64,000 bases of DNA from a bacterium (GTDB taxonomy: Bacteria; SAR324; NAC60-12): positions 4,194,201 to 4,258,200 of the forward strand of contig OZ242383.1 of NCBI GenBank assembly GCA_965209155.1, given 5' to 3'. Shown here one piece after another: positions 1-64,000 of the stretch; the stretch's first letter is position 1; every line of letters starts with the position of its first letter. The notes under the pieces were generated by a model. That model ran no database searches. It was not told where the DNA came from and was given only the letters and a program-made list of their open reading frames with translations. The position numbers and the translations under genes are program-made.

Positions 1-253
1 CCAGTGAGCAAGTGGCCCTGGCTCTGGAGGGCGTCTTGACCTGTTCCAAGCGGAGCGACATTCTTTGACAACACGAAACGTGTCTTTAGCCCGTCTCAAA
101 AAATTGACGGCAAAAAGGGGCATTCATTATCATTCATTTTTTATTTTTCGTGGCCTTTCTGCAAAAAAACTGCTGAACATAAAAGGAGATCAAGCTGAAC
201 ATAGCCGTCTGGCGGGAGACCAGTTTTTGCCCGAGCCTCCCCAACGGCTATAT

Positions 254-1378
254 TCAGATCGACATGTCTTTCAGGTTGTAGTTTTTCAAAAGGTGCTCGC
301 GTGTGAAATCGTTCCAGCGGAGAGTATCCGGTTCATCGGCCAATGGCTGATAATGGTAGCGCGGTTCATGGGGAAATCGCTGGTGACGGGCATCAATAGC
401 CAGGGCGATGATGCGGGAACGTTCATGGATCCTCGCTTCGTCGTAGGGCTCGTCCGAAGCCCAACCCAATCCACTTTCTTTTTGGGCACCCCATCCCTTC
501 ACGCCCAGGAGGGATGCCCGGCGGTGAAAGCCAAACTGGTACGTCGCCCGCATAGCCGGTGAGATGTTGGGAAAAGAGCCATGCAACACCTGGCGGTTCA
601 TGATCACCACATCGCCCGGTTGAGACAGCATCGGGACGGCTTGCGGGAGACGGTCCGAACCCCCATTGGATTGGATCAGGGCGGCGATATCGAGCTTACC
701 CTGCAAGTGTGTCCCGGGAACCACCCACAACGCATTCATCGGATTGGTAGGGTATAGCTGGGCAAAAAAGTTGAAACCGTGGGTGCCCCGATCCAACGCA
801 GGGTTGTCCCAATGGGTTGTGCCATCCTGATGCCACGCCACCGAGGCGCCTAAGCCGGCGTGCTTGACCCAGATGGTTTCATTGAACGTTGCGAAATCAG
901 GTCCGTTGATTTGCTCCACAACCGACAAGAGTTGGGGATGAGCATAGAGCCGCAGACAAGAATCCATCAGCTGCAAAACGCCAATGATTTGTAGTACGAT
1001 TTCCCCTGGAGCGTCGGCAGGCGCTTCGAATTCCGTCATCTTCCCTCCGTATCGCCACGTGCCGCCATAGGGATCGCTTAAGGGTTTGGCGAATTTAAAG
1101 CTCGGTTTCTCAAATTCAGCACCGATCGCAGGCCGCCCTGCTGCATCGGTCGAGGCCTTACTCGATGTCGGGGCGCGTGTCATCAGGTGCTCGAATTCTG
1201 CAATCAGTTCGTCGATTTCCTCACCCTGAACTACCCCTTCGAAGACATAAAAACCCGTGCGCCAGTATGCCTCCGAAATGTCCTTTCGCAACATGCCCAT
1301 GGCATCAAATTTGATGGGACCCCGGTTGCCCAGTTCGTAAGCACGCTGTTCTCCCCCTGCAAAATAATCATCTGTCAT
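254..1378 (-). CDS. Phytanoyl-CoA dioxygenase (PhyH)-like Fe(II)/2-oxoglutarate oxygenase family protein
   Basis: 374-aa ORF; His-x-Asp type iron-binding region (VAWHQDGTTHWD) and overall PhyH-like composition; antisense ORF 65..562 judged a shadow. Confidence 0.6.
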   Translation of the reverse strand: MTDDYFAGGEQRAYELGNRGPIKFDAMGMLRKDISEAYWRTGFYVFEGVVQGEEIDELIAEFEHLMTRAPTSSKASTDAAGRPAIGAEFEKPSFKFAKPLSDPYGGTWRYGGKMTEFEAPADAPGEIVLQIIGVLQLMDSCLRLYAHPQLLSVVEQINGPDFATFNETIWVKHAGLGASVAWHQDGTTHWDNPALDRGTHGFNFFAQLYPTNPMNALWVVPGTHLQGKLDIAALIQSNGGSDRLPQAVPMLSQPGDVVIMNRQVLHGSFPNISPAMRATYQFGFHRRASLLGVKGWGAQKESGLGWASDEPYDEARIHERSRIIALAIDARHQRFPHEPRYHYQPLADEPDTLRWNDFTREHLLKNYNLKDMSI

Positions 1379-1430
1379 TCGTGTTCCTTCTGTCTGATAG
1401 GTGTTCGAGATTTTAGTTTAACATCGATAA

Positions 1431-1743
1431 GTCATCACCACCGGCAGAGCCGGTGGCTTGAAGAGGCCCCCAGTATGAGGGCAAAGCGTGTTCGTCATCG
1501 TAAGACGTGCTCGTGCTCGTGAACGAAAAAGGCTGCCATGTTAGATCATGAAAAACTCGATGTATACCAATGTTCCATCGAATTTTTAGCATTATCGGTC
1601 CATGTCATCGAAACAAATGTGCCGACGATCTCAATGACCGAGCACGAGCACTGCTAACGGACACGGATACGTTTCTCATGTCTGACCGGCAAAGCCAATT
1701 AGGTTCGCACCAGCAGAGCTGGTGGTTTAATGAGATTAATTAT
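1431..1743 (+). mobile_element. Degenerate copy of IVS-like four-helix-bundle cassette (internal deletion of ~250 bp)
   Basis: Same terminal sequences as the cassettes at 47244-47810 and 63080-63645 (palindromic CCACCGGCAGAGCCGGTGG end, GTGCTCGTGCTCGTGAACG stem arms, ACCAGCAGAGCTGGTGG end) but only the first ~25 codons of the ORF are retained. Confidence 0.6.
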
Positions 1744-1815
1744 GCATATCGATGAAATTTATAAATGATTCTTATTATACATTAACGCTCGCGGTAGTTT
1801 AATATGCCGAGGAGA

Positions 1816-2754
1816 TCAAGTCGGTGCGAGCGCTTCCAGGGTGTGTTGAATGTCGGGCGGGAGCGGTCCGGCCTGGGCGGCCACGACGCTCTCCTCAATC
1901 TCATCGGGTGTGGATGCGCCTACCAGGATGGTCGCAATCTCCCGATTAGCCATCAAGAAGCGCACACTCATCGCCGCAATCGAAAGACCCGTGGCCCGGG
2001 CCAACTCGAGGAGGCGCGCATCTTGGAAGAGTGCTCCGTTGAAGACACCTTTGCCCGGAACGCAAAAAATGCCGCCAATCACGTAAGCTATTCCCTGTTC
2101 ACGAATGACCGGGAGCATCACACGCGGAGAAGTACGGTCCCTCAACGAATACTCATTGGCAGACAGACACATGTCGAGTTTGACCCGCTGCAACACATGA
2201 GCCAGGGGCTCCGAGCGGTTGGTACTGAGCCCCAGGTAGCGGCAAAACCCCTGGGCCTTTGCCTCATGCAGGGCTTGCATCACCGGCGCATTCTCGTAGT
2301 CGAACGACTCCTCGATCTCCAGCTGCTCCCCTTCTTTCGCCTCTGGCTTCCAGAATCGTCTCTGCTCCATATCGTGGCCCAGGAGCACGTCGACCCGGTC
2401 ACGACGCAGGACACGGAGGTTGTCTCGTACATGCGCGAGACAATCTTCTACCGTATGATTGGAGGCCCGCCAGGCATTGATCTTCGTGGCCAGTAGATGC
2501 GGCTTGCTCGTCCCCTTGAGCCCCTCACCCACAATTCGCTGCGACTCACCCTGGCTGATCCATTTCCCATCAGAACCCCCGATGCCGTACCCAGGAGAGG
2601 TATCAAAATAGCTGATCCCCAGATCCAGCGCATGTTTGACGGTGGCCAGCCCATGCTGATAGCTGTGCTTATGGAGCGCGGCGCCACCCAGCCCGATGAG
2701 GCTGACCGTCTCCCCTGTACGCCCGAAGGGGCGTTGTTCCAGTGTCCCTGTCAT
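1816..2754 (-). CDS. Aldo/keto reductase family oxidoreductase
   Basis: ORF 1816..3042 trimmed to the internal ATG at 2754 (AGGA SD upstream; avoids overlap with the upstream gene); AKR-like N-terminus MTGTLEQRPFGRTGETVSLIGLGG. Confidence 0.7.
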   Translation of the reverse strand: MTGTLEQRPFGRTGETVSLIGLGGAALHKHSYQHGLATVKHALDLGISYFDTSPGYGIGGSDGKWISQGESQRIVGEGLKGTSKPHLLATKINAWRASNHTVEDCLAHVRDNLRVLRRDRVDVLLGHDMEQRRFWKPEAKEGEQLEIEESFDYENAPVMQALHEAKAQGFCRYLGLSTNRSEPLAHVLQRVKLDMCLSANEYSLRDRTSPRVMLPVIREQGIAYVIGGIFCVPGKGVFNGALFQDARLLELARATGLSIAAMSVRFLMANREIATILVGASTPDEIEESVVAAQAGPLPPDIQHTLEALAPT

Positions 2755-2764
2755 AGAAAGTCCT

Positions 2765-3220
2765 CTAATGGGTTTCGTCCAGTCTCTCGTACATCTGATA
2801 GACGCTGGAGGGGAAGACGACGATCTGGTTCCCGTCCGGGTCCCTGAACCAGCGAGCTGGATTAGTCGGGTGCGCCGAATGGACTTCGATGCCTTTACTC
2901 TCGAGATAGGCAATCGCTTCGTCCATGTCGTCAACTTCAAGCGCGAGAAGCCGAAAGCCGGTCTGCTCCAGGGCAGGTTCCTTGTAATCGGGATTGGCCG
3001 GTGCATCCGGGTCGATCGAAAACAGCTCGACGATCGAGCCATCTTCCCCGGCCTTCGGGGCGTTGAGTGAAAGGTTGGCCACCTCTTTCAACCGCTCCAT
3101 GCCTTTCACCGTCCACCGCTCCCGGACTTCAAAGCCGAGGATTCCGCAGTAGAAATCGAGGAATCTTTCGGAATCGGCCGTTGCTAATCCGATGTGATCC
3201 AATCGTTTGAACTTGAACAT
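2765..3220 (-). CDS. VOC (glyoxalase/bleomycin resistance/dioxygenase) family protein
   Basis: 151-aa ORF with typical VOC N-terminus (RLDHIGLATADSERFLDFY) and matching size. Confidence 0.6.
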   Translation of the reverse strand: MFKFKRLDHIGLATADSERFLDFYCGILGFEVRERWTVKGMERLKEVANLSLNAPKAGEDGSIVELFSIDPDAPANPDYKEPALEQTGFRLLALEVDDMDEAIAYLESKGIEVHSAHPTNPARWFRDPDGNQIVVFPSSVYQMYERLDETH

Positions 3221-3355
3221 TGCTCACCTCTTAAATATGATACTTTACATGACTTTCGGCTCAATAAATATTCGCGAAATTGAAATAAAACCCTCAGCCA
3301 AAAGCGATTTCTTGAAATCTATCAAAAAAGAAAAAGAAAAACCAGCAGAAATTCT

Positions 3356-4291
3356 TTAATATTTGAAAGGATTGATCAGCCGGGCGAGGAGGCCTCGTTT
3401 GCGTTTCCTGGCGCCATAACTACCTTGACCGCCCCGCATCCGGGGATCGAGCAGATCCCTGAGGGCGTCGCCGAACATGTTGAGGGAGTAAACGACAATC
3501 GTCAGACAAAGCCCCGGCCAGAGCGCTAACCAAGGCGCCGCCTCCATGTATTTGCGCCCTTCCCGACTGAGCATCCCTCCCCAGCTGGGAAAGTCGACGG
3601 GCAGACCGAATCCGAGGAAGCTCAGCGACGCTTCAGACATAATCACCCCCCCGATGTTGATGGAGAAGATGATGATGAGGGGCGCCATAATATTGGGAAG
3701 CACATGGTGGACCAGGATTTGGGCTGTGGGGGTGCCCACGGCTTTGGCTGCCAGAAAATAGTCATTCTCTTTGATGTCAATCACGGCGCCTCTGACGACT
3801 CTTGAGCTGACGATGCCGCCGGCAATCCCCAGGACGACGATGATCTGGAAGACACCCCGTCCCACGATGGACATGATCGTCAACAACAGCAGCAGTCCCG
3901 GAAAAGCCATCCAGGCATCGACAAAGCGCTGCACCACCAGGTCCCATTTCCCTCCCAGAAATCCGGAAATGCCGCCGATCAGAACAGCGACCACAAGATT
4001 AAGCGTGGTCGCTGCCAGACCGACCGTTAACGAAAGACGAGCCCCGTGGATCAGGCGGCTCAATAAGTCTCGCCCCACGTAGTCGGTCCCCAGCAGATAC
4101 CGGGCTGATGAGCCCTGCATCCTGTCTACCAGGTGTATTTCCATATAGCGATAAGGAGCCAGAGCATCGGCGAAGATCGCCACCAGAATCAAGATCAATA
4201 TGATCATCCCGCAGGCAGTCCCCAAGGGCTTCTCCCTGACCAGCCTGATAAAGAATGCAGCCAGCCGGACCCGTCGCTTGGGTTCACTCAT
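3356..4291 (-). CDS. ABC transporter permease (DppC/OppC-like)
   Basis: 311 aa, multiple hydrophobic helices, permease-type conserved loop region; 8-nt overlap with upstream permease gene. Confidence 0.75.
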   Translation of the reverse strand: MSEPKRRVRLAAFFIRLVREKPLGTACGMIILILILVAIFADALAPYRYMEIHLVDRMQGSSARYLLGTDYVGRDLLSRLIHGARLSLTVGLAATTLNLVVAVLIGGISGFLGGKWDLVVQRFVDAWMAFPGLLLLLTIMSIVGRGVFQIIVVLGIAGGIVSSRVVRGAVIDIKENDYFLAAKAVGTPTAQILVHHVLPNIMAPLIIIFSINIGGVIMSEASLSFLGFGLPVDFPSWGGMLSREGRKYMEAAPWLALWPGLCLTIVVYSLNMFGDALRDLLDPRMRGGQGSYGARKRKRGLLARLINPFKY

Positions 4292-5240
4292 ACCGCACCC
4301 TGGGGTCCAAATAGGGATAAATCAAGTCGATCAGGAGATTGAACCCCACCACTCCGGTGGCGAAAAACAGGTTCACTCCGGAGACCACCGGGTAGTCTCT
4401 GACTTCGAGGGCATCCAGCAAGAGGCGACCGATCCCCGGCAGGTTAAAGATGTTCTCCATGATCACGGAGCCACCTACCAGGATCGGCAACTGCAGGCCG
4501 ACCAGGGTGACGACCGGGATGAGGGCATTTTTGATGGTGTGCCGGATAATCACGATCCGCTCCCGGAGTCCCTTGGACCAGGCGGTGCGGATATAGTCCT
4601 GCCTTAAGACCTCCAGCATCATGGTGCGCGTCATCCGCATGGTGGCAGCCGCCGAGGCCGTCCCCAGAATCAGGCTGGGAATGAGGAACATGCCGAGATT
4701 CCCCAGCGGGTCTTCGGTGAACGAAACCAGCTCCATCGAGGGCGACCAACCCCACCAGATGGCCGGGTAGATCATGACCATGAGGGCGAGCCAGAAGTTA
4801 GGAGTTGCCAGGCCGATGATGGCGATGGAGCGCCCCAGGTAGTCCGCGGCCGTATCCTGGCGGATTGCCGAGTAGATGCCGACGGGCAGCGCGATCACGA
4901 GCCCAATGAGGATGGCCAGGACGCCCAGCTCCAGGGTGACGGGCAAACGATCGAAGAGCCGCTCCTCGATCCGCCAACTCCCCACCAGGGATTCACCCAG
5001 GGTGCCGCGCAGGAGGATGCCGCCGATCCAGCGTCCATACTGCACGTAGACAGGCACGTCTAATCCCAGCATATGCTCCAGCACTTCACGGTCAATCTTG
5101 CCGGCTTGTCCTTCAGCCCTTAGCACCATTACGTCTAGTACATCGCCGGGGATGAAGCGGACCGAGAGAAAGACCAGGATGCTCAGGATGAACAGGGTGG
5201 GGAGGATCAGCAATAACCGCCTGATGATATAGGCATTCAT
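4284..5240 (-). CDS. ABC transporter permease (DppB/OppB-like)
   Basis: ORF 4284..5321 trimmed to ATG at 5240 (N-terminus MNAYIIRRLLLILPTLF typical of DppB; GAGG SD upstream). Confidence 0.75.
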   Translation of the reverse strand: MNAYIIRRLLLILPTLFILSILVFLSVRFIPGDVLDVMVLRAEGQAGKIDREVLEHMLGLDVPVYVQYGRWIGGILLRGTLGESLVGSWRIEERLFDRLPVTLELGVLAILIGLVIALPVGIYSAIRQDTAADYLGRSIAIIGLATPNFWLALMVMIYPAIWWGWSPSMELVSFTEDPLGNLGMFLIPSLILGTASAAATMRMTRTMMLEVLRQDYIRTAWSKGLRERIVIIRHTIKNALIPVVTLVGLQLPILVGGSVIMENIFNLPGIGRLLLDALEVRDYPVVSGVNLFFATGVVGFNLLIDLIYPYLDPRVRYE

Positions 5241-5341
5241 GGGACGGACCTCATCATTTTTGAAATTGGTGTGGAAACGCGGGGTATCCTGGAGTGGAGT
5301 GGGCAGTACTGCCCGCTCCACAAGTGCTTCCAGTCGGCCTA

Positions 5342-7177
5342 TTACTGGGTTCTGTCCTTCAGCTCCTGGTCAATCCAAAGGCGGGCGAGAACTTCACGTT
5401 CGCCGAACTCTTCCAGTCTCATTTCACCGCTAAAACCTTTGACCCACGGCTGGTTCGCTATAAAAATTGGAGACATAGGACCCCATATCTGATTGTGCTG
5501 CTTTAGAATGAGCATATCCCACTCTTTGTATGCCCTCAGCTGCTCCTCATGGGTGGTAGCGGCGTAAAAGGCGTCATAGGCGGCGGTCAGCTCGGGGGTC
5601 TCGACTCCCCCCACGTTGTCGCGCCATATCTGCAGCCTCTGGCGATAATTAGCTACCCAAACTACAGGGTCACTATACATGCCCCCGTCGCCATCGCTTA
5701 TGTCCCACTGAATTAGGTCTTCTTGAGGGACATCCTCGGTACGCTCGCCCACACCCCTGCGATCGAACGCCCAACCTTGCGTGTCATATATCTCAATCTT
5801 TACCTCAACGCCAATCGCCTCCCAGTAGCCGACAGCTATTTCTCGATAGCCCAAATCATATATGTCGCGGTGGTCGAGGTCGACCTTGAATCGAACACCG
5901 TCCGCGCCCCGCGGATATCCAGCTTCATCGAGCAGCTTTTCGGCACCTTCCGGGTCATAAGCATAGTATTGCTTGAGATCTTCGGGAAAGTCTTCAAATG
6001 TGTTGACATATGGCTTGCTGGCAATCCCCCCCATAGGTTCCCACCTTGCAAGCCCGCCGTAGTAGGTATCGTTAATCGTCTCGAGGTCCAGTGCCATCTG
6101 CATTGCGTGGCGCACCCTGATGTCGTCAAAGGGTGGCTTTTTAATGTTCAGACTAAAGGTGGAGTCGGACCGCAGGAAATTGCTGCTCACTTGGATATCG
6201 GGGTTGGTACGCTGGAGGCTCCTTACCACGTCGAGGTTCCTTATATGAGTGCCCTGGCTATTGAATATGTCAACCTTGCCCGTGCGTAGTGCCGAGATAC
6301 GTGTTGCTTCTTCTTCCATGTGCAGGGCCCTCATCTGGTCAATATAGGGGAGGCGGTTCTCCGGGTACTTTTCGTCGTAGCGCCAGTAGTCAGGATTCTT
6401 TTCCCAGGTGATAGAGACGCCCTCGACATAGTCAGTCAGTATAAGGGGCCCGGTGCCGACCACGTTCTTCCAATCCTCATAGTTGCCGTATTTCTCGATT
6501 ACTTCGGGGGGTAATATCCACTGCATAGCATCGATGAGGATAGCCCTTAGCGCAATGAGGGATGGCTCCGTCATCTTCATAACAACCCTATATTTGTCGG
6601 TGGCCTCGATCGATTCCCACGGCAGGTCGATCGTTTTGGCAGGGATCTGGGGACGTTCGGTAAAGTCGCCCAGAGCGTTATGACGCTGCCAGCTATATAC
6701 GACATCATCGGCTGTGAGTTCCCGCCCGTTTACTAAGCGGCTGGCCTCACTGTCTGGATCAAGGGCGTAGTGTACTCCCGAGCGGATGTGGAAGATGTAA
6801 GTCAGTGGGTCAGGCATTTCCCAACTTTCCGCCAGGCTCCCTGTTATGGCAAAATCAGGGACGTAGGAGTCTCTAAAGTCATATACCTCCCTATCTACTC
6901 CCCAGTCCCCCCAGGCGAGACGCTCATTAACCTGGGCGATTTGGTAGCCCGCATTGACCCAGCTTTTTAGCGGGTCAGTAGTCTCCCCTACAAATACGTA
7001 GGGATAGGTCAATGTCCCGCCGTATTCTGGTGCGGTCACGACCTTACCCGTGCTCGGGTCGGTCACATATTTCTGGGCGGCAGCCGGGCTGACCCAAAAA
7101 GCGGCCACCATCAGGGTGAGGGTTATCATGAATAATGATTTGAATGATCGGATTGTACTGGTTTTTATAGTTTTCAT
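5342..7177 (-). CDS. ABC transporter substrate-binding protein, family 5 (peptide/nickel type)
   Basis: 611 aa with N-terminal signal peptide (MKTIKTSTIRSFKSLFMITLTLMVAAFWVSPAAA) and SBP family 5 length/composition; heads the SBP-permease-permease operon. Confidence 0.75.
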   Translation of the reverse strand: MKTIKTSTIRSFKSLFMITLTLMVAAFWVSPAAAQKYVTDPSTGKVVTAPEYGGTLTYPYVFVGETTDPLKSWVNAGYQIAQVNERLAWGDWGVDREVYDFRDSYVPDFAITGSLAESWEMPDPLTYIFHIRSGVHYALDPDSEASRLVNGRELTADDVVYSWQRHNALGDFTERPQIPAKTIDLPWESIEATDKYRVVMKMTEPSLIALRAILIDAMQWILPPEVIEKYGNYEDWKNVVGTGPLILTDYVEGVSITWEKNPDYWRYDEKYPENRLPYIDQMRALHMEEEATRISALRTGKVDIFNSQGTHIRNLDVVRSLQRTNPDIQVSSNFLRSDSTFSLNIKKPPFDDIRVRHAMQMALDLETINDTYYGGLARWEPMGGIASKPYVNTFEDFPEDLKQYYAYDPEGAEKLLDEAGYPRGADGVRFKVDLDHRDIYDLGYREIAVGYWEAIGVEVKIEIYDTQGWAFDRRGVGERTEDVPQEDLIQWDISDGDGGMYSDPVVWVANYRQRLQIWRDNVGGVETPELTAAYDAFYAATTHEEQLRAYKEWDMLILKQHNQIWGPMSPIFIANQPWVKGFSGEMRLEEFGEREVLARLWIDQELKDRTQ

Positions 7178-7205
7178 ATTACCTTTTCTTTCTATTTGTT
7201 TTTGT

Positions 7206-7417
7206 GTAACTATTCAGGTCTCTGAAAAACCCGTTCAGTTAAATATCATTAAAAAGATTCCCGGAGAGGAACGATCGTTTTCAAATCCTCCCACGATATT
7301 GTTCCATTGATCGGGAACCCTCTCTTTCACTAAAACAACTCAGTGAAGGCATGAGTTTAGCACTACTACTACTTGCGCAATGTCAACCCCATATTAAAAA
7401 AAAATGCAGGATTCGTA
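7206..7417. repeat. Left copy of ~212-bp imperfect inverted repeat bounding the 7.2-14.3 kb accessory block
   Basis: Reverse complement of 14068-14282 aligns over ~212 bp at roughly 88-90% identity (begins GTAACTATTCAGGTCTCTGAAAAACCCGTTCAGTTAAATATCATTAAAAAGATTCCCGGAGAGG); outer end is ~29 nt upstream of the SBP start codon. Confidence 0.8.
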
Positions 7418-7660
7418 AAAAAAATGAAAAATCTATCAGTCAGGGAGATCCACGTTCTAAGCGCTCTTGCTTCCATGGCTCTCGTTCTTTTTCAAAGAGT
7501 GGACTGGCTTCTTGAAGAGCCTCGAGGTGGGGAATCGTGGTGAGAAAAGTTGATTTTCTCTGATGTCTGCGACTAATGACCTGGAAAAAGAGGCTGCTTC
7601 CTTGTTGATCCAGGACTTTGTATTTCCCGAGAGACGGAATCATCCGCCTGGCGAATCCTT

Positions 7661-8920
7661 CTAGACATCTTCATCCTTCTCAGTTTCCTGCTCCGATTCA
7701 GGAACTTCTTCATAGCTGACTCTGAATTCGGTTCCCTCTGTTTCGGGGTGTGAATTGGGGTACAAACGCAACAGGTCCCATTCATTTATCGACGCTCGGA
7801 CCTTGTATCTCATCCTGTTTCGATATCCCGCCCCACCTACCATGCTCTTTAATGGTGGGGCTTCCCATCCATAGGCAACGCTGTAGATTTCCCGAAGTTT
7901 TTCGACGGTCGCTTTCACGTCTTCTGCGGTCGGGGGTTCTAGTGCAATAGTCTCCTGCTCAAGGCTCCGCATACCCACTTCAGCTCTGTCCGCAGCGTCA
8001 ATATTTCCACGGGAACGCAAACGGGAACCTGCCGAGTCGAGGTCCCGCTTGCCAGTTAAAATGGCTGTAGCGAAGTCGTCAGTTACCGTGCCAGCAACAA
8101 CCAGTCCTGGACATGCTTTAGCAGAAACCTCTCCCAACCAGAAGGCCAGCTCTGCATAGGAACGAGCTCTTTGAAGTGGTCCATAAGAAGCGACTAATTC
8201 GACTTCGTCTAACAAAACAACCCAACCATTGTAGCCTGCCGCCTTGATCAACTCTGTTGCGAACCGTAGCCGTAGTGGAGGTAATTCTCTCGCTTTCGGC
8301 GCTTTGAAGGGAAAATTCTGTAACTGACCTATTGCTTTGAGGCCATCTTTTACCTTAGCCATCGCAATCCGCTCTCCCGACCAGAACGCTCTGACTTCAT
8401 TAATCAGTTCAAGATCGTTTGTCCTTTCATGGAGCATCAAGGTTGCCGGGAAAACAGGGTGCAGTTGTCCACTTCGATTGGCCCACTGAAAAAAATGCGC
8501 ATAAGCATCTGTTTCCTGTTCAAGACTGAGTCCGATTTCTTCCATAAGCTGCCCGGTTCGGTCTGGTATCCGGCCGTTGTCTATCGCGGATGTGAATACC
8601 TTAGCCTGGTCATAGAGCGGCGTCTCTTTGCTGATAGCTACTCTACTACACACAAAACCCCGCTTCAACGCCAGGTGTTCCAGATAGGAAAGCAGGTGAG
8701 ACTTGCCTGTGCCAAAATCTCCGGAAACCAATATCCCCAAGGAACGGGAAGGAGGATTATCCGGATCCGTACACTTGGCCAAGAGTTCAGTGAACTGACT
8801 TACTACTTGAGACTGACCACATCCCAATCGTTTTACCGATTCCTCATTGGGCACGCCACTCCGCAGGGCTTCCAATGCCTGCCTGCAAGAAAAAGCACTT
8901 TTATCTATATCGGTACCCAT
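7661..8920 (-). CDS. P-loop NTPase of unknown function (third gene of three-gene operon)
   Basis: 419 aa; Walker A GDFGTGKSHLL and Walker B-like VVLLDEVE; acidic C-terminal tail; 16 nt downstream of the preceding ORF. Confidence 0.7.
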   Translation of the reverse strand: MGTDIDKSAFSCRQALEALRSGVPNEESVKRLGCGQSQVVSQFTELLAKCTDPDNPPSRSLGILVSGDFGTGKSHLLSYLEHLALKRGFVCSRVAISKETPLYDQAKVFTSAIDNGRIPDRTGQLMEEIGLSLEQETDAYAHFFQWANRSGQLHPVFPATLMLHERTNDLELINEVRAFWSGERIAMAKVKDGLKAIGQLQNFPFKAPKARELPPLRLRFATELIKAAGYNGWVVLLDEVELVASYGPLQRARSYAELAFWLGEVSAKACPGLVVAGTVTDDFATAILTGKRDLDSAGSRLRSRGNIDAADRAEVGMRSLEQETIALEPPTAEDVKATVEKLREIYSVAYGWEAPPLKSMVGGAGYRNRMRYKVRASINEWDLLRLYPNSHPETEGTEFRVSYEEVPESEQETEKDEDV

Positions 8921-8936
8921 ACGGATTTGTCCCTTC

Positions 8937-9887
8937 TTAAAAGAGTTGCACCAAAGGAGCTATAGGATTCACCAGATTTTTATCCCGAACATCATCCATA
9001 ACTCTTGTCATAAGGGCAGGATAAATACCAAACCCCCGGGAACGAGCATCCTGCTCAAGAAATGCGCCATCCGTCACGATCACAAGTAAAGTACTAACCA
9101 ATTGCTCAGTTCTATCGATTAATTGCCTCAAAAGTTCGTAGTGATCCGTCGTCATGCTTTTAGTGTAGTATCTGAGCCCATCTACCGGATTACGGGCAAG
9201 CGTCACACGGGAATTGTCGAGCAGAATCACGGTTCCTGCATGTCCCGTATACTGGAAATAGTAAAGTGCCGATTCAATGAAATACCTCGCTGTTTTGCGG
9301 TTGATGCTGGTGTAGATCGAAAATGGCCTGACCGCGCCAAGTTTGGCCTCTCCTGTTAGCCAATCAATCAGCGCTTGACCTTCGTAGGATTGATTTCCAC
9401 GGTTGTTCTCGTATCGGCAAAGATGAGTCATAGCAACCCTGAAATCTTTAGTCATACGATATTTTTTGGTAACTTTATTTTCTATTTGAGGTCTCAGCTC
9501 CTGCAGTACGGATTCCAACTCGAGATCATTGACTTCTCCCATAGCCTTATAAATGTTATCGGTTTGATGCGAATCAATGGAATCAACCCGATAGCCAATT
9601 TCCTTGGCCATGCGTAAGAGCAAGCGACGGGCCAATTTCCGCCAGTCAACCTGCTTGGCCATCTCGAAAAAGATGTCTTGGGGCATATGGATTCTGATAT
9701 CTGACGCATCCAGCTTGACAACGACATAATCCTGTTCCTTGCCTCGATTCTCCACTGTTTCATATAAGGTCGGTTTCAAATTTTCCGGGGTCACTGCAAA
9801 TTTTATGGACGCGCCGCCCTGCGGGATGAAAGACGATAAGTATTCGGAATCGATACGTCGCAGCCAATCATGAAGGGATAGGTTCAT
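8937..9887 (-). CDS. Hypothetical protein (second gene of three-gene operon)
   Basis: 316-aa ORF with GGAGG SD ~10 nt upstream; start codon 2 nt from the stop of the upstream ORF; no motif assignable by eye. Confidence 0.6.
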   Translation of the reverse strand: MNLSLHDWLRRIDSEYLSSFIPQGGASIKFAVTPENLKPTLYETVENRGKEQDYVVVKLDASDIRIHMPQDIFFEMAKQVDWRKLARRLLLRMAKEIGYRVDSIDSHQTDNIYKAMGEVNDLELESVLQELRPQIENKVTKKYRMTKDFRVAMTHLCRYENNRGNQSYEGQALIDWLTGEAKLGAVRPFSIYTSINRKTARYFIESALYYFQYTGHAGTVILLDNSRVTLARNPVDGLRYYTKSMTTDHYELLRQLIDRTEQLVSTLLVIVTDGAFLEQDARSRGFGIYPALMTRVMDDVRDKNLVNPIAPLVQLF

Positions 9888-9889
9888 TA

Positions 9890-10681
9890 TTATTTGCCTC
9901 CAATGAATTGGATTCCGTAATATGACACCACTTGCCCGTCGGAACCTACGATGGGAAAACTGCCTCGCGCGCTCCTTGCCAATGTAGAAGAGGGAAAAGC
10001 TACGCGTGCGCCAGACTTTGTACTGGACGGACCATTGATCTCCAAGAAATAAAGGTCCTTTGCAAAATCCAGCTTTTTATAATCATTGCTGGCCCCGGGA
10101 AGAGAGGTGAATGCCTTATAGATTTCCTCTAGAGGTACCACAGGTTCTTTGATTGAAGAACCGACAGAGGAGGGTTTAGCGCAGAGTTTGTAATTAAAGT
10201 ACAAAGCCTCCAAGAAGCGGTCTGAACGAAATCGGGGTGGTTTTTTCTGGTTATTGGTCAGGATGTCAGCAAGGTAAGACGGTCTCAACGTCGATACTTT
10301 TTTCCGATCAATTCTCACTACCTGACTCTCAGGTAAGATTTGAACAATAGACGGGTGAGAAATCAATGCGCCATCTCTTTCATAGAGGTTCAATCCCTTT
10401 CTTTCCGCTGTGTCACATAGCTCGGCAGCATAGTGTTCCTTGAGGTATTCTATCTCTTTTCCATCCTCAAAAGGCCATGTTTCTACCGCGTTTTCCACCT
10501 CCTGCCTTAGAGAACATAGAGCGCTGTTTAACTTTGAAGCAGCCTTTTTTAGTGCGCTGATATCCCCTTTCTTTGCTGCATTCCGTAAAACTCCGGCCAA
10601 CTTTGCAAGTTCTAATGCAGATTTCATTGTTGAATTTGCAGCTTTTTCCGTATCACTGAAGGCCCGTTCAAAGCTCGTCAT
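9890..10681 (-). CDS. Hypothetical protein (first gene of three-gene operon)
   Basis: 263-aa ORF with AAGGGG SD upstream, helical-looking N-terminal half; no recognisable family. Confidence 0.6.
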   Translation of the reverse strand: MTSFERAFSDTEKAANSTMKSALELAKLAGVLRNAAKKGDISALKKAASKLNSALCSLRQEVENAVETWPFEDGKEIEYLKEHYAAELCDTAERKGLNLYERDGALISHPSIVQILPESQVVRIDRKKVSTLRPSYLADILTNNQKKPPRFRSDRFLEALYFNYKLCAKPSSVGSSIKEPVVPLEEIYKAFTSLPGASNDYKKLDFAKDLYFLEINGPSSTKSGARVAFPSSTLARSARGSFPIVGSDGQVVSYYGIQFIGGK

Positions 10682-11604
10682 TATCTACCCCTTTGCTTCC
10701 GTTCATTTTCCCACAACCCAGCCTTGTCATGGTTTGTTGAGTTATAACCTTGATGTCATCTCGACCGCATGGAGAGATCCCAAGATTCCTCACGTTCGTT
10801 CGAAATGACACATTTTTAAATGGGATATAACCTAACGAACCATTACATCTTAGGGACTAAAATAGTGTTTTTTATAACCGTTTTTTGAGAAAATAGGCAA
10901 GCAAAAAAATCAGAAAAAGTTTGACAGTGATTTTTGAATATTTTTTTAACTGTTCATTGATTCAAATTAGCAGTGTTGAATCTTACGCAATCTTTGCTCA
11001 GATTTAAGAACCTGTTTAAAAATTACGTACTGCGTTTTAACATGAGTCGAATCATAGCGATATAGACAATGACTTCAGCAGTGTGAGCATATCTTTCATA
11101 ATCGGTATTTTGTCGATGATACTATCCAAACCAAGAAATGGTTCTTTCCACAATCCATCACAATATGTCGTTTCCGTCCCTTCACCTTTTTTCCTCCTTA
11201 AAACCCCCGGAACCTCGCTGTTTTTCTGCATTTTGATTTTCTCACTCATCTGTCTCCTTTCTCCTTTTCATCAAATTTCCTTGCTCCTATGTCCCTCCAC
11301 AGCTGTTCAAAATTGTCCTGCAATCATTTTATAAGTCTCCACCCGATCTTTCGCATTGATTCTTTCTCGGGATCTGCGTACCTTTTTCATACGATCTCCC
11401 TTCGTTGGGTTAAAGTTTTGCGTGGTCCATGAAACCACAACATAACGAATGTGAGTTCATTTTTCAGTTTTCAACTAATTTTTGGACATTTCCTACCTTT
11501 AGTCCTTCCAGAATATTTTCTTTTGTCAGTTATTTTAAGTCAATAGCTGTTTGGCAATAAAATTGCATGTCTTTTTAATGTCCATTTTTTTAAAAAGGAG
11601 GTAG

Positions 11605-11883
11605 ATGTATCAAAGCAATTTAAGCGATCAGCAATGGTCTGAGATTGAACATTTTTTTAGACGTTCCGATCCCCGAGGTGCCAAAAGTATTCATAGCAAA
11701 CATACCATCGTCAATGCGATTTTATATGTGTTGGAAACGGGTTGTCAGTGGAGACTGCTTCCCCACGATTTTCCTCCCTGGCAAACCGTTTACGATCATT
11801 ATCGCCGCTGGAATCAAAGAGGGATTTGGCAAGAGGTTTTGGATTTCCTCAATGCCCGCACTCGCGTGAAAGAGGGTTCTTAG
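11605..11883 (+). mobile_element. IS5-family (IS4/5 DUF4096-type) transposase N-terminal fragment, IS remnant
   Basis: 92 aa with the characteristic N-terminal region (NAILYVLETGCQWRLLPHDFPPWQTVYDHYRRWNQRGIWQEVL) but no DDE catalytic domain follows. Confidence 0.7.
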
Positions 11884-11935
11884 AGTCCTTCCAATGTTTT
11901 CTTTTTTGTCAGTCTTTTGACCTTATAGATGCCTT

Positions 11936-12367
11936 ATGTCCTCAGAAACTTCTCTGATTGAAAAGCTCCAACGCATTGAGCGACTTTATGAAGGAGCCAT
12001 CACAGAAGGGGAACGCCTTGCCGCTGAAGAAGCTCTGCAACGGATCGGGGAAAGATTGCGCAAGATTCAACAGAAGGATCCTGTGGTTGAATACAAATTC
12101 ACCTTTCCCGACTTCTGGAGGCGGCGTTTGTTTGTTGCTCTGCTGAGACGTTACGGGTTTCGTCCTTATCGTTATCGAGGGCAACGTCACACGACAGTGA
12201 TGACTCGAATATCGAAATCATTTGTGGATCAAACTCTCTGGCCGGTCTTTTTAGACTTGTCTGAAGCGTTGGTTTCCCACCTGGATGAGATCACCACCCG
12301 CATCATCCAACAAGCGATTTATTCCGATAGTTCTGAGGCAGAAGAAAGAGACATGCTGCCCGGTTAA
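11936..12367 (+). CDS. Hypothetical protein
   Basis: 143-aa ORF between IS fragment and methyltransferase fragment; charged, helical composition; no family recognised. Confidence 0.35.
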   Translation: MSSETSLIEKLQRIERLYEGAITEGERLAAEEALQRIGERLRKIQQKDPVVEYKFTFPDFWRRRLFVALLRRYGFRPYRYRGQRHTTVMTRISKSFVDQTLWPVFLDLSEALVSHLDEITTRIIQQAIYSDSSEAEERDMLPG

Positions 12368-12390
12368 CCCCTTGAAGTTTTTATTGCCGA

Positions 12391-12924
12391 TTGTATGCTT
12401 TCATTAGGCGTAACTGCAGAGTCCCGGACTGTTGGGGACTGAAGGATCGTGACCTGATGGGATTGCCTTGGCGAGTAGCATTTGCATTACAAGACGACGG
12501 ATGGTTGCTGCGCTCAAAAATCACCTGGCTGAAGAAAGCTCCTATGCCCGAAAGCGTCAAGAACCGACCGTCAAACGCCACAGAGGAAATCTTTCTGTTC
12601 TCAAAAAGTGCAAAATACTACTACAACAATCAGGCAGTGCGAGAAGAAACCGGCGCCAATCTCCGGAATTACTGGCTGTTGGGGACGGATGCTGGTGACA
12701 AGCTGCATCCCGCCGTTTTTCCAAAAGAATTGGCACGGCGCTGCATAATCTTGGGTAGCCGTCCCGGAGATGTGATTCTTGACCCGTTTTCAGGGTCGGG
12801 AACTACTGGCATAGCAGCGATCGAGTCAAATCGTCGCGTCGTCCTTATTGAATTGAACGAAGAATATGCGACACAATCCGAAACCCGGATAAATAAGGGC
12901 GTACAGCAAACCTTAGCTGTTTAG
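12391..12924 (+). pseudogene. N-truncated DNA methyltransferase (beta-class N6A/N4C type), C-terminal portion only
   Basis: Contains the region preceding motif I (LHPAVFPKELARRCI) and motif I itself (DPFSGSGTT) plus the upstream ITWLKK segment, but the DPPY-type catalytic motif that lies N-terminal in this class is absent. Confidence 0.6.
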
Positions 12925-12941
12925 CTCCGATAAATTGCGCC

Positions 12942-13238
12942 ATGAGTACACTTTCAGAATTACGGCGAAGTTATCACTCCAAAATTGGCTCGCAAATAGT
13001 CCGATTCTCCGAGAGAAATCGCTTGCTTTATCCAAACTTTGCCGATGGCAGCAGTCAATCCAGCGTTTTCATTGCAAATGGAATAATAGATTGTGTATAT
13101 CACTTCGCTTTGGATGAGTTGCGCCAAGTCTGTGAAGCCATTCCCAAGGTGAAAGATCAATCAGAAATGCTGGCAGTCATGGTCGAAGGTAGTAGACTTC
13201 GTGACATAAGTGATTTGCCTTTCGATATTGTTGTTTAG
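12942..13238 (+). CDS. Hypothetical protein
   Basis: 98-aa ORF only; weak support. Confidence 0.25.
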   Translation: MSTLSELRRSYHSKIGSQIVRFSERNRLLYPNFADGSSQSSVFIANGIIDCVYHFALDELRQVCEAIPKVKDQSEMLAVMVEGSRLRDISDLPFDIVV

Positions 13239-14067
13239 AGGTCAATCGTTGCATTCATTGGATTGTTGAAAAATCCCGTGCAATGGAATCCGTCAAATCA
13301 CCACACCGTTGTATGGAGAGGAGTTTAAATCATGAGTAGCTCGATCCAACAATCCCTGCCCTTTGAAGAAGCAGTACACCTTGAAGGTCCTGGTCGACTC
13401 GGTCAGGCGAAGATCGAGTACGCCCCCGTCCAAAACATTCTGACGCGCGCAAAATGAAGCTTTTAGTGTCCTTCAAATGCACTTGCCGGATCTCGGTGAA
13501 GGAAAGGACGGCTTTGCTCCCCCTTTTGAAACCGAATGAAGGAAAATCCACGATGATTTTCAAAAAAAATTGCATGCTTGTGCTCTCAGGTCTCCACATC
13601 GTGGTCCACAAGCGTTCGATTGAAAGGCAAAGCAATGACTAAAAAGCCGAATCACTATCGCAGCGGATGGTTTATTTTCCGAGTCGGTAACATACGCCTC
13701 GGTATGTACCATCATGGTCTGGGCGATTGATAAAATTAAAGACAAGCGGGTGATACTCTCTCTTTTGCGGCATTGAATAACCCAGGAAATTCTCGCGGCT
13801 GTTTTGAGGTTTTATGAATAATGAGTCTTCCACAAGGTTTAAACCTCAAAAAACGCTATTGGGGCTGACACTTTTGGGCGAGAGGATATTTTTGCGCAAC
13901 GGCAGGTCAAGTTATTGATGAAATGATTAAAAGTTATTTGGAGCATCATTTTGAATCGAATCCTGATGATGATTTTCAGACCGAAGCCTAAACGGGTCTG
14001 AAATGACCCGTATCCGTACTTTCAGTACTTGAGTTTAAACCCTCCATCTTCGGACGGTGTTTGTTTA

Positions 14068-14282
14068 TTTTTTTTACGAATCCTGCATTTTTTCATTTGG
14101 AGGTTGACATTTTGCAAGATATATTGCCAAAATCATGCCTTTACTAAGTTGTTTTAGTGAAAGAAAAGGTTCCCGATCGATTGAGCAATATCGTGGAAGG
14201 ACTTGAAAACGATCGGTCCTCTCCGGAAATCTTTTTTAATGATATTTAACTGAACGGGTTTTTCAGAGACCTGAATAGTTAC
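14068..14282. repeat. Right copy of ~212-bp imperfect inverted repeat bounding the accessory block
   Basis: Reverse-complement match to 7206-7417; outer end ~73 nt upstream of the lipoprotein start codon at 14355. Confidence 0.8.
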
Positions 14283-14354
14283 GTTTTTACTTACTGAAAT
14301 ATAATTCATTTTAGCGTAACTTTTGTTAAAATACCTTTCCCTGGAGAAATTATT

Positions 14355-15341
14355 ATGACGGATACGCCACATGCAACTCCTCAAGATCATAATCAGGATA
14401 TGCTTCCTGCAAAGTTCGTTTTGAATAAATACCGGATCATTTTCGTAGCATTAACGCTTGTCGCGGTCGGCCTCGCCGCATGCGGCGGTGGAAAATCAGG
14501 ATCGGATCCCCTTAGTAGCCTTGAAAGCATCAGAGAACTGACTGGCATGACGGCACCGGTAGAGAAGCCCGCGGCGCAAAAAGCACGAGCACCAGGTATT
14601 GCCTCGCGATCCGACTCTCTGATCATCTCTACGACGTACGTGGAAACGAGCGACGATGAACTTCCCACTTTTAGCTTCGGGGCGCAGTGCGCCGGTACTC
14701 GGTGCACGATATCGGAGCCCAGGATCGGATACGTCAGGACCGTTACCCTGTCTGAACTCGAGACCATAACCCTGTCTGAACTCGAGATCGTGGACGGCTC
14801 TCCTGAAGCAGTTGGAACCAAGCACGGCATCACCCTGATGTCGGTAACCGGCCGGCGCATGGACGATGAGTTCACTACGTTTGGAGCATGGATGGCGCAT
14901 GGCGGGTTTCAGGTTGAGACCGCGCGTGTGGTAATCCCGGATGATATCAGGATGAACCTCGTCTCCGGCCTCGCTTTGGGTGATCTCACGGGCAGCCGTC
15001 CAAGAGGGAGCGCAACGTGGATCGGTCTTATGGTTGGAACGCCTGCCACAGGGGATAACCTCGGAGACAGGCTGCAGGGAGATGCGGCCTTGAACTACGA
15101 CATGAGCGCCGGCGGTGGGCTCGACGTCGGTTTCAGCAGTATCAAGAACATCGACCGTGGCACGGCGCACACGACATCCACAGTGCTATTCGCAGACGTT
15201 CCAATCAGTTCGAGTGGGACGTTTGAAGCAGGCCATGCTGGCAACCGCATCCAGGGCGGTTTCTACGGTCCTGATCACATTGAGGCTGCTGGAATTTTCG
15301 AGCAGTCAAACATCGTCGGAGCCTTCGGAGCAAAACGATGA
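14355..15341 (+). CDS. Surface lipoprotein with TbpB-like C-terminal beta-barrel (handle) domain
   Basis: Lipobox (VAVGLAACGGG) after a signal peptide; C-terminus NRIQGGFYGPDHIEAAGIFEQSNIVGAFGAKR matches the terminal motif of transferrin-binding-protein-B-like lipoproteins. Confidence 0.55.
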   Translation: MTDTPHATPQDHNQDMLPAKFVLNKYRIIFVALTLVAVGLAACGGGKSGSDPLSSLESIRELTGMTAPVEKPAAQKARAPGIASRSDSLIISTTYVETSDDELPTFSFGAQCAGTRCTISEPRIGYVRTVTLSELETITLSELEIVDGSPEAVGTKHGITLMSVTGRRMDDEFTTFGAWMAHGGFQVETARVVIPDDIRMNLVSGLALGDLTGSRPRGSATWIGLMVGTPATGDNLGDRLQGDAALNYDMSAGGGLDVGFSSIKNIDRGTAHTTSTVLFADVPISSSGTFEAGHAGNRIQGGFYGPDHIEAAGIFEQSNIVGAFGAKR

Positions 15342-15498
15342 TGAAAGAATCATTCACTAACGAAAATGCAAAGAAAGGGCTCAATTCTCAGAAGAAATCG
15401 GCTTGTTGGCTGGATCGATCAAAGGGTGACCGGTTGAAGAATTTGATGGTTTTTATATTTTGTGTTTCTTGGTCTCCTCGATTTTGTTGTGGTTCGTT

Positions 15499-15885
15499 TC
15501 AGTCTTTGTTTTGTTTTTCAAGATAGCGCTGAATCTCTTCCAGAGAAATCCGTTTGAGGATCTCAACGGGCGAAAGTCCTTTCAGGCGATCATCGGCCGA
15601 AAAGCGTTTGAGGACTTCATCAGTCGAAAAGCGTTTGAGGACCTCATCGGTCGAAAGCACACCCAAATGATCACGCACATAATCTTTTTGAAAATCTTCC
15701 ATCGTATAGGCCATCTCTAATCCCTCCAATTGATAGTTCTCAAAGAGTTGATTTAATATCGTACTGATTTCCCGGGTATGCCCTCGGTATTGACGCGAGG
15801 CAAATTCCACTTCTCCGGGAATGCCACTGAATAAATGCCAAATCGCATTATGCTCCGCATGAGCGATCTCACTCAGTACAATCAT
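15499..15885 (-). CDS. Hypothetical protein with tandem TDEVLKRFS-type repeats, possibly a gene fragment
   Basis: 128-aa ORF; ~30-bp tandem coding repeats at about 15540-15690; reading frame stays open upstream of the first Met, suggesting truncation. Confidence 0.3.
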   Translation of the reverse strand: MIVLSEIAHAEHNAIWHLFSGIPGEVEFASRQYRGHTREISTILNQLFENYQLEGLEMAYTMEDFQKDYVRDHLGVLSTDEVLKRFSTDEVLKRFSADDRLKGLSPVEILKRISLEEIQRYLEKQNKD

Positions 15886-16140
15886 CCGAATGAGATCACT
15901 CCCCCGCTGAATCTCATATGAAAGCGTTCTGGCTAGAAAGTTTGGAAAAGTAGCGTTTTTTTCTTATTCAAATCGATTTTACTTTCCTTTTCGCTTGTTT
16001 CTGAAAATGGCTCGTCAACCACGCCTTTACTATCCTGGCGCGCTTTAGCATGTGAATCTTCGTGGCCATGGAGGGCAAACCTTTTTTTCTGTCCTTCCTA
16101 CTATCGACAATTTTATCACTTGCTCCCAGATGGTTCCCAA

Positions 16141-16640
16141 TGCTTTGATCACCGGATTCACGCCTTTTGCTTAATGAGCAATCGTGTTCCTCCCTACTCT
16201 CTTCCTCTTTGAAGACAGATCATTCATCAAATGGATCGAGTTTATCAACTACCGGAGAATGAATTAACCCGAGTTCGACATAAATCTTCAATAATAGGAG
16301 TATTCTGGCGTTTATGTCTTTCCGGGCGCAGACCCGAAATCCAGATTTCAGTCTGGCTGCATACCTCTGGATTCCTGGTCAAGCCAGGAATGACACGTTT
16401 TCTCTACAGTCACGAAAGTCGAGTGAAGCCCGCGCGATGATTAGCCTGTTGGCTGTCGATTGGAAGTCCGCCACTATTCGAGTAGTCGGAAAATTTTAAA
16501 TTGAGATGATTTGACGATCAGCTTTGCTATGCACCAGTTGCGACAACGATTGAAGGAATCCGAGGGTCTCCAAATTCAATTAGAGGAACTAAAACGTCAA
16601 ATACTTGCTTGAAGTTTCAAACTTTCAGGCCTGACTCCTT
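16141..16640 (+). repeat. Dispersed ~500-bp repeat, element X copy 1
   Basis: Near-identical to 18060-18556 and, over its 3-prime ~240 bp, to 21961-22200; contains an embedded REP-like hairpin unit. Confidence 0.75.
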
Positions 16641-16833
16641 TTTTTTCACTCCTATAAAGAATTTCATAAGGTGAAGTAGATGTCTGGCCTATGTAGTTCT
16701 GAAAACCGCCGTTATAGCCCATGTAAAAATTCCCGTCCAAATCGCTTGAGTAACCGGGGCGACTGTCTTTCTCAACTCGCTTTTGGTTGTCTACAAAATC
16801 GGACTGTATTTTTATTTCTCGTTTCTTCGCCAT
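16597..16833 (-). CDS. Small hypothetical protein
   Basis: 78-aa ORF with AAGGGAAAG SD, just downstream of the lipoprotein gene; last codons run into element X. Confidence 0.3.
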   Translation of the reverse strand: MAKKREIKIQSDFVDNQKRVEKDSRPGYSSDLDGNFYMGYNGGFQNYIGQTSTSPYEILYRSEKKGVRPESLKLQASI

Positions 16834-16868
16834 AACACTTTCCCTTTCAATCAGAAAATAAATCTAAA

Positions 16869-17591
16869 TCAATTCTCTTTCATAGCTTTCCAACGCTTAA
16901 AAACAAAATCCACCATAAATTTATGAATCTCATATCCTCCATAATAATCATCTCTTAATTTTTGTACCATCGCAACATTAGGAGTCACAAAATTAGAAAG
17001 GTATAACTCATCAAAACGATCCAAATTTATACGATCCACAACAACTTTAATGATAGTATGTTGTTGATTGGACCCTGATAATAACACTAATTGATCATAA
17101 CCATAAGAATCTCTTCTAATATCAAAGCTAATAAAATCCAAAGAGATTAATTCTTCTTCACGTACTAAACTGATAAGTTCCTTCCACTCTCGATCATAAT
17201 AATATGCCCCTAATCCACAACGCTTATTCACATTATCACTCCATCGAGCCACTATTATCACTCTTGAATCATCAGGATATTTTTTCTCTTCGTAAAACCT
17301 TGAATGATAACCCATTATAGGTTGACCAGAAACATCATATTCCTCAATCTGTATCACGCAACCTTCAGGAAAAACTCGCTCAATTTTTTCAAAAAAAGTT
17401 AACTCCATATCAGGTTCAATTTCTGCCTCGACCACCTCAGGTAATACAGGAACTACCACTGAATCTTTGACAGTAGGAATTTGCTGAATACCATCATCCA
17501 CTTGAACACCAGCAACCGGAGCAGTCTCTTGAACCGGCATCGCACAACCAAACAAAAAGACCACTACAAATAACAAATAAAAAATTCTCAT
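16869..17591 (-). CDS. Hypothetical lipoprotein
   Basis: 240 aa; signal peptide with lipobox (FLFGCAM); AT-rich codon usage typical of this island. Confidence 0.55.
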   Translation of the reverse strand: MRIFYLLFVVVFLFGCAMPVQETAPVAGVQVDDGIQQIPTVKDSVVVPVLPEVVEAEIEPDMELTFFEKIERVFPEGCVIQIEEYDVSGQPIMGYHSRFYEEKKYPDDSRVIIVARWSDNVNKRCGLGAYYYDREWKELISLVREEELISLDFISFDIRRDSYGYDQLVLLSGSNQQHTIIKVVVDRINLDRFDELYLSNFVTPNVAMVQKLRDDYYGGYEIHKFMVDFVFKRWKAMKEN

Positions 17592-17642
17592 AAAACTCCT
17601 GTTATCGTACCATTAATAAAAAGGGATTTGTAGGCCATGTGA

Positions 17643-17990
17643 TCAATCATCAATAAACTCCCAACAAGTTGTGTTCGTTACTGCTTCAAATACATCACAA
17701 GCAAGTATTCTTGATGAACCGCCTTTATCATCTTCAATACTTAAATGATACTCTTCTCCATTCTTACATTTAACTGCAATATATAATGCAGCAGTATTCC
17801 AATCAATCCTTCTTATAAAATATTTCGTTACTGCACAAGAGACCCCAGACGCTGGACTAGCGAGCATAGTTAGAAATCGAATTTATTCTTTTTCGCTATC
17901 TCCATAAATTTGATAAAACCAGCGATTTGCATGAATTTGAGAAAACGATAATAAAATTGAAATCAACAGATAACAAATAATCTTTTTCAT
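17643..17990 (-). pseudogene. Secreted-protein gene interrupted by an in-frame TAA stop
   Basis: A 35-codon ORF starting at ~17990 encodes a signal peptide (MKKIICYLLISILLSFSQIHA) and is in the same frame as ORF 17643..17867, separated by a single TAA. Confidence 0.4.
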
Positions 17991-18009
17991 AACACATTCT
18001 AAAGGAACT

Positions 18010-18556
18010 GAAACGTCCAATACCTACTTGAAGTTTCAAACTTTCAGGCCTGACTCCTTTTTCATTATCACCGGATTCACGCTTTTTACTTAATGAGCAA
18101 TCATGTTCCTCCCTGCTCTCTTCCTCTTTGAGGACGGATCATTCATCAAGAGGCTCGAGTTTATCAACTACCGGAGAATGAATTAACCCGAGTTCGACAT
18201 AAATCTTCAATAATAGGAGTATCCTGGCGTTTATGTCATTCCGGGCGAAGACCCGGAATCCAGGTTTCAGTCTGGCTGCATACCTCTGGATTCCTGGTCA
18301 AGCCTGGAATGACACGTTTTCTCTGCAGTCACGAAAGTCGAGTGAAGCCCGCGCGATGATTGACCTGTTGGCATTCGATTGGAAGTCCGCAACAATTCGG
18401 GAGGTCGGAAACGTTTTCAATCGAGATGATTAAACGATTAGGTTTGGAGTGCACCGCTTGAGACCACGATTGAAGGAATCCGAAAGTCTCCAAATTCAAT
18501 TAGAGGAACTGAAACATCAAATACTTGCTTGAAGTTCCAAACTTTCAAACCAGACC
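18010..18556 (+). repeat. Dispersed repeat, element X copy 2 (with tail of an additional copy at its 5-prime end)
   Basis: Aligns with 16141-16640 along nearly the full length; the tail motif CTTGAAGTTTCAAACTTTCAGGCCTGACTCC is present at both ends. Confidence 0.75.
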
Positions 18557-18713
18557 TTGGTACTCACCAATCCCCGCGATATCTGACCGGGTGGAACGAT
18601 ATTCCTTCATCCGGCATTATTTCCAATTTATTTAAATGTTCCTATTATTGAATCAGTCTTTTTATCATAGACCTCAATTGTAGTTGCCAAAATAAACATT
18701 CTGAAATTTTCAT

Positions 18714-19040
18714 CTAATTCACTTCACCTGATAAAATAATTATACAATCATTACTACTGAATAGTCCTGAACGGCAATTTTTATTAAAATAATCCATAAA
18801 ATTTTTTCGGCCAATTCGGCTTAATATATCGGCACTTGCTCGAAGTGTATATCCATCAGATTGTACATCAAAATAATCATTTACTGATAATTTATCAGCA
18901 AAATAACTTGTTGTTCCTGCAAATTTAATCTCGTATCCTATTGACGCAAAATCAAAGGTATAGTCCTTTAATGTGGTTCTAAAAGGTTCGGCTTGAATAA
19001 TATTTACAAAAATTAAACCGATTAAAATATTTAAAGACAA
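18714..19040 (-). CDS. Small secreted hypothetical protein
   Basis: 108 aa with N-terminal signal peptide (MSLNILIGLIFVNIIQA). Confidence 0.45.
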   Translation of the reverse strand: MSLNILIGLIFVNIIQAEPFRTTLKDYTFDFASIGYEIKFAGTTSYFADKLSVNDYFDVQSDGYTLRASADILSRIGRKNFMDYFNKNCRSGLFSSNDCIIILSGEVN

Positions 19041-19104
19041 ATAAACGTTTCATATTGTATTCTCCATATTGAAGGTATTTCAAAATCGATCCAAAATTAT
19101 CAAT

Positions 19105-19455
19105 TCAAACTGAGATTGATTCTTTTTTTTTCTTAGGTTCAATTATTGCCAGGACACCACCTATAAAAGCTAAAACCATAAAAATCGCTACTATCGTACC
19201 ACCTAAAATTGCACCTACAATCGCACAAAGACATGTTATAATTCCCGGGATTCGGCTGTTTGAAGTTAAAGTAATTGCTCCCATAACTATGGTAAGAAAA
19301 GAAAAGAGAACTCCACCCCAGCCGAGACCGATTACTGTATTCGCCCCTTCCGCTTGAAAGGCACCGCCTATTCCACCTATGAATAAAGTTGCACCGGCAG
19401 CAAATACACTGAAAATACCTGCAATTATTGCAATAATTCCTCCTGCTTTTCTCAT
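19105..19455 (-). CDS. Glycine-rich small integral membrane protein
   Basis: 116 aa, three to four hydrophobic segments rich in small-xxx-small glycine motifs, lysine-rich C-terminal tail. Confidence 0.5.
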   Translation of the reverse strand: MRKAGGIIAIIAGIFSVFAAGATLFIGGIGGAFQAEGANTVIGLGWGGVLFSFLTIVMGAITLTSNSRIPGIITCLCAIVGAILGGTIVAIFMVLAFIGGVLAIIEPKKKKESISV

Positions 19456-19525
19456 ATCATCTCCTTTCTGTTATTTTTGCGTCAATAGAATCCATTCGAT
19501 TCTGCCAGAAGTTCTACTTCACGAA

Positions 19526-19822
19526 TTATTTTCTCCTTTTGAAATCTTCTTTGATGACCCGGAACACGTATCTCATCTCGTCCTCAGACTTTTTCCCGAA
19601 ACGTTTTGCCATCCTGTAACCGAGATTAGTCCACGTCAATTTTTTTAATGCCAGTTTCCCAATTTCTTTTTTATTTAAAATTAGATTATTCCAAGAAAAA
19701 ATAAAATTTTCTAAATGCTTATTAGTTGGATTTTTGTTCGTAACATCCTTTACAAACTCTTTATCCAAAGCCAAGCGTTCCAGTTCAGCCAACACTTGCA
19801 GGTGAGTCACTTCTCGATTCAA
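19526..19822 (-). CDS. Small protein, member of local paralog family (LTW-x-LGY-x-M motif)
   Basis: 98 aa; shares a conserved C-terminal core with ORFs 20760..21020 and 21020..21286; a fragment of its 5-prime end is repeated at ~20490-20600. Confidence 0.5.
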   Translation of the reverse strand: MNREVTHLQVLAELERLALDKEFVKDVTNKNPTNKHLENFIFSWNNLILNKKEIGKLALKKLTWTNLGYRMAKRFGKKSEDEMRYVFRVIKEDFKRRK

Positions 19823-19834
19823 TTTGACCTCTTT

Positions 19835-20326
19835 TCACAATTCATTTTTTACTATTTCCTGAATAATTTTTTTAAATCTCTTAAATTCAATCTTTAATTC
19901 TTGTATAGTTTTATCTAATTCAACCATGTTCTTTCTGGAATTCATTTTAAATTCTTCATACGTCATATCAGGATCATATGTAGGTGATAATCGGACACTA
20001 ATAAAAAGAAGAACAAATGAACAAATAAAAACAACAAATGCTCGCTTTCGAGTTGGCAAGTACAAACGAGAAATGGGGTACAACATACAAATAAACGATA
20101 TTATACTAATGATCATAAAGACAAATACTAAAATAATACTTATTTCTTCCATTGTAGGTGGTAATTGGACACTAATAAAAAAAAGAACAAATGAACAAAT
20201 AAAAACAACAAATGCCCGCTTTCGAGTTGGCAAGTACAAACGAGAAATGGGGTACAACATACAAATAAACGATATTATACCAATGATCATACAGACAAAT
20301 ACTAAAATAATGCTTATTTCTTCCAT
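19835..20326 (-). CDS. Membrane protein with internal tandem duplication
   Basis: 163 aa; a ~58-aa unit with a transmembrane helix (MEEISIILVFV...RKRAFVVFICSFVL) occurs twice, from a direct ~186-bp DNA tandem repeat; opposite-strand ORF 19926..20594 judged a shadow. Confidence 0.45.
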   Translation of the reverse strand: MEEISIILVFVCMIIGIISFICMLYPISRLYLPTRKRAFVVFICSFVLFFISVQLPPTMEEISIILVFVFMIISIISFICMLYPISRLYLPTRKRAFVVFICSFVLLFISVRLSPTYDPDMTYEEFKMNSRKNMVELDKTIQELKIEFKRFKKIIQEIVKNEL

Positions 20327-20759
20327 AAATTACCTGTTTTTATTACAACCTAAATTGAGCGATTCTTTTCAAGAAATGGATTTTTCAGATGATTATTGTG
20401 CCCAAGGAATCGAATCATTGAGATATAAGCATTTGATCATCAAATTCATGGAAGTTCGGGTCAGAATGGATCTCAAGTTGATGTTTTCGGCTGTGGGGAA
20501 ACTTCATTTCTCATGCTATGCACACACTCATCCTCAGCCAGGCGTTCCAGTTCAGCCAACACTTGCAGGTGAGTCACTTTTCGATGCATTTTGACCTCTT
20601 TTCACAATTCATTTATTAGTATTTCCTGAATAATCTTTGCTTCACGGCATTCTTTATCTCGTGTTACTTCTTCCAAGCGCTTTAATTCTTTTATCGTGGA
20701 GACAGCGAAAATGACTTATTTCCCGGTGAATTTGAATTCCGTTCTTTTCAGGTATATAT

Positions 20760-21020
20760 TCATGATTTATCTGAATATTCATCAGCCAGGATGCGATAGG
20801 CATAGTCAATGTCTTCCGGATCTTGAGTTTTAAAATACCTGCCCATTTCGTAACCCAGACTGATCCACGTAATATAATTTAAATCAACCGTATCCAATCT
20901 TTTCCCTTTCCAGCCATCACGGAATGCTGATTGTTTATCCTCCGTAGGTGGCTCACGATTATCGGCAAATTTTTCCTCTTGTAATTCCCGAAGACGATTT
21001 AATACATTTTGATATCTCAT
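20760..21020 (-). CDS. Small protein, paralog family member
   Basis: 86 aa; NLTWxSLGYEMG...DPEDIDY...RILADEY core shared with its tandem neighbour. Confidence 0.5.
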   Translation of the reverse strand: MRYQNVLNRLRELQEEKFADNREPPTEDKQSAFRDGWKGKRLDTVDLNYITWISLGYEMGRYFKTQDPEDIDYAYRILADEYSDKS

Positions 21021-21286
21021 TATTCCCTATTATTTTTTGAATATTCATCAGCCAGGATGCGATAGACATAGTCAATATCTTCCGGATCTTGAGTTTTAAA
21101 ATACTTGCCCATTTCGTAACCCAGACTTTTCCACGTGAGGTTATTCGGATTTAATCTTGATATTCCTTTTCCAAACCATGCTTGTCGAAATGCTGATTGT
21201 TTATGCTCCGTAGGTGGCTCACGCTTTTCGACAGGCTTTTCCTCTTTTAATTCCTGAAGACGATTTAAGATTTCTGAATATTTCAT
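21020..21286 (-). CDS. Small protein, paralog family member
   Basis: 88 aa; tandem with 20760..21020, overlapping stop/start (translational coupling). Confidence 0.5.
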   Translation of the reverse strand: MKYSEILNRLQELKEEKPVEKREPPTEHKQSAFRQAWFGKGISRLNPNNLTWKSLGYEMGKYFKTQDPEDIDYVYRILADEYSKNNRE

Positions 21287-21383
21287 AATTCTCCTTTATC
21301 TTTAAGATTTTTCCTTAGGATTTTAAGCAGATATAAAACGTTTTGATATCTGCTTGGTACTCCTTAGAATTAAGATTTGAATA

Positions 21384-21700
21384 TAAAAAAACACTTGAAA
21401 AAATTTGCAAAAGGAGATTGAGCTGGGTTAGTATTTTTGATTGCCGAAAGGAGGATATAAAAAAAGCCCGTCTTCCCTCATGGGAAAATTCTTGAAAAAC
21501 ATTGCCGTGTTTCTCAAGGATATGATGGGTGTCCTGCTCCTCCTTTGGCCTTCTTGCTTTCCTGTCATTTCCTCCCTTTCATCGATGACCGGGCGGCCAA
21601 CTCACTGGGTCTTTCCCTTTTTACCAGGTTATCGATGACGCCAGCAAACTTGGTTTCCGTGTTGGTGAACCTTTTGTTAAGGAAAAAGAAGTTAAGAAAT
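21384..21700 (+). repeat. Dispersed ~320-bp repeat, element Y copy 1 (promoter-like)
   Basis: Shares with 22915-23250 and 25317-25650 a TTGCAA-N17-TAGTAT-like motif followed by an 11-bp inverted repeat CCAAAGGAGGA ... TCCTCCTTTGG about 85 nt apart. Confidence 0.65.
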
Positions 21701-21960
21701 CTGGTTCAATTTATCTTTCAGATCCGATACCTGTTCCGATGAAATTGGAATTGAAAATTCCCCATAAGGAATATTTGACATGGGTACAGGATGAGAGAGT
21801 GGCTTCCTGGGCCGAATCAAAAGCATTTTAGAATTTTCTTCATCTTCTTTAATACTGACATCTGCTTCAAATTTAACATTCAACGTTACTTGTGAATTTT
21901 TATCCATATTTATCTTCTTTTTTTTTGAAATCGATATTGATTAATTTTTCTCTGTACTTT

Positions 21961-22200
21961 TGAAGGAGTTGAGTAAAACCCGCACGATGATTGGCTCGTT
22001 GGCTTTCGATTGGAAGTCCGCAACGATTTGGGAGATCAAAAAATTTGCAATCGAGATGATTCTATGATCAGCATTGGAATTCGTCGGTTGAGACCAAGAT
22101 TGAAGGAATCCGAGGGTCTCCAATTTCAATTAGAGAAACTGAAACGTCAAATACTTGCTTGAAGTTTCAAACTTTCTGGCCTGCCCCCTTTTCAATATGA
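21961..22200 (+). repeat. Element X copy 3 (3-prime ~240 bp only)
   Basis: Aligns with the 3-prime half of 16141-16640. Confidence 0.65.
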
Positions 22201-22213
22201 AAACTAAAGAGAT

Positions 22214-22891
22214 TTAAAGACCTGTAATGAATAGAATGAAATAACCATCATATTTAATTAATTTTTCAATTCCATAAGTAGGGATGCCTATAGTAAAATC
22301 AGAACGAACCTCCATAGAATTTGTTTGAGTAGGAACGTCATTAATATAAACACCAAAATAACCGATTGATAGAGGTCTTTCATACGGAATTATTTTGAAT
22401 CGGATTTTAAAATCTGATAATTGAATAAATGATGCAGCAGATGATTCAAAAAAACTTTCCATTTTCACACGTAGTTCGGGGGGGAAATGTAAACCTAGCG
22501 TCCTAACGCCTTCATCATTAGGGAAATAAGTAATATTAATTATTTCTTCATCAACATATTTACCATCCCTTTCTTTATCTAAAAAAGCGGGAATCGAAAA
22601 AGAGACCATATGTTTAAATAGTCCTTTTTCTTCACATCCTAAATATTCTGCCCCTTTGAAAATAAAAGGAATTTTTGCTTGTAATTCAAAAACTGTATCT
22701 TCTGGCAAATTACTTTTGCTCTTAGTACATCCCTGAACTTCAATATTCATAATTCCATTAACCTCTATCGGATCTGTCCCTTCTTTAGCAAAATTAGCGA
22801 GGTCGATTTCCATAAATAAATCTAGATCACAACCTGAAATCAAAACTACAATTAATAACAAACCCAATATGCTGAAAATTGACTTTTTCAT
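22214..22891 (-). CDS. Hypothetical lipoprotein (paralog of 23258..23911)
   Basis: ORF 22214..22903 trimmed to MKKSIFSILGLLLIVVLISGC (lipobox); GGAG SD upstream. Confidence 0.55.
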   Translation of the reverse strand: MKKSIFSILGLLLIVVLISGCDLDLFMEIDLANFAKEGTDPIEVNGIMNIEVQGCTKSKSNLPEDTVFELQAKIPFIFKGAEYLGCEEKGLFKHMVSFSIPAFLDKERDGKYVDEEIINITYFPNDEGVRTLGLHFPPELRVKMESFFESSAASFIQLSDFKIRFKIIPYERPLSIGYFGVYINDVPTQTNSMEVRSDFTIGIPTYGIEKLIKYDGYFILFITGL

Positions 22892-22914
22892 ATCAAACTC
22901 CAAATATAATTTAT

Positions 22915-23250
22915 CAAATAATACTTAAAAAGTTTGCAAAACAGGATTGACAGGGTTAGTATTTTTGGTTGCCAAAGGAGGAAATAAAAAAGCCCGTCCT
23001 CCCTCTTTGGGAATTTCTTGAAAAACATTGCCGTGTTTCTCAAGGATATGATGGGTGTCCTGCTCCTCCTTTGGCCTTCTTGCTATCCTGTCATTTCCTT
23101 CCTTTCCTTAAAGACCGGGCGGTAAACTCACCGTGTCTTTCCCTGTTTACCAGGTTATCGATGTTGCCAGCAAACTTGGCTTCCATCTTTGTAAATCTTT
23201 CGCAATCTCTTCCGCTTTCCGATGAATCATTTCAGAAATTTTCTGTCATT
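22915..23250 (+). repeat. Element Y copy 2
   Basis: See 21384-21700; lies between the two paralogous lipoprotein genes. Confidence 0.65.
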
Positions 23251-23257
23251 GAAATTG

Positions 23258-23911
23258 TTAAAAATTGTATGATTGAGTACTGAATACGACAAATTCCTTC
23301 ATTTCATTTGATAACAAAACCCTTGTCCCGTAATGGGGTATTCTTACAGAGAACTCAGAATTCAGTGTAGTATCTATAAATTGGTATGGTTTATCATTCA
23401 AATACACTCCCATTCCTTTTACATTCAATGGAGTCAAATCGGGTAAGATTTGGAATTTTATATTAATATCATCCATTTTTATTTCATCAGACGCAGATAT
23501 TAACAAATTCAATTTCCCTTTTAATCCTGGAGGAAATGAAAAAATTAATTCTCTTTCACCATTTTCAAGTTTAAAATATTCTAAATTTGATATTTCATCA
23601 TCCACTGGTTTGTCATTGTCATTATTATCAATATAAACTGGAATTTCAAATAACAAGTAATAGTCAAAACCCGAACGATCACAATCCTCATATTTTGCCC
23701 ATTTGAAGACATAAAGTAATTGTTCTTTTAATTTACTGACATCATCACTATCACACACATTAACTTCCACTGCCAATCGACCTTTTATAAGAGTTGATTT
23801 ACCATCATCAGTAAATAGATTGAGATTAACTGGTATATCAATAAAAATATCACAACTGGCTATAACTAAAGATATTACTAGTAATTTTATACAACAAACA
23901 ATCTTCCTCAT
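23258..23911 (-). CDS. Hypothetical lipoprotein (paralog of 22214..22891)
   Basis: ORF 23258..23956 trimmed to MRKIVCCIKLLVISLVIASC (lipobox); shares domain order and several motifs with the neighbouring lipoprotein. Confidence 0.5.
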   Translation of the reverse strand: MRKIVCCIKLLVISLVIASCDIFIDIPVNLNLFTDDGKSTLIKGRLAVEVNVCDSDDVSKLKEQLLYVFKWAKYEDCDRSGFDYYLLFEIPVYIDNNDNDKPVDDEISNLEYFKLENGERELIFSFPPGLKGKLNLLISASDEIKMDDINIKFQILPDLTPLNVKGMGVYLNDKPYQFIDTTLNSEFSVRIPHYGTRVLLSNEMKEFVVFSTQSYNF

Positions 23912-24106
23912 AAGACATTCTCCATGAAAATAATTGCAAATGAATATGGTCAGCATAGTAAAAATTGAAATTGTTCTTGAAGCTATTCAATTTGAAGAAA
24001 AAATTATTTTTGGCTGAGCTGCTTGAAATCGGATTCGCCCAACGTTTAGCTTCAATTGTTTTTTTTTGGAAAAATCCCCAGCTCAATCAACAAACTATCA
24101 TCTCCT

Positions 24107-25159
24107 CTAAGACGAATGCATTTGCCAAGCAAGCATCAACTGCAATGCGCGCTTCTGCAAAACCGGATCTTTAGGAGCTTTTATCCTTCCTTCAGAATCA
24201 AATACAATTCCTAATGATGGATATTGAAAAAATCTCTCCAAATCTGGATCAAAATCAGGCTTAAGATCGCCTTTATAACCATCCCACAGGACCAAAGGCG
24301 GTAGATCCGCGTTCAATTCAAGCTCCGTCCACATGGGCGAGTGATCGCTCACCCCCGACTTCCGGTATTTGTGGCAGTAACCGCAGGCTTTGAGATCGAA
24401 ATGTCTCGATACGAAAGTGTGGTCGTAACATTTCGGAGAGCCTTTTGTGACGTGGGTGACTGGGGTTCTGGCAAAACCGTGGAGAGCGCGATAGGCGTCG
24501 CGCAGACCATGCCGTGATGCGCCGGCGAGGACGGAACGCACAGGGTCGTCCCATTCCTTACCCGAACCCCTGCGACCGTAACCGTCTGCCCATTCTTTGC
24601 AAAGGTATGGGACCCCATTTTTGTCTATATTTTCGCCCCAAGTCACAACCTGTCCGGAACTGCGAAATTCTCGCGGCTCATTGAAATCACCGGTCAGGAT
24701 TCGTGGCGAGTCGTTCCCCTCGCGAAGCGCCGCCAACAAGACGTTGAAGGTGTCGATTTTCGACCAGCCATTGCCGGAACCATTGGGGATGTGGACCGTG
24801 AAGAGCTCGACGTCTCCCTCCGGTAGTTCGATCATCGCTCGCCCCAGTATCTCCGGGTAAGGCGCACCCTTGCGCCATGTATCGTCGACAGGACTTAATG
24901 GCCACTTGCTCGCGATGAGACATTGATATTTCTTCTTATACTTAATCAGCCATTTTGGATTATCAGGCGCATCTTTGCCGCTGTTCAAGGAGTGTTTGAG
25001 TCCAAGTCCGGCGAGGCACTTCGCCATCTCATCCGCGAGCTCCGACTTGACCTCCTGCAATGTGACCAGGTCCGGCTTTACGGCGCCAATGGCTTTAACA
25101 ACCAGATGTAAGTTTTTAGGCAAGGTATTAAATTTAACGTTCCAGGAAAGTAGTCTCAT
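24107..25159 (-). CDS. Endonuclease/exonuclease/phosphatase (EEP) family protein
   Basis: 350 aa; EEP-type N-terminus (LLSWNVKFNT...DLVTLQEV) and conserved C-terminal SDHSP; ~100-aa C-terminal extension of unknown function. Confidence 0.6.
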   Translation of the reverse strand: MRLLSWNVKFNTLPKNLHLVVKAIGAVKPDLVTLQEVKSELADEMAKCLAGLGLKHSLNSGKDAPDNPKWLIKYKKKYQCLIASKWPLSPVDDTWRKGAPYPEILGRAMIELPEGDVELFTVHIPNGSGNGWSKIDTFNVLLAALREGNDSPRILTGDFNEPREFRSSGQVVTWGENIDKNGVPYLCKEWADGYGRRGSGKEWDDPVRSVLAGASRHGLRDAYRALHGFARTPVTHVTKGSPKCYDHTFVSRHFDLKACGYCHKYRKSGVSDHSPMWTELELNADLPPLVLWDGYKGDLKPDFDPDLERFFQYPSLGIVFDSEGRIKAPKDPVLQKRALQLMLAWQMHSS

Positions 25160-25316
25160 GAAAGGCTCACGTGCTTATCCAGTGAAATTCCATGGCTGTT
25201 TGTATGCAAAGAATTCAGGGTTCCCATCCAATCATCGATACGATATTCTCCCGCCAATACAGGCGAGGGATTCTTTTTTCTCATCACTTAGCGACCTTTC
25301 TTGCAACTCGGAAAAC

Positions 25317-25650
25317 TATAAAAAGTTTGCAAAACAGGATTGAGAGGGTTAGTATTCTTGGTTGCCAAAGGAGGAAATAAAAAAGCCCGTCCTCCCTCAT
25401 GGGGAAATTCTTGAAAAACATTGCCGTGTTTCTCAAGGATATGATGGGTGTGCTGCTCCTCCTTTGGCCTTCCTATTATCCTGTCATGCCTTTCCTTTCA
25501 TTGAAGACTGGGTGCCAAACTCATCTGGTTTTGATCTGGTTGCCAGGTTATTGATGAGGCCAGCCAACCTGATTTCAATGTTGGCGAAGCTTTTGTTTGA
25601 GGTTTTGTCACCTGGTCCCATATTGTCAAACTTGTCACCCAATCGTCGGA
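25317..25650 (+). repeat. Element Y copy 3
   Basis: See 21384-21700; located upstream of and divergent from the EEP gene. Confidence 0.65.
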
Positions 25651-26189
25651 ATCCCTGATCCGAGTTGGCTGTCCCACCGACCGAGTGTTTCCCTTTGAAG
25701 ATGGCATACGTGGTTCATGCGCGTGTATCTTCTTCCTGGAATTTCATTTTTACGTGGCAATCTGTTTCTCGATGGCGCTGTGATAAAAAGGTTGCATTCG
25801 ACGTCCGTATGGGGACGCCGGGTTATAGCAACGCAACCTAATCTAGGAGGAAGGCCCGACTATTTGTCCAGAATGGAGTGGCCAAACTCCAATCAGATTA
25901 GGGACTATTCTATTCATCGGGTAACCCGACAAATAAATTAAGTCGCGTTGCTGTTCACACTATGAATGAATGATTTAGAGATGTCAATATACTTTTCCAA
26001 AAAAATATAATCTTTATTTTACGAAAAGACGCTCGACTCCGGTGAGCATTACTGAGTGGAAGGCAATTGCCTGGAAATATCAATGTCCCGGGGCCTATGG
26101 ACTCCGCAGACGGTCGTTTACATATTATCCATTACATTCCCTATGATTTGATCCTGGTACGCTTTGGTGTGAGTCCGTAGATCCTCTCT

Positions 26190-26650
26190 ATGTCATTCCT
26201 GTGCAAGTGGGAATCCAGGGAATCGAAATGACCCCTGGATTCCGGGTCTTCGCAAGGAATGACACATTCTTGGATTCGGGGTCTTCGCCTGGAATGACAT
26301 CCTCCTGGATTAGCGGTATTCGTTTGGAAAGACACGTTCATGGATTCCTGGTCTGTGCAAGGAATGACACATTCTTGGATTACTGGTCTGTGCCAGGAAT
26401 GACACATTCTTGGATTACTGGTCTTCGCCAGGAATGACACATTCTTGGTGTGGTGTTTTTCGCTTGGAATGACACGTTCCTGGATTACTGGTCTTCGCCA
26501 GGATTGACATCCTCCTGGATTAGTGGTATTCGCCAGGAATAACACATTCTTGGATTAGTGGTATTCGTTTGTAATGACATGTTCCTGGATTTCTGGTCTT
26601 CGCAAGGAATGACACGTTCCTGGATTCCTGATCTGTGCAAGGAATGACAA
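26190..26650 (+). repeat. Tandem array of ~12 REP-like 35-bp hairpin units
   Basis: Contiguous degenerate units of consensus TGGATTCCGGGTCTTCGCCAGGAATGACACATTCT, each with an internal inverted repeat; no unique spacers. Confidence 0.8.
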
Positions 26651-26679
26651 CGCTGCGAATAGCCGGAAGGGTTTCTGCC

Positions 26680-27906
26680 TCAGCGGACGAATTTGCGGAC
26701 GAGATTGAGGGGTTGCGCGTTGCCGGCGGTTGGAAGCACCACCAGGCTGCTCGCCTGGCAGTTGGGAATCGGTTGGTGGCGGATATTCTTCAAGTCACCC
26801 GCGGGCAAAGGGATGGTGCTTCCATCAAAGGAAAGAATTTCAAGAAAGTCCTGGTAGCAGAACGGATTTTGCGCGAGCAGGGTCATGTAACGAGATTTTA
26901 CTTCAACCAGGGTTCCCGCCATTTCATAGCGTGCATTGTTTATTCCCAGCCCTTCATTGTCGTTATAAATACTGTCCGCACCTGCAGGCTGCGTCAAGGA
27001 GCCTTGCGTATACGGGCGGTGAGGGACTTTTTCCAGTTCCGCGGACAGGGGGGGCAGGTCGACCTCCATTTCCCCTGGTCGTTCCCGGTACTTTCTCAAT
27101 GCGGCGGCATAGGTCCGGACGGTCGTGGCCACGTAGAGATTGCTTTTCATGCGTCCTTCAATTTTGAGACTGCAAACCCCCGCCTTCACGAATCGAGGGA
27201 GGAGTGCCAGACCCTGTAAATCTTTGGAACTCATGAAAGTCGTTTTCTCGAATGAAGGGTCCCGTCCGCGCTCTTGATCTTTTTTATTCTCCCGGATGGA
27301 ATAAGAAAAGCGGCAGCTTTGCGCGCAACCTCCTCGATTGCTGTCCCGGCCCAGGGTGTAATTGGAAATGGTGCAGTTGCCGGAATAGGCCATGCACATC
27401 GAGCCGTGGATGAACATTTCCACTTCGATGCCGGCTCGTTCCCGGATGACCCGCGCCTGGTCGATGGAAAGTTCACGTCCCAGAACAATACGCTTCACTC
27501 CCAGGTTTTTCCATAGCACGGCCGCCTGGGAGTTCAAACAGGAAGCCTGGGTGGAGAGGTGGATGGCGAGGTTGGAATGGCGTTGCGCCACCGAAAGCAT
27601 TCCCGCATCCGAAACGATCACGGCGTCGACACCGCAAGATTCCAGAAATTTGACGTAATCCGGGAGATCGAGCAACTCTTCATCGTGGGGGAAGGAATTC
27701 AAAGTAACGTAAACTTTCACGCCTCGTTGTTGGGCAAACGCGACTCCTTCCTCCATGTCCTCGTCCGAAAAATTATCCGTCCCGGCACGCAAGCCGAAGC
27801 AAGGCCCGGCCAGGTAGACCGCATCCGCTCCGTACAATACGGCAATTTTCAATTTTTCCAGGTTGCCGGCCGGTGCCAGCAATTCGGGGATTGCCTGGGG
27901 CTTCAT
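26680..27906 (-). CDS. Peptidase U32 family protein
   Basis: 408 aa; N-terminus ELLAPAGNLEKLKIAVLYGADAVYLAG typical of the U32 family; conserved cysteine-containing core. Confidence 0.75.
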   Translation of the reverse strand: MKPQAIPELLAPAGNLEKLKIAVLYGADAVYLAGPCFGLRAGTDNFSDEDMEEGVAFAQQRGVKVYVTLNSFPHDEELLDLPDYVKFLESCGVDAVIVSDAGMLSVAQRHSNLAIHLSTQASCLNSQAAVLWKNLGVKRIVLGRELSIDQARVIRERAGIEVEMFIHGSMCMAYSGNCTISNYTLGRDSNRGGCAQSCRFSYSIRENKKDQERGRDPSFEKTTFMSSKDLQGLALLPRFVKAGVCSLKIEGRMKSNLYVATTVRTYAAALRKYRERPGEMEVDLPPLSAELEKVPHRPYTQGSLTQPAGADSIYNDNEGLGINNARYEMAGTLVEVKSRYMTLLAQNPFCYQDFLEILSFDGSTIPLPAGDLKNIRHQPIPNCQASSLVVLPTAGNAQPLNLVRKFVR

Positions 27907-28088
27907 TCCAAGTCTCGATTGTCGGCGTAATTTAACCTGGGTTCGATGTTACTCTTCGAATCCGAGTGTCCTTTTGAGTATGTCATTCTCTCCCAATCGG
28001 GAAAGCAGATTTTGGTTGCGCTGAATCTCCCTGGATTCCTGGTCAAGCCAGGAATGACACGGAATAAGAAAACAAACCGGCCCACGGC

Positions 28089-29096
28089 CTACTCGAACGA
28101 TTCCTGCGCAGACAGCAATTGGTGGAGTCGTGTTCGCAAATCCCCTTGGAAGCGAGGTCCGAGTTGGCTGATGACCAAGGCCGCCATGGCCGCCGCAATT
28201 CTTCCGCTTTCCAGGATGTTCTTGTTTTGCGTGATTCCATATAAAAACCCGGCGGCAAAGGCGTCTCCCGCTCCCGTGCTGTCCACCACCGGCAAAGAAA
28301 AGGGGTCGACATAGGTGATCCGACCCCGGTGAGCAATCAAGGCGCCCCGGGAACCCATCGTCATGGCCACCGTTTCGACGTGTTCATTCAAGCGTTGCAA
28401 CGCATCCTGTGAAATCGCGCTCCCCGTCAAACCAAAGGCCTCTTCCTGGTTGCAAAACAACAACTCCACGCAGTCCCGGCACAGTTTATTGAATTCGACC
28501 GCATTACGTTCCACGCAAAAAGGGTCGGAGAGGCTGAGGGAAATCTTCACGCCATATTCCCTGGCTTGGTCGATGGTACGGAGGATTGCTTCTTTTTGCG
28601 CGTCCGTGTCCCAGAGATAGCCTTCGATGTACAGGATTTGAACCGCCTTCAGCAAATCCCGGGAAATATCGCGGAACTGAAAATTTTGCGAAATCCCCAA
28701 GTGCGTGTTCATGGTTCGCGAAGCATCATCCGTTACCAGGATGAGACTGCTCCCCGTCGCTCCTTCGCTTTCTCCCAAGGAGGGAACCACCTCCGCTTTG
28801 ACCAGCCTGGTCTTGTAAATCGTTCCGTATTCATCCCTGGCGATTTTCCCGCCAAAAACCGTGGCTCCTCCGAGTTGCGCCATTCCGATCATGCTGTTGG
28901 CGCAAGAACCACCGGGCGTGTACAAGACTTCCAGGTCGTTTTTCTTCAATTCTGAAAGGATCTTTTGCTGTCTTTCCAAATCGACCAGGTACATGCGGTT
29001 TTTCTCCAACCCCTGCGCATCCAGAAATTGATCGGGAACGTGAGCGAGCAAGTCGACCAGGGGATTGCCTATACCAAATACGTCGAATGTTTTCAT
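28089..29096 (-). CDS. PfkB-family carbohydrate/nucleoside kinase (adenosine kinase-like)
   Basis: ORF 28089..29168 trimmed to ATG at 29096 (MKTFDVFGIGNPLVDL); PfkB signature DSTGAGDAFAAGFLYG near C-terminus. Confidence 0.75.
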   Translation of the reverse strand: MKTFDVFGIGNPLVDLLAHVPDQFLDAQGLEKNRMYLVDLERQQKILSELKKNDLEVLYTPGGSCANSMIGMAQLGGATVFGGKIARDEYGTIYKTRLVKAEVVPSLGESEGATGSSLILVTDDASRTMNTHLGISQNFQFRDISRDLLKAVQILYIEGYLWDTDAQKEAILRTIDQAREYGVKISLSLSDPFCVERNAVEFNKLCRDCVELLFCNQEEAFGLTGSAISQDALQRLNEHVETVAMTMGSRGALIAHRGRITYVDPFSLPVVDSTGAGDAFAAGFLYGITQNKNILESGRIAAAMAALVISQLGPRFQGDLRTRLHQLLSAQESFE

Positions 29097-29204
29097 GGAT
29101 GGTTGAACCGGTATGTCTCGGGAATGGGATAGCGCATTACGGCAAGAGCCGGGAAGAACGGTACCCACCGATGCGCCGGGTTACCCTGCCGTCCCCGCGA
29201 GCGC

Positions 29205-30461
29205 TCAACCCGCCCTGGCCCGTCTGCCTGTGGATTTGTGCATGACCAGTTTGGGGGATGCTTTTTGAGAAATGGTCGATTCCGTCACCACGCATTCCTT
29301 GATATCCGGGTTCGATGGGATGTCATACATGATGTCGAGCATGATGTTTTCCAGGATGGAACGAAGTCCCCGGGCTCCTGTTTTTCGCTTGATGGCTTCC
29401 CGGGCGATCGCCTGGATCGCGTTTCGAGTGAAGGTCAACTCCGCATCCTCCAATTCAAAAAGTTTCTGGTACTGTTTCAAAATGGCATTTTTGGGCTCTT
29501 GAAGGATTTGAACCAGGTGGTGCTCTCCCAAGTCTTCCAGGGTGGTAATGACCGGCAAGCGTCCGATGAATTCGGGAATCAGTCCATATTTCAGCAAATC
29601 TTCGGGTTCCAGATGCTCGAAGGTTTCATAGTTGGATTGTCCTTTCGTGTTGGGAATCGACGCGCCGAAGCCGATGGAATGGTCTCCGATCCGTTTGTTG
29701 ATAATCGTGTCCAAACCAATAAAGGCCCCTCCACAGATGAAAAGGATATTGGTGGTGTCCACTTGCAGGTATTCTTGTTGGGGGTGTTTGCGCCCTCCCT
29801 GGGGAGGGATGTTGGACACCATGCCTTCTATGATTTTCAGCAAGGCTTGTTGCACTCCTTCGCCGGACACGTCCCGGGTGATGGAGGGGTTTTCGGTTTT
29901 ACGCGTGATTTTGTCGATTTCATCGATATAAACGATTCCTTGTTCCGCCCGTTCGATATCGTAATCGGCATTCTGCAGCAATTTGAGGATGATATTTTCG
30001 ACGTCCTCTCCCACGTAACCCGCCTCCGTCAAAGTCGTCGCATCGGCCATGGCGAAAGGCACGTTGAGAATCTTGGCCAGGGTTTGAGCTAACAACGTTT
30101 TCCCGGTACCCGTCGGACCAATGAGGAGAATGTTGCTTTTTTGCAGTTCGACGTCGTTTCTGTTGAAATTCGCCTGACAGCGTTTGTAATGGTTGTGGAC
30201 GGCAACGGCCAGCACTTTTTTCGCTTTTTCCTGTCCCACCACGTAGTTGTCCAGCACCGATTTGATCTCGACCGGAGTCATCAGGAGTTGACGACGGTCG
30301 ATGACCTGGTCCCGGTGCCATTCCTCTTCCATGATGTCGTTGCAAAGCTCGATACATTCGTCGCAAATGTAAACCGTCGGTCCGGCAATGATTTTCTTCA
30401 CTTCATCCTGGTTTTTTCCACAAAATGAACAGCGCAGGTGGTTGTCTTTTTGGTTTTTCAT
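29205..30461 (-). CDS. clpX: ATP-dependent Clp protease ATP-binding subunit ClpX
   Basis: ORF trimmed to ATG at 30461; N-terminal zinc-binding CSFCGK...CDECIELC, Walker [10 protein letters not shown], full-length similarity to ClpX; directly downstream of clpP. Confidence 0.95.
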
Positions 30462-30499
30462 AAATCGAATTTCCTTTCCACGCATTCGCGGAGATCAGT

Positions 30500-31102
30500 T
30501 CAATCCTTATTCCTCGGAATATCCCGGCTCACCATGACCGCGTCGACCAGGCCATAAGATCTGGCTTCTTCGCTGGAGAAATAATAATCACGCATGGTAT
30601 CGCTTTCAATTTCCCTCAGGGTCTTGTCGGTATGCCTGGCCAGGACTTCGTTCACCGTCGTTTTCAAGCGTATCATTTCTTTGGCTTGAATGTCGATATC
30701 TTCCGCCTGCCCCGAAAATCCCCCGGTGAGTTGGTGGATCATGATTCGCGCATGGGGCAACGCATACCGCTTGCCTCGCGTACCCGCCGCCAGGAGAATC
30801 GCTCCCATGCTCGCCGCTTGTCCCAAGCAAATGGTCTGGATGTCCGGCCTAAGATATTGCATCGTGTCATAAATGGCAAGCCCGGCGGTGACGAATCCCC
30901 CCGGACAATTGATGTAGAGAAAAACGTCACTTTCCGGATCTTCCGCTTCCAGAAAAAGCAACTGGGCGATCATCAGGTTGGCGATGTTGTCATCCACGGG
31001 CGTCCCCAGGAAGATGATACGATCTTTCAGCAAACGCGAATAAATATCATAAGCGCGTTCGCCACGATTCGTTTGTTCCACCACCATCGGCACTAAAGAC
31101 AT
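30500..31102 (-). CDS. clpP: ATP-dependent Clp protease proteolytic subunit ClpP
   Basis: 200 aa; close match throughout to canonical ClpP ([28 protein letters not shown] catalytic Ser region, HQ motif). Confidence 0.95.
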
Positions 31103-31123
31103 AGGGTTTTCTCCTTCCCGGTT

Positions 31124-32386
31124 TTACTCCGCAGACCGTCCCTGAAGACGATCGACTATGAAATCGAGCACTTGCTCTTCGGAAATCTGTTGATAGATTT
31201 GACGATAAAAATAAGGACCGACCGCACTTTCGAAGAATTCATTGGGATGGACCCCCCAAAGCTGCGCCATTGCCGTGTATCGCTTGGCAACCGCCTCTTC
31301 ATCGGGTTGCAAAGACTCCGCCATGGCGATGTTTTGAAGGATATACTCCGTGCGCAACTGCTTTTTGTAACGATCCAATTCCTCCTCTTCCGATTCCCTC
31401 GGCTTCGCTTCGTCGTCCTCCTTCTCCGACTTGCGCCGCTCCTTTTCGATATCTTTTTTCCGGTTCTCGATCAATTGTTCCGGCAATTCGAATTCATCAT
31501 AACACTCGAGCAATTGCTTTTTCAATTCCTGGTGATTCGTAAAACGCCATGCACTCGCCTTTTCTTCTTTCATATTATTGATCACGTACTGTCGGAATTC
31601 TTCTTCATTTTCCGAGTCTTCAAAGCGCCTGAAAAAGTCGGCATTCAATTCCGGAAGGATCACCTTTTCCACTTTTTTCAAGGTCACATCAAAACTGGCA
31701 GTTTCTCCGATATGTTCCGGCGTGGAGTCATCGGTGATTTCAAACGAGAAAGTCTTGCGTTCCCCGGACTTCATGCCAATCACATTGTTTTTGAATTCGT
31801 GTACGGCGGATTCATTCAGTTTGAGCGTGAGATCTTTTTCTTCCCTGATTTCATCTCCAATCTTCCGGGTCATGTCGAATGTGATCTGGTCTCCTTCTTC
31901 CGCTGTGCTGTCTTCGGGTTTGGTTTCATAAATGCTGTGGGCGTCTCGCAAATCGGCAATCGATTTCTCTATTTCTCCAGGTTCCAGGACGATCTCCTGC
32001 TTCTCCAGTTGCAGTTTTTTATAATCGACGATTTCGAGTGCGGGTTGCACTTCGAAGGTCAATTTGAAATTCATTGGTTTTTTCGCGGCAAATGACAGGT
32101 CTGAAATGATTGCCTGCGTTGCCGGGTGCAGCTTCATTTCGTCGACAACCTGGTTGAAGTATCGTGGGATCACATTTTCCCGCGCTTCCACGGCCATTTG
32201 TTCGCTGAAGCGTTTCAAAAGCCATCCCTTGGGGAATTTTCCAGGACGGAACCCACGCAGGGTGACGGTTTTCAATTGGGAAAAAACCTCGTCATAAGAG
32301 GGCTTTATCTCCTCAAAGGGAATCTCGATGACGAGTTCTCGTTTCAGTTTTCCTAAATCGTTCAGCGTTTTGGTCATACCTTTCAC
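31124..32386 (-). CDS. tig: Trigger factor
   Basis: 420 aa; ribosome-binding N-terminal region with GFRPGK motif; classic tig-clpP-clpX gene order. Confidence 0.85.
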   Translation of the reverse strand: MKGMTKTLNDLGKLKRELVIEIPFEEIKPSYDEVFSQLKTVTLRGFRPGKFPKGWLLKRFSEQMAVEARENVIPRYFNQVVDEMKLHPATQAIISDLSFAAKKPMNFKLTFEVQPALEIVDYKKLQLEKQEIVLEPGEIEKSIADLRDAHSIYETKPEDSTAEEGDQITFDMTRKIGDEIREEKDLTLKLNESAVHEFKNNVIGMKSGERKTFSFEITDDSTPEHIGETASFDVTLKKVEKVILPELNADFFRRFEDSENEEEFRQYVINNMKEEKASAWRFTNHQELKKQLLECYDEFELPEQLIENRKKDIEKERRKSEKEDDEAKPRESEEEELDRYKKQLRTEYILQNIAMAESLQPDEEAVAKRYTAMAQLWGVHPNEFFESAVGPYFYRQIYQQISEEQVLDFIVDRLQGRSAE

Positions 32387-32648
32387 TGGGAGAATAGAGT
32401 CTGGCGCGTTATCCTCTCGGACCAGGCCTCGGAATTAATTATAATGATAATTGCTCCAAAAAATGCATTAAGCTAACACGAACTCGACAAACTGCCAAAC
32501 AGAACTGCGTTTCTTCATTATTTATTGCTTTGCATCGCTGGTGAGGATCGGTTATATTTTTACCAACACCGACGTGGCAAGGATCCCGTCGGGAGCGGAG
32601 CTTTCTAATCGTGGAAAAACGCGTCACGCGTAACAAGGGGATGGTTGT

Positions 32649-33125
32649 ATGAAACTCGATACGCGAGAATTGAGAAACACGCTGGGGTGTTTTGCTACGG
32701 GCGTAACCATCGTCACCACCGCCCCGGAAGGCCTTGACCCGATCGGAATCACGGCCAATTCCTTCGCCTCCGTCTCATTGGAACCTCCCCTCGTTTTGTG
32801 GAGCCTGGCGCGGGATTCGTCCTCTTACGAGACCTTTGCGATCGCCACCCACTACACGGTCAATATCCTCCGTGAATCCCAAGTGGCGCTATCCGTCCGA
32901 TTCGCGGATCCCGACAACCACCGTCACCTCAACGGACTTTCCTGGCGATATGGAGAGAACGGATGTCCGACCATACCGGGTTCTCTGGCTACCCTCGAAT
33001 GCGAAATCCGCACGCGTATTGATGGGGGAGATCACGTGATCCTGCTGGGACGGGTGTTACGATTTGAACAGGGAGAAGGCAAGCCCTTGCTGTTCGCGCA
33101 AGGTAAATATGCCAACCTGGCGTAG
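32649..33125 (+). CDS. Flavin reductase family protein (FMN-binding split barrel)
   Basis: 158 aa; GCFATGVTIVTT...PPLVLWSL pattern typical of HpaC-like flavin reductases. Confidence 0.75.
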   Translation: MKLDTRELRNTLGCFATGVTIVTTAPEGLDPIGITANSFASVSLEPPLVLWSLARDSSSYETFAIATHYTVNILRESQVALSVRFADPDNHRHLNGLSWRYGENGCPTIPGSLATLECEIRTRIDGGDHVILLGRVLRFEQGEGKPLLFAQGKYANLA

Positions 33126-33155
33126 GGATGGACGACTCTCCAACCCTCGAAGATT

Positions 33156-33617
33156 TCAATCGCCATCATAACCGTGACGACGGGCGTTGTCCAAACAGGC
33201 TTCCCGGGTGGGAAAACCGGTATGAGAAGACCCGACAATCTGGTCATCCAGGTCGGATCGACGCCAGCGCCATTTCTGCGAAGTGTCCTGGTAAAAATTC
33301 CAATGATCCCGGAAAGAGATGCCTTCTTTTCTGAACTGGTTGATGGCTTTACCGAAATGCTGGCTCAAATCTTCCCATGCTTCTTCAAAACTGCTGGCTA
33401 TTTCCTGCCATGCGGCCTTGCTTCCGATTTTTTCCAGGCTTCCTCGAGCCGTTTCCCATTTATTCTCCAGGACGGACAAATCCTTCTTCACCCGTTCCTG
33501 GGCCTCCGTCAACATGGTCTGGGAAATCACGGTCAATTTTCCTATCCGCTCCTTCATGTTGTGCAAGACCGTTTCTTTTTCCTTTTTAATTTTATCTTTT
33601 GCTTCGTGCTCACTCAT
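33156..33617 (-). CDS. Coiled-coil protein with C-terminal YegP/DUF1508-like domain
   Basis: 153 aa; C-terminal WNFYQDTSQKWRWRRSDLDDQIVGSSHTGFPTREACLDNARRHG resembles the YegP (UPF0339) repeat. Confidence 0.5.
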   Translation of the reverse strand: MSEHEAKDKIKKEKETVLHNMKERIGKLTVISQTMLTEAQERVKKDLSVLENKWETARGSLEKIGSKAAWQEIASSFEEAWEDLSQHFGKAINQFRKEGISFRDHWNFYQDTSQKWRWRRSDLDDQIVGSSHTGFPTREACLDNARRHGYDGD

Positions 33618-33853
33618 AAATGCTCCTGGTTCTGATGATTATCCGAGAATCCCGTTTTTTCAACGAATGCTGACATTTTATCAAATCCCCTGGGAATTCC
33701 AAGCATGAACTTCATAAGAACGGAGACGCTTCATGGACCAATGCCGAATGCTCTTCCTGAAATCGGTTACCTCGCCTTGTCCTCCCATCAGCACGGTCGT
33801 TCTGTCCTCCCATCGCGAACCTCTCCTTGTGCTCCCATCGGCATCGTCGCCTT

Positions 33854-34075
33854 GTCATTCCTGGCTTGACCAGGAATCCAGTGTTGGTAAGGATTTCCTG
33901 GATTCCGGGTCTGCGCCAGGAATGACACACTCCTGGATTCCCGATTGCAGGGGCCAGGACATTTTCGTTCCCCTGGATTCCGGGTCTGGGCCAGGAATGA
34001 CTCACTCTTAGATTCCTGGTCTGCGCCAGGAATGACTCACTCTTGGATTCCGGGTCTGGGCCAGGAATGATACTC
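33854..34075. repeat. Tandem array of REP-like hairpin units (about 6 units, mixed orientation)
   Basis: Units such as GTCATTCCTGGCTTGACCAGGAATCCAG and CTGGATTCCGGGTCTGCGCCAGGAATGAC. Confidence 0.8.
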
Positions 34076-34094
34076 TCCCGAAAACGTCCTTTAC

Positions 34095-34913
34095 TCAGCT
34101 TTTTTCCCGGGTCACCCGGATAAAAGGTTGTACCAGCAATCCGGGTAATTTCAGGGAACCGGGTTCACGGAACTCTTTCAGCCCGATGCTCATTCCTTCA
34201 TGACCCGCTTCCGGTTGATCCCGGTAGGTGCCGAACAAACGGTCCCACCATGGAAAATTGAATCCATAGTTGCTGTCGGTCTCGTATGGAACGACGGAGT
34301 GATGAACCCGGTGCATGTCCGGAGTGACAATGAATTTCCGCGCGATACGATCCACGTTCAATGGAAGAAAGAAGTTGCTGTGATTGAACATGGAGGAGCC
34401 ATTGAGCAGGATTTCAAAAATCAAGACGGCCAGGACCGGGGCGCCGATGAGAATTATCGCCACTATTTTGATCAACAGGGAAAGCAATATTTCAAAGGGA
34501 TGGAAACGCACTCCCGTCGTCAAATCAAAATTCAAATCCGTATGGTGGACCCGGTGCAGTCTCCAACAAAGCGGTATTTTGTGGAAGAGCACGTGCTGCC
34601 CATAGATCAAAAAATCCAGGAAAAGAATAGCAACCACAATTTTGATGGGTTCCGCTGCCTCCACTTGTTGCAGGAGACCCCACTGCCGCTGTTCGGCAAG
34701 GTGGGCGACCACAACGGGAGTGATCCAACCCAGAAACCAGACCAACAATGCGTTCAACAGCGTCAATCCCAGGTTGCTGCGCCAACGGGATGCTTTGGAA
34801 ACCGTCGGAACCAGGCGAGGCTTCAGTAATTCACCGAGGGCCAGTATGAAAAAAAGCCCCAAAAAGCAGCCCAGGCGGATTGCGCTTTGATGGTCCGTGA
34901 TATAGATTTCCAC
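34095..34913 (-). CDS. Fatty acid hydroxylase / sterol desaturase family membrane protein
   Basis: 272 aa; histidine boxes (HRVHH and HRVHHS) in a membrane protein. Confidence 0.75.
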   Translation of the reverse strand: MEIYITDHQSAIRLGCFLGLFFILALGELLKPRLVPTVSKASRWRSNLGLTLLNALLVWFLGWITPVVVAHLAEQRQWGLLQQVEAAEPIKIVVAILFLDFLIYGQHVLFHKIPLCWRLHRVHHTDLNFDLTTGVRFHPFEILLSLLIKIVAIILIGAPVLAVLIFEILLNGSSMFNHSNFFLPLNVDRIARKFIVTPDMHRVHHSVVPYETDSNYGFNFPWWDRLFGTYRDQPEAGHEGMSIGLKEFREPGSLKLPGLLVQPFIRVTREKS

Positions 34914-35168
34914 TGCGTTCTTTTCAATTTGGCAAGAATGTCGATGAATACTAAATATCGAACCGATCCACCTTTGTCAAAATCCACCCCTGTGGAGAAT
35001 CGACTCGATTGGCTACTTCGTATTTCTTCATGATAGCATTTCCACTCAGAATTGTCGCAAGAGTGATGATCTGGAAAATTTTCTTGAATTTTTTTTAAAA
35101 ATCACCAATAGTAATTCTTCTAAATTCTAATCTCGAACTCGGGTTAAATACATAGGAATCGACGAAAA

Positions 35169-36617
35169 ATGGTAGGAATCACTTCGTTTGGCGGTTACAT
35201 CCCCCGTCTCCGTTTGACGCGCAAATCCATCGTGGACGCGCACTTGTGGTCGGACCCTTCGCTCCGTGGTAAAGCCAGGGATGAACGTTCCATGTGCAAT
35301 TGGGACGAGGATTCGGTGACGATGGGTGTGGAAGCGGCCCGTGATTGTTTGTCGACAGGAGTGGCAAATCCCGATGCGATTTATTTCGCCTCGACCAGTA
35401 TGCCTTTCCAGGACCGGCAAAATGCGGGAATCCTGGTAGAGGCTTTGACTCTTGGAGAAAATATGGCCTCCCTGGACGTGACGGCTTCCCAACGGGCAGG
35501 CACTTCGGCCTTGATGCAAGCGCTCGCTGCCGTGAAAGGGGAAACCTACCGCAACATTATGGTAGTCGCTTCGGAACACAGGAAAACCAAAGCAGCCAGT
35601 CCCCAGGAGTTGACCTTCGGAGATGGAGCGGCTGCCGTCACCGCAGGCCATGAACGGGTCCTCCTCGAATACGTGGGTGGGCATTCCACCACGGTTGATT
35701 TCGTAGACCATTTCCGTGGAGAAGGGCAATCTTACGACTATGCCTGGGAAGAGCGCTGGATCCGGGACGAAGGGTACGGAAAACTCATACCCCGCGCCAT
35801 CGACGAAGCACTGGCCAAAACCAATTTAACGTCCTCCGCTGTCTCTCGTTTCGTCCTTCCCGGCGCCATCCGCCGCGCGGTGGACTCGGTCGCCAGAAAG
35901 ACGGGCATTTCCATGGAATCCGTTTGTGACAACTTGAGCAAAACTTGTGGAGACACCGGGGTGGCGCATCCCTTTCTCATGCTTTTACATGCCCTCGAAG
36001 AGGACCTTCAAGCAGGCGAAATCATTATGGTTGTTGGGTTTGGCCAGGGCTGTGACGTGTTGATTTTCCGGGTCAGTGAACACCTCGCTTCCTTTCAAAA
36101 AGCAGGAGGCATTCAAGCTTCCCTCTTGAATCGCCAGCAAGAGAACAACTACCAACGCTTCCTGGCTTTCAACGGATTGATTGCCCTGGAAAAAGGTATG
36201 AGGGCGGAGCGGGACAATAAAACCGCCTTGAGCGTACTCTACCGCAAACGGGATATGCTCCTCGGACTGACAGGCGGCCTCTGCTCAAAATGCGGCACTC
36301 CTCAATTTCCGCGCAGCGAAGTCTGCGTGAATCCGGATTGTAACGCGCCGCATTGTCAGGAACCCTACAGTTTCGTCAATGAAACCGCCACCATCCAAAG
36401 TTGGTCTGCGGACTATTTGACCTATACCATCGATCCCCCCTCTCATTATGGTATGATAGTGTTTGACAAAGGCGGGCGATTTATGACAGATTTTACGGAT
36501 GTTCAGGTGGGTGAAGTCGAAGTCGGTATGCCAGTCAGGATGGTTTTCAGAATCAAAGGTTTTGACGAACGCCGGAATTTTGTAAGTTACTTCTGGAAAG
36601 CGGTACCAATCCGTTAA
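35169..36617 (+). CDS. HMG-CoA synthase-like (thiolase-fold) protein fused to DUF35 zinc-ribbon/OB-fold domain
   Basis: 482 aa; N-terminus MVGITSFGGYIPRLRL resembles archaeal-type HMG-CoA synthases; C-terminus has Cys4 ribbon (CSKCGTPQF...CVNPDC) followed by an OB-fold-like region. Confidence 0.7.
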   Translation: MVGITSFGGYIPRLRLTRKSIVDAHLWSDPSLRGKARDERSMCNWDEDSVTMGVEAARDCLSTGVANPDAIYFASTSMPFQDRQNAGILVEALTLGENMASLDVTASQRAGTSALMQALAAVKGETYRNIMVVASEHRKTKAASPQELTFGDGAAAVTAGHERVLLEYVGGHSTTVDFVDHFRGEGQSYDYAWEERWIRDEGYGKLIPRAIDEALAKTNLTSSAVSRFVLPGAIRRAVDSVARKTGISMESVCDNLSKTCGDTGVAHPFLMLLHALEEDLQAGEIIMVVGFGQGCDVLIFRVSEHLASFQKAGGIQASLLNRQQENNYQRFLAFNGLIALEKGMRAERDNKTALSVLYRKRDMLLGLTGGLCSKCGTPQFPRSEVCVNPDCNAPHCQEPYSFVNETATIQSWSADYLTYTIDPPSHYGMIVFDKGGRFMTDFTDVQVGEVEVGMPVRMVFRIKGFDERRNFVSYFWKAVPIR

Positions 36618-36644
36618 TTGATCATCATTGAAAAAGGAGAAAAA

Positions 36645-37841
36645 ATGGCAAGTGGAATAAAAGACAAAGTGGCCATCCTGGGGATGGGATGTTCAAAATT
36701 TGGAGAGCGCTGGGACGCAGGAGCGGATGAATTGATGGTGGAGGCATACCTGGAAGCTATCTCGGATGCGGGGATCGAAACCTCGCAACTGGATGCCGCC
36801 TGGTTTTCCACTGCCATTGAAGACGTGCATGTCGGTAAATCCGGCCTGCCGCTTTCCATGGCGCTCCGGTTGCCCAATATTGCCGTGACCCGCGTGGAAA
36901 ATTTTTGCGCCAGCGGATCGGAGGCCTTCCGGGGCGCGGTCTATGCGGTGGCTTGCGGGGCAGCGGACATCGCCCTTGCCCTCGGAGTCGAAAAACTGAA
37001 GGATACCGGTTATGGAGGATTGCCTGCCAGTGGAACCGGCACGCTCTCCCCCCAGTGGCAAGCCACGGGTTCCGCCCCGGGGAATTTTGCTCAATTGGCC
37101 AGCGCTTATCGAGCAAAACACGGAGTGAAGAAAGAAGATCTCAAGCAAGCCATCGCCCATGTCTCGGTGAAGAGTCATGCCAATGGCGCAAAAAATCCGA
37201 AAGCGCATTTACGGAAAGAGATCACGGAAGAACAAGCAATCAACGCTCCGATGATCGCCGAGCCCCTGGGGCTCTTTGATTGTTGCGGGGTCAGCGATGG
37301 CGCGGCGGCGGCAATTGTCACCACTCCCGACATCGCCCGTAGTCTGGGAAAAGAAAATATCATCACCGTGAAGGCCCTGCAACTCGCTTTGTCCAGTGGA
37401 AGTGAAACGGGTCACAATTCCTGGGATGGCAGTTATTTTCATACCACCCGGATTGCGGCGAAAAAAGCATACGAGGAAGCCGGGATTGAAAATCCTCGTG
37501 AAGAAATCGACATGTTCGAAGTACACGATTGCTTTTCCATCACCGAAATGGTGACCATGGAAGACCTTTATATTTCCCCGGAAGGCGGAGCGATCAAAGA
37601 TGTGATGGAGGGATTCTATGATGCGGACGGCCAAATCCCCTGCCAGATAGACGGTGGGTTGAAGTGTTTCGGTCATCCTATTGGAGCTTCCGGCCTGCGC
37701 ATGCTTTATGAAATGTATTTGCAACTCAATGGTCGCGCCGGGAAACGTCAATTGGCCAGTCCTGCGATGGGACTGACGCACAATTTAGGGGGTGCGCCCC
37801 ACCAGAACGTGGCAGCGATTTGCATTATCGGCGCAAGCTGA
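36645..37841 (+). CDS. Thiolase family protein (SCP-x type / DUF35-associated acetyl-CoA acetyltransferase-like)
   Basis: ORF trimmed to ATG at 36645 (GGAG SD); N-terminus KDKVAILGMGCSKFGERW and C-terminal GHPIGASGLRMLYE thiolase signatures. Confidence 0.8.
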   Translation: MASGIKDKVAILGMGCSKFGERWDAGADELMVEAYLEAISDAGIETSQLDAAWFSTAIEDVHVGKSGLPLSMALRLPNIAVTRVENFCASGSEAFRGAVYAVACGAADIALALGVEKLKDTGYGGLPASGTGTLSPQWQATGSAPGNFAQLASAYRAKHGVKKEDLKQAIAHVSVKSHANGAKNPKAHLRKEITEEQAINAPMIAEPLGLFDCCGVSDGAAAAIVTTPDIARSLGKENIITVKALQLALSSGSETGHNSWDGSYFHTTRIAAKKAYEEAGIENPREEIDMFEVHDCFSITEMVTMEDLYISPEGGAIKDVMEGFYDADGQIPCQIDGGLKCFGHPIGASGLRMLYEMYLQLNGRAGKRQLASPAMGLTHNLGGAPHQNVAAICIIGAS

Positions 37842-37884
37842 TTCCTGCAATTCAGTTCCTGGTTACCGATTAATTCGAGACATC

Positions 37885-39441
37885 GTGTATCTCACGCAAG
37901 GGCTTAAGAACGCAATTCAACTGAAAGGTAATGCGGTTGCCACCATCGACGGCAAGCGTAGACGGACCTGGAAGGAACTGGGGACTCGCGTAGCGAGATT
38001 CGCGGGAGCTTTGAAAGCGTTGGGGCTGTCTGAAGGAGGCCGCGTTGCCATTTTGTCTTTGAATAGCGATCGCTATTTCGAGTATTACTACGCCGTGCCT
38101 TGGGCCGGAGGTGTTTTTGTCCCCTTGAACTTCCGGCTCGCTCCTGCCGAACTGGTATTCCTCTTGAATGATTCCGGCACGGATATTCTTTTGGTGGACG
38201 ACGAATTCGCTTCAATGCTGCCCCTGATGGTGGAAAAATTGGAGACGGTACGCTGTATCGTTCGTATCAGCGACCAAACCACGCAAGAAGGCGCCTTCGA
38301 TTACGAAACGATCCTGGGTGCTGCCGATCCCATACCGGATGCGCTTATCGGGGGTTCGGAGCTGGCAGCAATCTATTACACGGGTGGAACCACCGGACTG
38401 CCCAAGGGGGTCATGCTCAGCCACGACAACCTGGTTTTCAATGCCCTCAACGCCCTGATCGTATCCGACTATTGTTCGGATTCGCTTTATTTGCACACCG
38501 CCCCCATGTTCCACATGGCGGACGCCACTTCCGTCTATGGTCTCACCATGGTACAGGGAGTCCACGTTTTTATACCAAAATACAGTTCTGAAACCACTTT
38601 GCAAACGATTGAGGAGGAAAAGATTACCAATGTGACGCTGGTACCCACCATGATCAATATGTTGGTGAACTTTCCACGAGTCGAAGACTATGATTTGTCA
38701 TCCCTGAAAAGAATCTGGTATGGCGCTTCTCCCATGCCCACGGAGATTTTGAAAAAGTCGATGGAAGTCATGCCGGGATGCCGCTTTGCCCAAAGTTACG
38801 GGATGACGGAGCTTTCTCCAATTGCAACGATACTCGAAGAAAAATATCACCAGTTGGAAAATCCTTCTCCCAGGATGAGATCCGTGGGAAGGGCCGTCCC
38901 TTCCGTCGAAATACGCATCGTGGACGAGCAGGGCCGGGAAGTCCCTCGAAATACGGTGGGCGAAGTGGCGGTACGCGGGGACAATGTCATGCTTGGCTAC
39001 TGGAACCGGGCTGAAGAAACGGCCAATGCCCTGCGAGGGGGTTGGATGCGCACCCAGGATTTGGGTTACATGGATGAAGATGGTTTTATTTTTCTCACCG
39101 ACCGGATGAAGGACATGATCATTTCCGGAGGAGAAAACGTTTATTCCGCGGAGGTGGAAAACGTTATCTATGAATACCCTGCGGTCGAATCATGCGCCGT
39201 CATCGGAATCCCGGATGATCAATGGGGTGAAAAAGCGCATGCCGTCATCACGCTCAAAGCAGGTCATTCCGCAACGGAAGCGGAACTCATCGCATTCTGT
39301 AAGGAACGGCTGGCAGGCTACAAATGTCCGCGCAGCGTGCGCTTTCAAAGCGAACCTCTGCCTCTCAGCGGGGCAGGTAAAATCCTCAAGAGCCAGCTGC
39401 GCGAACCCTATTGGAGAGGGAAAAAAAAGCGTGTGAATTAA
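37885..39441 (+). CDS. Acyl-CoA synthetase (AMP-forming ligase)
   Basis: AMP-binding motif YTGGTTGLPKGVMLSH; start placed at in-frame GTG 37885 (listed ORF begins at GTG 37792, which overlaps the thiolase gene); start uncertain. Confidence 0.75.
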   Translation: MYLTQGLKNAIQLKGNAVATIDGKRRRTWKELGTRVARFAGALKALGLSEGGRVAILSLNSDRYFEYYYAVPWAGGVFVPLNFRLAPAELVFLLNDSGTDILLVDDEFASMLPLMVEKLETVRCIVRISDQTTQEGAFDYETILGAADPIPDALIGGSELAAIYYTGGTTGLPKGVMLSHDNLVFNALNALIVSDYCSDSLYLHTAPMFHMADATSVYGLTMVQGVHVFIPKYSSETTLQTIEEEKITNVTLVPTMINMLVNFPRVEDYDLSSLKRIWYGASPMPTEILKKSMEVMPGCRFAQSYGMTELSPIATILEEKYHQLENPSPRMRSVGRAVPSVEIRIVDEQGREVPRNTVGEVAVRGDNVMLGYWNRAEETANALRGGWMRTQDLGYMDEDGFIFLTDRMKDMIISGGENVYSAEVENVIYEYPAVESCAVIGIPDDQWGEKAHAVITLKAGHSATEAELIAFCKERLAGYKCPRSVRFQSEPLPLSGAGKILKSQLREPYWRGKKKRVN

Positions 39442-39453
39442 TAAAAAATCGCA

Positions 39454-40149
39454 TCAATCCTGCTTCACGCTTTCCAGGTTGATGGCGCTACTGAGATCGA
39501 CTGCCTCCAACTCCACCTGGTGCAGGTCCACTTCTTCCAAATCCGTTCCTTTGAGATCCGCGCCGAGCAGTCTGGCGCCGCTGAGGTCGGCTCTTCTCAG
39601 GTAGGTACCGGTCAGGTTGGCTCCTCGCATATCCGCATGAGCCAGGTAAGCGTCGCCGAGGTAAGCCTGCCTGAGATCGGCTTGCTGCAGGTTCGCCCCT
39701 TTGAGGTCCGCATTGCTCAAATTGATTTTGTTGAGGTCGCTGCCCTCGAGGTTGGCCTCTTCGAGATTCGCATTGTTCAAATCGACTCCAACGAAATGCA
39801 CGCCGCTGAGATTGCTGCCCTTGAGGTTGGCATAGCGAAGATTCGTGTTTTTCAGGATGGCGCGCCTCAAATCCGCGTGGGCGAGATTGGCTTTGCGCAG
39901 GTTCGTGCTTTCCAGGTTGGAATCACTCAAATTGGCTTTACGCAGGTCGGCATGGTTGAGATCGGTCTGGCTCAGGTTGGCCCCTTGAAGGTCGGCCTCC
40001 TGCAGGTTCGCTTCCTGGAGGTTCACCTGCCGCAAGTCCGCTTTTTTCAAATCGAGACCACTGAAATCGGCTCGACGTCCTTCCACTTTTTTCGTCTCGA
40101 GCCATCGTTGGTGGGCATCGACCATGACTTGGAACTCTTTTTTTTCCAT
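39454..40149 (-). CDS. Pentapeptide repeat-containing protein
   Basis: 231 aa made almost entirely of A(D/N)LxxANL-type pentapeptide repeats. Confidence 0.85.
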   Translation of the reverse strand: MEKKEFQVMVDAHQRWLETKKVEGRRADFSGLDLKKADLRQVNLQEANLQEADLQGANLSQTDLNHADLRKANLSDSNLESTNLRKANLAHADLRRAILKNTNLRYANLKGSNLSGVHFVGVDLNNANLEEANLEGSDLNKINLSNADLKGANLQQADLRQAYLGDAYLAHADMRGANLTGTYLRRADLSGARLLGADLKGTDLEEVDLHQVELEAVDLSSAINLESVKQD

Positions 40150-40199
40150 AGGGCTCCTCCTCCGCTCTCTTGAGGGTTAATCGTGTGGGAACCTGCTTT

Positions 40200-41180
40200 T
40201 CAGACCGTCAGGATGATCTTGCCGATATTTTCATTCGCTTCGATCGCCGTATGGGCGGCTGCCACCTCCTCCAAGGGCAGCACTCGATCGATGACCACTT
40301 TCAGTTCCCCCGTTTCAAACTTGCTTAAATAGGATTGCGCGAATTCCCGGGTCAGTGAAATTTTGTAATCGATGGGGCGATTCCGTAAAGTGGAGCCCAT
40401 CAATTTGATACGTTTTCGCATCAGGAGACCCAACTCGAACGATTCCACTTGCGCGCCACCCAGCATGGCCAGGAAGACGAGACGACCATCCTGCGCGATA
40501 CAGCTCAGGTTTTGCCGGAAATGGGGTTCTCCAACAAAATCGATAATCACGTCCGCGCCATGACCTCGGGTCGCCTCCAAAACCGCCTCCGCGAATCCGG
40601 AGTCTCGATAATTGACGGCCAGGTCGGCCCCGAGTTCGCGGCAGACTCGTAACTTGGCTTCGGAGCCTGCCGTGGTCATCACGGTACATTGCTCCACTTT
40701 GGCGGTTTGGATCGCTGCGGTTCCCACTCCGCTGGCCCCTGCATGAATCAAGACCTTTTCCCGGGGATGCAATTCTCCCAGCCAGATTAGGGATTGGTAG
40801 GTGGTTAGGTACGTTTCAGCAATTCCGGCTCCCTCTTCAAAGCTCAGGTTTTCGGGAACCGGCATTGCCATTTCCTCGGGAACAGCCACGAATTCCGCAT
40901 AACCCCCGCCCGGTAATAAGGCGAAAACACGGTCACCCTTAGTCCATTTTTTGACCTTTGCCCCCACGCTTTCCACTTCGCCTGCCATTTCCAATCCCAA
41001 AATAGAACTGGCACCCGGGGGAGGCGGGTACATTCCCCGGCGCTGCGCCGTATCGGCGCGATTGATGGCAGTGGCCTTGACTTTGACCATGATTTCGTTT
41101 TCCTCGCATTCCGGCAACGGCGCATCACCCAAATAAAGTTGTTCGGGACCTCCGGGTTCTTTTAACAAAACGGCTTTCAT
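40200..41180 (-). CDS. NAD(P)H:quinone oxidoreductase (zinc-independent MDR family)
   Basis: 326 aa; MDR-family pattern with nucleotide-binding HAGASGVGTAAIQ. Confidence 0.8.
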   Translation of the reverse strand: MKAVLLKEPGGPEQLYLGDAPLPECEENEIMVKVKATAINRADTAQRRGMYPPPPGASSILGLEMAGEVESVGAKVKKWTKGDRVFALLPGGGYAEFVAVPEEMAMPVPENLSFEEGAGIAETYLTTYQSLIWLGELHPREKVLIHAGASGVGTAAIQTAKVEQCTVMTTAGSEAKLRVCRELGADLAVNYRDSGFAEAVLEATRGHGADVIIDFVGEPHFRQNLSCIAQDGRLVFLAMLGGAQVESFELGLLMRKRIKLMGSTLRNRPIDYKISLTREFAQSYLSKFETGELKVVIDRVLPLEEVAAAHTAIEANENIGKIILTV

Positions 41181-41280
41181 ATTAATCTTTGAATATTTAT
41201 ACAGGTATTTGAGTTTTTTAAATTATTACGAAAAATCCCAGAATCGCGTCTGGTATTTCAAGGCTTCAGGAGTCGAGTGA

Positions 41281-43008
41281 TTAAAATTGCGAGGAGACTT
41301 CCATGAACGTGAATTTTTTTGAAGTGACCACGTCCAACACGACGGGGACCTCACTCCCCTCAGTGTCTTTCAAGGTAGTTTCCAGGATTCCGGGTTCTTC
41401 GATGCGAAATCCACGACAACCCAAACTTTTTGCAATGCCGGCATAATCGATGTCTGAAAATTCGGAAGCGATCTTTCGCTCCCCTTGCCCACTGCGAACC
41501 CATCCCAAGGCGCTGTTGTTGAAGATGACAACCGTGATGGGAATATTTTCCTCACAGGCCGTGATCAGTCCGTTCATCGACATGGGAAAACCTCCATCCC
41601 CGCACACTGCCACGGCACGTCGAGTCGGATTTGCCAGTTTCGCTCCCATCGCAGCGGGGATTGCGTATCCCATGCCTCCGGTGGCCGCGGGTGATATCAG
41701 GGTTCCGGCCTGTCGTGTTTGAAACCAGTGGGTCATGAAGAGGCGATTTTCACCGGCATCGCAAGTCACGATCGCGTCATCGGCCAGTCCATTGCGGATC
41801 TCGTTGATGATGCGTTGTGGCAGCAAGGGAACTTCTTCGGAAATCGCTTCCTGGCTGTCGAAGAAACCATATTCTTTCCGGTTGCTTGCTTGTCGGGTTT
41901 TCCTTGCCTGGAGCATTTCCCCAGGGGGCGGTCCCAGTTCATGGATACGCCGGCAAAGCTGTTGCAGCGCCAGTCTGGCGTCTCCGATGACGACATGATC
42001 ACAGGGGAAAGTCCAACTGGCGTTTTTCGCTTCGATGTCCAACTGGATGAAATTTTGACGGGTCGCGTCGAGAAATCGAGGATTTTGACCCGCCGTATCA
42101 CTCGGTGATAATTTCGAACCGACTACGAAAATCGTATCGGCGGCCGCCATCGTCCGGTTGGCTACGCGTTGGCCGAAATTACCGAAGACGCCAAGCGCCC
42201 GGGGATGGTTTTCAGGGAAGACCCCTTTGCCGGAGGCGGTGGTGGCCACCGGAGCGGCAATCAACTCAGCCAGTTCCTGCAGGGGATCATAAGCGCCGCT
42301 GATGCGCACTCCATTTCCTGCGAGAATAACGGGAGATTCGGCAGACAACAAGGCCCGGGCGGCGTTCTCGATACTTTCCGCATCGGCGGGCGCCGGGGGT
42401 GGTGGTAAATAAGACCGGCCTGCATACAGTTTCGGCACGGAGTCCGGACCCACCCGGCTCTTCAGCGCCGTTCCATGATAAAGCAATGCCACCGGCCCAC
42501 GCTCCCCCGTCAGGGCATGCTTGATGGCCAGTTGCGTACTTTGCACGGTTTCAGCCGGCCCATGTGGAAGAAAGGTCGCTTTCGTCAAGCCTTTGAATAC
42601 CGATTTCGCATCCCATGTACGGTAATCGCCGGTTCCGGATTGATAAGGAGCGTGGTGGGAAAAGGGCGCCCCGTCGGACAGGTCGGTTAATATCAGCAAG
42701 GGCGAACTGCCGCAAAAAGCCTCCAGGGTTCCAAGCATGCTGTTGGAAAGCATGAACATTCCCTGCCCTACGGCGACTGCGGGCTTTCCGGTGAATCGTC
42801 CATACACTTCCGCCATGATGCTTGCCAACGTTTCCTGTCTCACGAGGACCGTGCGGATCGTGGACCGATGATCGTGCAGCGCATTGAATAAAATACCCGT
42901 GTTGCCGCCCGGGATGCCAATTACCAGGTCCACTCCCATCTCTTCGATGGCACGTATGATCGCTTCGCTGACCGGTACTTCTTCCTCCAACAATAGTTTA
43001 TTTCCCAT
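41281..43008 (-). CDS. Thiamine pyrophosphate-dependent enzyme (acetolactate synthase large subunit-like)
   Basis: 575 aa; N-terminal TPP pyrimidine-binding region and C-terminal GDGGF-type TPP-binding motif (VCGDGGFPMSMNGL). Confidence 0.8.
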   Translation of the reverse strand: MGNKLLLEEEVPVSEAIIRAIEEMGVDLVIGIPGGNTGILFNALHDHRSTIRTVLVRQETLASIMAEVYGRFTGKPAVAVGQGMFMLSNSMLGTLEAFCGSSPLLILTDLSDGAPFSHHAPYQSGTGDYRTWDAKSVFKGLTKATFLPHGPAETVQSTQLAIKHALTGERGPVALLYHGTALKSRVGPDSVPKLYAGRSYLPPPPAPADAESIENAARALLSAESPVILAGNGVRISGAYDPLQELAELIAAPVATTASGKGVFPENHPRALGVFGNFGQRVANRTMAAADTIFVVGSKLSPSDTAGQNPRFLDATRQNFIQLDIEAKNASWTFPCDHVVIGDARLALQQLCRRIHELGPPPGEMLQARKTRQASNRKEYGFFDSQEAISEEVPLLPQRIINEIRNGLADDAIVTCDAGENRLFMTHWFQTRQAGTLISPAATGGMGYAIPAAMGAKLANPTRRAVAVCGDGGFPMSMNGLITACEENIPITVVIFNNSALGWVRSGQGERKIASEFSDIDYAGIAKSLGCRGFRIEEPGILETTLKDTEGSEVPVVLDVVTSKKFTFMEVSSQF

Positions 43009-43370
43009 TTTTTTCCTTTCTGTTGTTTTTACTTACGTGCGAAGTATTGAAGTATAAATGATTGCAGGAAAAATTGTCAATATTTACGGAGTCTTATTTT
43101 CAGAAAAATGCTTGACCTCGATTATCGGGTACGATAGGCTTTGACGGCAAGTTAAAAACTGATGTCAGGTGAACAAATTTTGCATTAAGAGCGCCTATGC
43201 GCATTCCAGGAAACGGTCAATTTGCATTAGCGGGACAAGCTCCTTTGCGCCTTTGTACCTTCTTTCTGAAGAGCTTCAGGAATAAAATCGATCTTCTGCA
43301 AGTTCCATACGCCTGACATGAGTTAAAAAATGTTTTTTCAAGTCATTCAGTCAATTCACGGGAGAATATT

Positions 43371-43790
43371 ATGACACTGGATACCTATCTCAACTTCAAC
43401 GGCAATTGTCGGGAAGCCTTCAATTTTTATCGCTCCGTGTTCGGTGGTGAGTTTACCACGATACAAACTTTCAGGAACGGCCCCCCTGATATGGGAGTGG
43501 CCGAAGAGGAGCTGGATAAAATATTACACGTTTCGCTACCAATAGGAACCAGCGTCCTGATGGGCAGCGACATGCCTTCCAATTTTGGTCCGGAACGTGT
43601 TTTCGGCAACAATTTTTCAATATCCGTGAGCCCGGAAAGTAAGGAAGAGGCGGACCGGCTCTTCACTGAGCTTTCCGGAGGTGGGTCGGTCACCATGCCC
43701 ATACAGGACGTTTTTTGGGGTTCCTATTTCGGTTCGCTCACCGACCAGTTCGGCATAAACTGGCAGGTCAATTTTGACCGGCAAACATAA
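43371..43790 (+). CDS. VOC family protein (PhnB-like glyoxalase fold)
   Basis: 139 aa; YLNFNGNCREAFNFY N-terminus and GxxWG motif (DVFWGSYFGSLTDQFGINWQVN) typical of the PhnB-like subgroup. Confidence 0.7.
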   Translation: MTLDTYLNFNGNCREAFNFYRSVFGGEFTTIQTFRNGPPDMGVAEEELDKILHVSLPIGTSVLMGSDMPSNFGPERVFGNNFSISVSPESKEEADRLFTELSGGGSVTMPIQDVFWGSYFGSLTDQFGINWQVNFDRQT

Positions 43791-43835
43791 AAGCGCAAGC
43801 CGTCCTCGAATTCCCAAAGAGAGAAGCCCAACATC

Positions 43836-44042
43836 CCCTGGATTCCGGGTCTGTGCCCGGAATGACAACACTAACGCCGCCTGGATTCCGGGTCTGCGCC
43901 CGGAATGACAACACTGACATCCCCTGGATTCCGGGTCTGTGCCCGGAATGACAACACTGACATCCCCTGGATTCCGGGTCTGTGCCCGGAATGACAACAC
44001 TGACATCCCCTGGATTCCGGGTCTGTGCCCGGAATGACAACG
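43836..44042 (+). repeat. Tandem array of five 43-bp REP-like hairpin units
   Basis: Near-identical units CCTGGATTCCGGGTCTGTGCCCGGAATGACAACACTGACATCC, each with inverted repeat ATTCCGGG / CCCGGAAT; no spacers. Confidence 0.85.
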
Positions 44043-44399
44043 CAGCAAATAGCATGAACGAGAAAACCTCGTACGCCCTTCAGCCCTACGGTATTTTCAT
44101 TGAAATTCGAGGATCAAAAAATAAGCAGGCGTCTTAAAAAATAATCACTTCTTTGAAAACAAGTTCGGGACGATGGATTTTGAGAAATTATTTTAATCAA
44201 TCATTTCAGCGACTTCCTTTGTTTTTCCCATAAATAACGCGCTTGGTATGGCTTTTGTAGAAAGAACATTGACTGTTGAAATTCCCATCCCACCGGTTTC
44301 AGCCGGGGTTGCGCTTTTGAACAAGCGAGCTCCAGACAAAGAAAGGGTGGAAGGGAAATCGCTATTACCATATATCTTGCCATGAAATAAGGGGATGAA

Positions 44400-45818
44400 A
44401 TGTCTGATAAAACGAAGTTGCATTTGCATGATCACACAAATCACGAAGTGGACAGCGAACTGAAAAAAGATTTCGAACAAAACCTGGAAAATGATTTCAC
44501 GGAAATGGAATGTTATTCCAGCCATCCTGATGAAGATCATCATGAAGAACACGCCCGGTCACCCGAAGCGATCATGGGAGACGTGATTGAAGATTCTATC
44601 ATGAAAGCCGTGATACCGGATGCGATGACTCGCAGAACGTTGATCGACCGCCTGGGAAAAGGAGCGGCAGCGGCGTTGGTCGCTTCTTTTTTTCCGTTGG
44701 ACGCGGCCAGGACCCTGGCAACGGAACCGGTAAAAGATATCGAAAAGAAAGATCTCAGCATTGGATTCATCCCCATTACCTGCGCCACGCCCATCATTAT
44801 GGCGGAACCGATGGGATTTTATGAAAAGTATGGATTGAATGCCAAAGTCCGGCGCGCAGCCGGGTGGGCCATGGTGAGAGACTGGGCCATCAATAAAGAC
44901 GTGGACGCCGCACACATGCTCAGCCCGATGCCGCTGTCCATTTCCTTGGGGGCAGGGTCTAAAAAAGTGCCTTTCTTCATGCCTGCCGTGGAGAACATCA
45001 ACGGACAGGCGATTACCCTCCACAAGAAGCATTCCGGAGTGAAGGAAGCCAAAGACATGAAAGGATTTCGATTCTGCGTCCCCTTTCGTTATTCGATGCA
45101 CAACTACTTGTTGCGCTACTACCTGGCGGAAGGTGGAGTTCACCCGGACAAAGACGTACAAATCCGCGTGGTCCCCCCTCCGGAAATGGTGGCCAACCTG
45201 AAAGCGGAAAACGTGGACGGTTACCTCGCGCCGGATCCTTTCAACCAAAGGGCCGTCTATGAAAATGTGGGTTACATTTACAAACTGACGAAAGACATTT
45301 GGGATGGACATCCTTGTTGCGCCTTTGCCATTTCAAAAGAATTCACGACCACCTATCCCAATACCTTCCATGCCCTTTTTAAATCGATTGTCGATGCCAC
45401 TCATTTTTCCTCGGACAAATCCAACCGGAGGGATATCGCCAAAGCAATTGCTCCCAAAAATTATTTGAACCAGCCCGTCATTGTCCTCGAACAAGTGTTG
45501 ACCGGGCGTTTTGCCGATGGATTGGGCAAAATTCAAAACGTACCGGATCGTATCGATTTCGATCCCTTCCCCTGGCATTCGATGGCCGTCTGGATTCTGA
45601 CCCAAATGAAACGTTGGAAACACGTCGAAAGCGATTTTGACTATCACCAGGTGGCGGAACAGGTCTACCTGGCTGGCGAGTGTGATCAATTTATTGAAGA
45701 ACTCGGTTACGAAAAACGGGGAAAGACTTACCGGAAACACGTCATCATGGGCAAAGAGTTCGATCCGGGCAAACCCGAAGAGTATATGAAGAGTTTTCCG
45801 ATCAATAATTTATCTTGA
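44400..45818 (+). CDS. Nitrate/cyanate/bicarbonate-type ABC transporter substrate-binding protein (NrtA/CynA-like) with Tat signal
   Basis: 472 aa; twin-arginine motif (TRRTLIDRLGKGAAAALVA) preceded by a ~75-aa His/acid-rich extension; first gene of the cluster with permease, cynS and ATPase. Confidence 0.7.
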   Translation: MSDKTKLHLHDHTNHEVDSELKKDFEQNLENDFTEMECYSSHPDEDHHEEHARSPEAIMGDVIEDSIMKAVIPDAMTRRTLIDRLGKGAAAALVASFFPLDAARTLATEPVKDIEKKDLSIGFIPITCATPIIMAEPMGFYEKYGLNAKVRRAAGWAMVRDWAINKDVDAAHMLSPMPLSISLGAGSKKVPFFMPAVENINGQAITLHKKHSGVKEAKDMKGFRFCVPFRYSMHNYLLRYYLAEGGVHPDKDVQIRVVPPPEMVANLKAENVDGYLAPDPFNQRAVYENVGYIYKLTKDIWDGHPCCAFAISKEFTTTYPNTFHALFKSIVDATHFSSDKSNRRDIAKAIAPKNYLNQPVIVLEQVLTGRFADGLGKIQNVPDRIDFDPFPWHSMAVWILTQMKRWKHVESDFDYHQVAEQVYLAGECDQFIEELGYEKRGKTYRKHVIMGKEFDPGKPEEYMKSFPINNLS

Positions 45819-45874
45819 GAGGGATCGCACTTCTTCCTGCAATCCATCAAATCGTACCATAGAGAAGCCCTGTC

Positions 45875-46774
45875 ATGCAATATTTGATAAAAATATATAA
45901 AGAGTATCTCGGTCCATTGTTGCTTTCACTCGTCATCTTATTGGTTTTCCTGGGAACCTGGCATGTCGTGACCAAGGCACCGGCCTTCGATCCATCCGGC
46001 TACACGGAAGAAGAACTGGTGACGATGGAATTCAATGGCGACCTCGTTCGTGACGCGAACGACCAGTATATTTATAACCCAGATAAGCCTCGAGGAATCC
46101 CGGGACCGGCCAAGGTTTATGAAAAGTCGGTGGAGGAACTGCAGGAACCCTTTCACAAAAAAGGGACGAATGATCACGGGATTGGCTTTTTGATGCTATA
46201 CACCATTCAACGTTTCCTGAGCGGATTCGTGGCGGCCTCCGTGGTTGCGGTCATTTTAGGGGTGATCATTGGTTTGTCCAAGGCTCTTTTCACGGCGCTC
46301 AATCCTTTTATTCAAATCCTCAAACCCATCTCGCCCCTGGCTTGGATGCCATTGTTGCTCTACAGCGTGCAAGATCCGGTTTGGACCGCAATCCTGGTGG
46401 TTTTCATGGCAGCCTTGTGGCCCACTGTCGCCAACACCGCATTCGGCGTCAGTACGATGCGGCAAGATTATCTCCGTGTTGCCAGTCTGCTCGAGATGAA
46501 TTTTTTTCGCCGGCTTTTTTTAGTCATCCTCCCTGCGGCAGCCCCTGCCATTATCGCAGGTCTGCGAATCTCGTTTGGTAGCGCGTTGGTCGCGGTCGTC
46601 CCTGCCGAGATGCTCTTGGGAGAACTGGGCATTGGATATCTCAGCTGGATTGAATGGAATAACCTGGACATCAGCGGCGTGATCTTTGCCATCATCATGG
46701 TGGGCGCCATGGGATTTCTCTTGGATAGCGCCTTTGTCAAAATGGCAAACGCAGTGAGCTATCCTGAATCTTAA
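45875..46774 (+). CDS. ABC transporter permease (NrtB/CynB-like)
   Basis: 299 aa, multi-pass membrane protein with permease-type loop, directly downstream of the SBP. Confidence 0.75.
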   Translation: MQYLIKIYKEYLGPLLLSLVILLVFLGTWHVVTKAPAFDPSGYTEEELVTMEFNGDLVRDANDQYIYNPDKPRGIPGPAKVYEKSVEELQEPFHKKGTNDHGIGFLMLYTIQRFLSGFVAASVVAVILGVIIGLSKALFTALNPFIQILKPISPLAWMPLLLYSVQDPVWTAILVVFMAALWPTVANTAFGVSTMRQDYLRVASLLEMNFFRRLFLVILPAAAPAIIAGLRISFGSALVAVVPAEMLLGELGIGYLSWIEWNNLDISGVIFAIIMVGAMGFLLDSAFVKMANAVSYPES

Positions 46775-46799
46775 TAATGAAATAATAGAAAGAGGAACT

Positions 46800-47243
46800 A
46801 TGTCGAGACAAGAAGTAACTGAAAAATTGTTGGACGCGAAAAAGAAAAAAGGCGTCACTTTTGAAGAAATCGCAGCTGTGGTCGGAGGAGACAAAGTGTG
46901 GATCGCGTCGGTGATGTTCGGACAAAACAGCATGGAAGCGGAACAAGCGAGGAATCTCGCGGAATACCTGGAGCTGGGAAGCGACGTTGCCGAATCGATC
47001 CAGGAATGTCCGATGAAAGGGGACCTGAACCAGACGGTTCCCATCGATCCCCTCATTTATCGTTTTTACGAAATCACCCAGTGCTATGGGAGCAGTATGA
47101 AAGCCATCATACATGAAATGTTCGGGGACGGTATCATGAGCGCAATCGATTTCAGTATCGATATCAGCAAAAAAGAAGATCCCAAAGGAGACCGGGTGGT
47201 GGTCACCTTTGATGGAAAATTTTTACCCTATCGTAAATGGTAA
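46800..47243 (+). CDS. cynS: Cyanase (cyanate hydratase)
   Basis: 147 aa; C-terminal half (IDPLIYRFYE...GDGIMSAIDF...KFLPY) matches CynS closely. Confidence 0.9.
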   Translation: MSRQEVTEKLLDAKKKKGVTFEEIAAVVGGDKVWIASVMFGQNSMEAEQARNLAEYLELGSDVAESIQECPMKGDLNQTVPIDPLIYRFYEITQCYGSSMKAIIHEMFGDGIMSAIDFSIDISKKEDPKGDRVVVTFDGKFLPYRKW

Positions 47244-47810
47244 GTCATCACCACCGGCAGAGCCGGTGGCTTGAAGAGGCCCCCAGTATGAGGGCAAAAC
47301 GTGTTCGTCATCGTAAGACGTGCTCGTGCTCGTGAACGAAAAAGGCTGCCATGTTAGATCATGAAAAACTCGATGTATACCAATGTTCCATCGAATTTTT
47401 AGCGTTATCTGTCCAAGTCATCGAAACATTGCCAAAAGGATACTCAGCCTTAGTTGACCAACTGAAAAGGGCCTCATGGTCGATTCCTCTCAATATCGCA
47501 GAAGGCTGTGGAAAAAATTCCTTTGCTGACAAGCAACGATTCTATGCATTGGCCCGAGGTTCCGCAATGGAATGCGCTGCTATTCTCGATGTTTTAAACG
47601 TGTTGAAGATCATCCAGCCTCCTTTATTTGACGAAGGGAAACAGTTACTTCATCGCATTGTTTCTATGTTAACCAAAATGTGCCGTCAAATTCACTGACC
47701 GTTCACGAGCACGAGCACGGCTAACGGACACGGATACGTTTCTCATGTCTGACCGGCAAAGCCTATTAGGTTCGCACCAGCAGAGCTGGTGGTTTAATGA
47801 GATTAATTAT
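47244..47810 (+). mobile_element. IVS-like cassette carrying four-helix-bundle protein gene (copy 2, intact)
   Basis: Begins immediately after the cynS stop; palindromic ends (CCACCGGCAGAGCCGGTGG and ACCAGCAGAGCTGGTGG) and long inverted stem arms GTGCTCGTGCTCGTGAACG / CGTTCACGAGCACGAGCAC flanking the ORF. Confidence 0.7.
47351..47698 (+). CDS. Four-helix-bundle protein (23S rRNA intervening-sequence protein family)
   Basis: 115 aa; hallmark motifs LDVYQ, QLKRASWSIPLNIAEG, ARGSAMECAAILDVL. Confidence 0.8.
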   Translation: MLDHEKLDVYQCSIEFLALSVQVIETLPKGYSALVDQLKRASWSIPLNIAEGCGKNSFADKQRFYALARGSAMECAAILDVLNVLKIIQPPLFDEGKQLLHRIVSMLTKMCRQIH

Positions 47811-47868
47811 TGAAGACATACACCGAATTCAGGTTGGTTACTTCACGATAAATAAAGGAGAGAATCCG

Positions 47869-48750
47869 ATGTCATTTTTAAATATCGATCATGTCACCAA
47901 GGTCTTTCCACTCTTGGATAGTAAAATCAATCAAGGTGAGACCTTCGTGGTTTTCCAGGACGTCGACTTGAAGATCAAGGAGGGTGAATTCGTCACCATG
48001 ATCGGCCATTCCGGCTGTGGCAAAAGTACCTTGCTCAACATCATTGCAGGTTTTGACAGCGCCACGGAAGGAGGAATTGTTTTGGACGACAAGGAAATTA
48101 CCAAACCCGGTTTGGATCGCATGGTGGTCTTTCAAAACTTTGCCTTGATGCCATGGATTTCAACCTTCGAGAACGTTCGCATCGCGGTGCGTTCGGCCCA
48201 CCCGGATTGGAGTAAAACCAAAGTGAGAGACTGGACGCAAAAATATATCGACATGATGAGTCTCAAAGGCGCGGAGCGCAAGAAGCCCGCCTTTTTGTCG
48301 GGGGGAATGCGACAACGGGTCGGTTTGGCCAGGGCATTTGCAGTGGAACCCAAAGTGCTGCTCCTCGATGAACCCTTTGCGCAAATCGATGCTTTGACTC
48401 GAGGAGCCATTCAAGAGGAATTGATTCGTATGTGGACCGCAACCCGGAACACAGTCTTTATGGTCACTCATGACGTGGATGAAGCCATTTTGCTTTCCGA
48501 CCGTATCGCTTTGATGACCAATGGTCCCAATGCTGAATTGGCCGAAACCCTGGAAGTCACCATCCCCCGGCCTCGCTCCCGGGAACGCCTGATCGACTCA
48601 CAGGATTACATCGAGATCCGCAGCCATATTCTTCGTTTTCTGGTAAAGGGTTCCAAACGAGTGGATTTTGATTTAACAGCGCCACCTCCGCCTGCAGAAC
48701 CCGAAAAGGATTGCTCCGGAGAGAAAATCGCCATTCCTTCAGCAGCTTGA
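47869..48750 (+). CDS. ABC transporter ATP-binding protein (NrtD/CynD-like)
   Basis: ORF trimmed to ATG at 47869 (AAAGGAG SD); Walker A GHSGCGKST, ABC signature LSGGMRQR, Walker B LLLDEP. Confidence 0.8.
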   Translation: MSFLNIDHVTKVFPLLDSKINQGETFVVFQDVDLKIKEGEFVTMIGHSGCGKSTLLNIIAGFDSATEGGIVLDDKEITKPGLDRMVVFQNFALMPWISTFENVRIAVRSAHPDWSKTKVRDWTQKYIDMMSLKGAERKKPAFLSGGMRQRVGLARAFAVEPKVLLLDEPFAQIDALTRGAIQEELIRMWTATRNTVFMVTHDVDEAILLSDRIALMTNGPNAELAETLEVTIPRPRSRERLIDSQDYIEIRSHILRFLVKGSKRVDFDLTAPPPPAEPEKDCSGEKIAIPSAA

Positions 48751-49107
48751 TTGCACGTCGTCCGGATTCCTGTTCAATCCAGGAATGACACATAGAAAAT
48801 TGTCATACCGGACTGGATCCGGTATCCGGGTTTCGTGCCGCTTTCCTGCAATCCCCTTTGCGCCTTTGCGCCTCTCCTTTGTGCCTGGCACCTGACGTCA
48901 GTTTTCCAACTGTCAATAAAAGGAGCCCTCTCGTTCAAAAGAATTGAATTTGCAATTTCAAGTGTGCTACAAATTATTCTTCTTCTAGTCGGTTCTGAAC
49001 CAGTAAACCATTTCGTTTCCCGCAGGAAGTCCCAGAGTGTTTCTCGTATGGATAACGGTTTTTTACTGACAGGACCCCGGTAAAATATGAATAATGAGGA
49101 GTAATTT

Positions 49108-50148
49108 ATGAAAAAAACATGGATATTGGCGGGTTTGATTTTATTTTTCTCTGCGCAAATTTGGGCCGAAACCAAAGTGGCTCTTATTTTTGATGCAGGT
49201 GGAAAATTCGACAAGAGCTTCAACCAGTCTGCTTGGGAGGGGGCAGTCAAGGCAAGAGACGAATTGGGGATCACGTTGAAAGACGTAGAGCCCGGAGACA
49301 CGAGCGCGATTGAAGAAGCGTTCCGTGCTTTCGCAGGGCAAGGTTACGACATATTGTTTGGCGTTGGTTTTGCCAATGCCCCCAGTGTCGAGAAAGTGGC
49401 CATGGAATTCCCCAACGTCAATTTTGCCATCGTGGACAGCGTGGTCGATTTACCAAACGTGGCGTCCCTGGTCTTCAAGGAACACGAAGGTTCATTCCTG
49501 GTTGGGATGATTGCCGCCATGCGTTCCCGGGAAATCGAGGGCAAACGAATGGTGGGTTTTATCGGAGGGATGGACATTCCCTTGATTCACAAATTCGAGC
49601 AAGGTTATCGTCAAGGGGCGGAATTAGTGCAACCGGGTATCGAGGTGATTGCCAATTACGTGGGAAACACGCCGACTGCCTGGAATGATCCGGCCAAGGC
49701 CAAAGAGATCGCCAATTCGCAAATATCGAAAGGCGCCTCCGTCATTTATGCGGCAGCCGGCGCTTCCGGAAATGGGTTGTTCGATGCGATCAAAGAAACC
49801 AATCCCAAAGGACCCTGTCTTCCCGAATCAGAGAATATGAAACGCATGGATGCTTGCGTCTACGCCATTGGAGTCGATGCCAATCAAAATTACATCGTCC
49901 CCGGGCAGGTGCTGACCTCCATGCTCAAACGCGTGGACGTTGCCGTATTCGAAACCATCCGGCGCGTGGACGACGGGAGCTTCCAGGGTGGTATCAATGT
50001 CTTTGATTTGACGAACAACGGAGTGGGTTATGCCTTGGATGAGCACAATCGACGCCTGGTGAGCAAAAAAATGCAGGAAGTGGTGGACCAGTACCGGATG
50101 AAAATCATCAATGGTGAAATCATGGTCCATGACCCCACTGCCGAATAG
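49108..50148 (+). CDS. BMP-family (PnrA/Med-like) ABC transporter substrate-binding lipoprotein, nucleoside-type
   Basis: 346 aa with signal peptide; BMP-family pattern (KVALIFDAGGKFDKSFNQSAWEG). Confidence 0.75.
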   Translation: MKKTWILAGLILFFSAQIWAETKVALIFDAGGKFDKSFNQSAWEGAVKARDELGITLKDVEPGDTSAIEEAFRAFAGQGYDILFGVGFANAPSVEKVAMEFPNVNFAIVDSVVDLPNVASLVFKEHEGSFLVGMIAAMRSREIEGKRMVGFIGGMDIPLIHKFEQGYRQGAELVQPGIEVIANYVGNTPTAWNDPAKAKEIANSQISKGASVIYAAAGASGNGLFDAIKETNPKGPCLPESENMKRMDACVYAIGVDANQNYIVPGQVLTSMLKRVDVAVFETIRRVDDGSFQGGINVFDLTNNGVGYALDEHNRRLVSKKMQEVVDQYRMKIINGEIMVHDPTAE

Positions 50149-50255
50149 CTCAGGCGCGGTAGCCGGGCCATTGGAAGGGGCGCTCGTGCGGAGCGCTCCT
50201 TCCCTCTTATCGAGTTCCAGGCAGTTGAAGTGAGTTGTCAAGAGCAGGGGGATCC

Positions 50256-51773
50256 ATGTATGCCGTCGAAATGAAATCCATCAGCAAAAATTTTGGAGAA
50301 GTGAGGGCCAACGATGCGGTGGACTTGAACGTCAAAGCGGGGCAGATCCATGCCATCGTTGGTGAAAACGGGGCCGGGAAGACCACCATAATGGAAATCC
50401 TCTATGGTTTCTATCAAGCGGATTCCGGGGAAATCAGTATATTCGGCAAACCCGTCCGCATCGAAAATTCGCACAAAGCGATTGACCTGGGCATTGGAAT
50501 GGTCCACCAGCATTTCATGCTGATTCCACCCTTGACGGTTACCGAAAATATAATATTGGGGATGGAGCCGATCCACCATGGCGGGTTGCTGAAAATGCAG
50601 GAAGCCGTGGAAAAAATCAAGGAAATCTCGAAAGAATATGGTCTGCAAATCGACCCTTCGACCAAAGTAGAAACGCTGCCCGTGGGTCTGCAGCAACGGG
50701 TTGAAATTCTCAAAGCCCTTTACCGCGGGGCCGAGATCCTGATTTTGGACGAACCGACCTCCGTGCTCACGCCGCTGGAAGTCCGAAGTTTTTTCCACAT
50801 CCTGAGTCGCTTGGTGGAGCAGGGAAAAACGATCATCATCATTACCCATAAATTGAACGAGGTGCTGGAAATTTCCCATGAAGTGACCGTGATGCGTGGT
50901 GGCAAAAAAGTGGCGCAGCTGTCTACCCAAGACGCGAACCCGGAATTGTTGGCGACGATGATGGTCGGACGGGACGTCCTGCTGCAAGTGGACAAAAAAC
51001 CGGTTAATCCCGGAGAGGCGCTCCTCAAGGTGGAAAACGTCTCGGTGGAAGTGGAAGGTCAGGCACGGTTGAAAAATATTTCATTTGAAGTACGAGCAGG
51101 AGAAGTCCTGGGGATTGCTGGAGTGGAAGGCAACGGTCAGACTGAAATTGTTGAAATCCTCACGGGCCTGCGTGCCTCGGATTCCGGTAGAATTTTGTAC
51201 CGGGAGCGGTCGATCACCAACGTCTCCGCCCGGCAAATCAAGGAACGCAAAATCGGCCACGTGCCGGCAGATCGAAAAACGCACGGCTACGTACCCGGTT
51301 ACAGCAATGCCCAAAATCTGATTCTCGGATTTCATTACCTGCCCCCTTGTTGTCGAAAAAATGGTTTTTTTGATTTCGAGGCCATCGAAAACAATGCCCG
51401 GCAGCTGATCCAGGAATACAATATCCAGCCTCCTTTCAGCGAATTGCCCACCGACAAATTGTCGGGAGGCAACCAGCAAAAATTGATCGTCGCCCGCGAA
51501 TTCAGCCGGGACCCGGAGTTGTTGATCGTTTCCCAACTCACCCGGGGAGTGGATATTGGCGCTATTGAGTTCATTCATCAAAAAATTCTCGACTTGAGGG
51601 ACCAGGGAAAGGCGGTGCTGCTGATTTCCGCGGAACTCGAAGAAATCCGCTCTTTGTCGGACCGGGCCCTGGTATTCTTCGAAGGTAACATCACGGGCGA
51701 AATCGACCTGGAGCATTTTGACGAAAAGGAAATAGGGCTCATGATGACCGGACAAATGAAAAAGATTGCATGA
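50256..51773 (+). CDS. ABC transporter ATP-binding protein with two tandem ABC domains
   Basis: ORF trimmed to ATG at 50256; two nucleotide-binding domains (GENGAGKTT ... LSGGNQQK). Confidence 0.8.
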   Translation: MYAVEMKSISKNFGEVRANDAVDLNVKAGQIHAIVGENGAGKTTIMEILYGFYQADSGEISIFGKPVRIENSHKAIDLGIGMVHQHFMLIPPLTVTENIILGMEPIHHGGLLKMQEAVEKIKEISKEYGLQIDPSTKVETLPVGLQQRVEILKALYRGAEILILDEPTSVLTPLEVRSFFHILSRLVEQGKTIIIITHKLNEVLEISHEVTVMRGGKKVAQLSTQDANPELLATMMVGRDVLLQVDKKPVNPGEALLKVENVSVEVEGQARLKNISFEVRAGEVLGIAGVEGNGQTEIVEILTGLRASDSGRILYRERSITNVSARQIKERKIGHVPADRKTHGYVPGYSNAQNLILGFHYLPPCCRKNGFFDFEAIENNARQLIQEYNIQPPFSELPTDKLSGGNQQKLIVAREFSRDPELLIVSQLTRGVDIGAIEFIHQKILDLRDQGKAVLLISAELEEIRSLSDRALVFFEGNITGEIDLEHFDEKEIGLMMTGQMKKIA

Positions 51774-51893
51774 CTTTGAAAAACTGACTGAAAAGACAGG
51801 GGAAGAGGATGACAGGTACGCCAGGATATTCCCATCATTGCAGATTTATGTCGAATTCAGCTTGAATCAGTATTTTCCCGAACCGGAATAAGA

Positions 51894-52937
51894 ATGTTTC
51901 AAAAATATGAAGTGATCATCCTTCCGCTACTGGCGGTGTTGGTGTCCTTGGTCGTAGGGGCCGTCTTGATCCTTGCCGTGGGAGAAAATCCACTGGAAGC
52001 CTACTGGTTTTTCTTGCAGAATTCACTTTTATCCCTGAGCGGCATCGGCTACACCTTGTTTTATGCCACCCCCTTGATTTTCACGGGGCTGGCGGTCGCT
52101 TTCGGTTTCCATTGCGGCCTGTTCAACATCGGGGGCGAAGGTCAACTGTACATGGGTACCATGATGCTGGCCCTGGTAGCGATCTGGCTGAATGGAGCGT
52201 CGGCATGGATCCTGGTCCCACTTTGTTTTCTCACCGCATTCCTCGCAGGAGGGATCTGGGGAGGAATTCCAGGATATTTGAAAGCCAGGTTCGGGGGGCA
52301 TGAAGTGATCAACACGATCATGATGAATTTCATTGCCTTCGGTCTGACCAACTACCTGGTGGTCGGACCTTTCCATCGCAAGGGAACGCAGGTTCTGGAA
52401 ACCGAATTTATCCCGGAAGAAGCACGGATCCCGCGACTGCACGACTGGATTCCCAGCGTCCCGGAATCGTTACCGCTCAACCTGGGCTTCCTGGTAGCGC
52501 TGGCGATGTGCGTGGTGGTTTATTTGATGTTGTGGAAAACCAGGTGGGGCTACGAAATTCGCGCAGTGGGGACCAGCAATTCGGTTGCGGAATATGCGGG
52601 GATCCCCGTCAAGCGAAATATGATTCTCGCCATGTTTCTCTCCGGCGGTTTTGCCGGGTTGGTCGGGGTGCATGAAGTGATGGGATATCGCTTCACCTAC
52701 CATGACAATTTTTCCAATGGCGCAGGATTCATCGGCATTGCGGTAGCGCTCTTGGGGAGAAATCACCCGGTGGGAATTATTCTCGCATCGTTGCTCTTCG
52801 GCGCGCTCAGCCGGGGAGGTTTGTTCCTGGATTTGCAGTTCGAAAGCCTCTCCCGGGATTTCGTCATGGTCTTGCAAGGAGTGATCGTCCTCTTCGTGGC
52901 CACAGACCAGTTGTTTAAAAAATTATTCCGCTTGTAA
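51894..52937 (+). CDS. ABC transporter permease (BMP-associated)
   Basis: 347 aa, polytopic membrane protein in operon with the BMP SBP and ATPase. Confidence 0.75.
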   Translation: MFQKYEVIILPLLAVLVSLVVGAVLILAVGENPLEAYWFFLQNSLLSLSGIGYTLFYATPLIFTGLAVAFGFHCGLFNIGGEGQLYMGTMMLALVAIWLNGASAWILVPLCFLTAFLAGGIWGGIPGYLKARFGGHEVINTIMMNFIAFGLTNYLVVGPFHRKGTQVLETEFIPEEARIPRLHDWIPSVPESLPLNLGFLVALAMCVVVYLMLWKTRWGYEIRAVGTSNSVAEYAGIPVKRNMILAMFLSGGFAGLVGVHEVMGYRFTYHDNFSNGAGFIGIAVALLGRNHPVGIILASLLFGALSRGGLFLDLQFESLSRDFVMVLQGVIVLFVATDQLFKKLFRL

Positions 52938-52952
52938 ATACGCAATGGCTCC

Positions 52953-54185
52953 ATGAAAGAAAATGTTTCATCAAATCTCCGGGAAATCATCAAACGGCTT
53001 CCGAAAAGCGACCTCCACGTCCACCTCGATGGTTCGATCCGTTTGGAAACCCTGATCGAAATTTCCAGGAAAGAGAAGCTCGATCTTCCCAGTTTCACGG
53101 GGGAGGGGCTGAACGAAATGTTATTCAAATCCCGCCATGAAAACCTGGAAGGATACCTGGAGACCTTCGCTTATTCATGCGCGGTGATGCAGAAGCCGGA
53201 ATATTTGGAACAAATTGCCTATGAATTCGCATTGGACAATCAAAACGAAGGGGTGCGCTACGTGGAAGTGCGTTTTGCGCCTCAATTGCTGGTCAACCGT
53301 CACCAGGACCTGGAGACGGTCCTCGAGCGCGTCAACAAAGGATTGTCGAAAGCGCAGCAAGAATTCAATCACCGGCCCGAGGTGCGTTGCGGGCAGGCTC
53401 CCCCATTTTACTTTGGCCTGATAGCCTGCGCGATGAGAAACTTTGGTCCCGTTTCGGATTATTATAAGACCCTCATCGAGTTACTTGCGCATTCGGAGAT
53501 GCTGGAAATCCGCAAACTGGCGTCTATGGAACTGGCCAGGGCGGTCGTGCGGATTCGCGACGAACGGGCCATTCCCATTGTCGGGTTCGACCTGGCAGGA
53601 GCGGAAACGGGTTACCCGGCCAAGGAGCACTGGGAAGCTTATCAATATGCGCATGAATCCTTTATGCACAAGACGGTGCACGCGGGGGAGGCTTATGGGC
53701 CCGAATCCATTTTCCAGGCAATAACCGAGTTGCACGCAGACCGCATCGGCCATGGATACTATCTCTTCGATTCCTCGAAAATCAGGGATCCGCGCATTCA
53801 TGACAAGGAACGATATATTTCGGATTTGTGCCAGTATATCGCCGACCGGCGGATTTCCATCGAAGTTTGTCTCAGCAGCAACTTGCAAACCAACCCGACG
53901 ATTGGCAGGGTGGAAAATCACAATTTTCGTAAAATGCTGGATAACAAGTTGAGCACTTCCCTCTGTACGGACAATCGCACGGTCAGTAAAACAACGGTTA
54001 CGGATGAAATATGCCTGGCAATGGAAGGATTCGGTTTAGAAAAAAACTCCTTGAAAAATTGCATCACTTATGGCTTCAAACGGAGTTTTTTTCCGAAAAG
54101 CTATCTGGAGAAACGTCAATACGTCCGTCGATGCATCGACTACTATGAACAGTTAACGGAAGGAATTCCCGAATTGGAAGCTTGA
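52953..54185 (+). CDS. add: Adenosine deaminase family protein
   Basis: 410 aa; metal-binding LHVHLDGS near N-terminus and downstream HAGE motif; located between the two permease genes. Confidence 0.75.
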   Translation: MKENVSSNLREIIKRLPKSDLHVHLDGSIRLETLIEISRKEKLDLPSFTGEGLNEMLFKSRHENLEGYLETFAYSCAVMQKPEYLEQIAYEFALDNQNEGVRYVEVRFAPQLLVNRHQDLETVLERVNKGLSKAQQEFNHRPEVRCGQAPPFYFGLIACAMRNFGPVSDYYKTLIELLAHSEMLEIRKLASMELARAVVRIRDERAIPIVGFDLAGAETGYPAKEHWEAYQYAHESFMHKTVHAGEAYGPESIFQAITELHADRIGHGYYLFDSSKIRDPRIHDKERYISDLCQYIADRRISIEVCLSSNLQTNPTIGRVENHNFRKMLDNKLSTSLCTDNRTVSKTTVTDEICLAMEGFGLEKNSLKNCITYGFKRSFFPKSYLEKRQYVRRCIDYYEQLTEGIPELEA

Positions 54186-54189
54186 AGGT

Positions 54190-55116
54190 ATGTGGGAAAT
54201 ATTCGATTTGGAGTTAATCAGTTCCGGCGTACGGTTGTCGACTCCATTGATCCTGGCAGCATTGGGTGGGATGTTTTCGGAGCGCTCGGGCGTGGTCAAC
54301 ATCGCCTTGGATGGGATCATGATTTTCGGGGCATTCGCTGCGGCTTCAGTGGCCTATGAGTTGAATAACCCCTGGATGGGTTTGTTGGCGGCAGTCATCG
54401 TGGGGGGATTGATCGCCCATTTGCATGGGGTGACGAGCATCCGCTACCAGGCCGATCAAATCGTCAGTGGAACCGCCATCAACTTGCTGGCAATCGGAGT
54501 GCCGGCCATGTTGGCGAACGCATTATATGGTTCGACCAGCATCACCCCTAACCTGGAGCTGCCCTTGCCGGTTATCGAACTCCCTTTGATTTCGGAAATT
54601 CCGGTATTGAACGTATTGATCGGAAAATATTCCTTCCTGGTTTATTTCGCCTTTTTGATGGTGCCTCTTTCCTGGTTCGTTTTGTTCAAGACGAGTTTTG
54701 GGTTGCGTCTTCGTTCCGTGGGGGAAAACCCGGATGCTGCGGCAACAGCAGGAGTGAACGTCTACCTGATGCGCTTCTACGGAGTGTGGCTCAGCGGTAT
54801 CCTGGCGGGATTGGGAGGAGCCTTCCTCTCCATTGCGCACGGCAGCGCTTACGTACGTGATATTTCCGCAGGAAGAGGATTCATTGCCCTGGCCGCCTTG
54901 ATTTTCGGAAGATACAACCCCAAATTGACCCTGGTGGGTTGTCTCTTGTTCGGAATTGCCGACGCATTTCAAATCCGCGTTCAAGGGGCCGTGGACATTC
55001 CCGTACAGTTTATCCAGATATTTCCATACGTCTTGACGATGATCGTGTTGGCCGGTCTGATTGGCAGGGCCCGGGTCCCGGCAGCCGATGGAATACCCTA
55101 TACGCAGTCGAAATAG
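54190..55116 (+). CDS. ABC transporter permease (second permease of nucleoside transporter)
   Basis: 308 aa, polytopic membrane protein. Confidence 0.75.
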   Translation: MWEIFDLELISSGVRLSTPLILAALGGMFSERSGVVNIALDGIMIFGAFAAASVAYELNNPWMGLLAAVIVGGLIAHLHGVTSIRYQADQIVSGTAINLLAIGVPAMLANALYGSTSITPNLELPLPVIELPLISEIPVLNVLIGKYSFLVYFAFLMVPLSWFVLFKTSFGLRLRSVGENPDAAATAGVNVYLMRFYGVWLSGILAGLGGAFLSIAHGSAYVRDISAGRGFIALAALIFGRYNPKLTLVGCLLFGIADAFQIRVQGAVDIPVQFIQIFPYVLTMIVLAGLIGRARVPAADGIPYTQSK

Positions 55117-55123
55117 GTACGAT

Positions 55124-55723
55124 ATGCAACCCCTGAAAAGTTTTCTGGTCTTCCTCTTTTGCCTGTTCCTGTACGGAGAAAATGTGCTCCCGCAAACCAA
55201 ATCTTCGCAACCCCTTACGGAAAATCAATCCACAGGCAGCGGAGAAAAACAAGTCGATGTCGAATTGTCGGAAATGGACTGGGATGCGGAGGAGAACGAA
55301 GACAGCGGAACTACCCCTGTCAGCGACCTGCAAAACATCAACTGGGACCAGGAAGATCCCGAGGAAGCGGCTGTCGAAGACGCGACCTCCGGCACGCTGG
55401 ATGAATCCTCGACTTCCGGCTTGCAAAGTATCAATTGGGATGACGAAGGGAGTGACGATGAACCGGCTGACTTCATTCAACCCCCGCCATCCCGGGAGGC
55501 AAGCGAAGCATTGTCGGAAGGACGAATCTTGTTCATTCACTGGAGCGGCGCCCTCCTCTTCTTACTTTACGTCACCGGAAGTCTGGGGAGCGGGTATTTT
55601 CTCAGAAATTCGACGCTGTCTGCTCGTTTCCCACCCGATATCCTGATCGTATTGCACACCTTCTGGCCTTTGGAGTGGGCAATGCTACCTTTTTTCAGGC
55701 AAAAGAAAGACGTTGATGAATGA
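55124..55723 (+). CDS. Hypothetical acidic secreted/membrane-anchored protein
   Basis: ORF 55061..55723 trimmed to ATG at 55124 (signal peptide MQPLKSFLVFLFCLFLYG); acidic Ser/Asp/Glu-rich middle, hydrophobic C-terminal segment. Confidence 0.4.
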   Translation: MQPLKSFLVFLFCLFLYGENVLPQTKSSQPLTENQSTGSGEKQVDVELSEMDWDAEENEDSGTTPVSDLQNINWDQEDPEEAAVEDATSGTLDESSTSGLQSINWDDEGSDDEPADFIQPPPSREASEALSEGRILFIHWSGALLFLLYVTGSLGSGYFLRNSTLSARFPPDILIVLHTFWPLEWAMLPFFRQKKDVDE

Positions 55724-55750
55724 TCATTGCCAACAACGCGGAAAGGTTGA

Positions 55751-56341
55751 ATGAGAAGCGATCGATTGAAGGAGCAACTGGCTTTTCTCGTAGAAATCGA
55801 TAAATTGAAGAGCATCGTGAGGCAAACCCATTTACTGGATACGCCTCGTCGTGAAAATTCTGCGGAGCATAGTTGGCACGTCGCCATGATGGCCATCTTG
55901 CTCTGCGAATATGCGAGGGAAGCCATCGACCCACTCCGGGTTCTCCAAATGCTCTTGATCCACGATATCGTGGAAATCGACGCAGGAGACACTTTTTGTT
56001 ATGATCCGCAAAGCGCTTTGGATAAAGAACAACGCGAAAAAGAAGCAGCCGATCGGATTTTCGGCTTACTGCCCGACGACCAGGGAGACGAGTTGCGAGC
56101 GCTTTGGGAGGAATTCGAGGCGAAACGAACCCCGGAAGCGAAATTTGCGAGCGCCATGGATCGACTGATGCCTTTGTTGCACAACTACCATAGCCAGGGC
56201 AAGGGATGGAAAGAGCATGCGATCACTCGATCACAGGTCATGGGACATAACGGGCAAATTCAAGCCGGTTCGACAAAGCTCTGGCATTTGGCCATTGAAA
56301 TAATTGATGAATCCGTGCAAAAAGGATATTTGGCTCCCTGA
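55751..56341 (+). CDS. HD-domain phosphohydrolase (YfbR-like 5-prime-deoxynucleotidase family)
   Basis: 196 aa; HD motif (NSAEHSWHVAMMA ... LIHDIVEIDAGD). Confidence 0.75.
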   Translation: MRSDRLKEQLAFLVEIDKLKSIVRQTHLLDTPRRENSAEHSWHVAMMAILLCEYAREAIDPLRVLQMLLIHDIVEIDAGDTFCYDPQSALDKEQREKEAADRIFGLLPDDQGDELRALWEEFEAKRTPEAKFASAMDRLMPLLHNYHSQGKGWKEHAITRSQVMGHNGQIQAGSTKLWHLAIEIIDESVQKGYLAP

Positions 56342-56545
56342 AAACCATTGGAAATGCCGACGTAATTGTTGACGGGCATTCCCAGAATCCCCTTTTCGAT
56401 CCGGGCGTCCAAAATCGAACGATGATCGTTCAAGCGCATGAATGGGGATCGATGCTGGCGCTTCTCGAGCCTTACCGGAAAATTGGAAAAAAAAATTGGA
56501 ACGCATTGTCGACCGGAGTATTGAAAAAAATGAGTCCTTATCGAA

Positions 56546-57679
56546 TTGAAGCCCTGGTCCACACGGAATGGCCACTCCCGGCTTCTCCCCCTTCCACCTG
56601 GAAAATCCTCCATGCTTTTATCGACCCTTGAAGAATCTTCGGACCTGGTCGCATTGCTCCATCGAGTGCGTTGCCTGGTATTCGATCTCAACAGCTTGCC
56701 AGCCATGCAATCCGGAGGAGAGTGGGAATTCCTCACGCCATTTTTTCAGGTATTGCTCGAGCGGGATTATCATTTGACCGTCGTTTGGGAGAATCCCGAT
56801 TATCCCGCAGAGTGGCGCAATCAAAAAAAATTAACGGTGGTTCGTATTCCTCGCAGCAAGGCGACCCTGATCTTTGAAAACCAGATCCTCTTTTCCCCGG
56901 AGTATTTCTGGGTTACCGAAAATCCGGACATCCAATCGTACCTGGCCGGGAAAAAATGTTTGTTCGCGTATGACAGTCTCCGCTCCGAGCAGGCGCCGGG
57001 GATTCACTACAAGCACCTCAGGGATTTGCTCGAGCTTTTCAATCCAAGCCAGCATACGGTGATGCGGTTGAGTGAAAGGATTGTCGAGCTGAAATCTCGA
57101 GCCCCTCGACAACCCTTGATCGTTGGCATCGGGGGACCGGATGAATGCGGGCACGCCTATTTTATCGAGGCCCTGATCGATGCATTGGAAAAACGCGATG
57201 TCCTGGTCGAAGGACTGGATTTGACGGAACTGGTTTCCACGGAGTTCCATGCCCGCCATTACTGGCGTTCGGATGAGATCGAGCAATGGATGATGCAGGA
57301 GTGCCTGCTTCCTTTTTCAGAAGGACGTCGCGTATTCATGGAGAATCCGCCTGCGTTCCTGGAACCCTATGAAACCAATGTTTACCCCTTCTTCCTGGCC
57401 CCTGAAATGGTTTTGGTGGTTTGGGGGACTGCACTCTTTGTCCCACCCCTGCAGCATATCATGGATACCGGGATTTTATTGGAAATGTCGCCAAAGGCAG
57501 CCACCGCCCGGCTTTTTGGCCTCGATGAACGGGAAAATTTCGATCCTGAATTTATCCGCAAGTACGAGCGCAATGACGGGCGGTTGTATGAAGATTACCT
57601 GCAGAAATACAAAGTGCGAGACTGGGTGACGCAACGGGTGGATTTTGACAACTTCCATGCATTCCAACTGAAACCCTAG
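56546..57679 (+). CDS. Hypothetical protein, possibly nucleoside/nucleotide kinase-like with degenerate P-loop
   Basis: 377 aa; glycine-rich loop IVGIGGPDECGHAYF lacks the Walker A lysine; start codon uncertain. Confidence 0.4.
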   Translation: MKPWSTRNGHSRLLPLPPGKSSMLLSTLEESSDLVALLHRVRCLVFDLNSLPAMQSGGEWEFLTPFFQVLLERDYHLTVVWENPDYPAEWRNQKKLTVVRIPRSKATLIFENQILFSPEYFWVTENPDIQSYLAGKKCLFAYDSLRSEQAPGIHYKHLRDLLELFNPSQHTVMRLSERIVELKSRAPRQPLIVGIGGPDECGHAYFIEALIDALEKRDVLVEGLDLTELVSTEFHARHYWRSDEIEQWMMQECLLPFSEGRRVFMENPPAFLEPYETNVYPFFLAPEMVLVVWGTALFVPPLQHIMDTGILLEMSPKAATARLFGLDERENFDPEFIRKYERNDGRLYEDYLQKYKVRDWVTQRVDFDNFHAFQLKP

Positions 57680-57834
57680 CACTTCACCGGTATTAGAACC
57701 ACTGCATATCCGCGCCTCCCGGCATGTCATTCCCGCGAAAGAGGGAATCCAGAGTCCTTCGCCGCAGGTCCGCGCCATCCCTGCGAGTCCTTCCCGGCTT
57801 GCCCTGGAATCCAGATCCCTATGGTCCTGGCAGT

Positions 57835-58320
57835 TCACTGATTTTGGAACCGGTGCATATCTTTTTCCAGGATATTTTCTTCTTCAGGCGTCAGTGGGAG
57901 GTCTTGGCGCAGTTCATCTTCTTGTTGTTTTTTTGCCCATTGCCGGCTTTTATGGAACAAGAAGGCCATCCCCCCGGTCATCCCCAGTGCAGGCAGAATC
58001 CAGAGGAGCAAGTTGAAACCGCGCTTGGGAGGACTGCGCAGGATCCATTCGCCGTAACGTTCGACGAAATATGCGCGAATTTCGTCATCCGTGGCCCCGG
58101 ATTGCAGCATTTCTTCGATCTTATGGCGGATCTGTACGGAAAAACCAGCCTCGGAATCTTTCACGGACAATCCCTGACAGGTGGGACAACGGAATTGATT
58201 GAATAAATCTTTCAATCTCGATTCCATTTCGGCTTCCGTGAGGGCAGTTGCTTCAAAGACGAAGGCCACCAGGAGTCCTGCCATCCATACGAATAAACGC
58301 GTCATGAGCTGTGTCGACAA
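57835..58320 (-). CDS. ccmH: Cytochrome c-type biogenesis protein CcmH
   Basis: 161 aa; signal/anchor then CPTCQ motif, second transmembrane segment; follows ccmF-ccmG. Confidence 0.8.
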   Translation of the reverse strand: MSTQLMTRLFVWMAGLLVAFVFEATALTEAEMESRLKDLFNQFRCPTCQGLSVKDSEAGFSVQIRHKIEEMLQSGATDDEIRAYFVERYGEWILRSPPKRGFNLLLWILPALGMTGGMAFLFHKSRQWAKKQQEDELRQDLPLTPEEENILEKDMHRFQNQ

Positions 58321-58335
58321 AAAGTTAAAATCGCT

Positions 58336-58890
58336 TTAATTAGCGGGAGTCGTCGCTTCCAGGAGCGCTTGCACCTCTTGCGCCATCACGGCTTCAGTCA
58401 GTTCACCGACATGTTTGTCCTGGACGATTCCCCGGGCATCGATGAAAAAAGTTTCGGGAACCCCATAAATGCCATAATCGAGCGCGATGCTTCCTTTCTC
58501 GTCATCCAATGCGAGAAAATATTCTTTCCCAAAACGAAGGGCAAAGGCACGCGCTGTTGAGAGTTGGTCCTGTATGGCAATACCGAGCACGCGAATACGA
58601 CCCTCCTGCTTATCAAATTTCAGGTGATAGGATTTCAGGATCCTGGCCTCGGTTTGACAGGCAAGGCACCAGGAAGCCCAAAAATTGAGGACGACCGGTT
58701 TCCCTCGGAGATCACTGAGTCGCAGGGAAGCCTTGCCGTCCATTGAGACTACCGTGAATTCCGGAGCCGGCTTACCGACCAGGGGAGACGGCACGTGTTT
58801 GGGGTTGGAAGTCAGGCCAAAAGCCAGCAATCCGATAAAACCGAGAACGACGGCAATCGCGCACCAGAATTTCAGAGATTGGAACCACAT
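58336..58890 (-). CDS. ccmG: Thiol:disulfide interchange protein CcmG/DsbE
   Basis: 184 aa; membrane anchor plus thioredoxin fold with WCxxC (WASWCLAC) and GVPETF motif. Confidence 0.85.
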   Translation of the reverse strand: MWFQSLKFWCAIAVVLGFIGLLAFGLTSNPKHVPSPLVGKPAPEFTVVSMDGKASLRLSDLRGKPVVLNFWASWCLACQTEARILKSYHLKFDKQEGRIRVLGIAIQDQLSTARAFALRFGKEYFLALDDEKGSIALDYGIYGVPETFFIDARGIVQDKHVGELTEAVMAQEVQALLEATTPAN

Positions 58891-58912
58891 CCTGAATAAG
58901 CACTAAATTGAT

Positions 58913-60910
58913 TCAAACAGGCCGCTTCGTTCCTGGAAGATAGGGCAGACCCGCCGCTTCTTGCGGCACCTTCATGGTTTGGGGACGATACGTCATCGAC
59001 AAGGCCACTCCCAAGGTGAAGAAAGGCAATGCCATCCAGGCCCAACCCACCAGGGGATTGACGCGTACTTTGAGCACGGCCCTCTGCATTTCCGGGTTTT
59101 CGTCGTGCAGGACCAGGTACAAGTCTTCCCAAAAACTTCGCCGGATCGCCACTTCCGTCAGGGGGTCCGGTTGAGTCGGATAAAAACTCTTGGCGGGTTT
59201 CATTACTTCCAATTTCCGGCCGTCCCGGAACACTTCAACAACGGCAGCTCGATGGGTCGCGTTACGGACCTGGAATTCTTCCATTCCACGGAATACGAGT
59301 TGGTAACCCGCCGCCATTTCGGAGCGATTCAATTCCATGGAAATGTCTTTTTCAAAGTCGAAAAAACTGCCGGCAAACCCGATGAACATCAACACGATTC
59401 CCAAGTGGATCGTCAATCCTCCGTAACGCCGGGAATTACGCAGGATGACGTACAGGAAAGCGGTTCCGATGTTCACCGATAGCTGTCGAACCTTGAGCAA
59501 AGTCGCTTTGTACAATTCGATAACGATGGTCAGAGTCACAAAAAACGCAATCCAGAAAATCAACAACGTTTGCCATTTCCAGGTAATGAATATGGCAAGA
59601 ACCAAGGTGCCTGCTGCGGCCAGCAGCATGGGGGTTTGGAAGTTTTTTCGTAAACTGGTGAAACTGCTCCTTCTCCAGGCAATCAAAGTCCCGATTCCCA
59701 TTAAAAAAAACAAGAGATAGCCCATCGGCGCGGTCACAGTATTGAAGAAAGGCGCCTGGATGGAAAGTTTGGTGCCCCGGATGGCTTCTGCGATGAGTGG
59801 GAATGTCGTCCCCAGCAGCACGGTGAATGCGATACCAACAAAAAGGATGTTTTGGGCGAGGAAGGCGTTTTCCCGGCAAAGAACGGACTCGAGCCGGTGG
59901 TCCGATTCCAGCACGCGGATTCGCTTGAAAAGCAAGACCATGGCAAAAAGAAGCACAAAGGCGAGGAATCCCAGGAAAAAAGGACCGATTTCGGACTGGG
60001 TGAAGGAATGGACCGAATTCACGATCCCGGAACGAGTGAGAAAGGTGCCGAGGATGCTCAAGCCGAAAGTCATAATAATCAACACCACGTTCCAGATCTT
60101 GAGCATGTTCCGTTTTTCCTGCACCATCACCGAATGCAAAAATGCGGTACCCGTGAGCCATGGCATCAAGGCGGCATTTTCCACCGGATCCCATGCCCAG
60201 TAGCCACCCCATCCCAGCTCTTCATAAGCCCATTGTCCCCCCAGGATCAATCCCAAAGAGAGAAAATACCAGGAAAACAGCGTCCAACGCCGTGTGGTGA
60301 CAATCCATTCGTTGTCCAGTTTTCCCCGCATCAACCCGGCCATTGCGAAAGCGAAGGGTACGCTGAAACCAATATACCCCAGGTACAAAGACGGAGGATG
60401 AGCGATCATGGCCAGGTGTTGCAGTAAGGGATTCAATCCCCGGCCTTCCAGGGGAGCAATCGCTTGCAATGCGAAGGGGTTGGACCAGACCACCAGTAAG
60501 GCGAGCAGGAAAACCATGATGAAATTGAGCACGGCGATGACATAGGGAATGACCTGACGGTTGGTATGCTGGTACCGGCAGGCCACGATCATGGCGAATC
60601 CACTCTGCACGAATGCCCAGAGGAGCAAGGAACCATCGAGTCCCCCCCAAAACGCGGTGACCTTGTAAAACAAGGGCATGTCGGTGCTCGAATTTTCCCA
60701 GACGTAAATCAGTCTGAAATCATTGTTCACGAAAGCATGGACCAGCAGGACGCTGCTGCAAAGCAGTAAGAAAAAATTGAAGGTTGTGGCATACTGGGCA
60801 GAGCGAACCAGGTTCCAATTGTTGCGTCGCACCCCGACACAGGGAACGATGCTGCCATATAAAGCGACGGCCAATGCCATCACCATCATCATGTATCCAA
60901 TATCTGCCAT
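58913..60910 (-). CDS. ccmF: Cytochrome c-type biogenesis heme lyase CcmF
   Basis: 665 aa polytopic protein; WWD domain (WGGYWAWDPVENAALMPW). Confidence 0.9.
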   Translation of the reverse strand: MADIGYMMMVMALAVALYGSIVPCVGVRRNNWNLVRSAQYATTFNFFLLLCSSVLLVHAFVNNDFRLIYVWENSSTDMPLFYKVTAFWGGLDGSLLLWAFVQSGFAMIVACRYQHTNRQVIPYVIAVLNFIMVFLLALLVVWSNPFALQAIAPLEGRGLNPLLQHLAMIAHPPSLYLGYIGFSVPFAFAMAGLMRGKLDNEWIVTTRRWTLFSWYFLSLGLILGGQWAYEELGWGGYWAWDPVENAALMPWLTGTAFLHSVMVQEKRNMLKIWNVVLIIMTFGLSILGTFLTRSGIVNSVHSFTQSEIGPFFLGFLAFVLLFAMVLLFKRIRVLESDHRLESVLCRENAFLAQNILFVGIAFTVLLGTTFPLIAEAIRGTKLSIQAPFFNTVTAPMGYLLFFLMGIGTLIAWRRSSFTSLRKNFQTPMLLAAAGTLVLAIFITWKWQTLLIFWIAFFVTLTIVIELYKATLLKVRQLSVNIGTAFLYVILRNSRRYGGLTIHLGIVLMFIGFAGSFFDFEKDISMELNRSEMAAGYQLVFRGMEEFQVRNATHRAAVVEVFRDGRKLEVMKPAKSFYPTQPDPLTEVAIRRSFWEDLYLVLHDENPEMQRAVLKVRVNPLVGWAWMALPFFTLGVALSMTYRPQTMKVPQEAAGLPYLPGTKRPV

Positions 60911-61124
60911 ATTAATTCTTTATTCAATGAAGTAGCATTGAGTGTGAATCCCCGACTTTGAAGGAAACCCGACCCCTTCCTTATGGTATGGCGGCGATGC
61001 CGGGCTTCGAATTCCCGGGAAGTTCCCGGATATCTCAGAGCAACCTTGTCCTTTACACCAGGATACTCCTCTTATTGAAGACTCATGTCGAATATAGCTT
61101 AACTAACAAAAAGAATGCATAAAA

Positions 61125-61955
61125 TCAATACTTTTTATTGCGCCGGAGCGGCAGCCTCGCCGGCAGTAAACCCAATCCTCCTCTTTTCATCCGTTCGGGC
61201 AGGAAGGTGATGCGCAACTTCCCCGTATTCCGCAGAGGACGCACCTCGGCATGAACCCCGTAAACTTTCTCGATCAAGCGGGGCGTCAGGATTGCCTGCG
61301 GCTCCCCTCCGCAAACCATCTTTCCTTCTTTGAGTACGTAGATATGGTCACAATAAAGCGCTGCCAGGTTCAAGTCGTGCAAGGCCACCAAGGCCGTGAT
61401 GTTCAGTTGTTTGATCAAATCGAGAATTTCCAGTTGGTGGTAAATGTCCAGGTGGTTGGTCGGTTCATCCATCAGCAGCAGTCGGGGTTGTTGCGCCAGG
61501 GCCCGTGCGATGAGGACCCGTTGCTTTTCACCACCGGATAAGGAAAGAAAACGACGACTGGCGAATTGCCATAAATCCACCCGCCTCAACGCCTCTTCCG
61601 TTATCGACAAATCCTCTTCCGATTCGGTTTCAAAAGTCTTTTTGAAAGGCAAGCGTCCCATCATTACCATTTCATGGACGTTGAAATCAAACTCCGTTTC
61701 CGACTCCTGGACGACAACCGCCATCCTTTGCGCCACGTCACGCGATTTCAATCGCCATACGGCCTTGCCATCGATGTCGATCCGACCGGAATCGGGTTTC
61801 AGGACGCGATAGATTGTTTTCAACAAGCTGGTTTTGCCGCTGCCGTTGGGACCGATCAGTCCCACGAATTGCCGGGGTCGTACTTCCATGGAAAGGTCTT
61901 GAATGATGCGTTTTTCTTCCCTGGAGCAATTGACCTTTTGTAATTCCAACCTCAT
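61125..61955 (-). CDS. ABC transporter ATP-binding protein (iron-siderophore/heme/B12 type)
   Basis: Walker A GPNGSGKTS, signature LSGGEKQR, Walker B LLLMDEP; start set at second Met (61955). Confidence 0.8.
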   Translation of the reverse strand: MRLELQKVNCSREEKRIIQDLSMEVRPRQFVGLIGPNGSGKTSLLKTIYRVLKPDSGRIDIDGKAVWRLKSRDVAQRMAVVVQESETEFDFNVHEMVMMGRLPFKKTFETESEEDLSITEEALRRVDLWQFASRRFLSLSGGEKQRVLIARALAQQPRLLLMDEPTNHLDIYHQLEILDLIKQLNITALVALHDLNLAALYCDHIYVLKEGKMVCGGEPQAILTPRLIEKVYGVHAEVRPLRNTGKLRITFLPERMKRGGLGLLPARLPLRRNKKY

Positions 61956-61986
61956 CACGCCTCTCCTTGTCGCATGTAACGCCGCT

Positions 61987-63060
61987 TCAGCTCCGCTGTA
62001 GCATTTTGCCTTTGAAACGCATCAACCAGATAAAAAAAGGTGCTCCCGAAAAAGCAGTGAGGATGCCGATCGGGAGTTCCTCGGGCGATAAGATCACCCG
62101 GGCCAGCACGTCTACCCAGATAAGAAAGATCGCACCAAACAAAAAGCCGATGGGCAGCACTTTTTTGTGGTCGGAGCCGAAGCACAATTTGACGATATGG
62201 GGCACCAGCAGTCCGACGAATCCAATTGTGCCGCTAACGGCCACCAACACGCCTGTCAGTAGAGCGCTGATAACGAAGAGCAGGTTGCGCAAGCGCGGTA
62301 CGTCGACTCCCAACGTAGACGCCGTTTCCGGACCAATGAGCAAGGCATTCATCGCCCGGGAACGGGTCATCAAAAAAAAAGCGGCCAGCGCCAATGCCAG
62401 CAACGGGACTCCCAATTGTTCCCATTGCGCGTTGCCCAACCCCCCCAACATCCAAAACAGGACCTGACGCGCGGCACTGTGGTTACTCGCTTGGAAAATC
62501 AGAAAATTGGTGACCGATGAAAACACGAATGCCGTCGCAATCCCTGCCAGGATCAATCGAACGGGGGAAAGTTGTCCGGACTGTTGGGCAATCAGGAATA
62601 CCACCACCAGGGCCAGCAATGCGCCTGAAAAGGCAGCGAGAGGAAGCGCGAATGGCCCGAGCATCGAGGCGCCGAAAAGAATCACGCAAACGGCGCCCAC
62701 CGAAGCCCCGGAGGAGATTCCCAACAAGTAGGGATCGGCCAGGGGATTGCGCACCAGCGTTTGCATGGTGATTCCCACCAACGTCAAACCCGCCCCGACA
62801 ATGGCCCCTAAGAATACCCGGGGCAAGCGAATATTCCAGACAATCCCATCCTGAAAATCCGGCCAGTCTTTTGCGATCCAATCCGGAAAAAACGGGTACA
62901 GTACGATTTCCCAAACCCGGACGACCGGAATAGAGACCGAGCCGATGGCGACGGCCAGTGAAAATGACAACAACAACCCGATTACCAATACCGCAGTCAC
63001 CTTTGCGCCTTTGTGCCTTTGCGCCTTTGCGCCTTTGTGCCTGGCAAAAAAATGTTCCAT
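61987..63060 (-). CDS. FecCD-family ABC transporter permease
   Basis: 357 aa polytopic protein with FecCD-type sequence; the listed N-terminus is encoded by a simple GCGCAAAGG repeat, so the true start is probably further downstream. Confidence 0.75.
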   Translation of the reverse strand: MEHFFARHKGAKAQRHKGAKVTAVLVIGLLLSFSLAVAIGSVSIPVVRVWEIVLYPFFPDWIAKDWPDFQDGIVWNIRLPRVFLGAIVGAGLTLVGITMQTLVRNPLADPYLLGISSGASVGAVCVILFGASMLGPFALPLAAFSGALLALVVVFLIAQQSGQLSPVRLILAGIATAFVFSSVTNFLIFQASNHSAARQVLFWMLGGLGNAQWEQLGVPLLALALAAFFLMTRSRAMNALLIGPETASTLGVDVPRLRNLLFVISALLTGVLVAVSGTIGFVGLLVPHIVKLCFGSDHKKVLPIGFLFGAIFLIWVDVLARVILSPEELPIGILTAFSGAPFFIWLMRFKGKMLQRS

Positions 63061-63079
63061 GAATCCCGAATGGAGCTCT

Positions 63080-63645
63080 TAATTGATCTCATTAAACCAC
63101 CAGCTCTGCTGGTGCGAACCTAATAGGCTTTGCCGATCAGACATGAGAAAGGTATCCGTGTCCGTGAGCCGTGCTCGTGCTCGTGAACGGTCAGTGAATT
63201 CGACGGCACATTTTGGTTAACATTGAAACAATGCGATGAAGTCACTGTTTCCCTTCGTCAAATAAAGGAGGCTGGATGATCTTCAACACGTTTAAAACAT
63301 CAAGAATAGCAGCGCATTCCATTGCGGAACCTCGGGCAAATGCATAGAATCGTTGCTTGTCAGGAAAGGAATTTTTTCCACAGCCTTCTGCGATATTGAG
63401 AGGAATCGACCATGAGGCCCTTTTCAGTTGGTCAACTAAGGCTGAGTATCCTTTTGGCAATGTTTCGATGACTTGGACAGATAACGCTAAAAATTCGATG
63501 GAACATTGGTATACATCGAGTTTTTCATGATCTGACATGGCAGCCTTTTTCGTTCACGAGCACGAGCACGTCTTACGATGACGAACACGTTTTGCCCTCA
63601 TACTGGGGGCCTCTTCAAGCCACCGGCTCTGCCGGTGGTGATGAC
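63080..63645 (-). mobile_element. IVS-like four-helix-bundle cassette (copy 3, reverse orientation)
   Basis: Same terminal palindromes and stem arms as 47244-47810, in inverted orientation. Confidence 0.7.
63242..63538 (-). CDS. Four-helix-bundle protein, C-terminally truncated by nonsense codon
   Basis: 98 aa, near-identical to 47351..47698 but a TTA to TGA change ends it 17 codons early. Confidence 0.6.
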   Translation of the reverse strand: MSDHEKLDVYQCSIEFLALSVQVIETLPKGYSALVDQLKRASWSIPLNIAEGCGKNSFPDKQRFYAFARGSAMECAAILDVLNVLKIIQPPLFDEGKQ

Positions 63646-63666
63646 TGGTTCACCGGACGTCAGTGA

Positions 63667-64000
63667 TTAAAACAATTCCGGGTAAAAAGCTTTCGCGAGC
63701 TCCACAATGGCGTCGGCATTACGAATCCCGGGAGTGGCCGCCGCATAAGGGAGGACCACGAATCGTTTGTGTCGAATCGCCTCCACCCCCTGCAACGCAT
63801 AGTGCTCCAGTAAAAAATTTTTCTTTGCTCCGGCGTCCGGTCTTCCATAGTCGACAATCACAATCACTTGCGGGTTACGGCTCACGATTTGCTCCCAACT
63901 CACCGTGGTCCAATTCTGGTCCAGGTTCTTGAAAATATGGTCACCCCCCGCAAGCCGGATCAACGTGTCGGGAATGCCAAAGCCTCCGGATGTAAAAGGC
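63667..64000 (-). CDS. Periplasmic substrate-binding protein of iron/B12-type ABC transporter (partial, 5-prime end beyond window)
   Basis: C-terminal region typical of FecB/BtuF-like binding proteins; frame stays open to the window edge; upstream of the FecCD permease and ATPase. Confidence 0.55.
   Translation of the reverse strand, partial: PFTSGGFGIPDTLIRLAGGDHIFKNLDQNWTTVSWEQIVSRNPQVIVIVDYGRPDAGAKKNFLLEHYALQGVEAIRHKRFVVLPYAAATPGIRNADAIVELAKAFYPELF

Follow-up and report, generated by a model that had tools for sequence, protein, structure and literature searches.

The 562-bp cassette that lies between cynS and an ABC ATPase gene in the stretch of DNA that we analysed (64 kb, hereafter the window) is very probably a non-autonomous member of the IS200/IS605 family, i.e. 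a mobile insertion cassette that is moved in trans by TnpA, as judged from its sequence features. The mechanism that would move it (IS200/IS605 peel and paste, acting in trans) is already known; what is unusual is the cargo, a gene of the PF05635 family. This gene is the sole ORF of the cassette; an autonomous IS has its own tnpA (with or without tnpB/iscB), and the cassette has none.

Cassette copies, empty sites and targets

Three copies of the cassette are found in the window at essentially the coordinates given in the original prediction. The host is a relative of SAR324, since the CcmF encoded in the window has 74–75% identity to proteins from MAGs of the SAR324 cluster. The copies and the sites associated with them are as follows.

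47244..47805, + strand: copy B, the complete 562-bp cassette (from the empty sites in L029 and L030 and from copy alignment)
63084..63645, - strand: copy C, 562 bp, a pseudogene (ORF 63538-63191, premature TGA at 63244-63242)
63083-63080, - strand: target ATTA of copy C (from site comparison)
Surroundings of copy C, all on the - strand: an upstream gene ending near 63668, and the FecCD gene at 61987-63060
1431..1738, + strand: copy A, 308 bp, internally deleted, with both end hairpins kept (target ATTA at 1739-1742)
48795..48805, no strand assigned: unoccupied target TAGAA/AATTG, filled by a cassette in the sister strain L029

As originally described, copy B is intact and is sited between cynS and the ABC ATPase gene (according to Pfam, the gene order round it is substrate-binding protein, permease, cyanase, cassette, ABC ATPase), and copy C is inverted, differing from copy B at a handful of positions that include the TTA to TGA nonsense change within the ORF. 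The internal deletion of copy A is also real; in the alignment of the three copies it is short by 254 nt, made up of a 248-nt and a 6-nt deletion, which gives a size of 308 bp rather than the ~313 bp first claimed. Copy C lies upstream of the FecCD permease gene and is co-oriented with it, so that the picture of a selfish multi-copy element found inside operons holds for this copy as well as for copy B in the cynS/ABC ATPase cluster.

Two contigs from other samples (L029 and L030) encode a CynS identical to that of the window, with a cynS-ATPase spacer of 63 nt that is free of any insert. Their flanks are 97–99% identical to the window and BLAST joins position 47243 directly to 47805; by empty-site alignment and BLAST, 562 nt have been inserted, the placement of one A being ambiguous, and the target is not duplicated. 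The unit first proposed (47244-47810, ~566 bp) is a real repeat, but the inserted segment is 47244-47805 according to this comparison, and the last 4 nt of that unit (ATTA, 47806-47809), which are also present in the empty site, are target. The polymorphism is reciprocal: in L029 a cassette begins after ...ACATAGAA, downstream of the ATPase gene, and the window reads TAGAAAATTG there, without an insert. Since occupancy differs between strains with ~98% identical flanks, and since the block is exact and leaves no duplication, the cassette is mobile at the DNA level. The original reading, with possible excision at the RNA level, gives way to this one, given the precise empty sites, the lack of duplication and a fixed target. 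As a reservation, an empty site may predate insertion or may result from scarless excision; the transposon model accommodates both, and they look alike.

By fetching further copies through close protein relatives, we were able to identify nine independent sites in all. The flank at the GTCATC end is variable among the nine sites. The target-side flank, visible at eight of them, always reads (A)ATT[A/G], i.e. 5'-YAAT(T)-3' on the opposite strand (TAAT seven times and CAAT once); the target of the ninth site is CAAT too, as seen at the corresponding unoccupied position of the window. A fixed motif abutting the LE, with insertion 3' of the motif, matches the behaviour of IS200/IS605 elements. The nine copies, including those of an 84%-identical branch (L033 and L117), share both IS ends and the exact boundaries. 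One related copy, that of L033, is itself interrupted by an ISL3 element.

At 90% identity, the closest cluster of proteins contains 200 distinct members, and a single contig of 4,258,857 bp holds at least six variants of the protein, some of them truncated. The original prediction was to be given up if further copies and a stable stem were both absent; further copies were found, at the nine sites and in these protein collections, and it stands in this respect. Copy number and decay (the 200-member cluster, the truncated variants and the pN/pS pattern given below) match a transposable element.

Cassette ends and relatives that encode a Y1 transposase

The features of the two ends of copy B are listed below, with sequences as read on the + strand unless given as reverse complement (rc).

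47775..47791, - strand: LE subterminal hairpin CACCAGC-AGA-GCTGGTG (from ssDNA fold and homology to TnpA-encoding elements)
47793-47796: LE guide TTTA (rc TAAA), from guide/cleavage pairing
47806..47809, - strand: target, or transposon-adjacent motif, ATTA (5'-TAAT-3' on the top strand), abutting the LE
47251..47269, - strand: RE subterminal hairpin CCACCGGC-AGA-GCCGGTGG (from 21-mer matches and ssDNA fold)
47270-47273: RE guide CTTG (rc CAAG)
47244-47247: RE cleavage motif GTCA (rc TGAC)
47279..47295, no strand assigned: second, degenerate hairpin GCCCCCAGTATGAGGGC, at a position homologous to that of the hairpin after the tnpA stop codon in autonomous relatives

The transposition-active 'top' strand of copy B would be the minus strand. 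On the top strand the LE hairpin (7-bp stem) folds as ssDNA with z=-5.3, and the RE hairpin folds in ssDNA too. The loops of both hairpins read AGA on the same strand, so the hairpins are in direct orientation and there is no terminal inverted repeat; what had been called palindromic ends are indeed hairpins, but two separate ones rather than mirror images of each other. Within the 64 kb, the terminal hairpins are confined to the three cassettes, as paired ends (0 expected by chance). The second hairpin is perfect in L031 (GCCCCC-AGGAT-GGGGGC).

Under the rule described for IS608, the 4 nt on the 5' side of each hairpin's foot act as the guide and the pairs are C1-G2, C2-G1 and C4-G4, with the third base unpaired (PMC3201880). 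For the cassette, read on the strand that would be sense for tnpA, the LE guide TAAA predicts TAxT and the target observed is TAAT; the RE guide CAAG predicts TGxC and the element end observed is TGAC. Guide and cleavage motifs covary across eight relatives, which follow the same IS608 rule with different letters, as seen from these combinations.

LE, cleavage/guide: TAAT/TAAA, GAAT/TCAA, AAAT/TTAA, TAAG/TAAC
RE, guide/cleavage: CATT/TGAA, CATA/TGAT, CAAG/TGAC

In multi-copy relatives, sequence similarity begins precisely at the predicted motif. That guide and cleavage motifs covary argues strongly for ends that function as those of a transposon. Against this, the cleavage positions are ambiguous by 1 nt, and some autonomous relatives share 1–3 bases past the predicted RE cut.

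Taking a single genome for each species, we then scanned for the 21-mer CACCACCGGCAGAGCCGGTGG (47249-47269), which contains the RE hairpin. Exact matches were found at 28 loci from many phyla, and 10 of the 28 are next to an IS200 tnpA (L001, L002, L005, L010, L015, L017, L018, L020, L025 and L027). In these 10 loci a ~140-aa gene on the opposite strand ends just short of the 21-mer hairpin. Its product is a Y1 transposase of the IS200/IS605 family, reaching 134 bits with the NCBIfam IS200 equivalog (cutoff 55) but only 31.5 bits with the RAYT model (cutoff 80), and relatives of this protein carry PF01797. Multi-copy elements of ~620 bp from MAGs of Phycisphaerales, Planctomycetota, Clostridia, Blastocatellia and Bacteroidales have the 21-mer as their end hairpin; their bounds were defined by aligning multiple copies in a Phycisphaerales MAG and in a Planctomycetota MAG. 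The opposite end of the ~620-bp element has a hairpin of similar type and like orientation, CACCGGCA[A/G]AGCCGGTG or CACCGCCAGAGGCGGTG. Gene-less derivatives of ~290 bp are also found (L003, L024 and L028). The regions of the cassette just inside its hairpins are homologous to both flanks of tnpA, including the second hairpin after the tnpA stop codon; in effect, a stem-ORF-stem unit in the opposite orientation has taken the place of tnpA.

The whole cassette was found in none of the 28 hairpin loci of the genome-collection scan, and tblastn found no PF05635 gene beside the hairpin in any of the 28. Two results count against the transposon reading: no tnpA is found in the window or within 3–6 kb round six related copies, and none of the best 120 TnpA relatives of the L025 transposase is on a cassette-bearing contig.

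In the proposed mechanism, a Y1 (HUH) TnpA encoded elsewhere in the genome would bind both hairpins on copy B's minus strand while a replication fork leaves that strand single, and would cut after TAAT at the LE and after TGAC at the RE. A single-stranded circle with the junction ...GGTGGTGATGAC/TAATCTCATTAAACC... would be released, and this 'peel and paste' would end with its insertion on the 3' side of a different TAAT. In ssDNA, the long internal inverted repeat would draw the ends together and may help excision; such a repeat is atypical for the IS200/IS605 family, which counts against the assignment. In the transcript, the same repeat would form a roughly 60-bp helix round the ORF, and RNase III could cut it, splitting the operon mRNA.

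The PF05635 gene and its inverted repeat

The inner part of copy B consists of the gene and the two arms of the repeat.

47351..47698, + strand: four-helix-bundle protein gene, 115 aa, intact in copy B (PF05635 / TIGR02436)
47300..47338, no strand assigned: left stem arm of CGTNNN hexamer-like units, containing a perfect 19-nt arm (47320-47338)
47700..47739, no strand assigned: right stem arm of NNNACG units, containing a perfect 19-nt arm (47700-47718)

The copy B ORF matches PF05635 (23S_rRNA_IVP, E=5.8e-24) and its protein also matches NCBIfam TIGR02436 ('four helix bundle protein'), in agreement with the identity first proposed for the cassette gene. Among solved structures, the sole sequence relative of the protein is 2GSC (Xanthomonas XCC0516). 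Exact look-ups of the window PF05635 protein, P0014 and P0046 matched no record, and PADLOC gave no defence-system match. Among copies differing by at most 3%, pN/pS is ~1 (range 0.35–2.2); between the window lineage and the 84–85% (L033) or 70% (L034) lineages it is 0.17–0.25. Values of ~1 among recent copies and low values between lineages indicate that resident copies decay neutrally and that the coding sequence is conserved along the transposing lineage. Purifying selection would then act along the element lineage and not on each resident copy, which suggests that the protein serves the element rather than each locus. Our guess, by analogy with its relative Avd, is that the protein may bind nucleic acid.

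The perfect 19-nt arms, GTGCTCGTGCTCGTGAACG (47320-47338) and CGTTCACGAGCACGAGCAC (47700-47718), directly flank the ORF, and the window arms read CGTGTT CGTCAT ... CGTGCT CGTGCT CGTGAA. Within the window, the arm motifs are found in the three copies only, and the 15-mer arm core has 6 occurrences (0.03 expected). A stable stem had been predicted, and RNA folding bears this out: the unit forms a single long helix with interruptions (-189.5 kcal/mol, z=-5.0), a result that no shuffle out of 100 equalled. From this fold it is plausible that the stem is a substrate of RNase III. In mRNA, RNase III cuts the transcript without excision and rejoining. No promoter or terminator consensus was found within copy B, so the cassette is probably read through, likely from cynS.

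We also counted stem mismatches in 47 related cassettes (45 of the 80 loci described below, plus two close relatives). On the sense strand there are 112 G-U and 131 A-C mismatches, i.e. no G-U bias, and hence no sign of a stem maintained as a sense-strand RNA structure. No compensatory change was found between the arms of close relatives; the arms drift independently, and in L033 the left arm has shifted to GAA units with the right arm unchanged.

No Rfam family reached threshold in the window and the flanks of the copies are protein-coding genes; the copies thus sit outside rRNA, as originally stated. The accompanying claim that the family is usually found inside 23S intervening sequences (IVSs) reflects the name of the family and not its distribution. 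Using a scan of metagenome contigs with alignment of relatives, we were able to collect 80 loci that encode proteins 46–68% identical to that of the cassette, and rRNA is found in none of them. In 45 of the 80 loci a long inverted repeat surrounds the ORF, built of tandem hexamers with CGT every six bases (e.g. runs of CGTTGA/CGGCGA, TCGTCC repeated six times, and GACGTG repeated eight times or more). Pairs of direct hairpins, IS200-type or any other, were not found round the 80 relatives save for a few trivial matches, so the IS200 ends are specific to the lineage of the window cassette.

Of the Pfam families assigned to genes that neighbour the 80 relatives, transposase domains are the most frequent. 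In at least 11 of the 80 loci an IS5-family transposase (DUF4096 plus DDE_Tnp_1) adjoins the cassette, in both orientations, and the cassettes of L045 and L067 are placed after the stop codon of the transposase but before the right terminal inverted repeat, which puts them inside the IS5-family element. Taken together, the IS200/IS605 ends found here and the IS5-family carriers mean that the PF05635 module rides at least two unrelated transposon families. We found no description of a link between PF05635 and transposons in the literature.

Alternative explanations and comparison with known systems

Several other explanations were weighed against the transposon reading. An IVS-type element acting at the RNA level, with a stem that is an RNase III substrate and with removal of the cassette from the polycistronic transcript (its spread in DNA being unspecified), seems unlikely to us. 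An rRNA context is absent here and in the 80 relatives, RNase III cleavage does not rejoin an mRNA, the stem has neither a sense-strand G-U bias (112 vs 131) nor covarying arms (L033), and IS200/IS605-type mobility is seen directly in the DNA. It does draw on the long stable stem enclosing the ORF, on probable read-through of a cassette with no promoter or terminator consensus inside it, and on the 23S IVSs of Coxiella and Leptospira, which encode the same protein family and whose stems are cut by RNase III (PMC4990558). Action at the RNA level leaves the copies unexplained, though it is compatible with the transposon reading as an addition. That the cassette is instead the remnant of a diversity-generating retroelement (DGR), with the protein as its accessory factor Avd, we consider hardly credible. 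PF05635 does include the Avd proteins of DGRs (PMC10053308), but the neighbours are cyanase and ABC ATPase genes for copy B and a downstream ABC permease gene for copy C, there is no adjacent reverse transcriptase, and every repeat of the cassette is a copy of the entire element.

It would also be conceivable for the hairpins to be REP-type sequences served by a domesticated RAYT, with the PF05635 gene merely lying between two REPs and the copies made by recombination or duplication. REPs are hairpins recognised by TnpA-related Y1 enzymes, and some of the transposase relatives are labelled 'REP-associated tyrosine transposase' by JGI. We consider this very unlikely, however, as the hairpin is never solo in the 64 kb and occurs only as paired cassette ends, the 562-nt block as a whole is bounded in exactly the same way at nine unrelated sites, and the hairpin-linked transposase scores high enough for the IS200 equivalog (134 bits) but too low for the RAYT model (31.5 bits, where 80 is required) and sits inside a bounded multi-copy ~620-bp element. 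A further alternative concerns origin and is compatible with the transposon reading: the PF05635 gene and its hexamer inverted repeat may themselves be the mobile module, inserted once into a gene-less IS200/IS605 derivative (PATE), so that the IS ends are incidental. The combination of ORF and hexamer stem is indeed family-wide, occurring without IS200 ends in the 80 relatives, and the presence of at least 11 relatives within IS5-family elements, in both orientations, suggests repeated capture. We hold this to be possible, if on balance improbable; the nine copies of the lineage share both IS ends and exact boundaries, so present-day spread is that of the composite, and we found neither boundaries nor a target signature that would mark the inner unit as independent.

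Where the PF05635 'IVS protein' gene comes from, and how it moves, has been a question since the 1990s. Hypotheses for the origin of IVSs, listed as unresolved, include the remnant of a transposition and a mobile element whose ORF aids mobility (PMC4990558). The transposon reading makes the cassette a concrete and testable case, i.e. a PF05635 gene that is carried in a single-strand DNA transposon of known chemistry. More tentatively, and with the odds against it in our view, the PF05635 gene and its hexamer repeat may be a hitch-hiker module that has repeatedly colonised unrelated transposon families and is kept because it aids the transposition or retention of its carrier; the protein may bind the hairpin formed by its own repeat. 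If this were true, ORF-containing 23S IVSs would be a special case, in which a transposon delivered the module into rRNA, and the 30-year-old question of IVS origin would be answered. The cassette also indicates that IS200/IS605-type elements can settle between the genes of working operons (cyanate utilisation and an ABC importer). For annotation, hairpin-flanked 'four helix bundle protein' genes deserve a check for IS ends, and assembly breaks are to be expected at such genes because many of the relatives are on sub-kilobase contigs.

Compared with known systems, the cassette resembles the 23S IVSs (of Coxiella burnetii, with S23p, and of Leptospira) in having the same protein family and a long stem round the ORF and in being regarded as selfish, and the Coxiella IVS is of similar size (428 nt; PMC4990558). 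It differs from them in that it lies outside rRNA, has IS200/IS605 ends outside the stem and shows evident DNA transposition. With the Avd proteins of DGRs it shares PF05635 and a small helical-bundle protein, but it has no reverse transcriptase or template/variable repeats and its genetic context is unrelated. Mobile insertion cassettes (MICs), in which IS ends flank a passenger gene without a transposase, have been described for IS231 in the Bacillus cereus group. The present cassette is similar to them in having functional IS ends, a non-transposase gene and, presumably, a transposase supplied in trans; the known MICs are built from DDE ISs with terminal inverted repeats and target duplications, whereas this one would use single-strand Y1 chemistry.

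The closest likeness in the ends is to the IS200/IS605 family, with IS608 as the paradigm: subterminal hairpins in the same orientation at both ends, tips without a terminal inverted repeat, targets that are not duplicated, an insertion point 3' of a constant tetranucleotide at the LE, guide/cleavage pairing, and a hairpin that TnpA-encoding relatives have in identical form. For PATEs and for tnpB-only elements, mobilisation in trans has been proposed (PMC10055086). The cassette differs from IS200/IS605 elements, PATEs and tnpB-only elements in that it has no tnpA and no tnpB/iscB and yet is not gene-less, the PF05635 gene being its cargo. Other differences are its own ~60-bp internal inverted repeat and the distance from cleavage site to hairpin, which is 13 nt at the LE and 7 nt at the RE (19 and 10 in IS608). 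The known cargo of IS200/IS605 elements consists of tnpA, tnpB and iscB. One preprint gives an Arc-family repressor as a further cargo, and the PF05635 gene adds another cargo type to the family.

Hexamer arms around PF05635 genes

Most of the PF05635 relatives encoded in the 80 metagenome loci (L035-L114) are enclosed by inverted repeats of 30-120 bp built from tandem hexamers, in which CGT recurs once per 6 nt in one arm and ACG in the opposite arm. The period is constant across lineages and the hexamer sequence is lineage-dependent, as in the following examples:

L042, 100-200 and 540-640, hexamer arms
L098, 40-200 and 545-720, hexamer arms
L058, 1395-1430 and 1842-1880, hexamer arms

To our knowledge, such hexamer-periodic inverted repeats around PF05635 genes have been neither described nor explained. 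The 70%-identical relative in a Pseudomonadota MAG (L034, 2330-3000), flanked by glycosyltransferase and ABC exporter genes, has hexamer arms of ACGTAC / CGAGCA units and, on one side, no more than a degenerate hairpin (CACCGGC-TAT-GCCGATG), which may be a decayed IS200-type end. At another metagenome locus (L112), an Acido-Lenti-1 RNA motif (Rfam RF01687; 372-416) lies about 250 nt upstream of the PF05635 gene, with a score barely over the threshold (37.9 bits vs 37).

PF05635 cassettes and transposons

Among the neighbours of the PF05635 gene family in this sample of relatives, transposase domains occur most often. Some IS5-family insertion sequences contain a PF05635 cassette, in either orientation, after the stop codon of the transposase gene and before the right terminal inverted repeat:

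L045, 35-1454, IS5-family element with PF05635 cassette
L067, 145-1560, IS5-family element with PF05635 cassette
L036, L042, L050, L056, L059, L063, L064, L080 and L105, further loci with a PF05635 cassette in an IS5-family element

In L033, from the ~84%-identical lineage, the related cassette copy is interrupted in its left-end hairpin region by an inserted ISL3-family element (2925-4438), with ~9 bp duplicated: a transposon nested within a transposon.

Gene order and composition of the window

The cyanate cluster (window 44400-48750) is ordered substrate-binding protein, permease, cyanase, ATPase; this order, which places the cyanase gene between the permease and ATPase genes, also holds in the two cassette-free sister strains (L029 and L030). 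The stretch at 16000-24000 has a GC content of 33-38% vs ~51% elsewhere and no ORFs longer than 250 aa; it probably represents an island that is foreign or in decay. Other features of the window include an 8-nt tandem repeat, CCTTTGCG (other strand GGCGCAAAG), found in two places:

7661-8920, BrxC/BrxD-like ATPase gene
19979-20326, tandem duplication (174 nt x2) in the low-GC stretch
20772-21268, tandem duplication (266 nt x1.9) in the low-GC stretch
48850-48880, 8-nt tandem repeat downstream of the cyn ATPase gene
63000-63042, 8-nt tandem repeat next to copy C, at the FecCD gene's 5' end

A palindromic repeat family

The window carries a second repeat family, a palindromic unit of 35-43 nt (..CCTGGATT..CCAGGAATGACAC..) that forms tandem arrays with as many as 12 copies. 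Its 13-mer core has 15 matches in the window, compared with an expectation of 0.1, and almost all of them lie on the + strand.

26234-26649, 33896-34078, 43831-44041 and 48760-48791, palindromic-repeat sites
16384, 18303 and 28048, single units

In sister strain L029, the insertion point of the extra cassette copy directly adjoins one unit of this family, which looks like REP/BIME elements.
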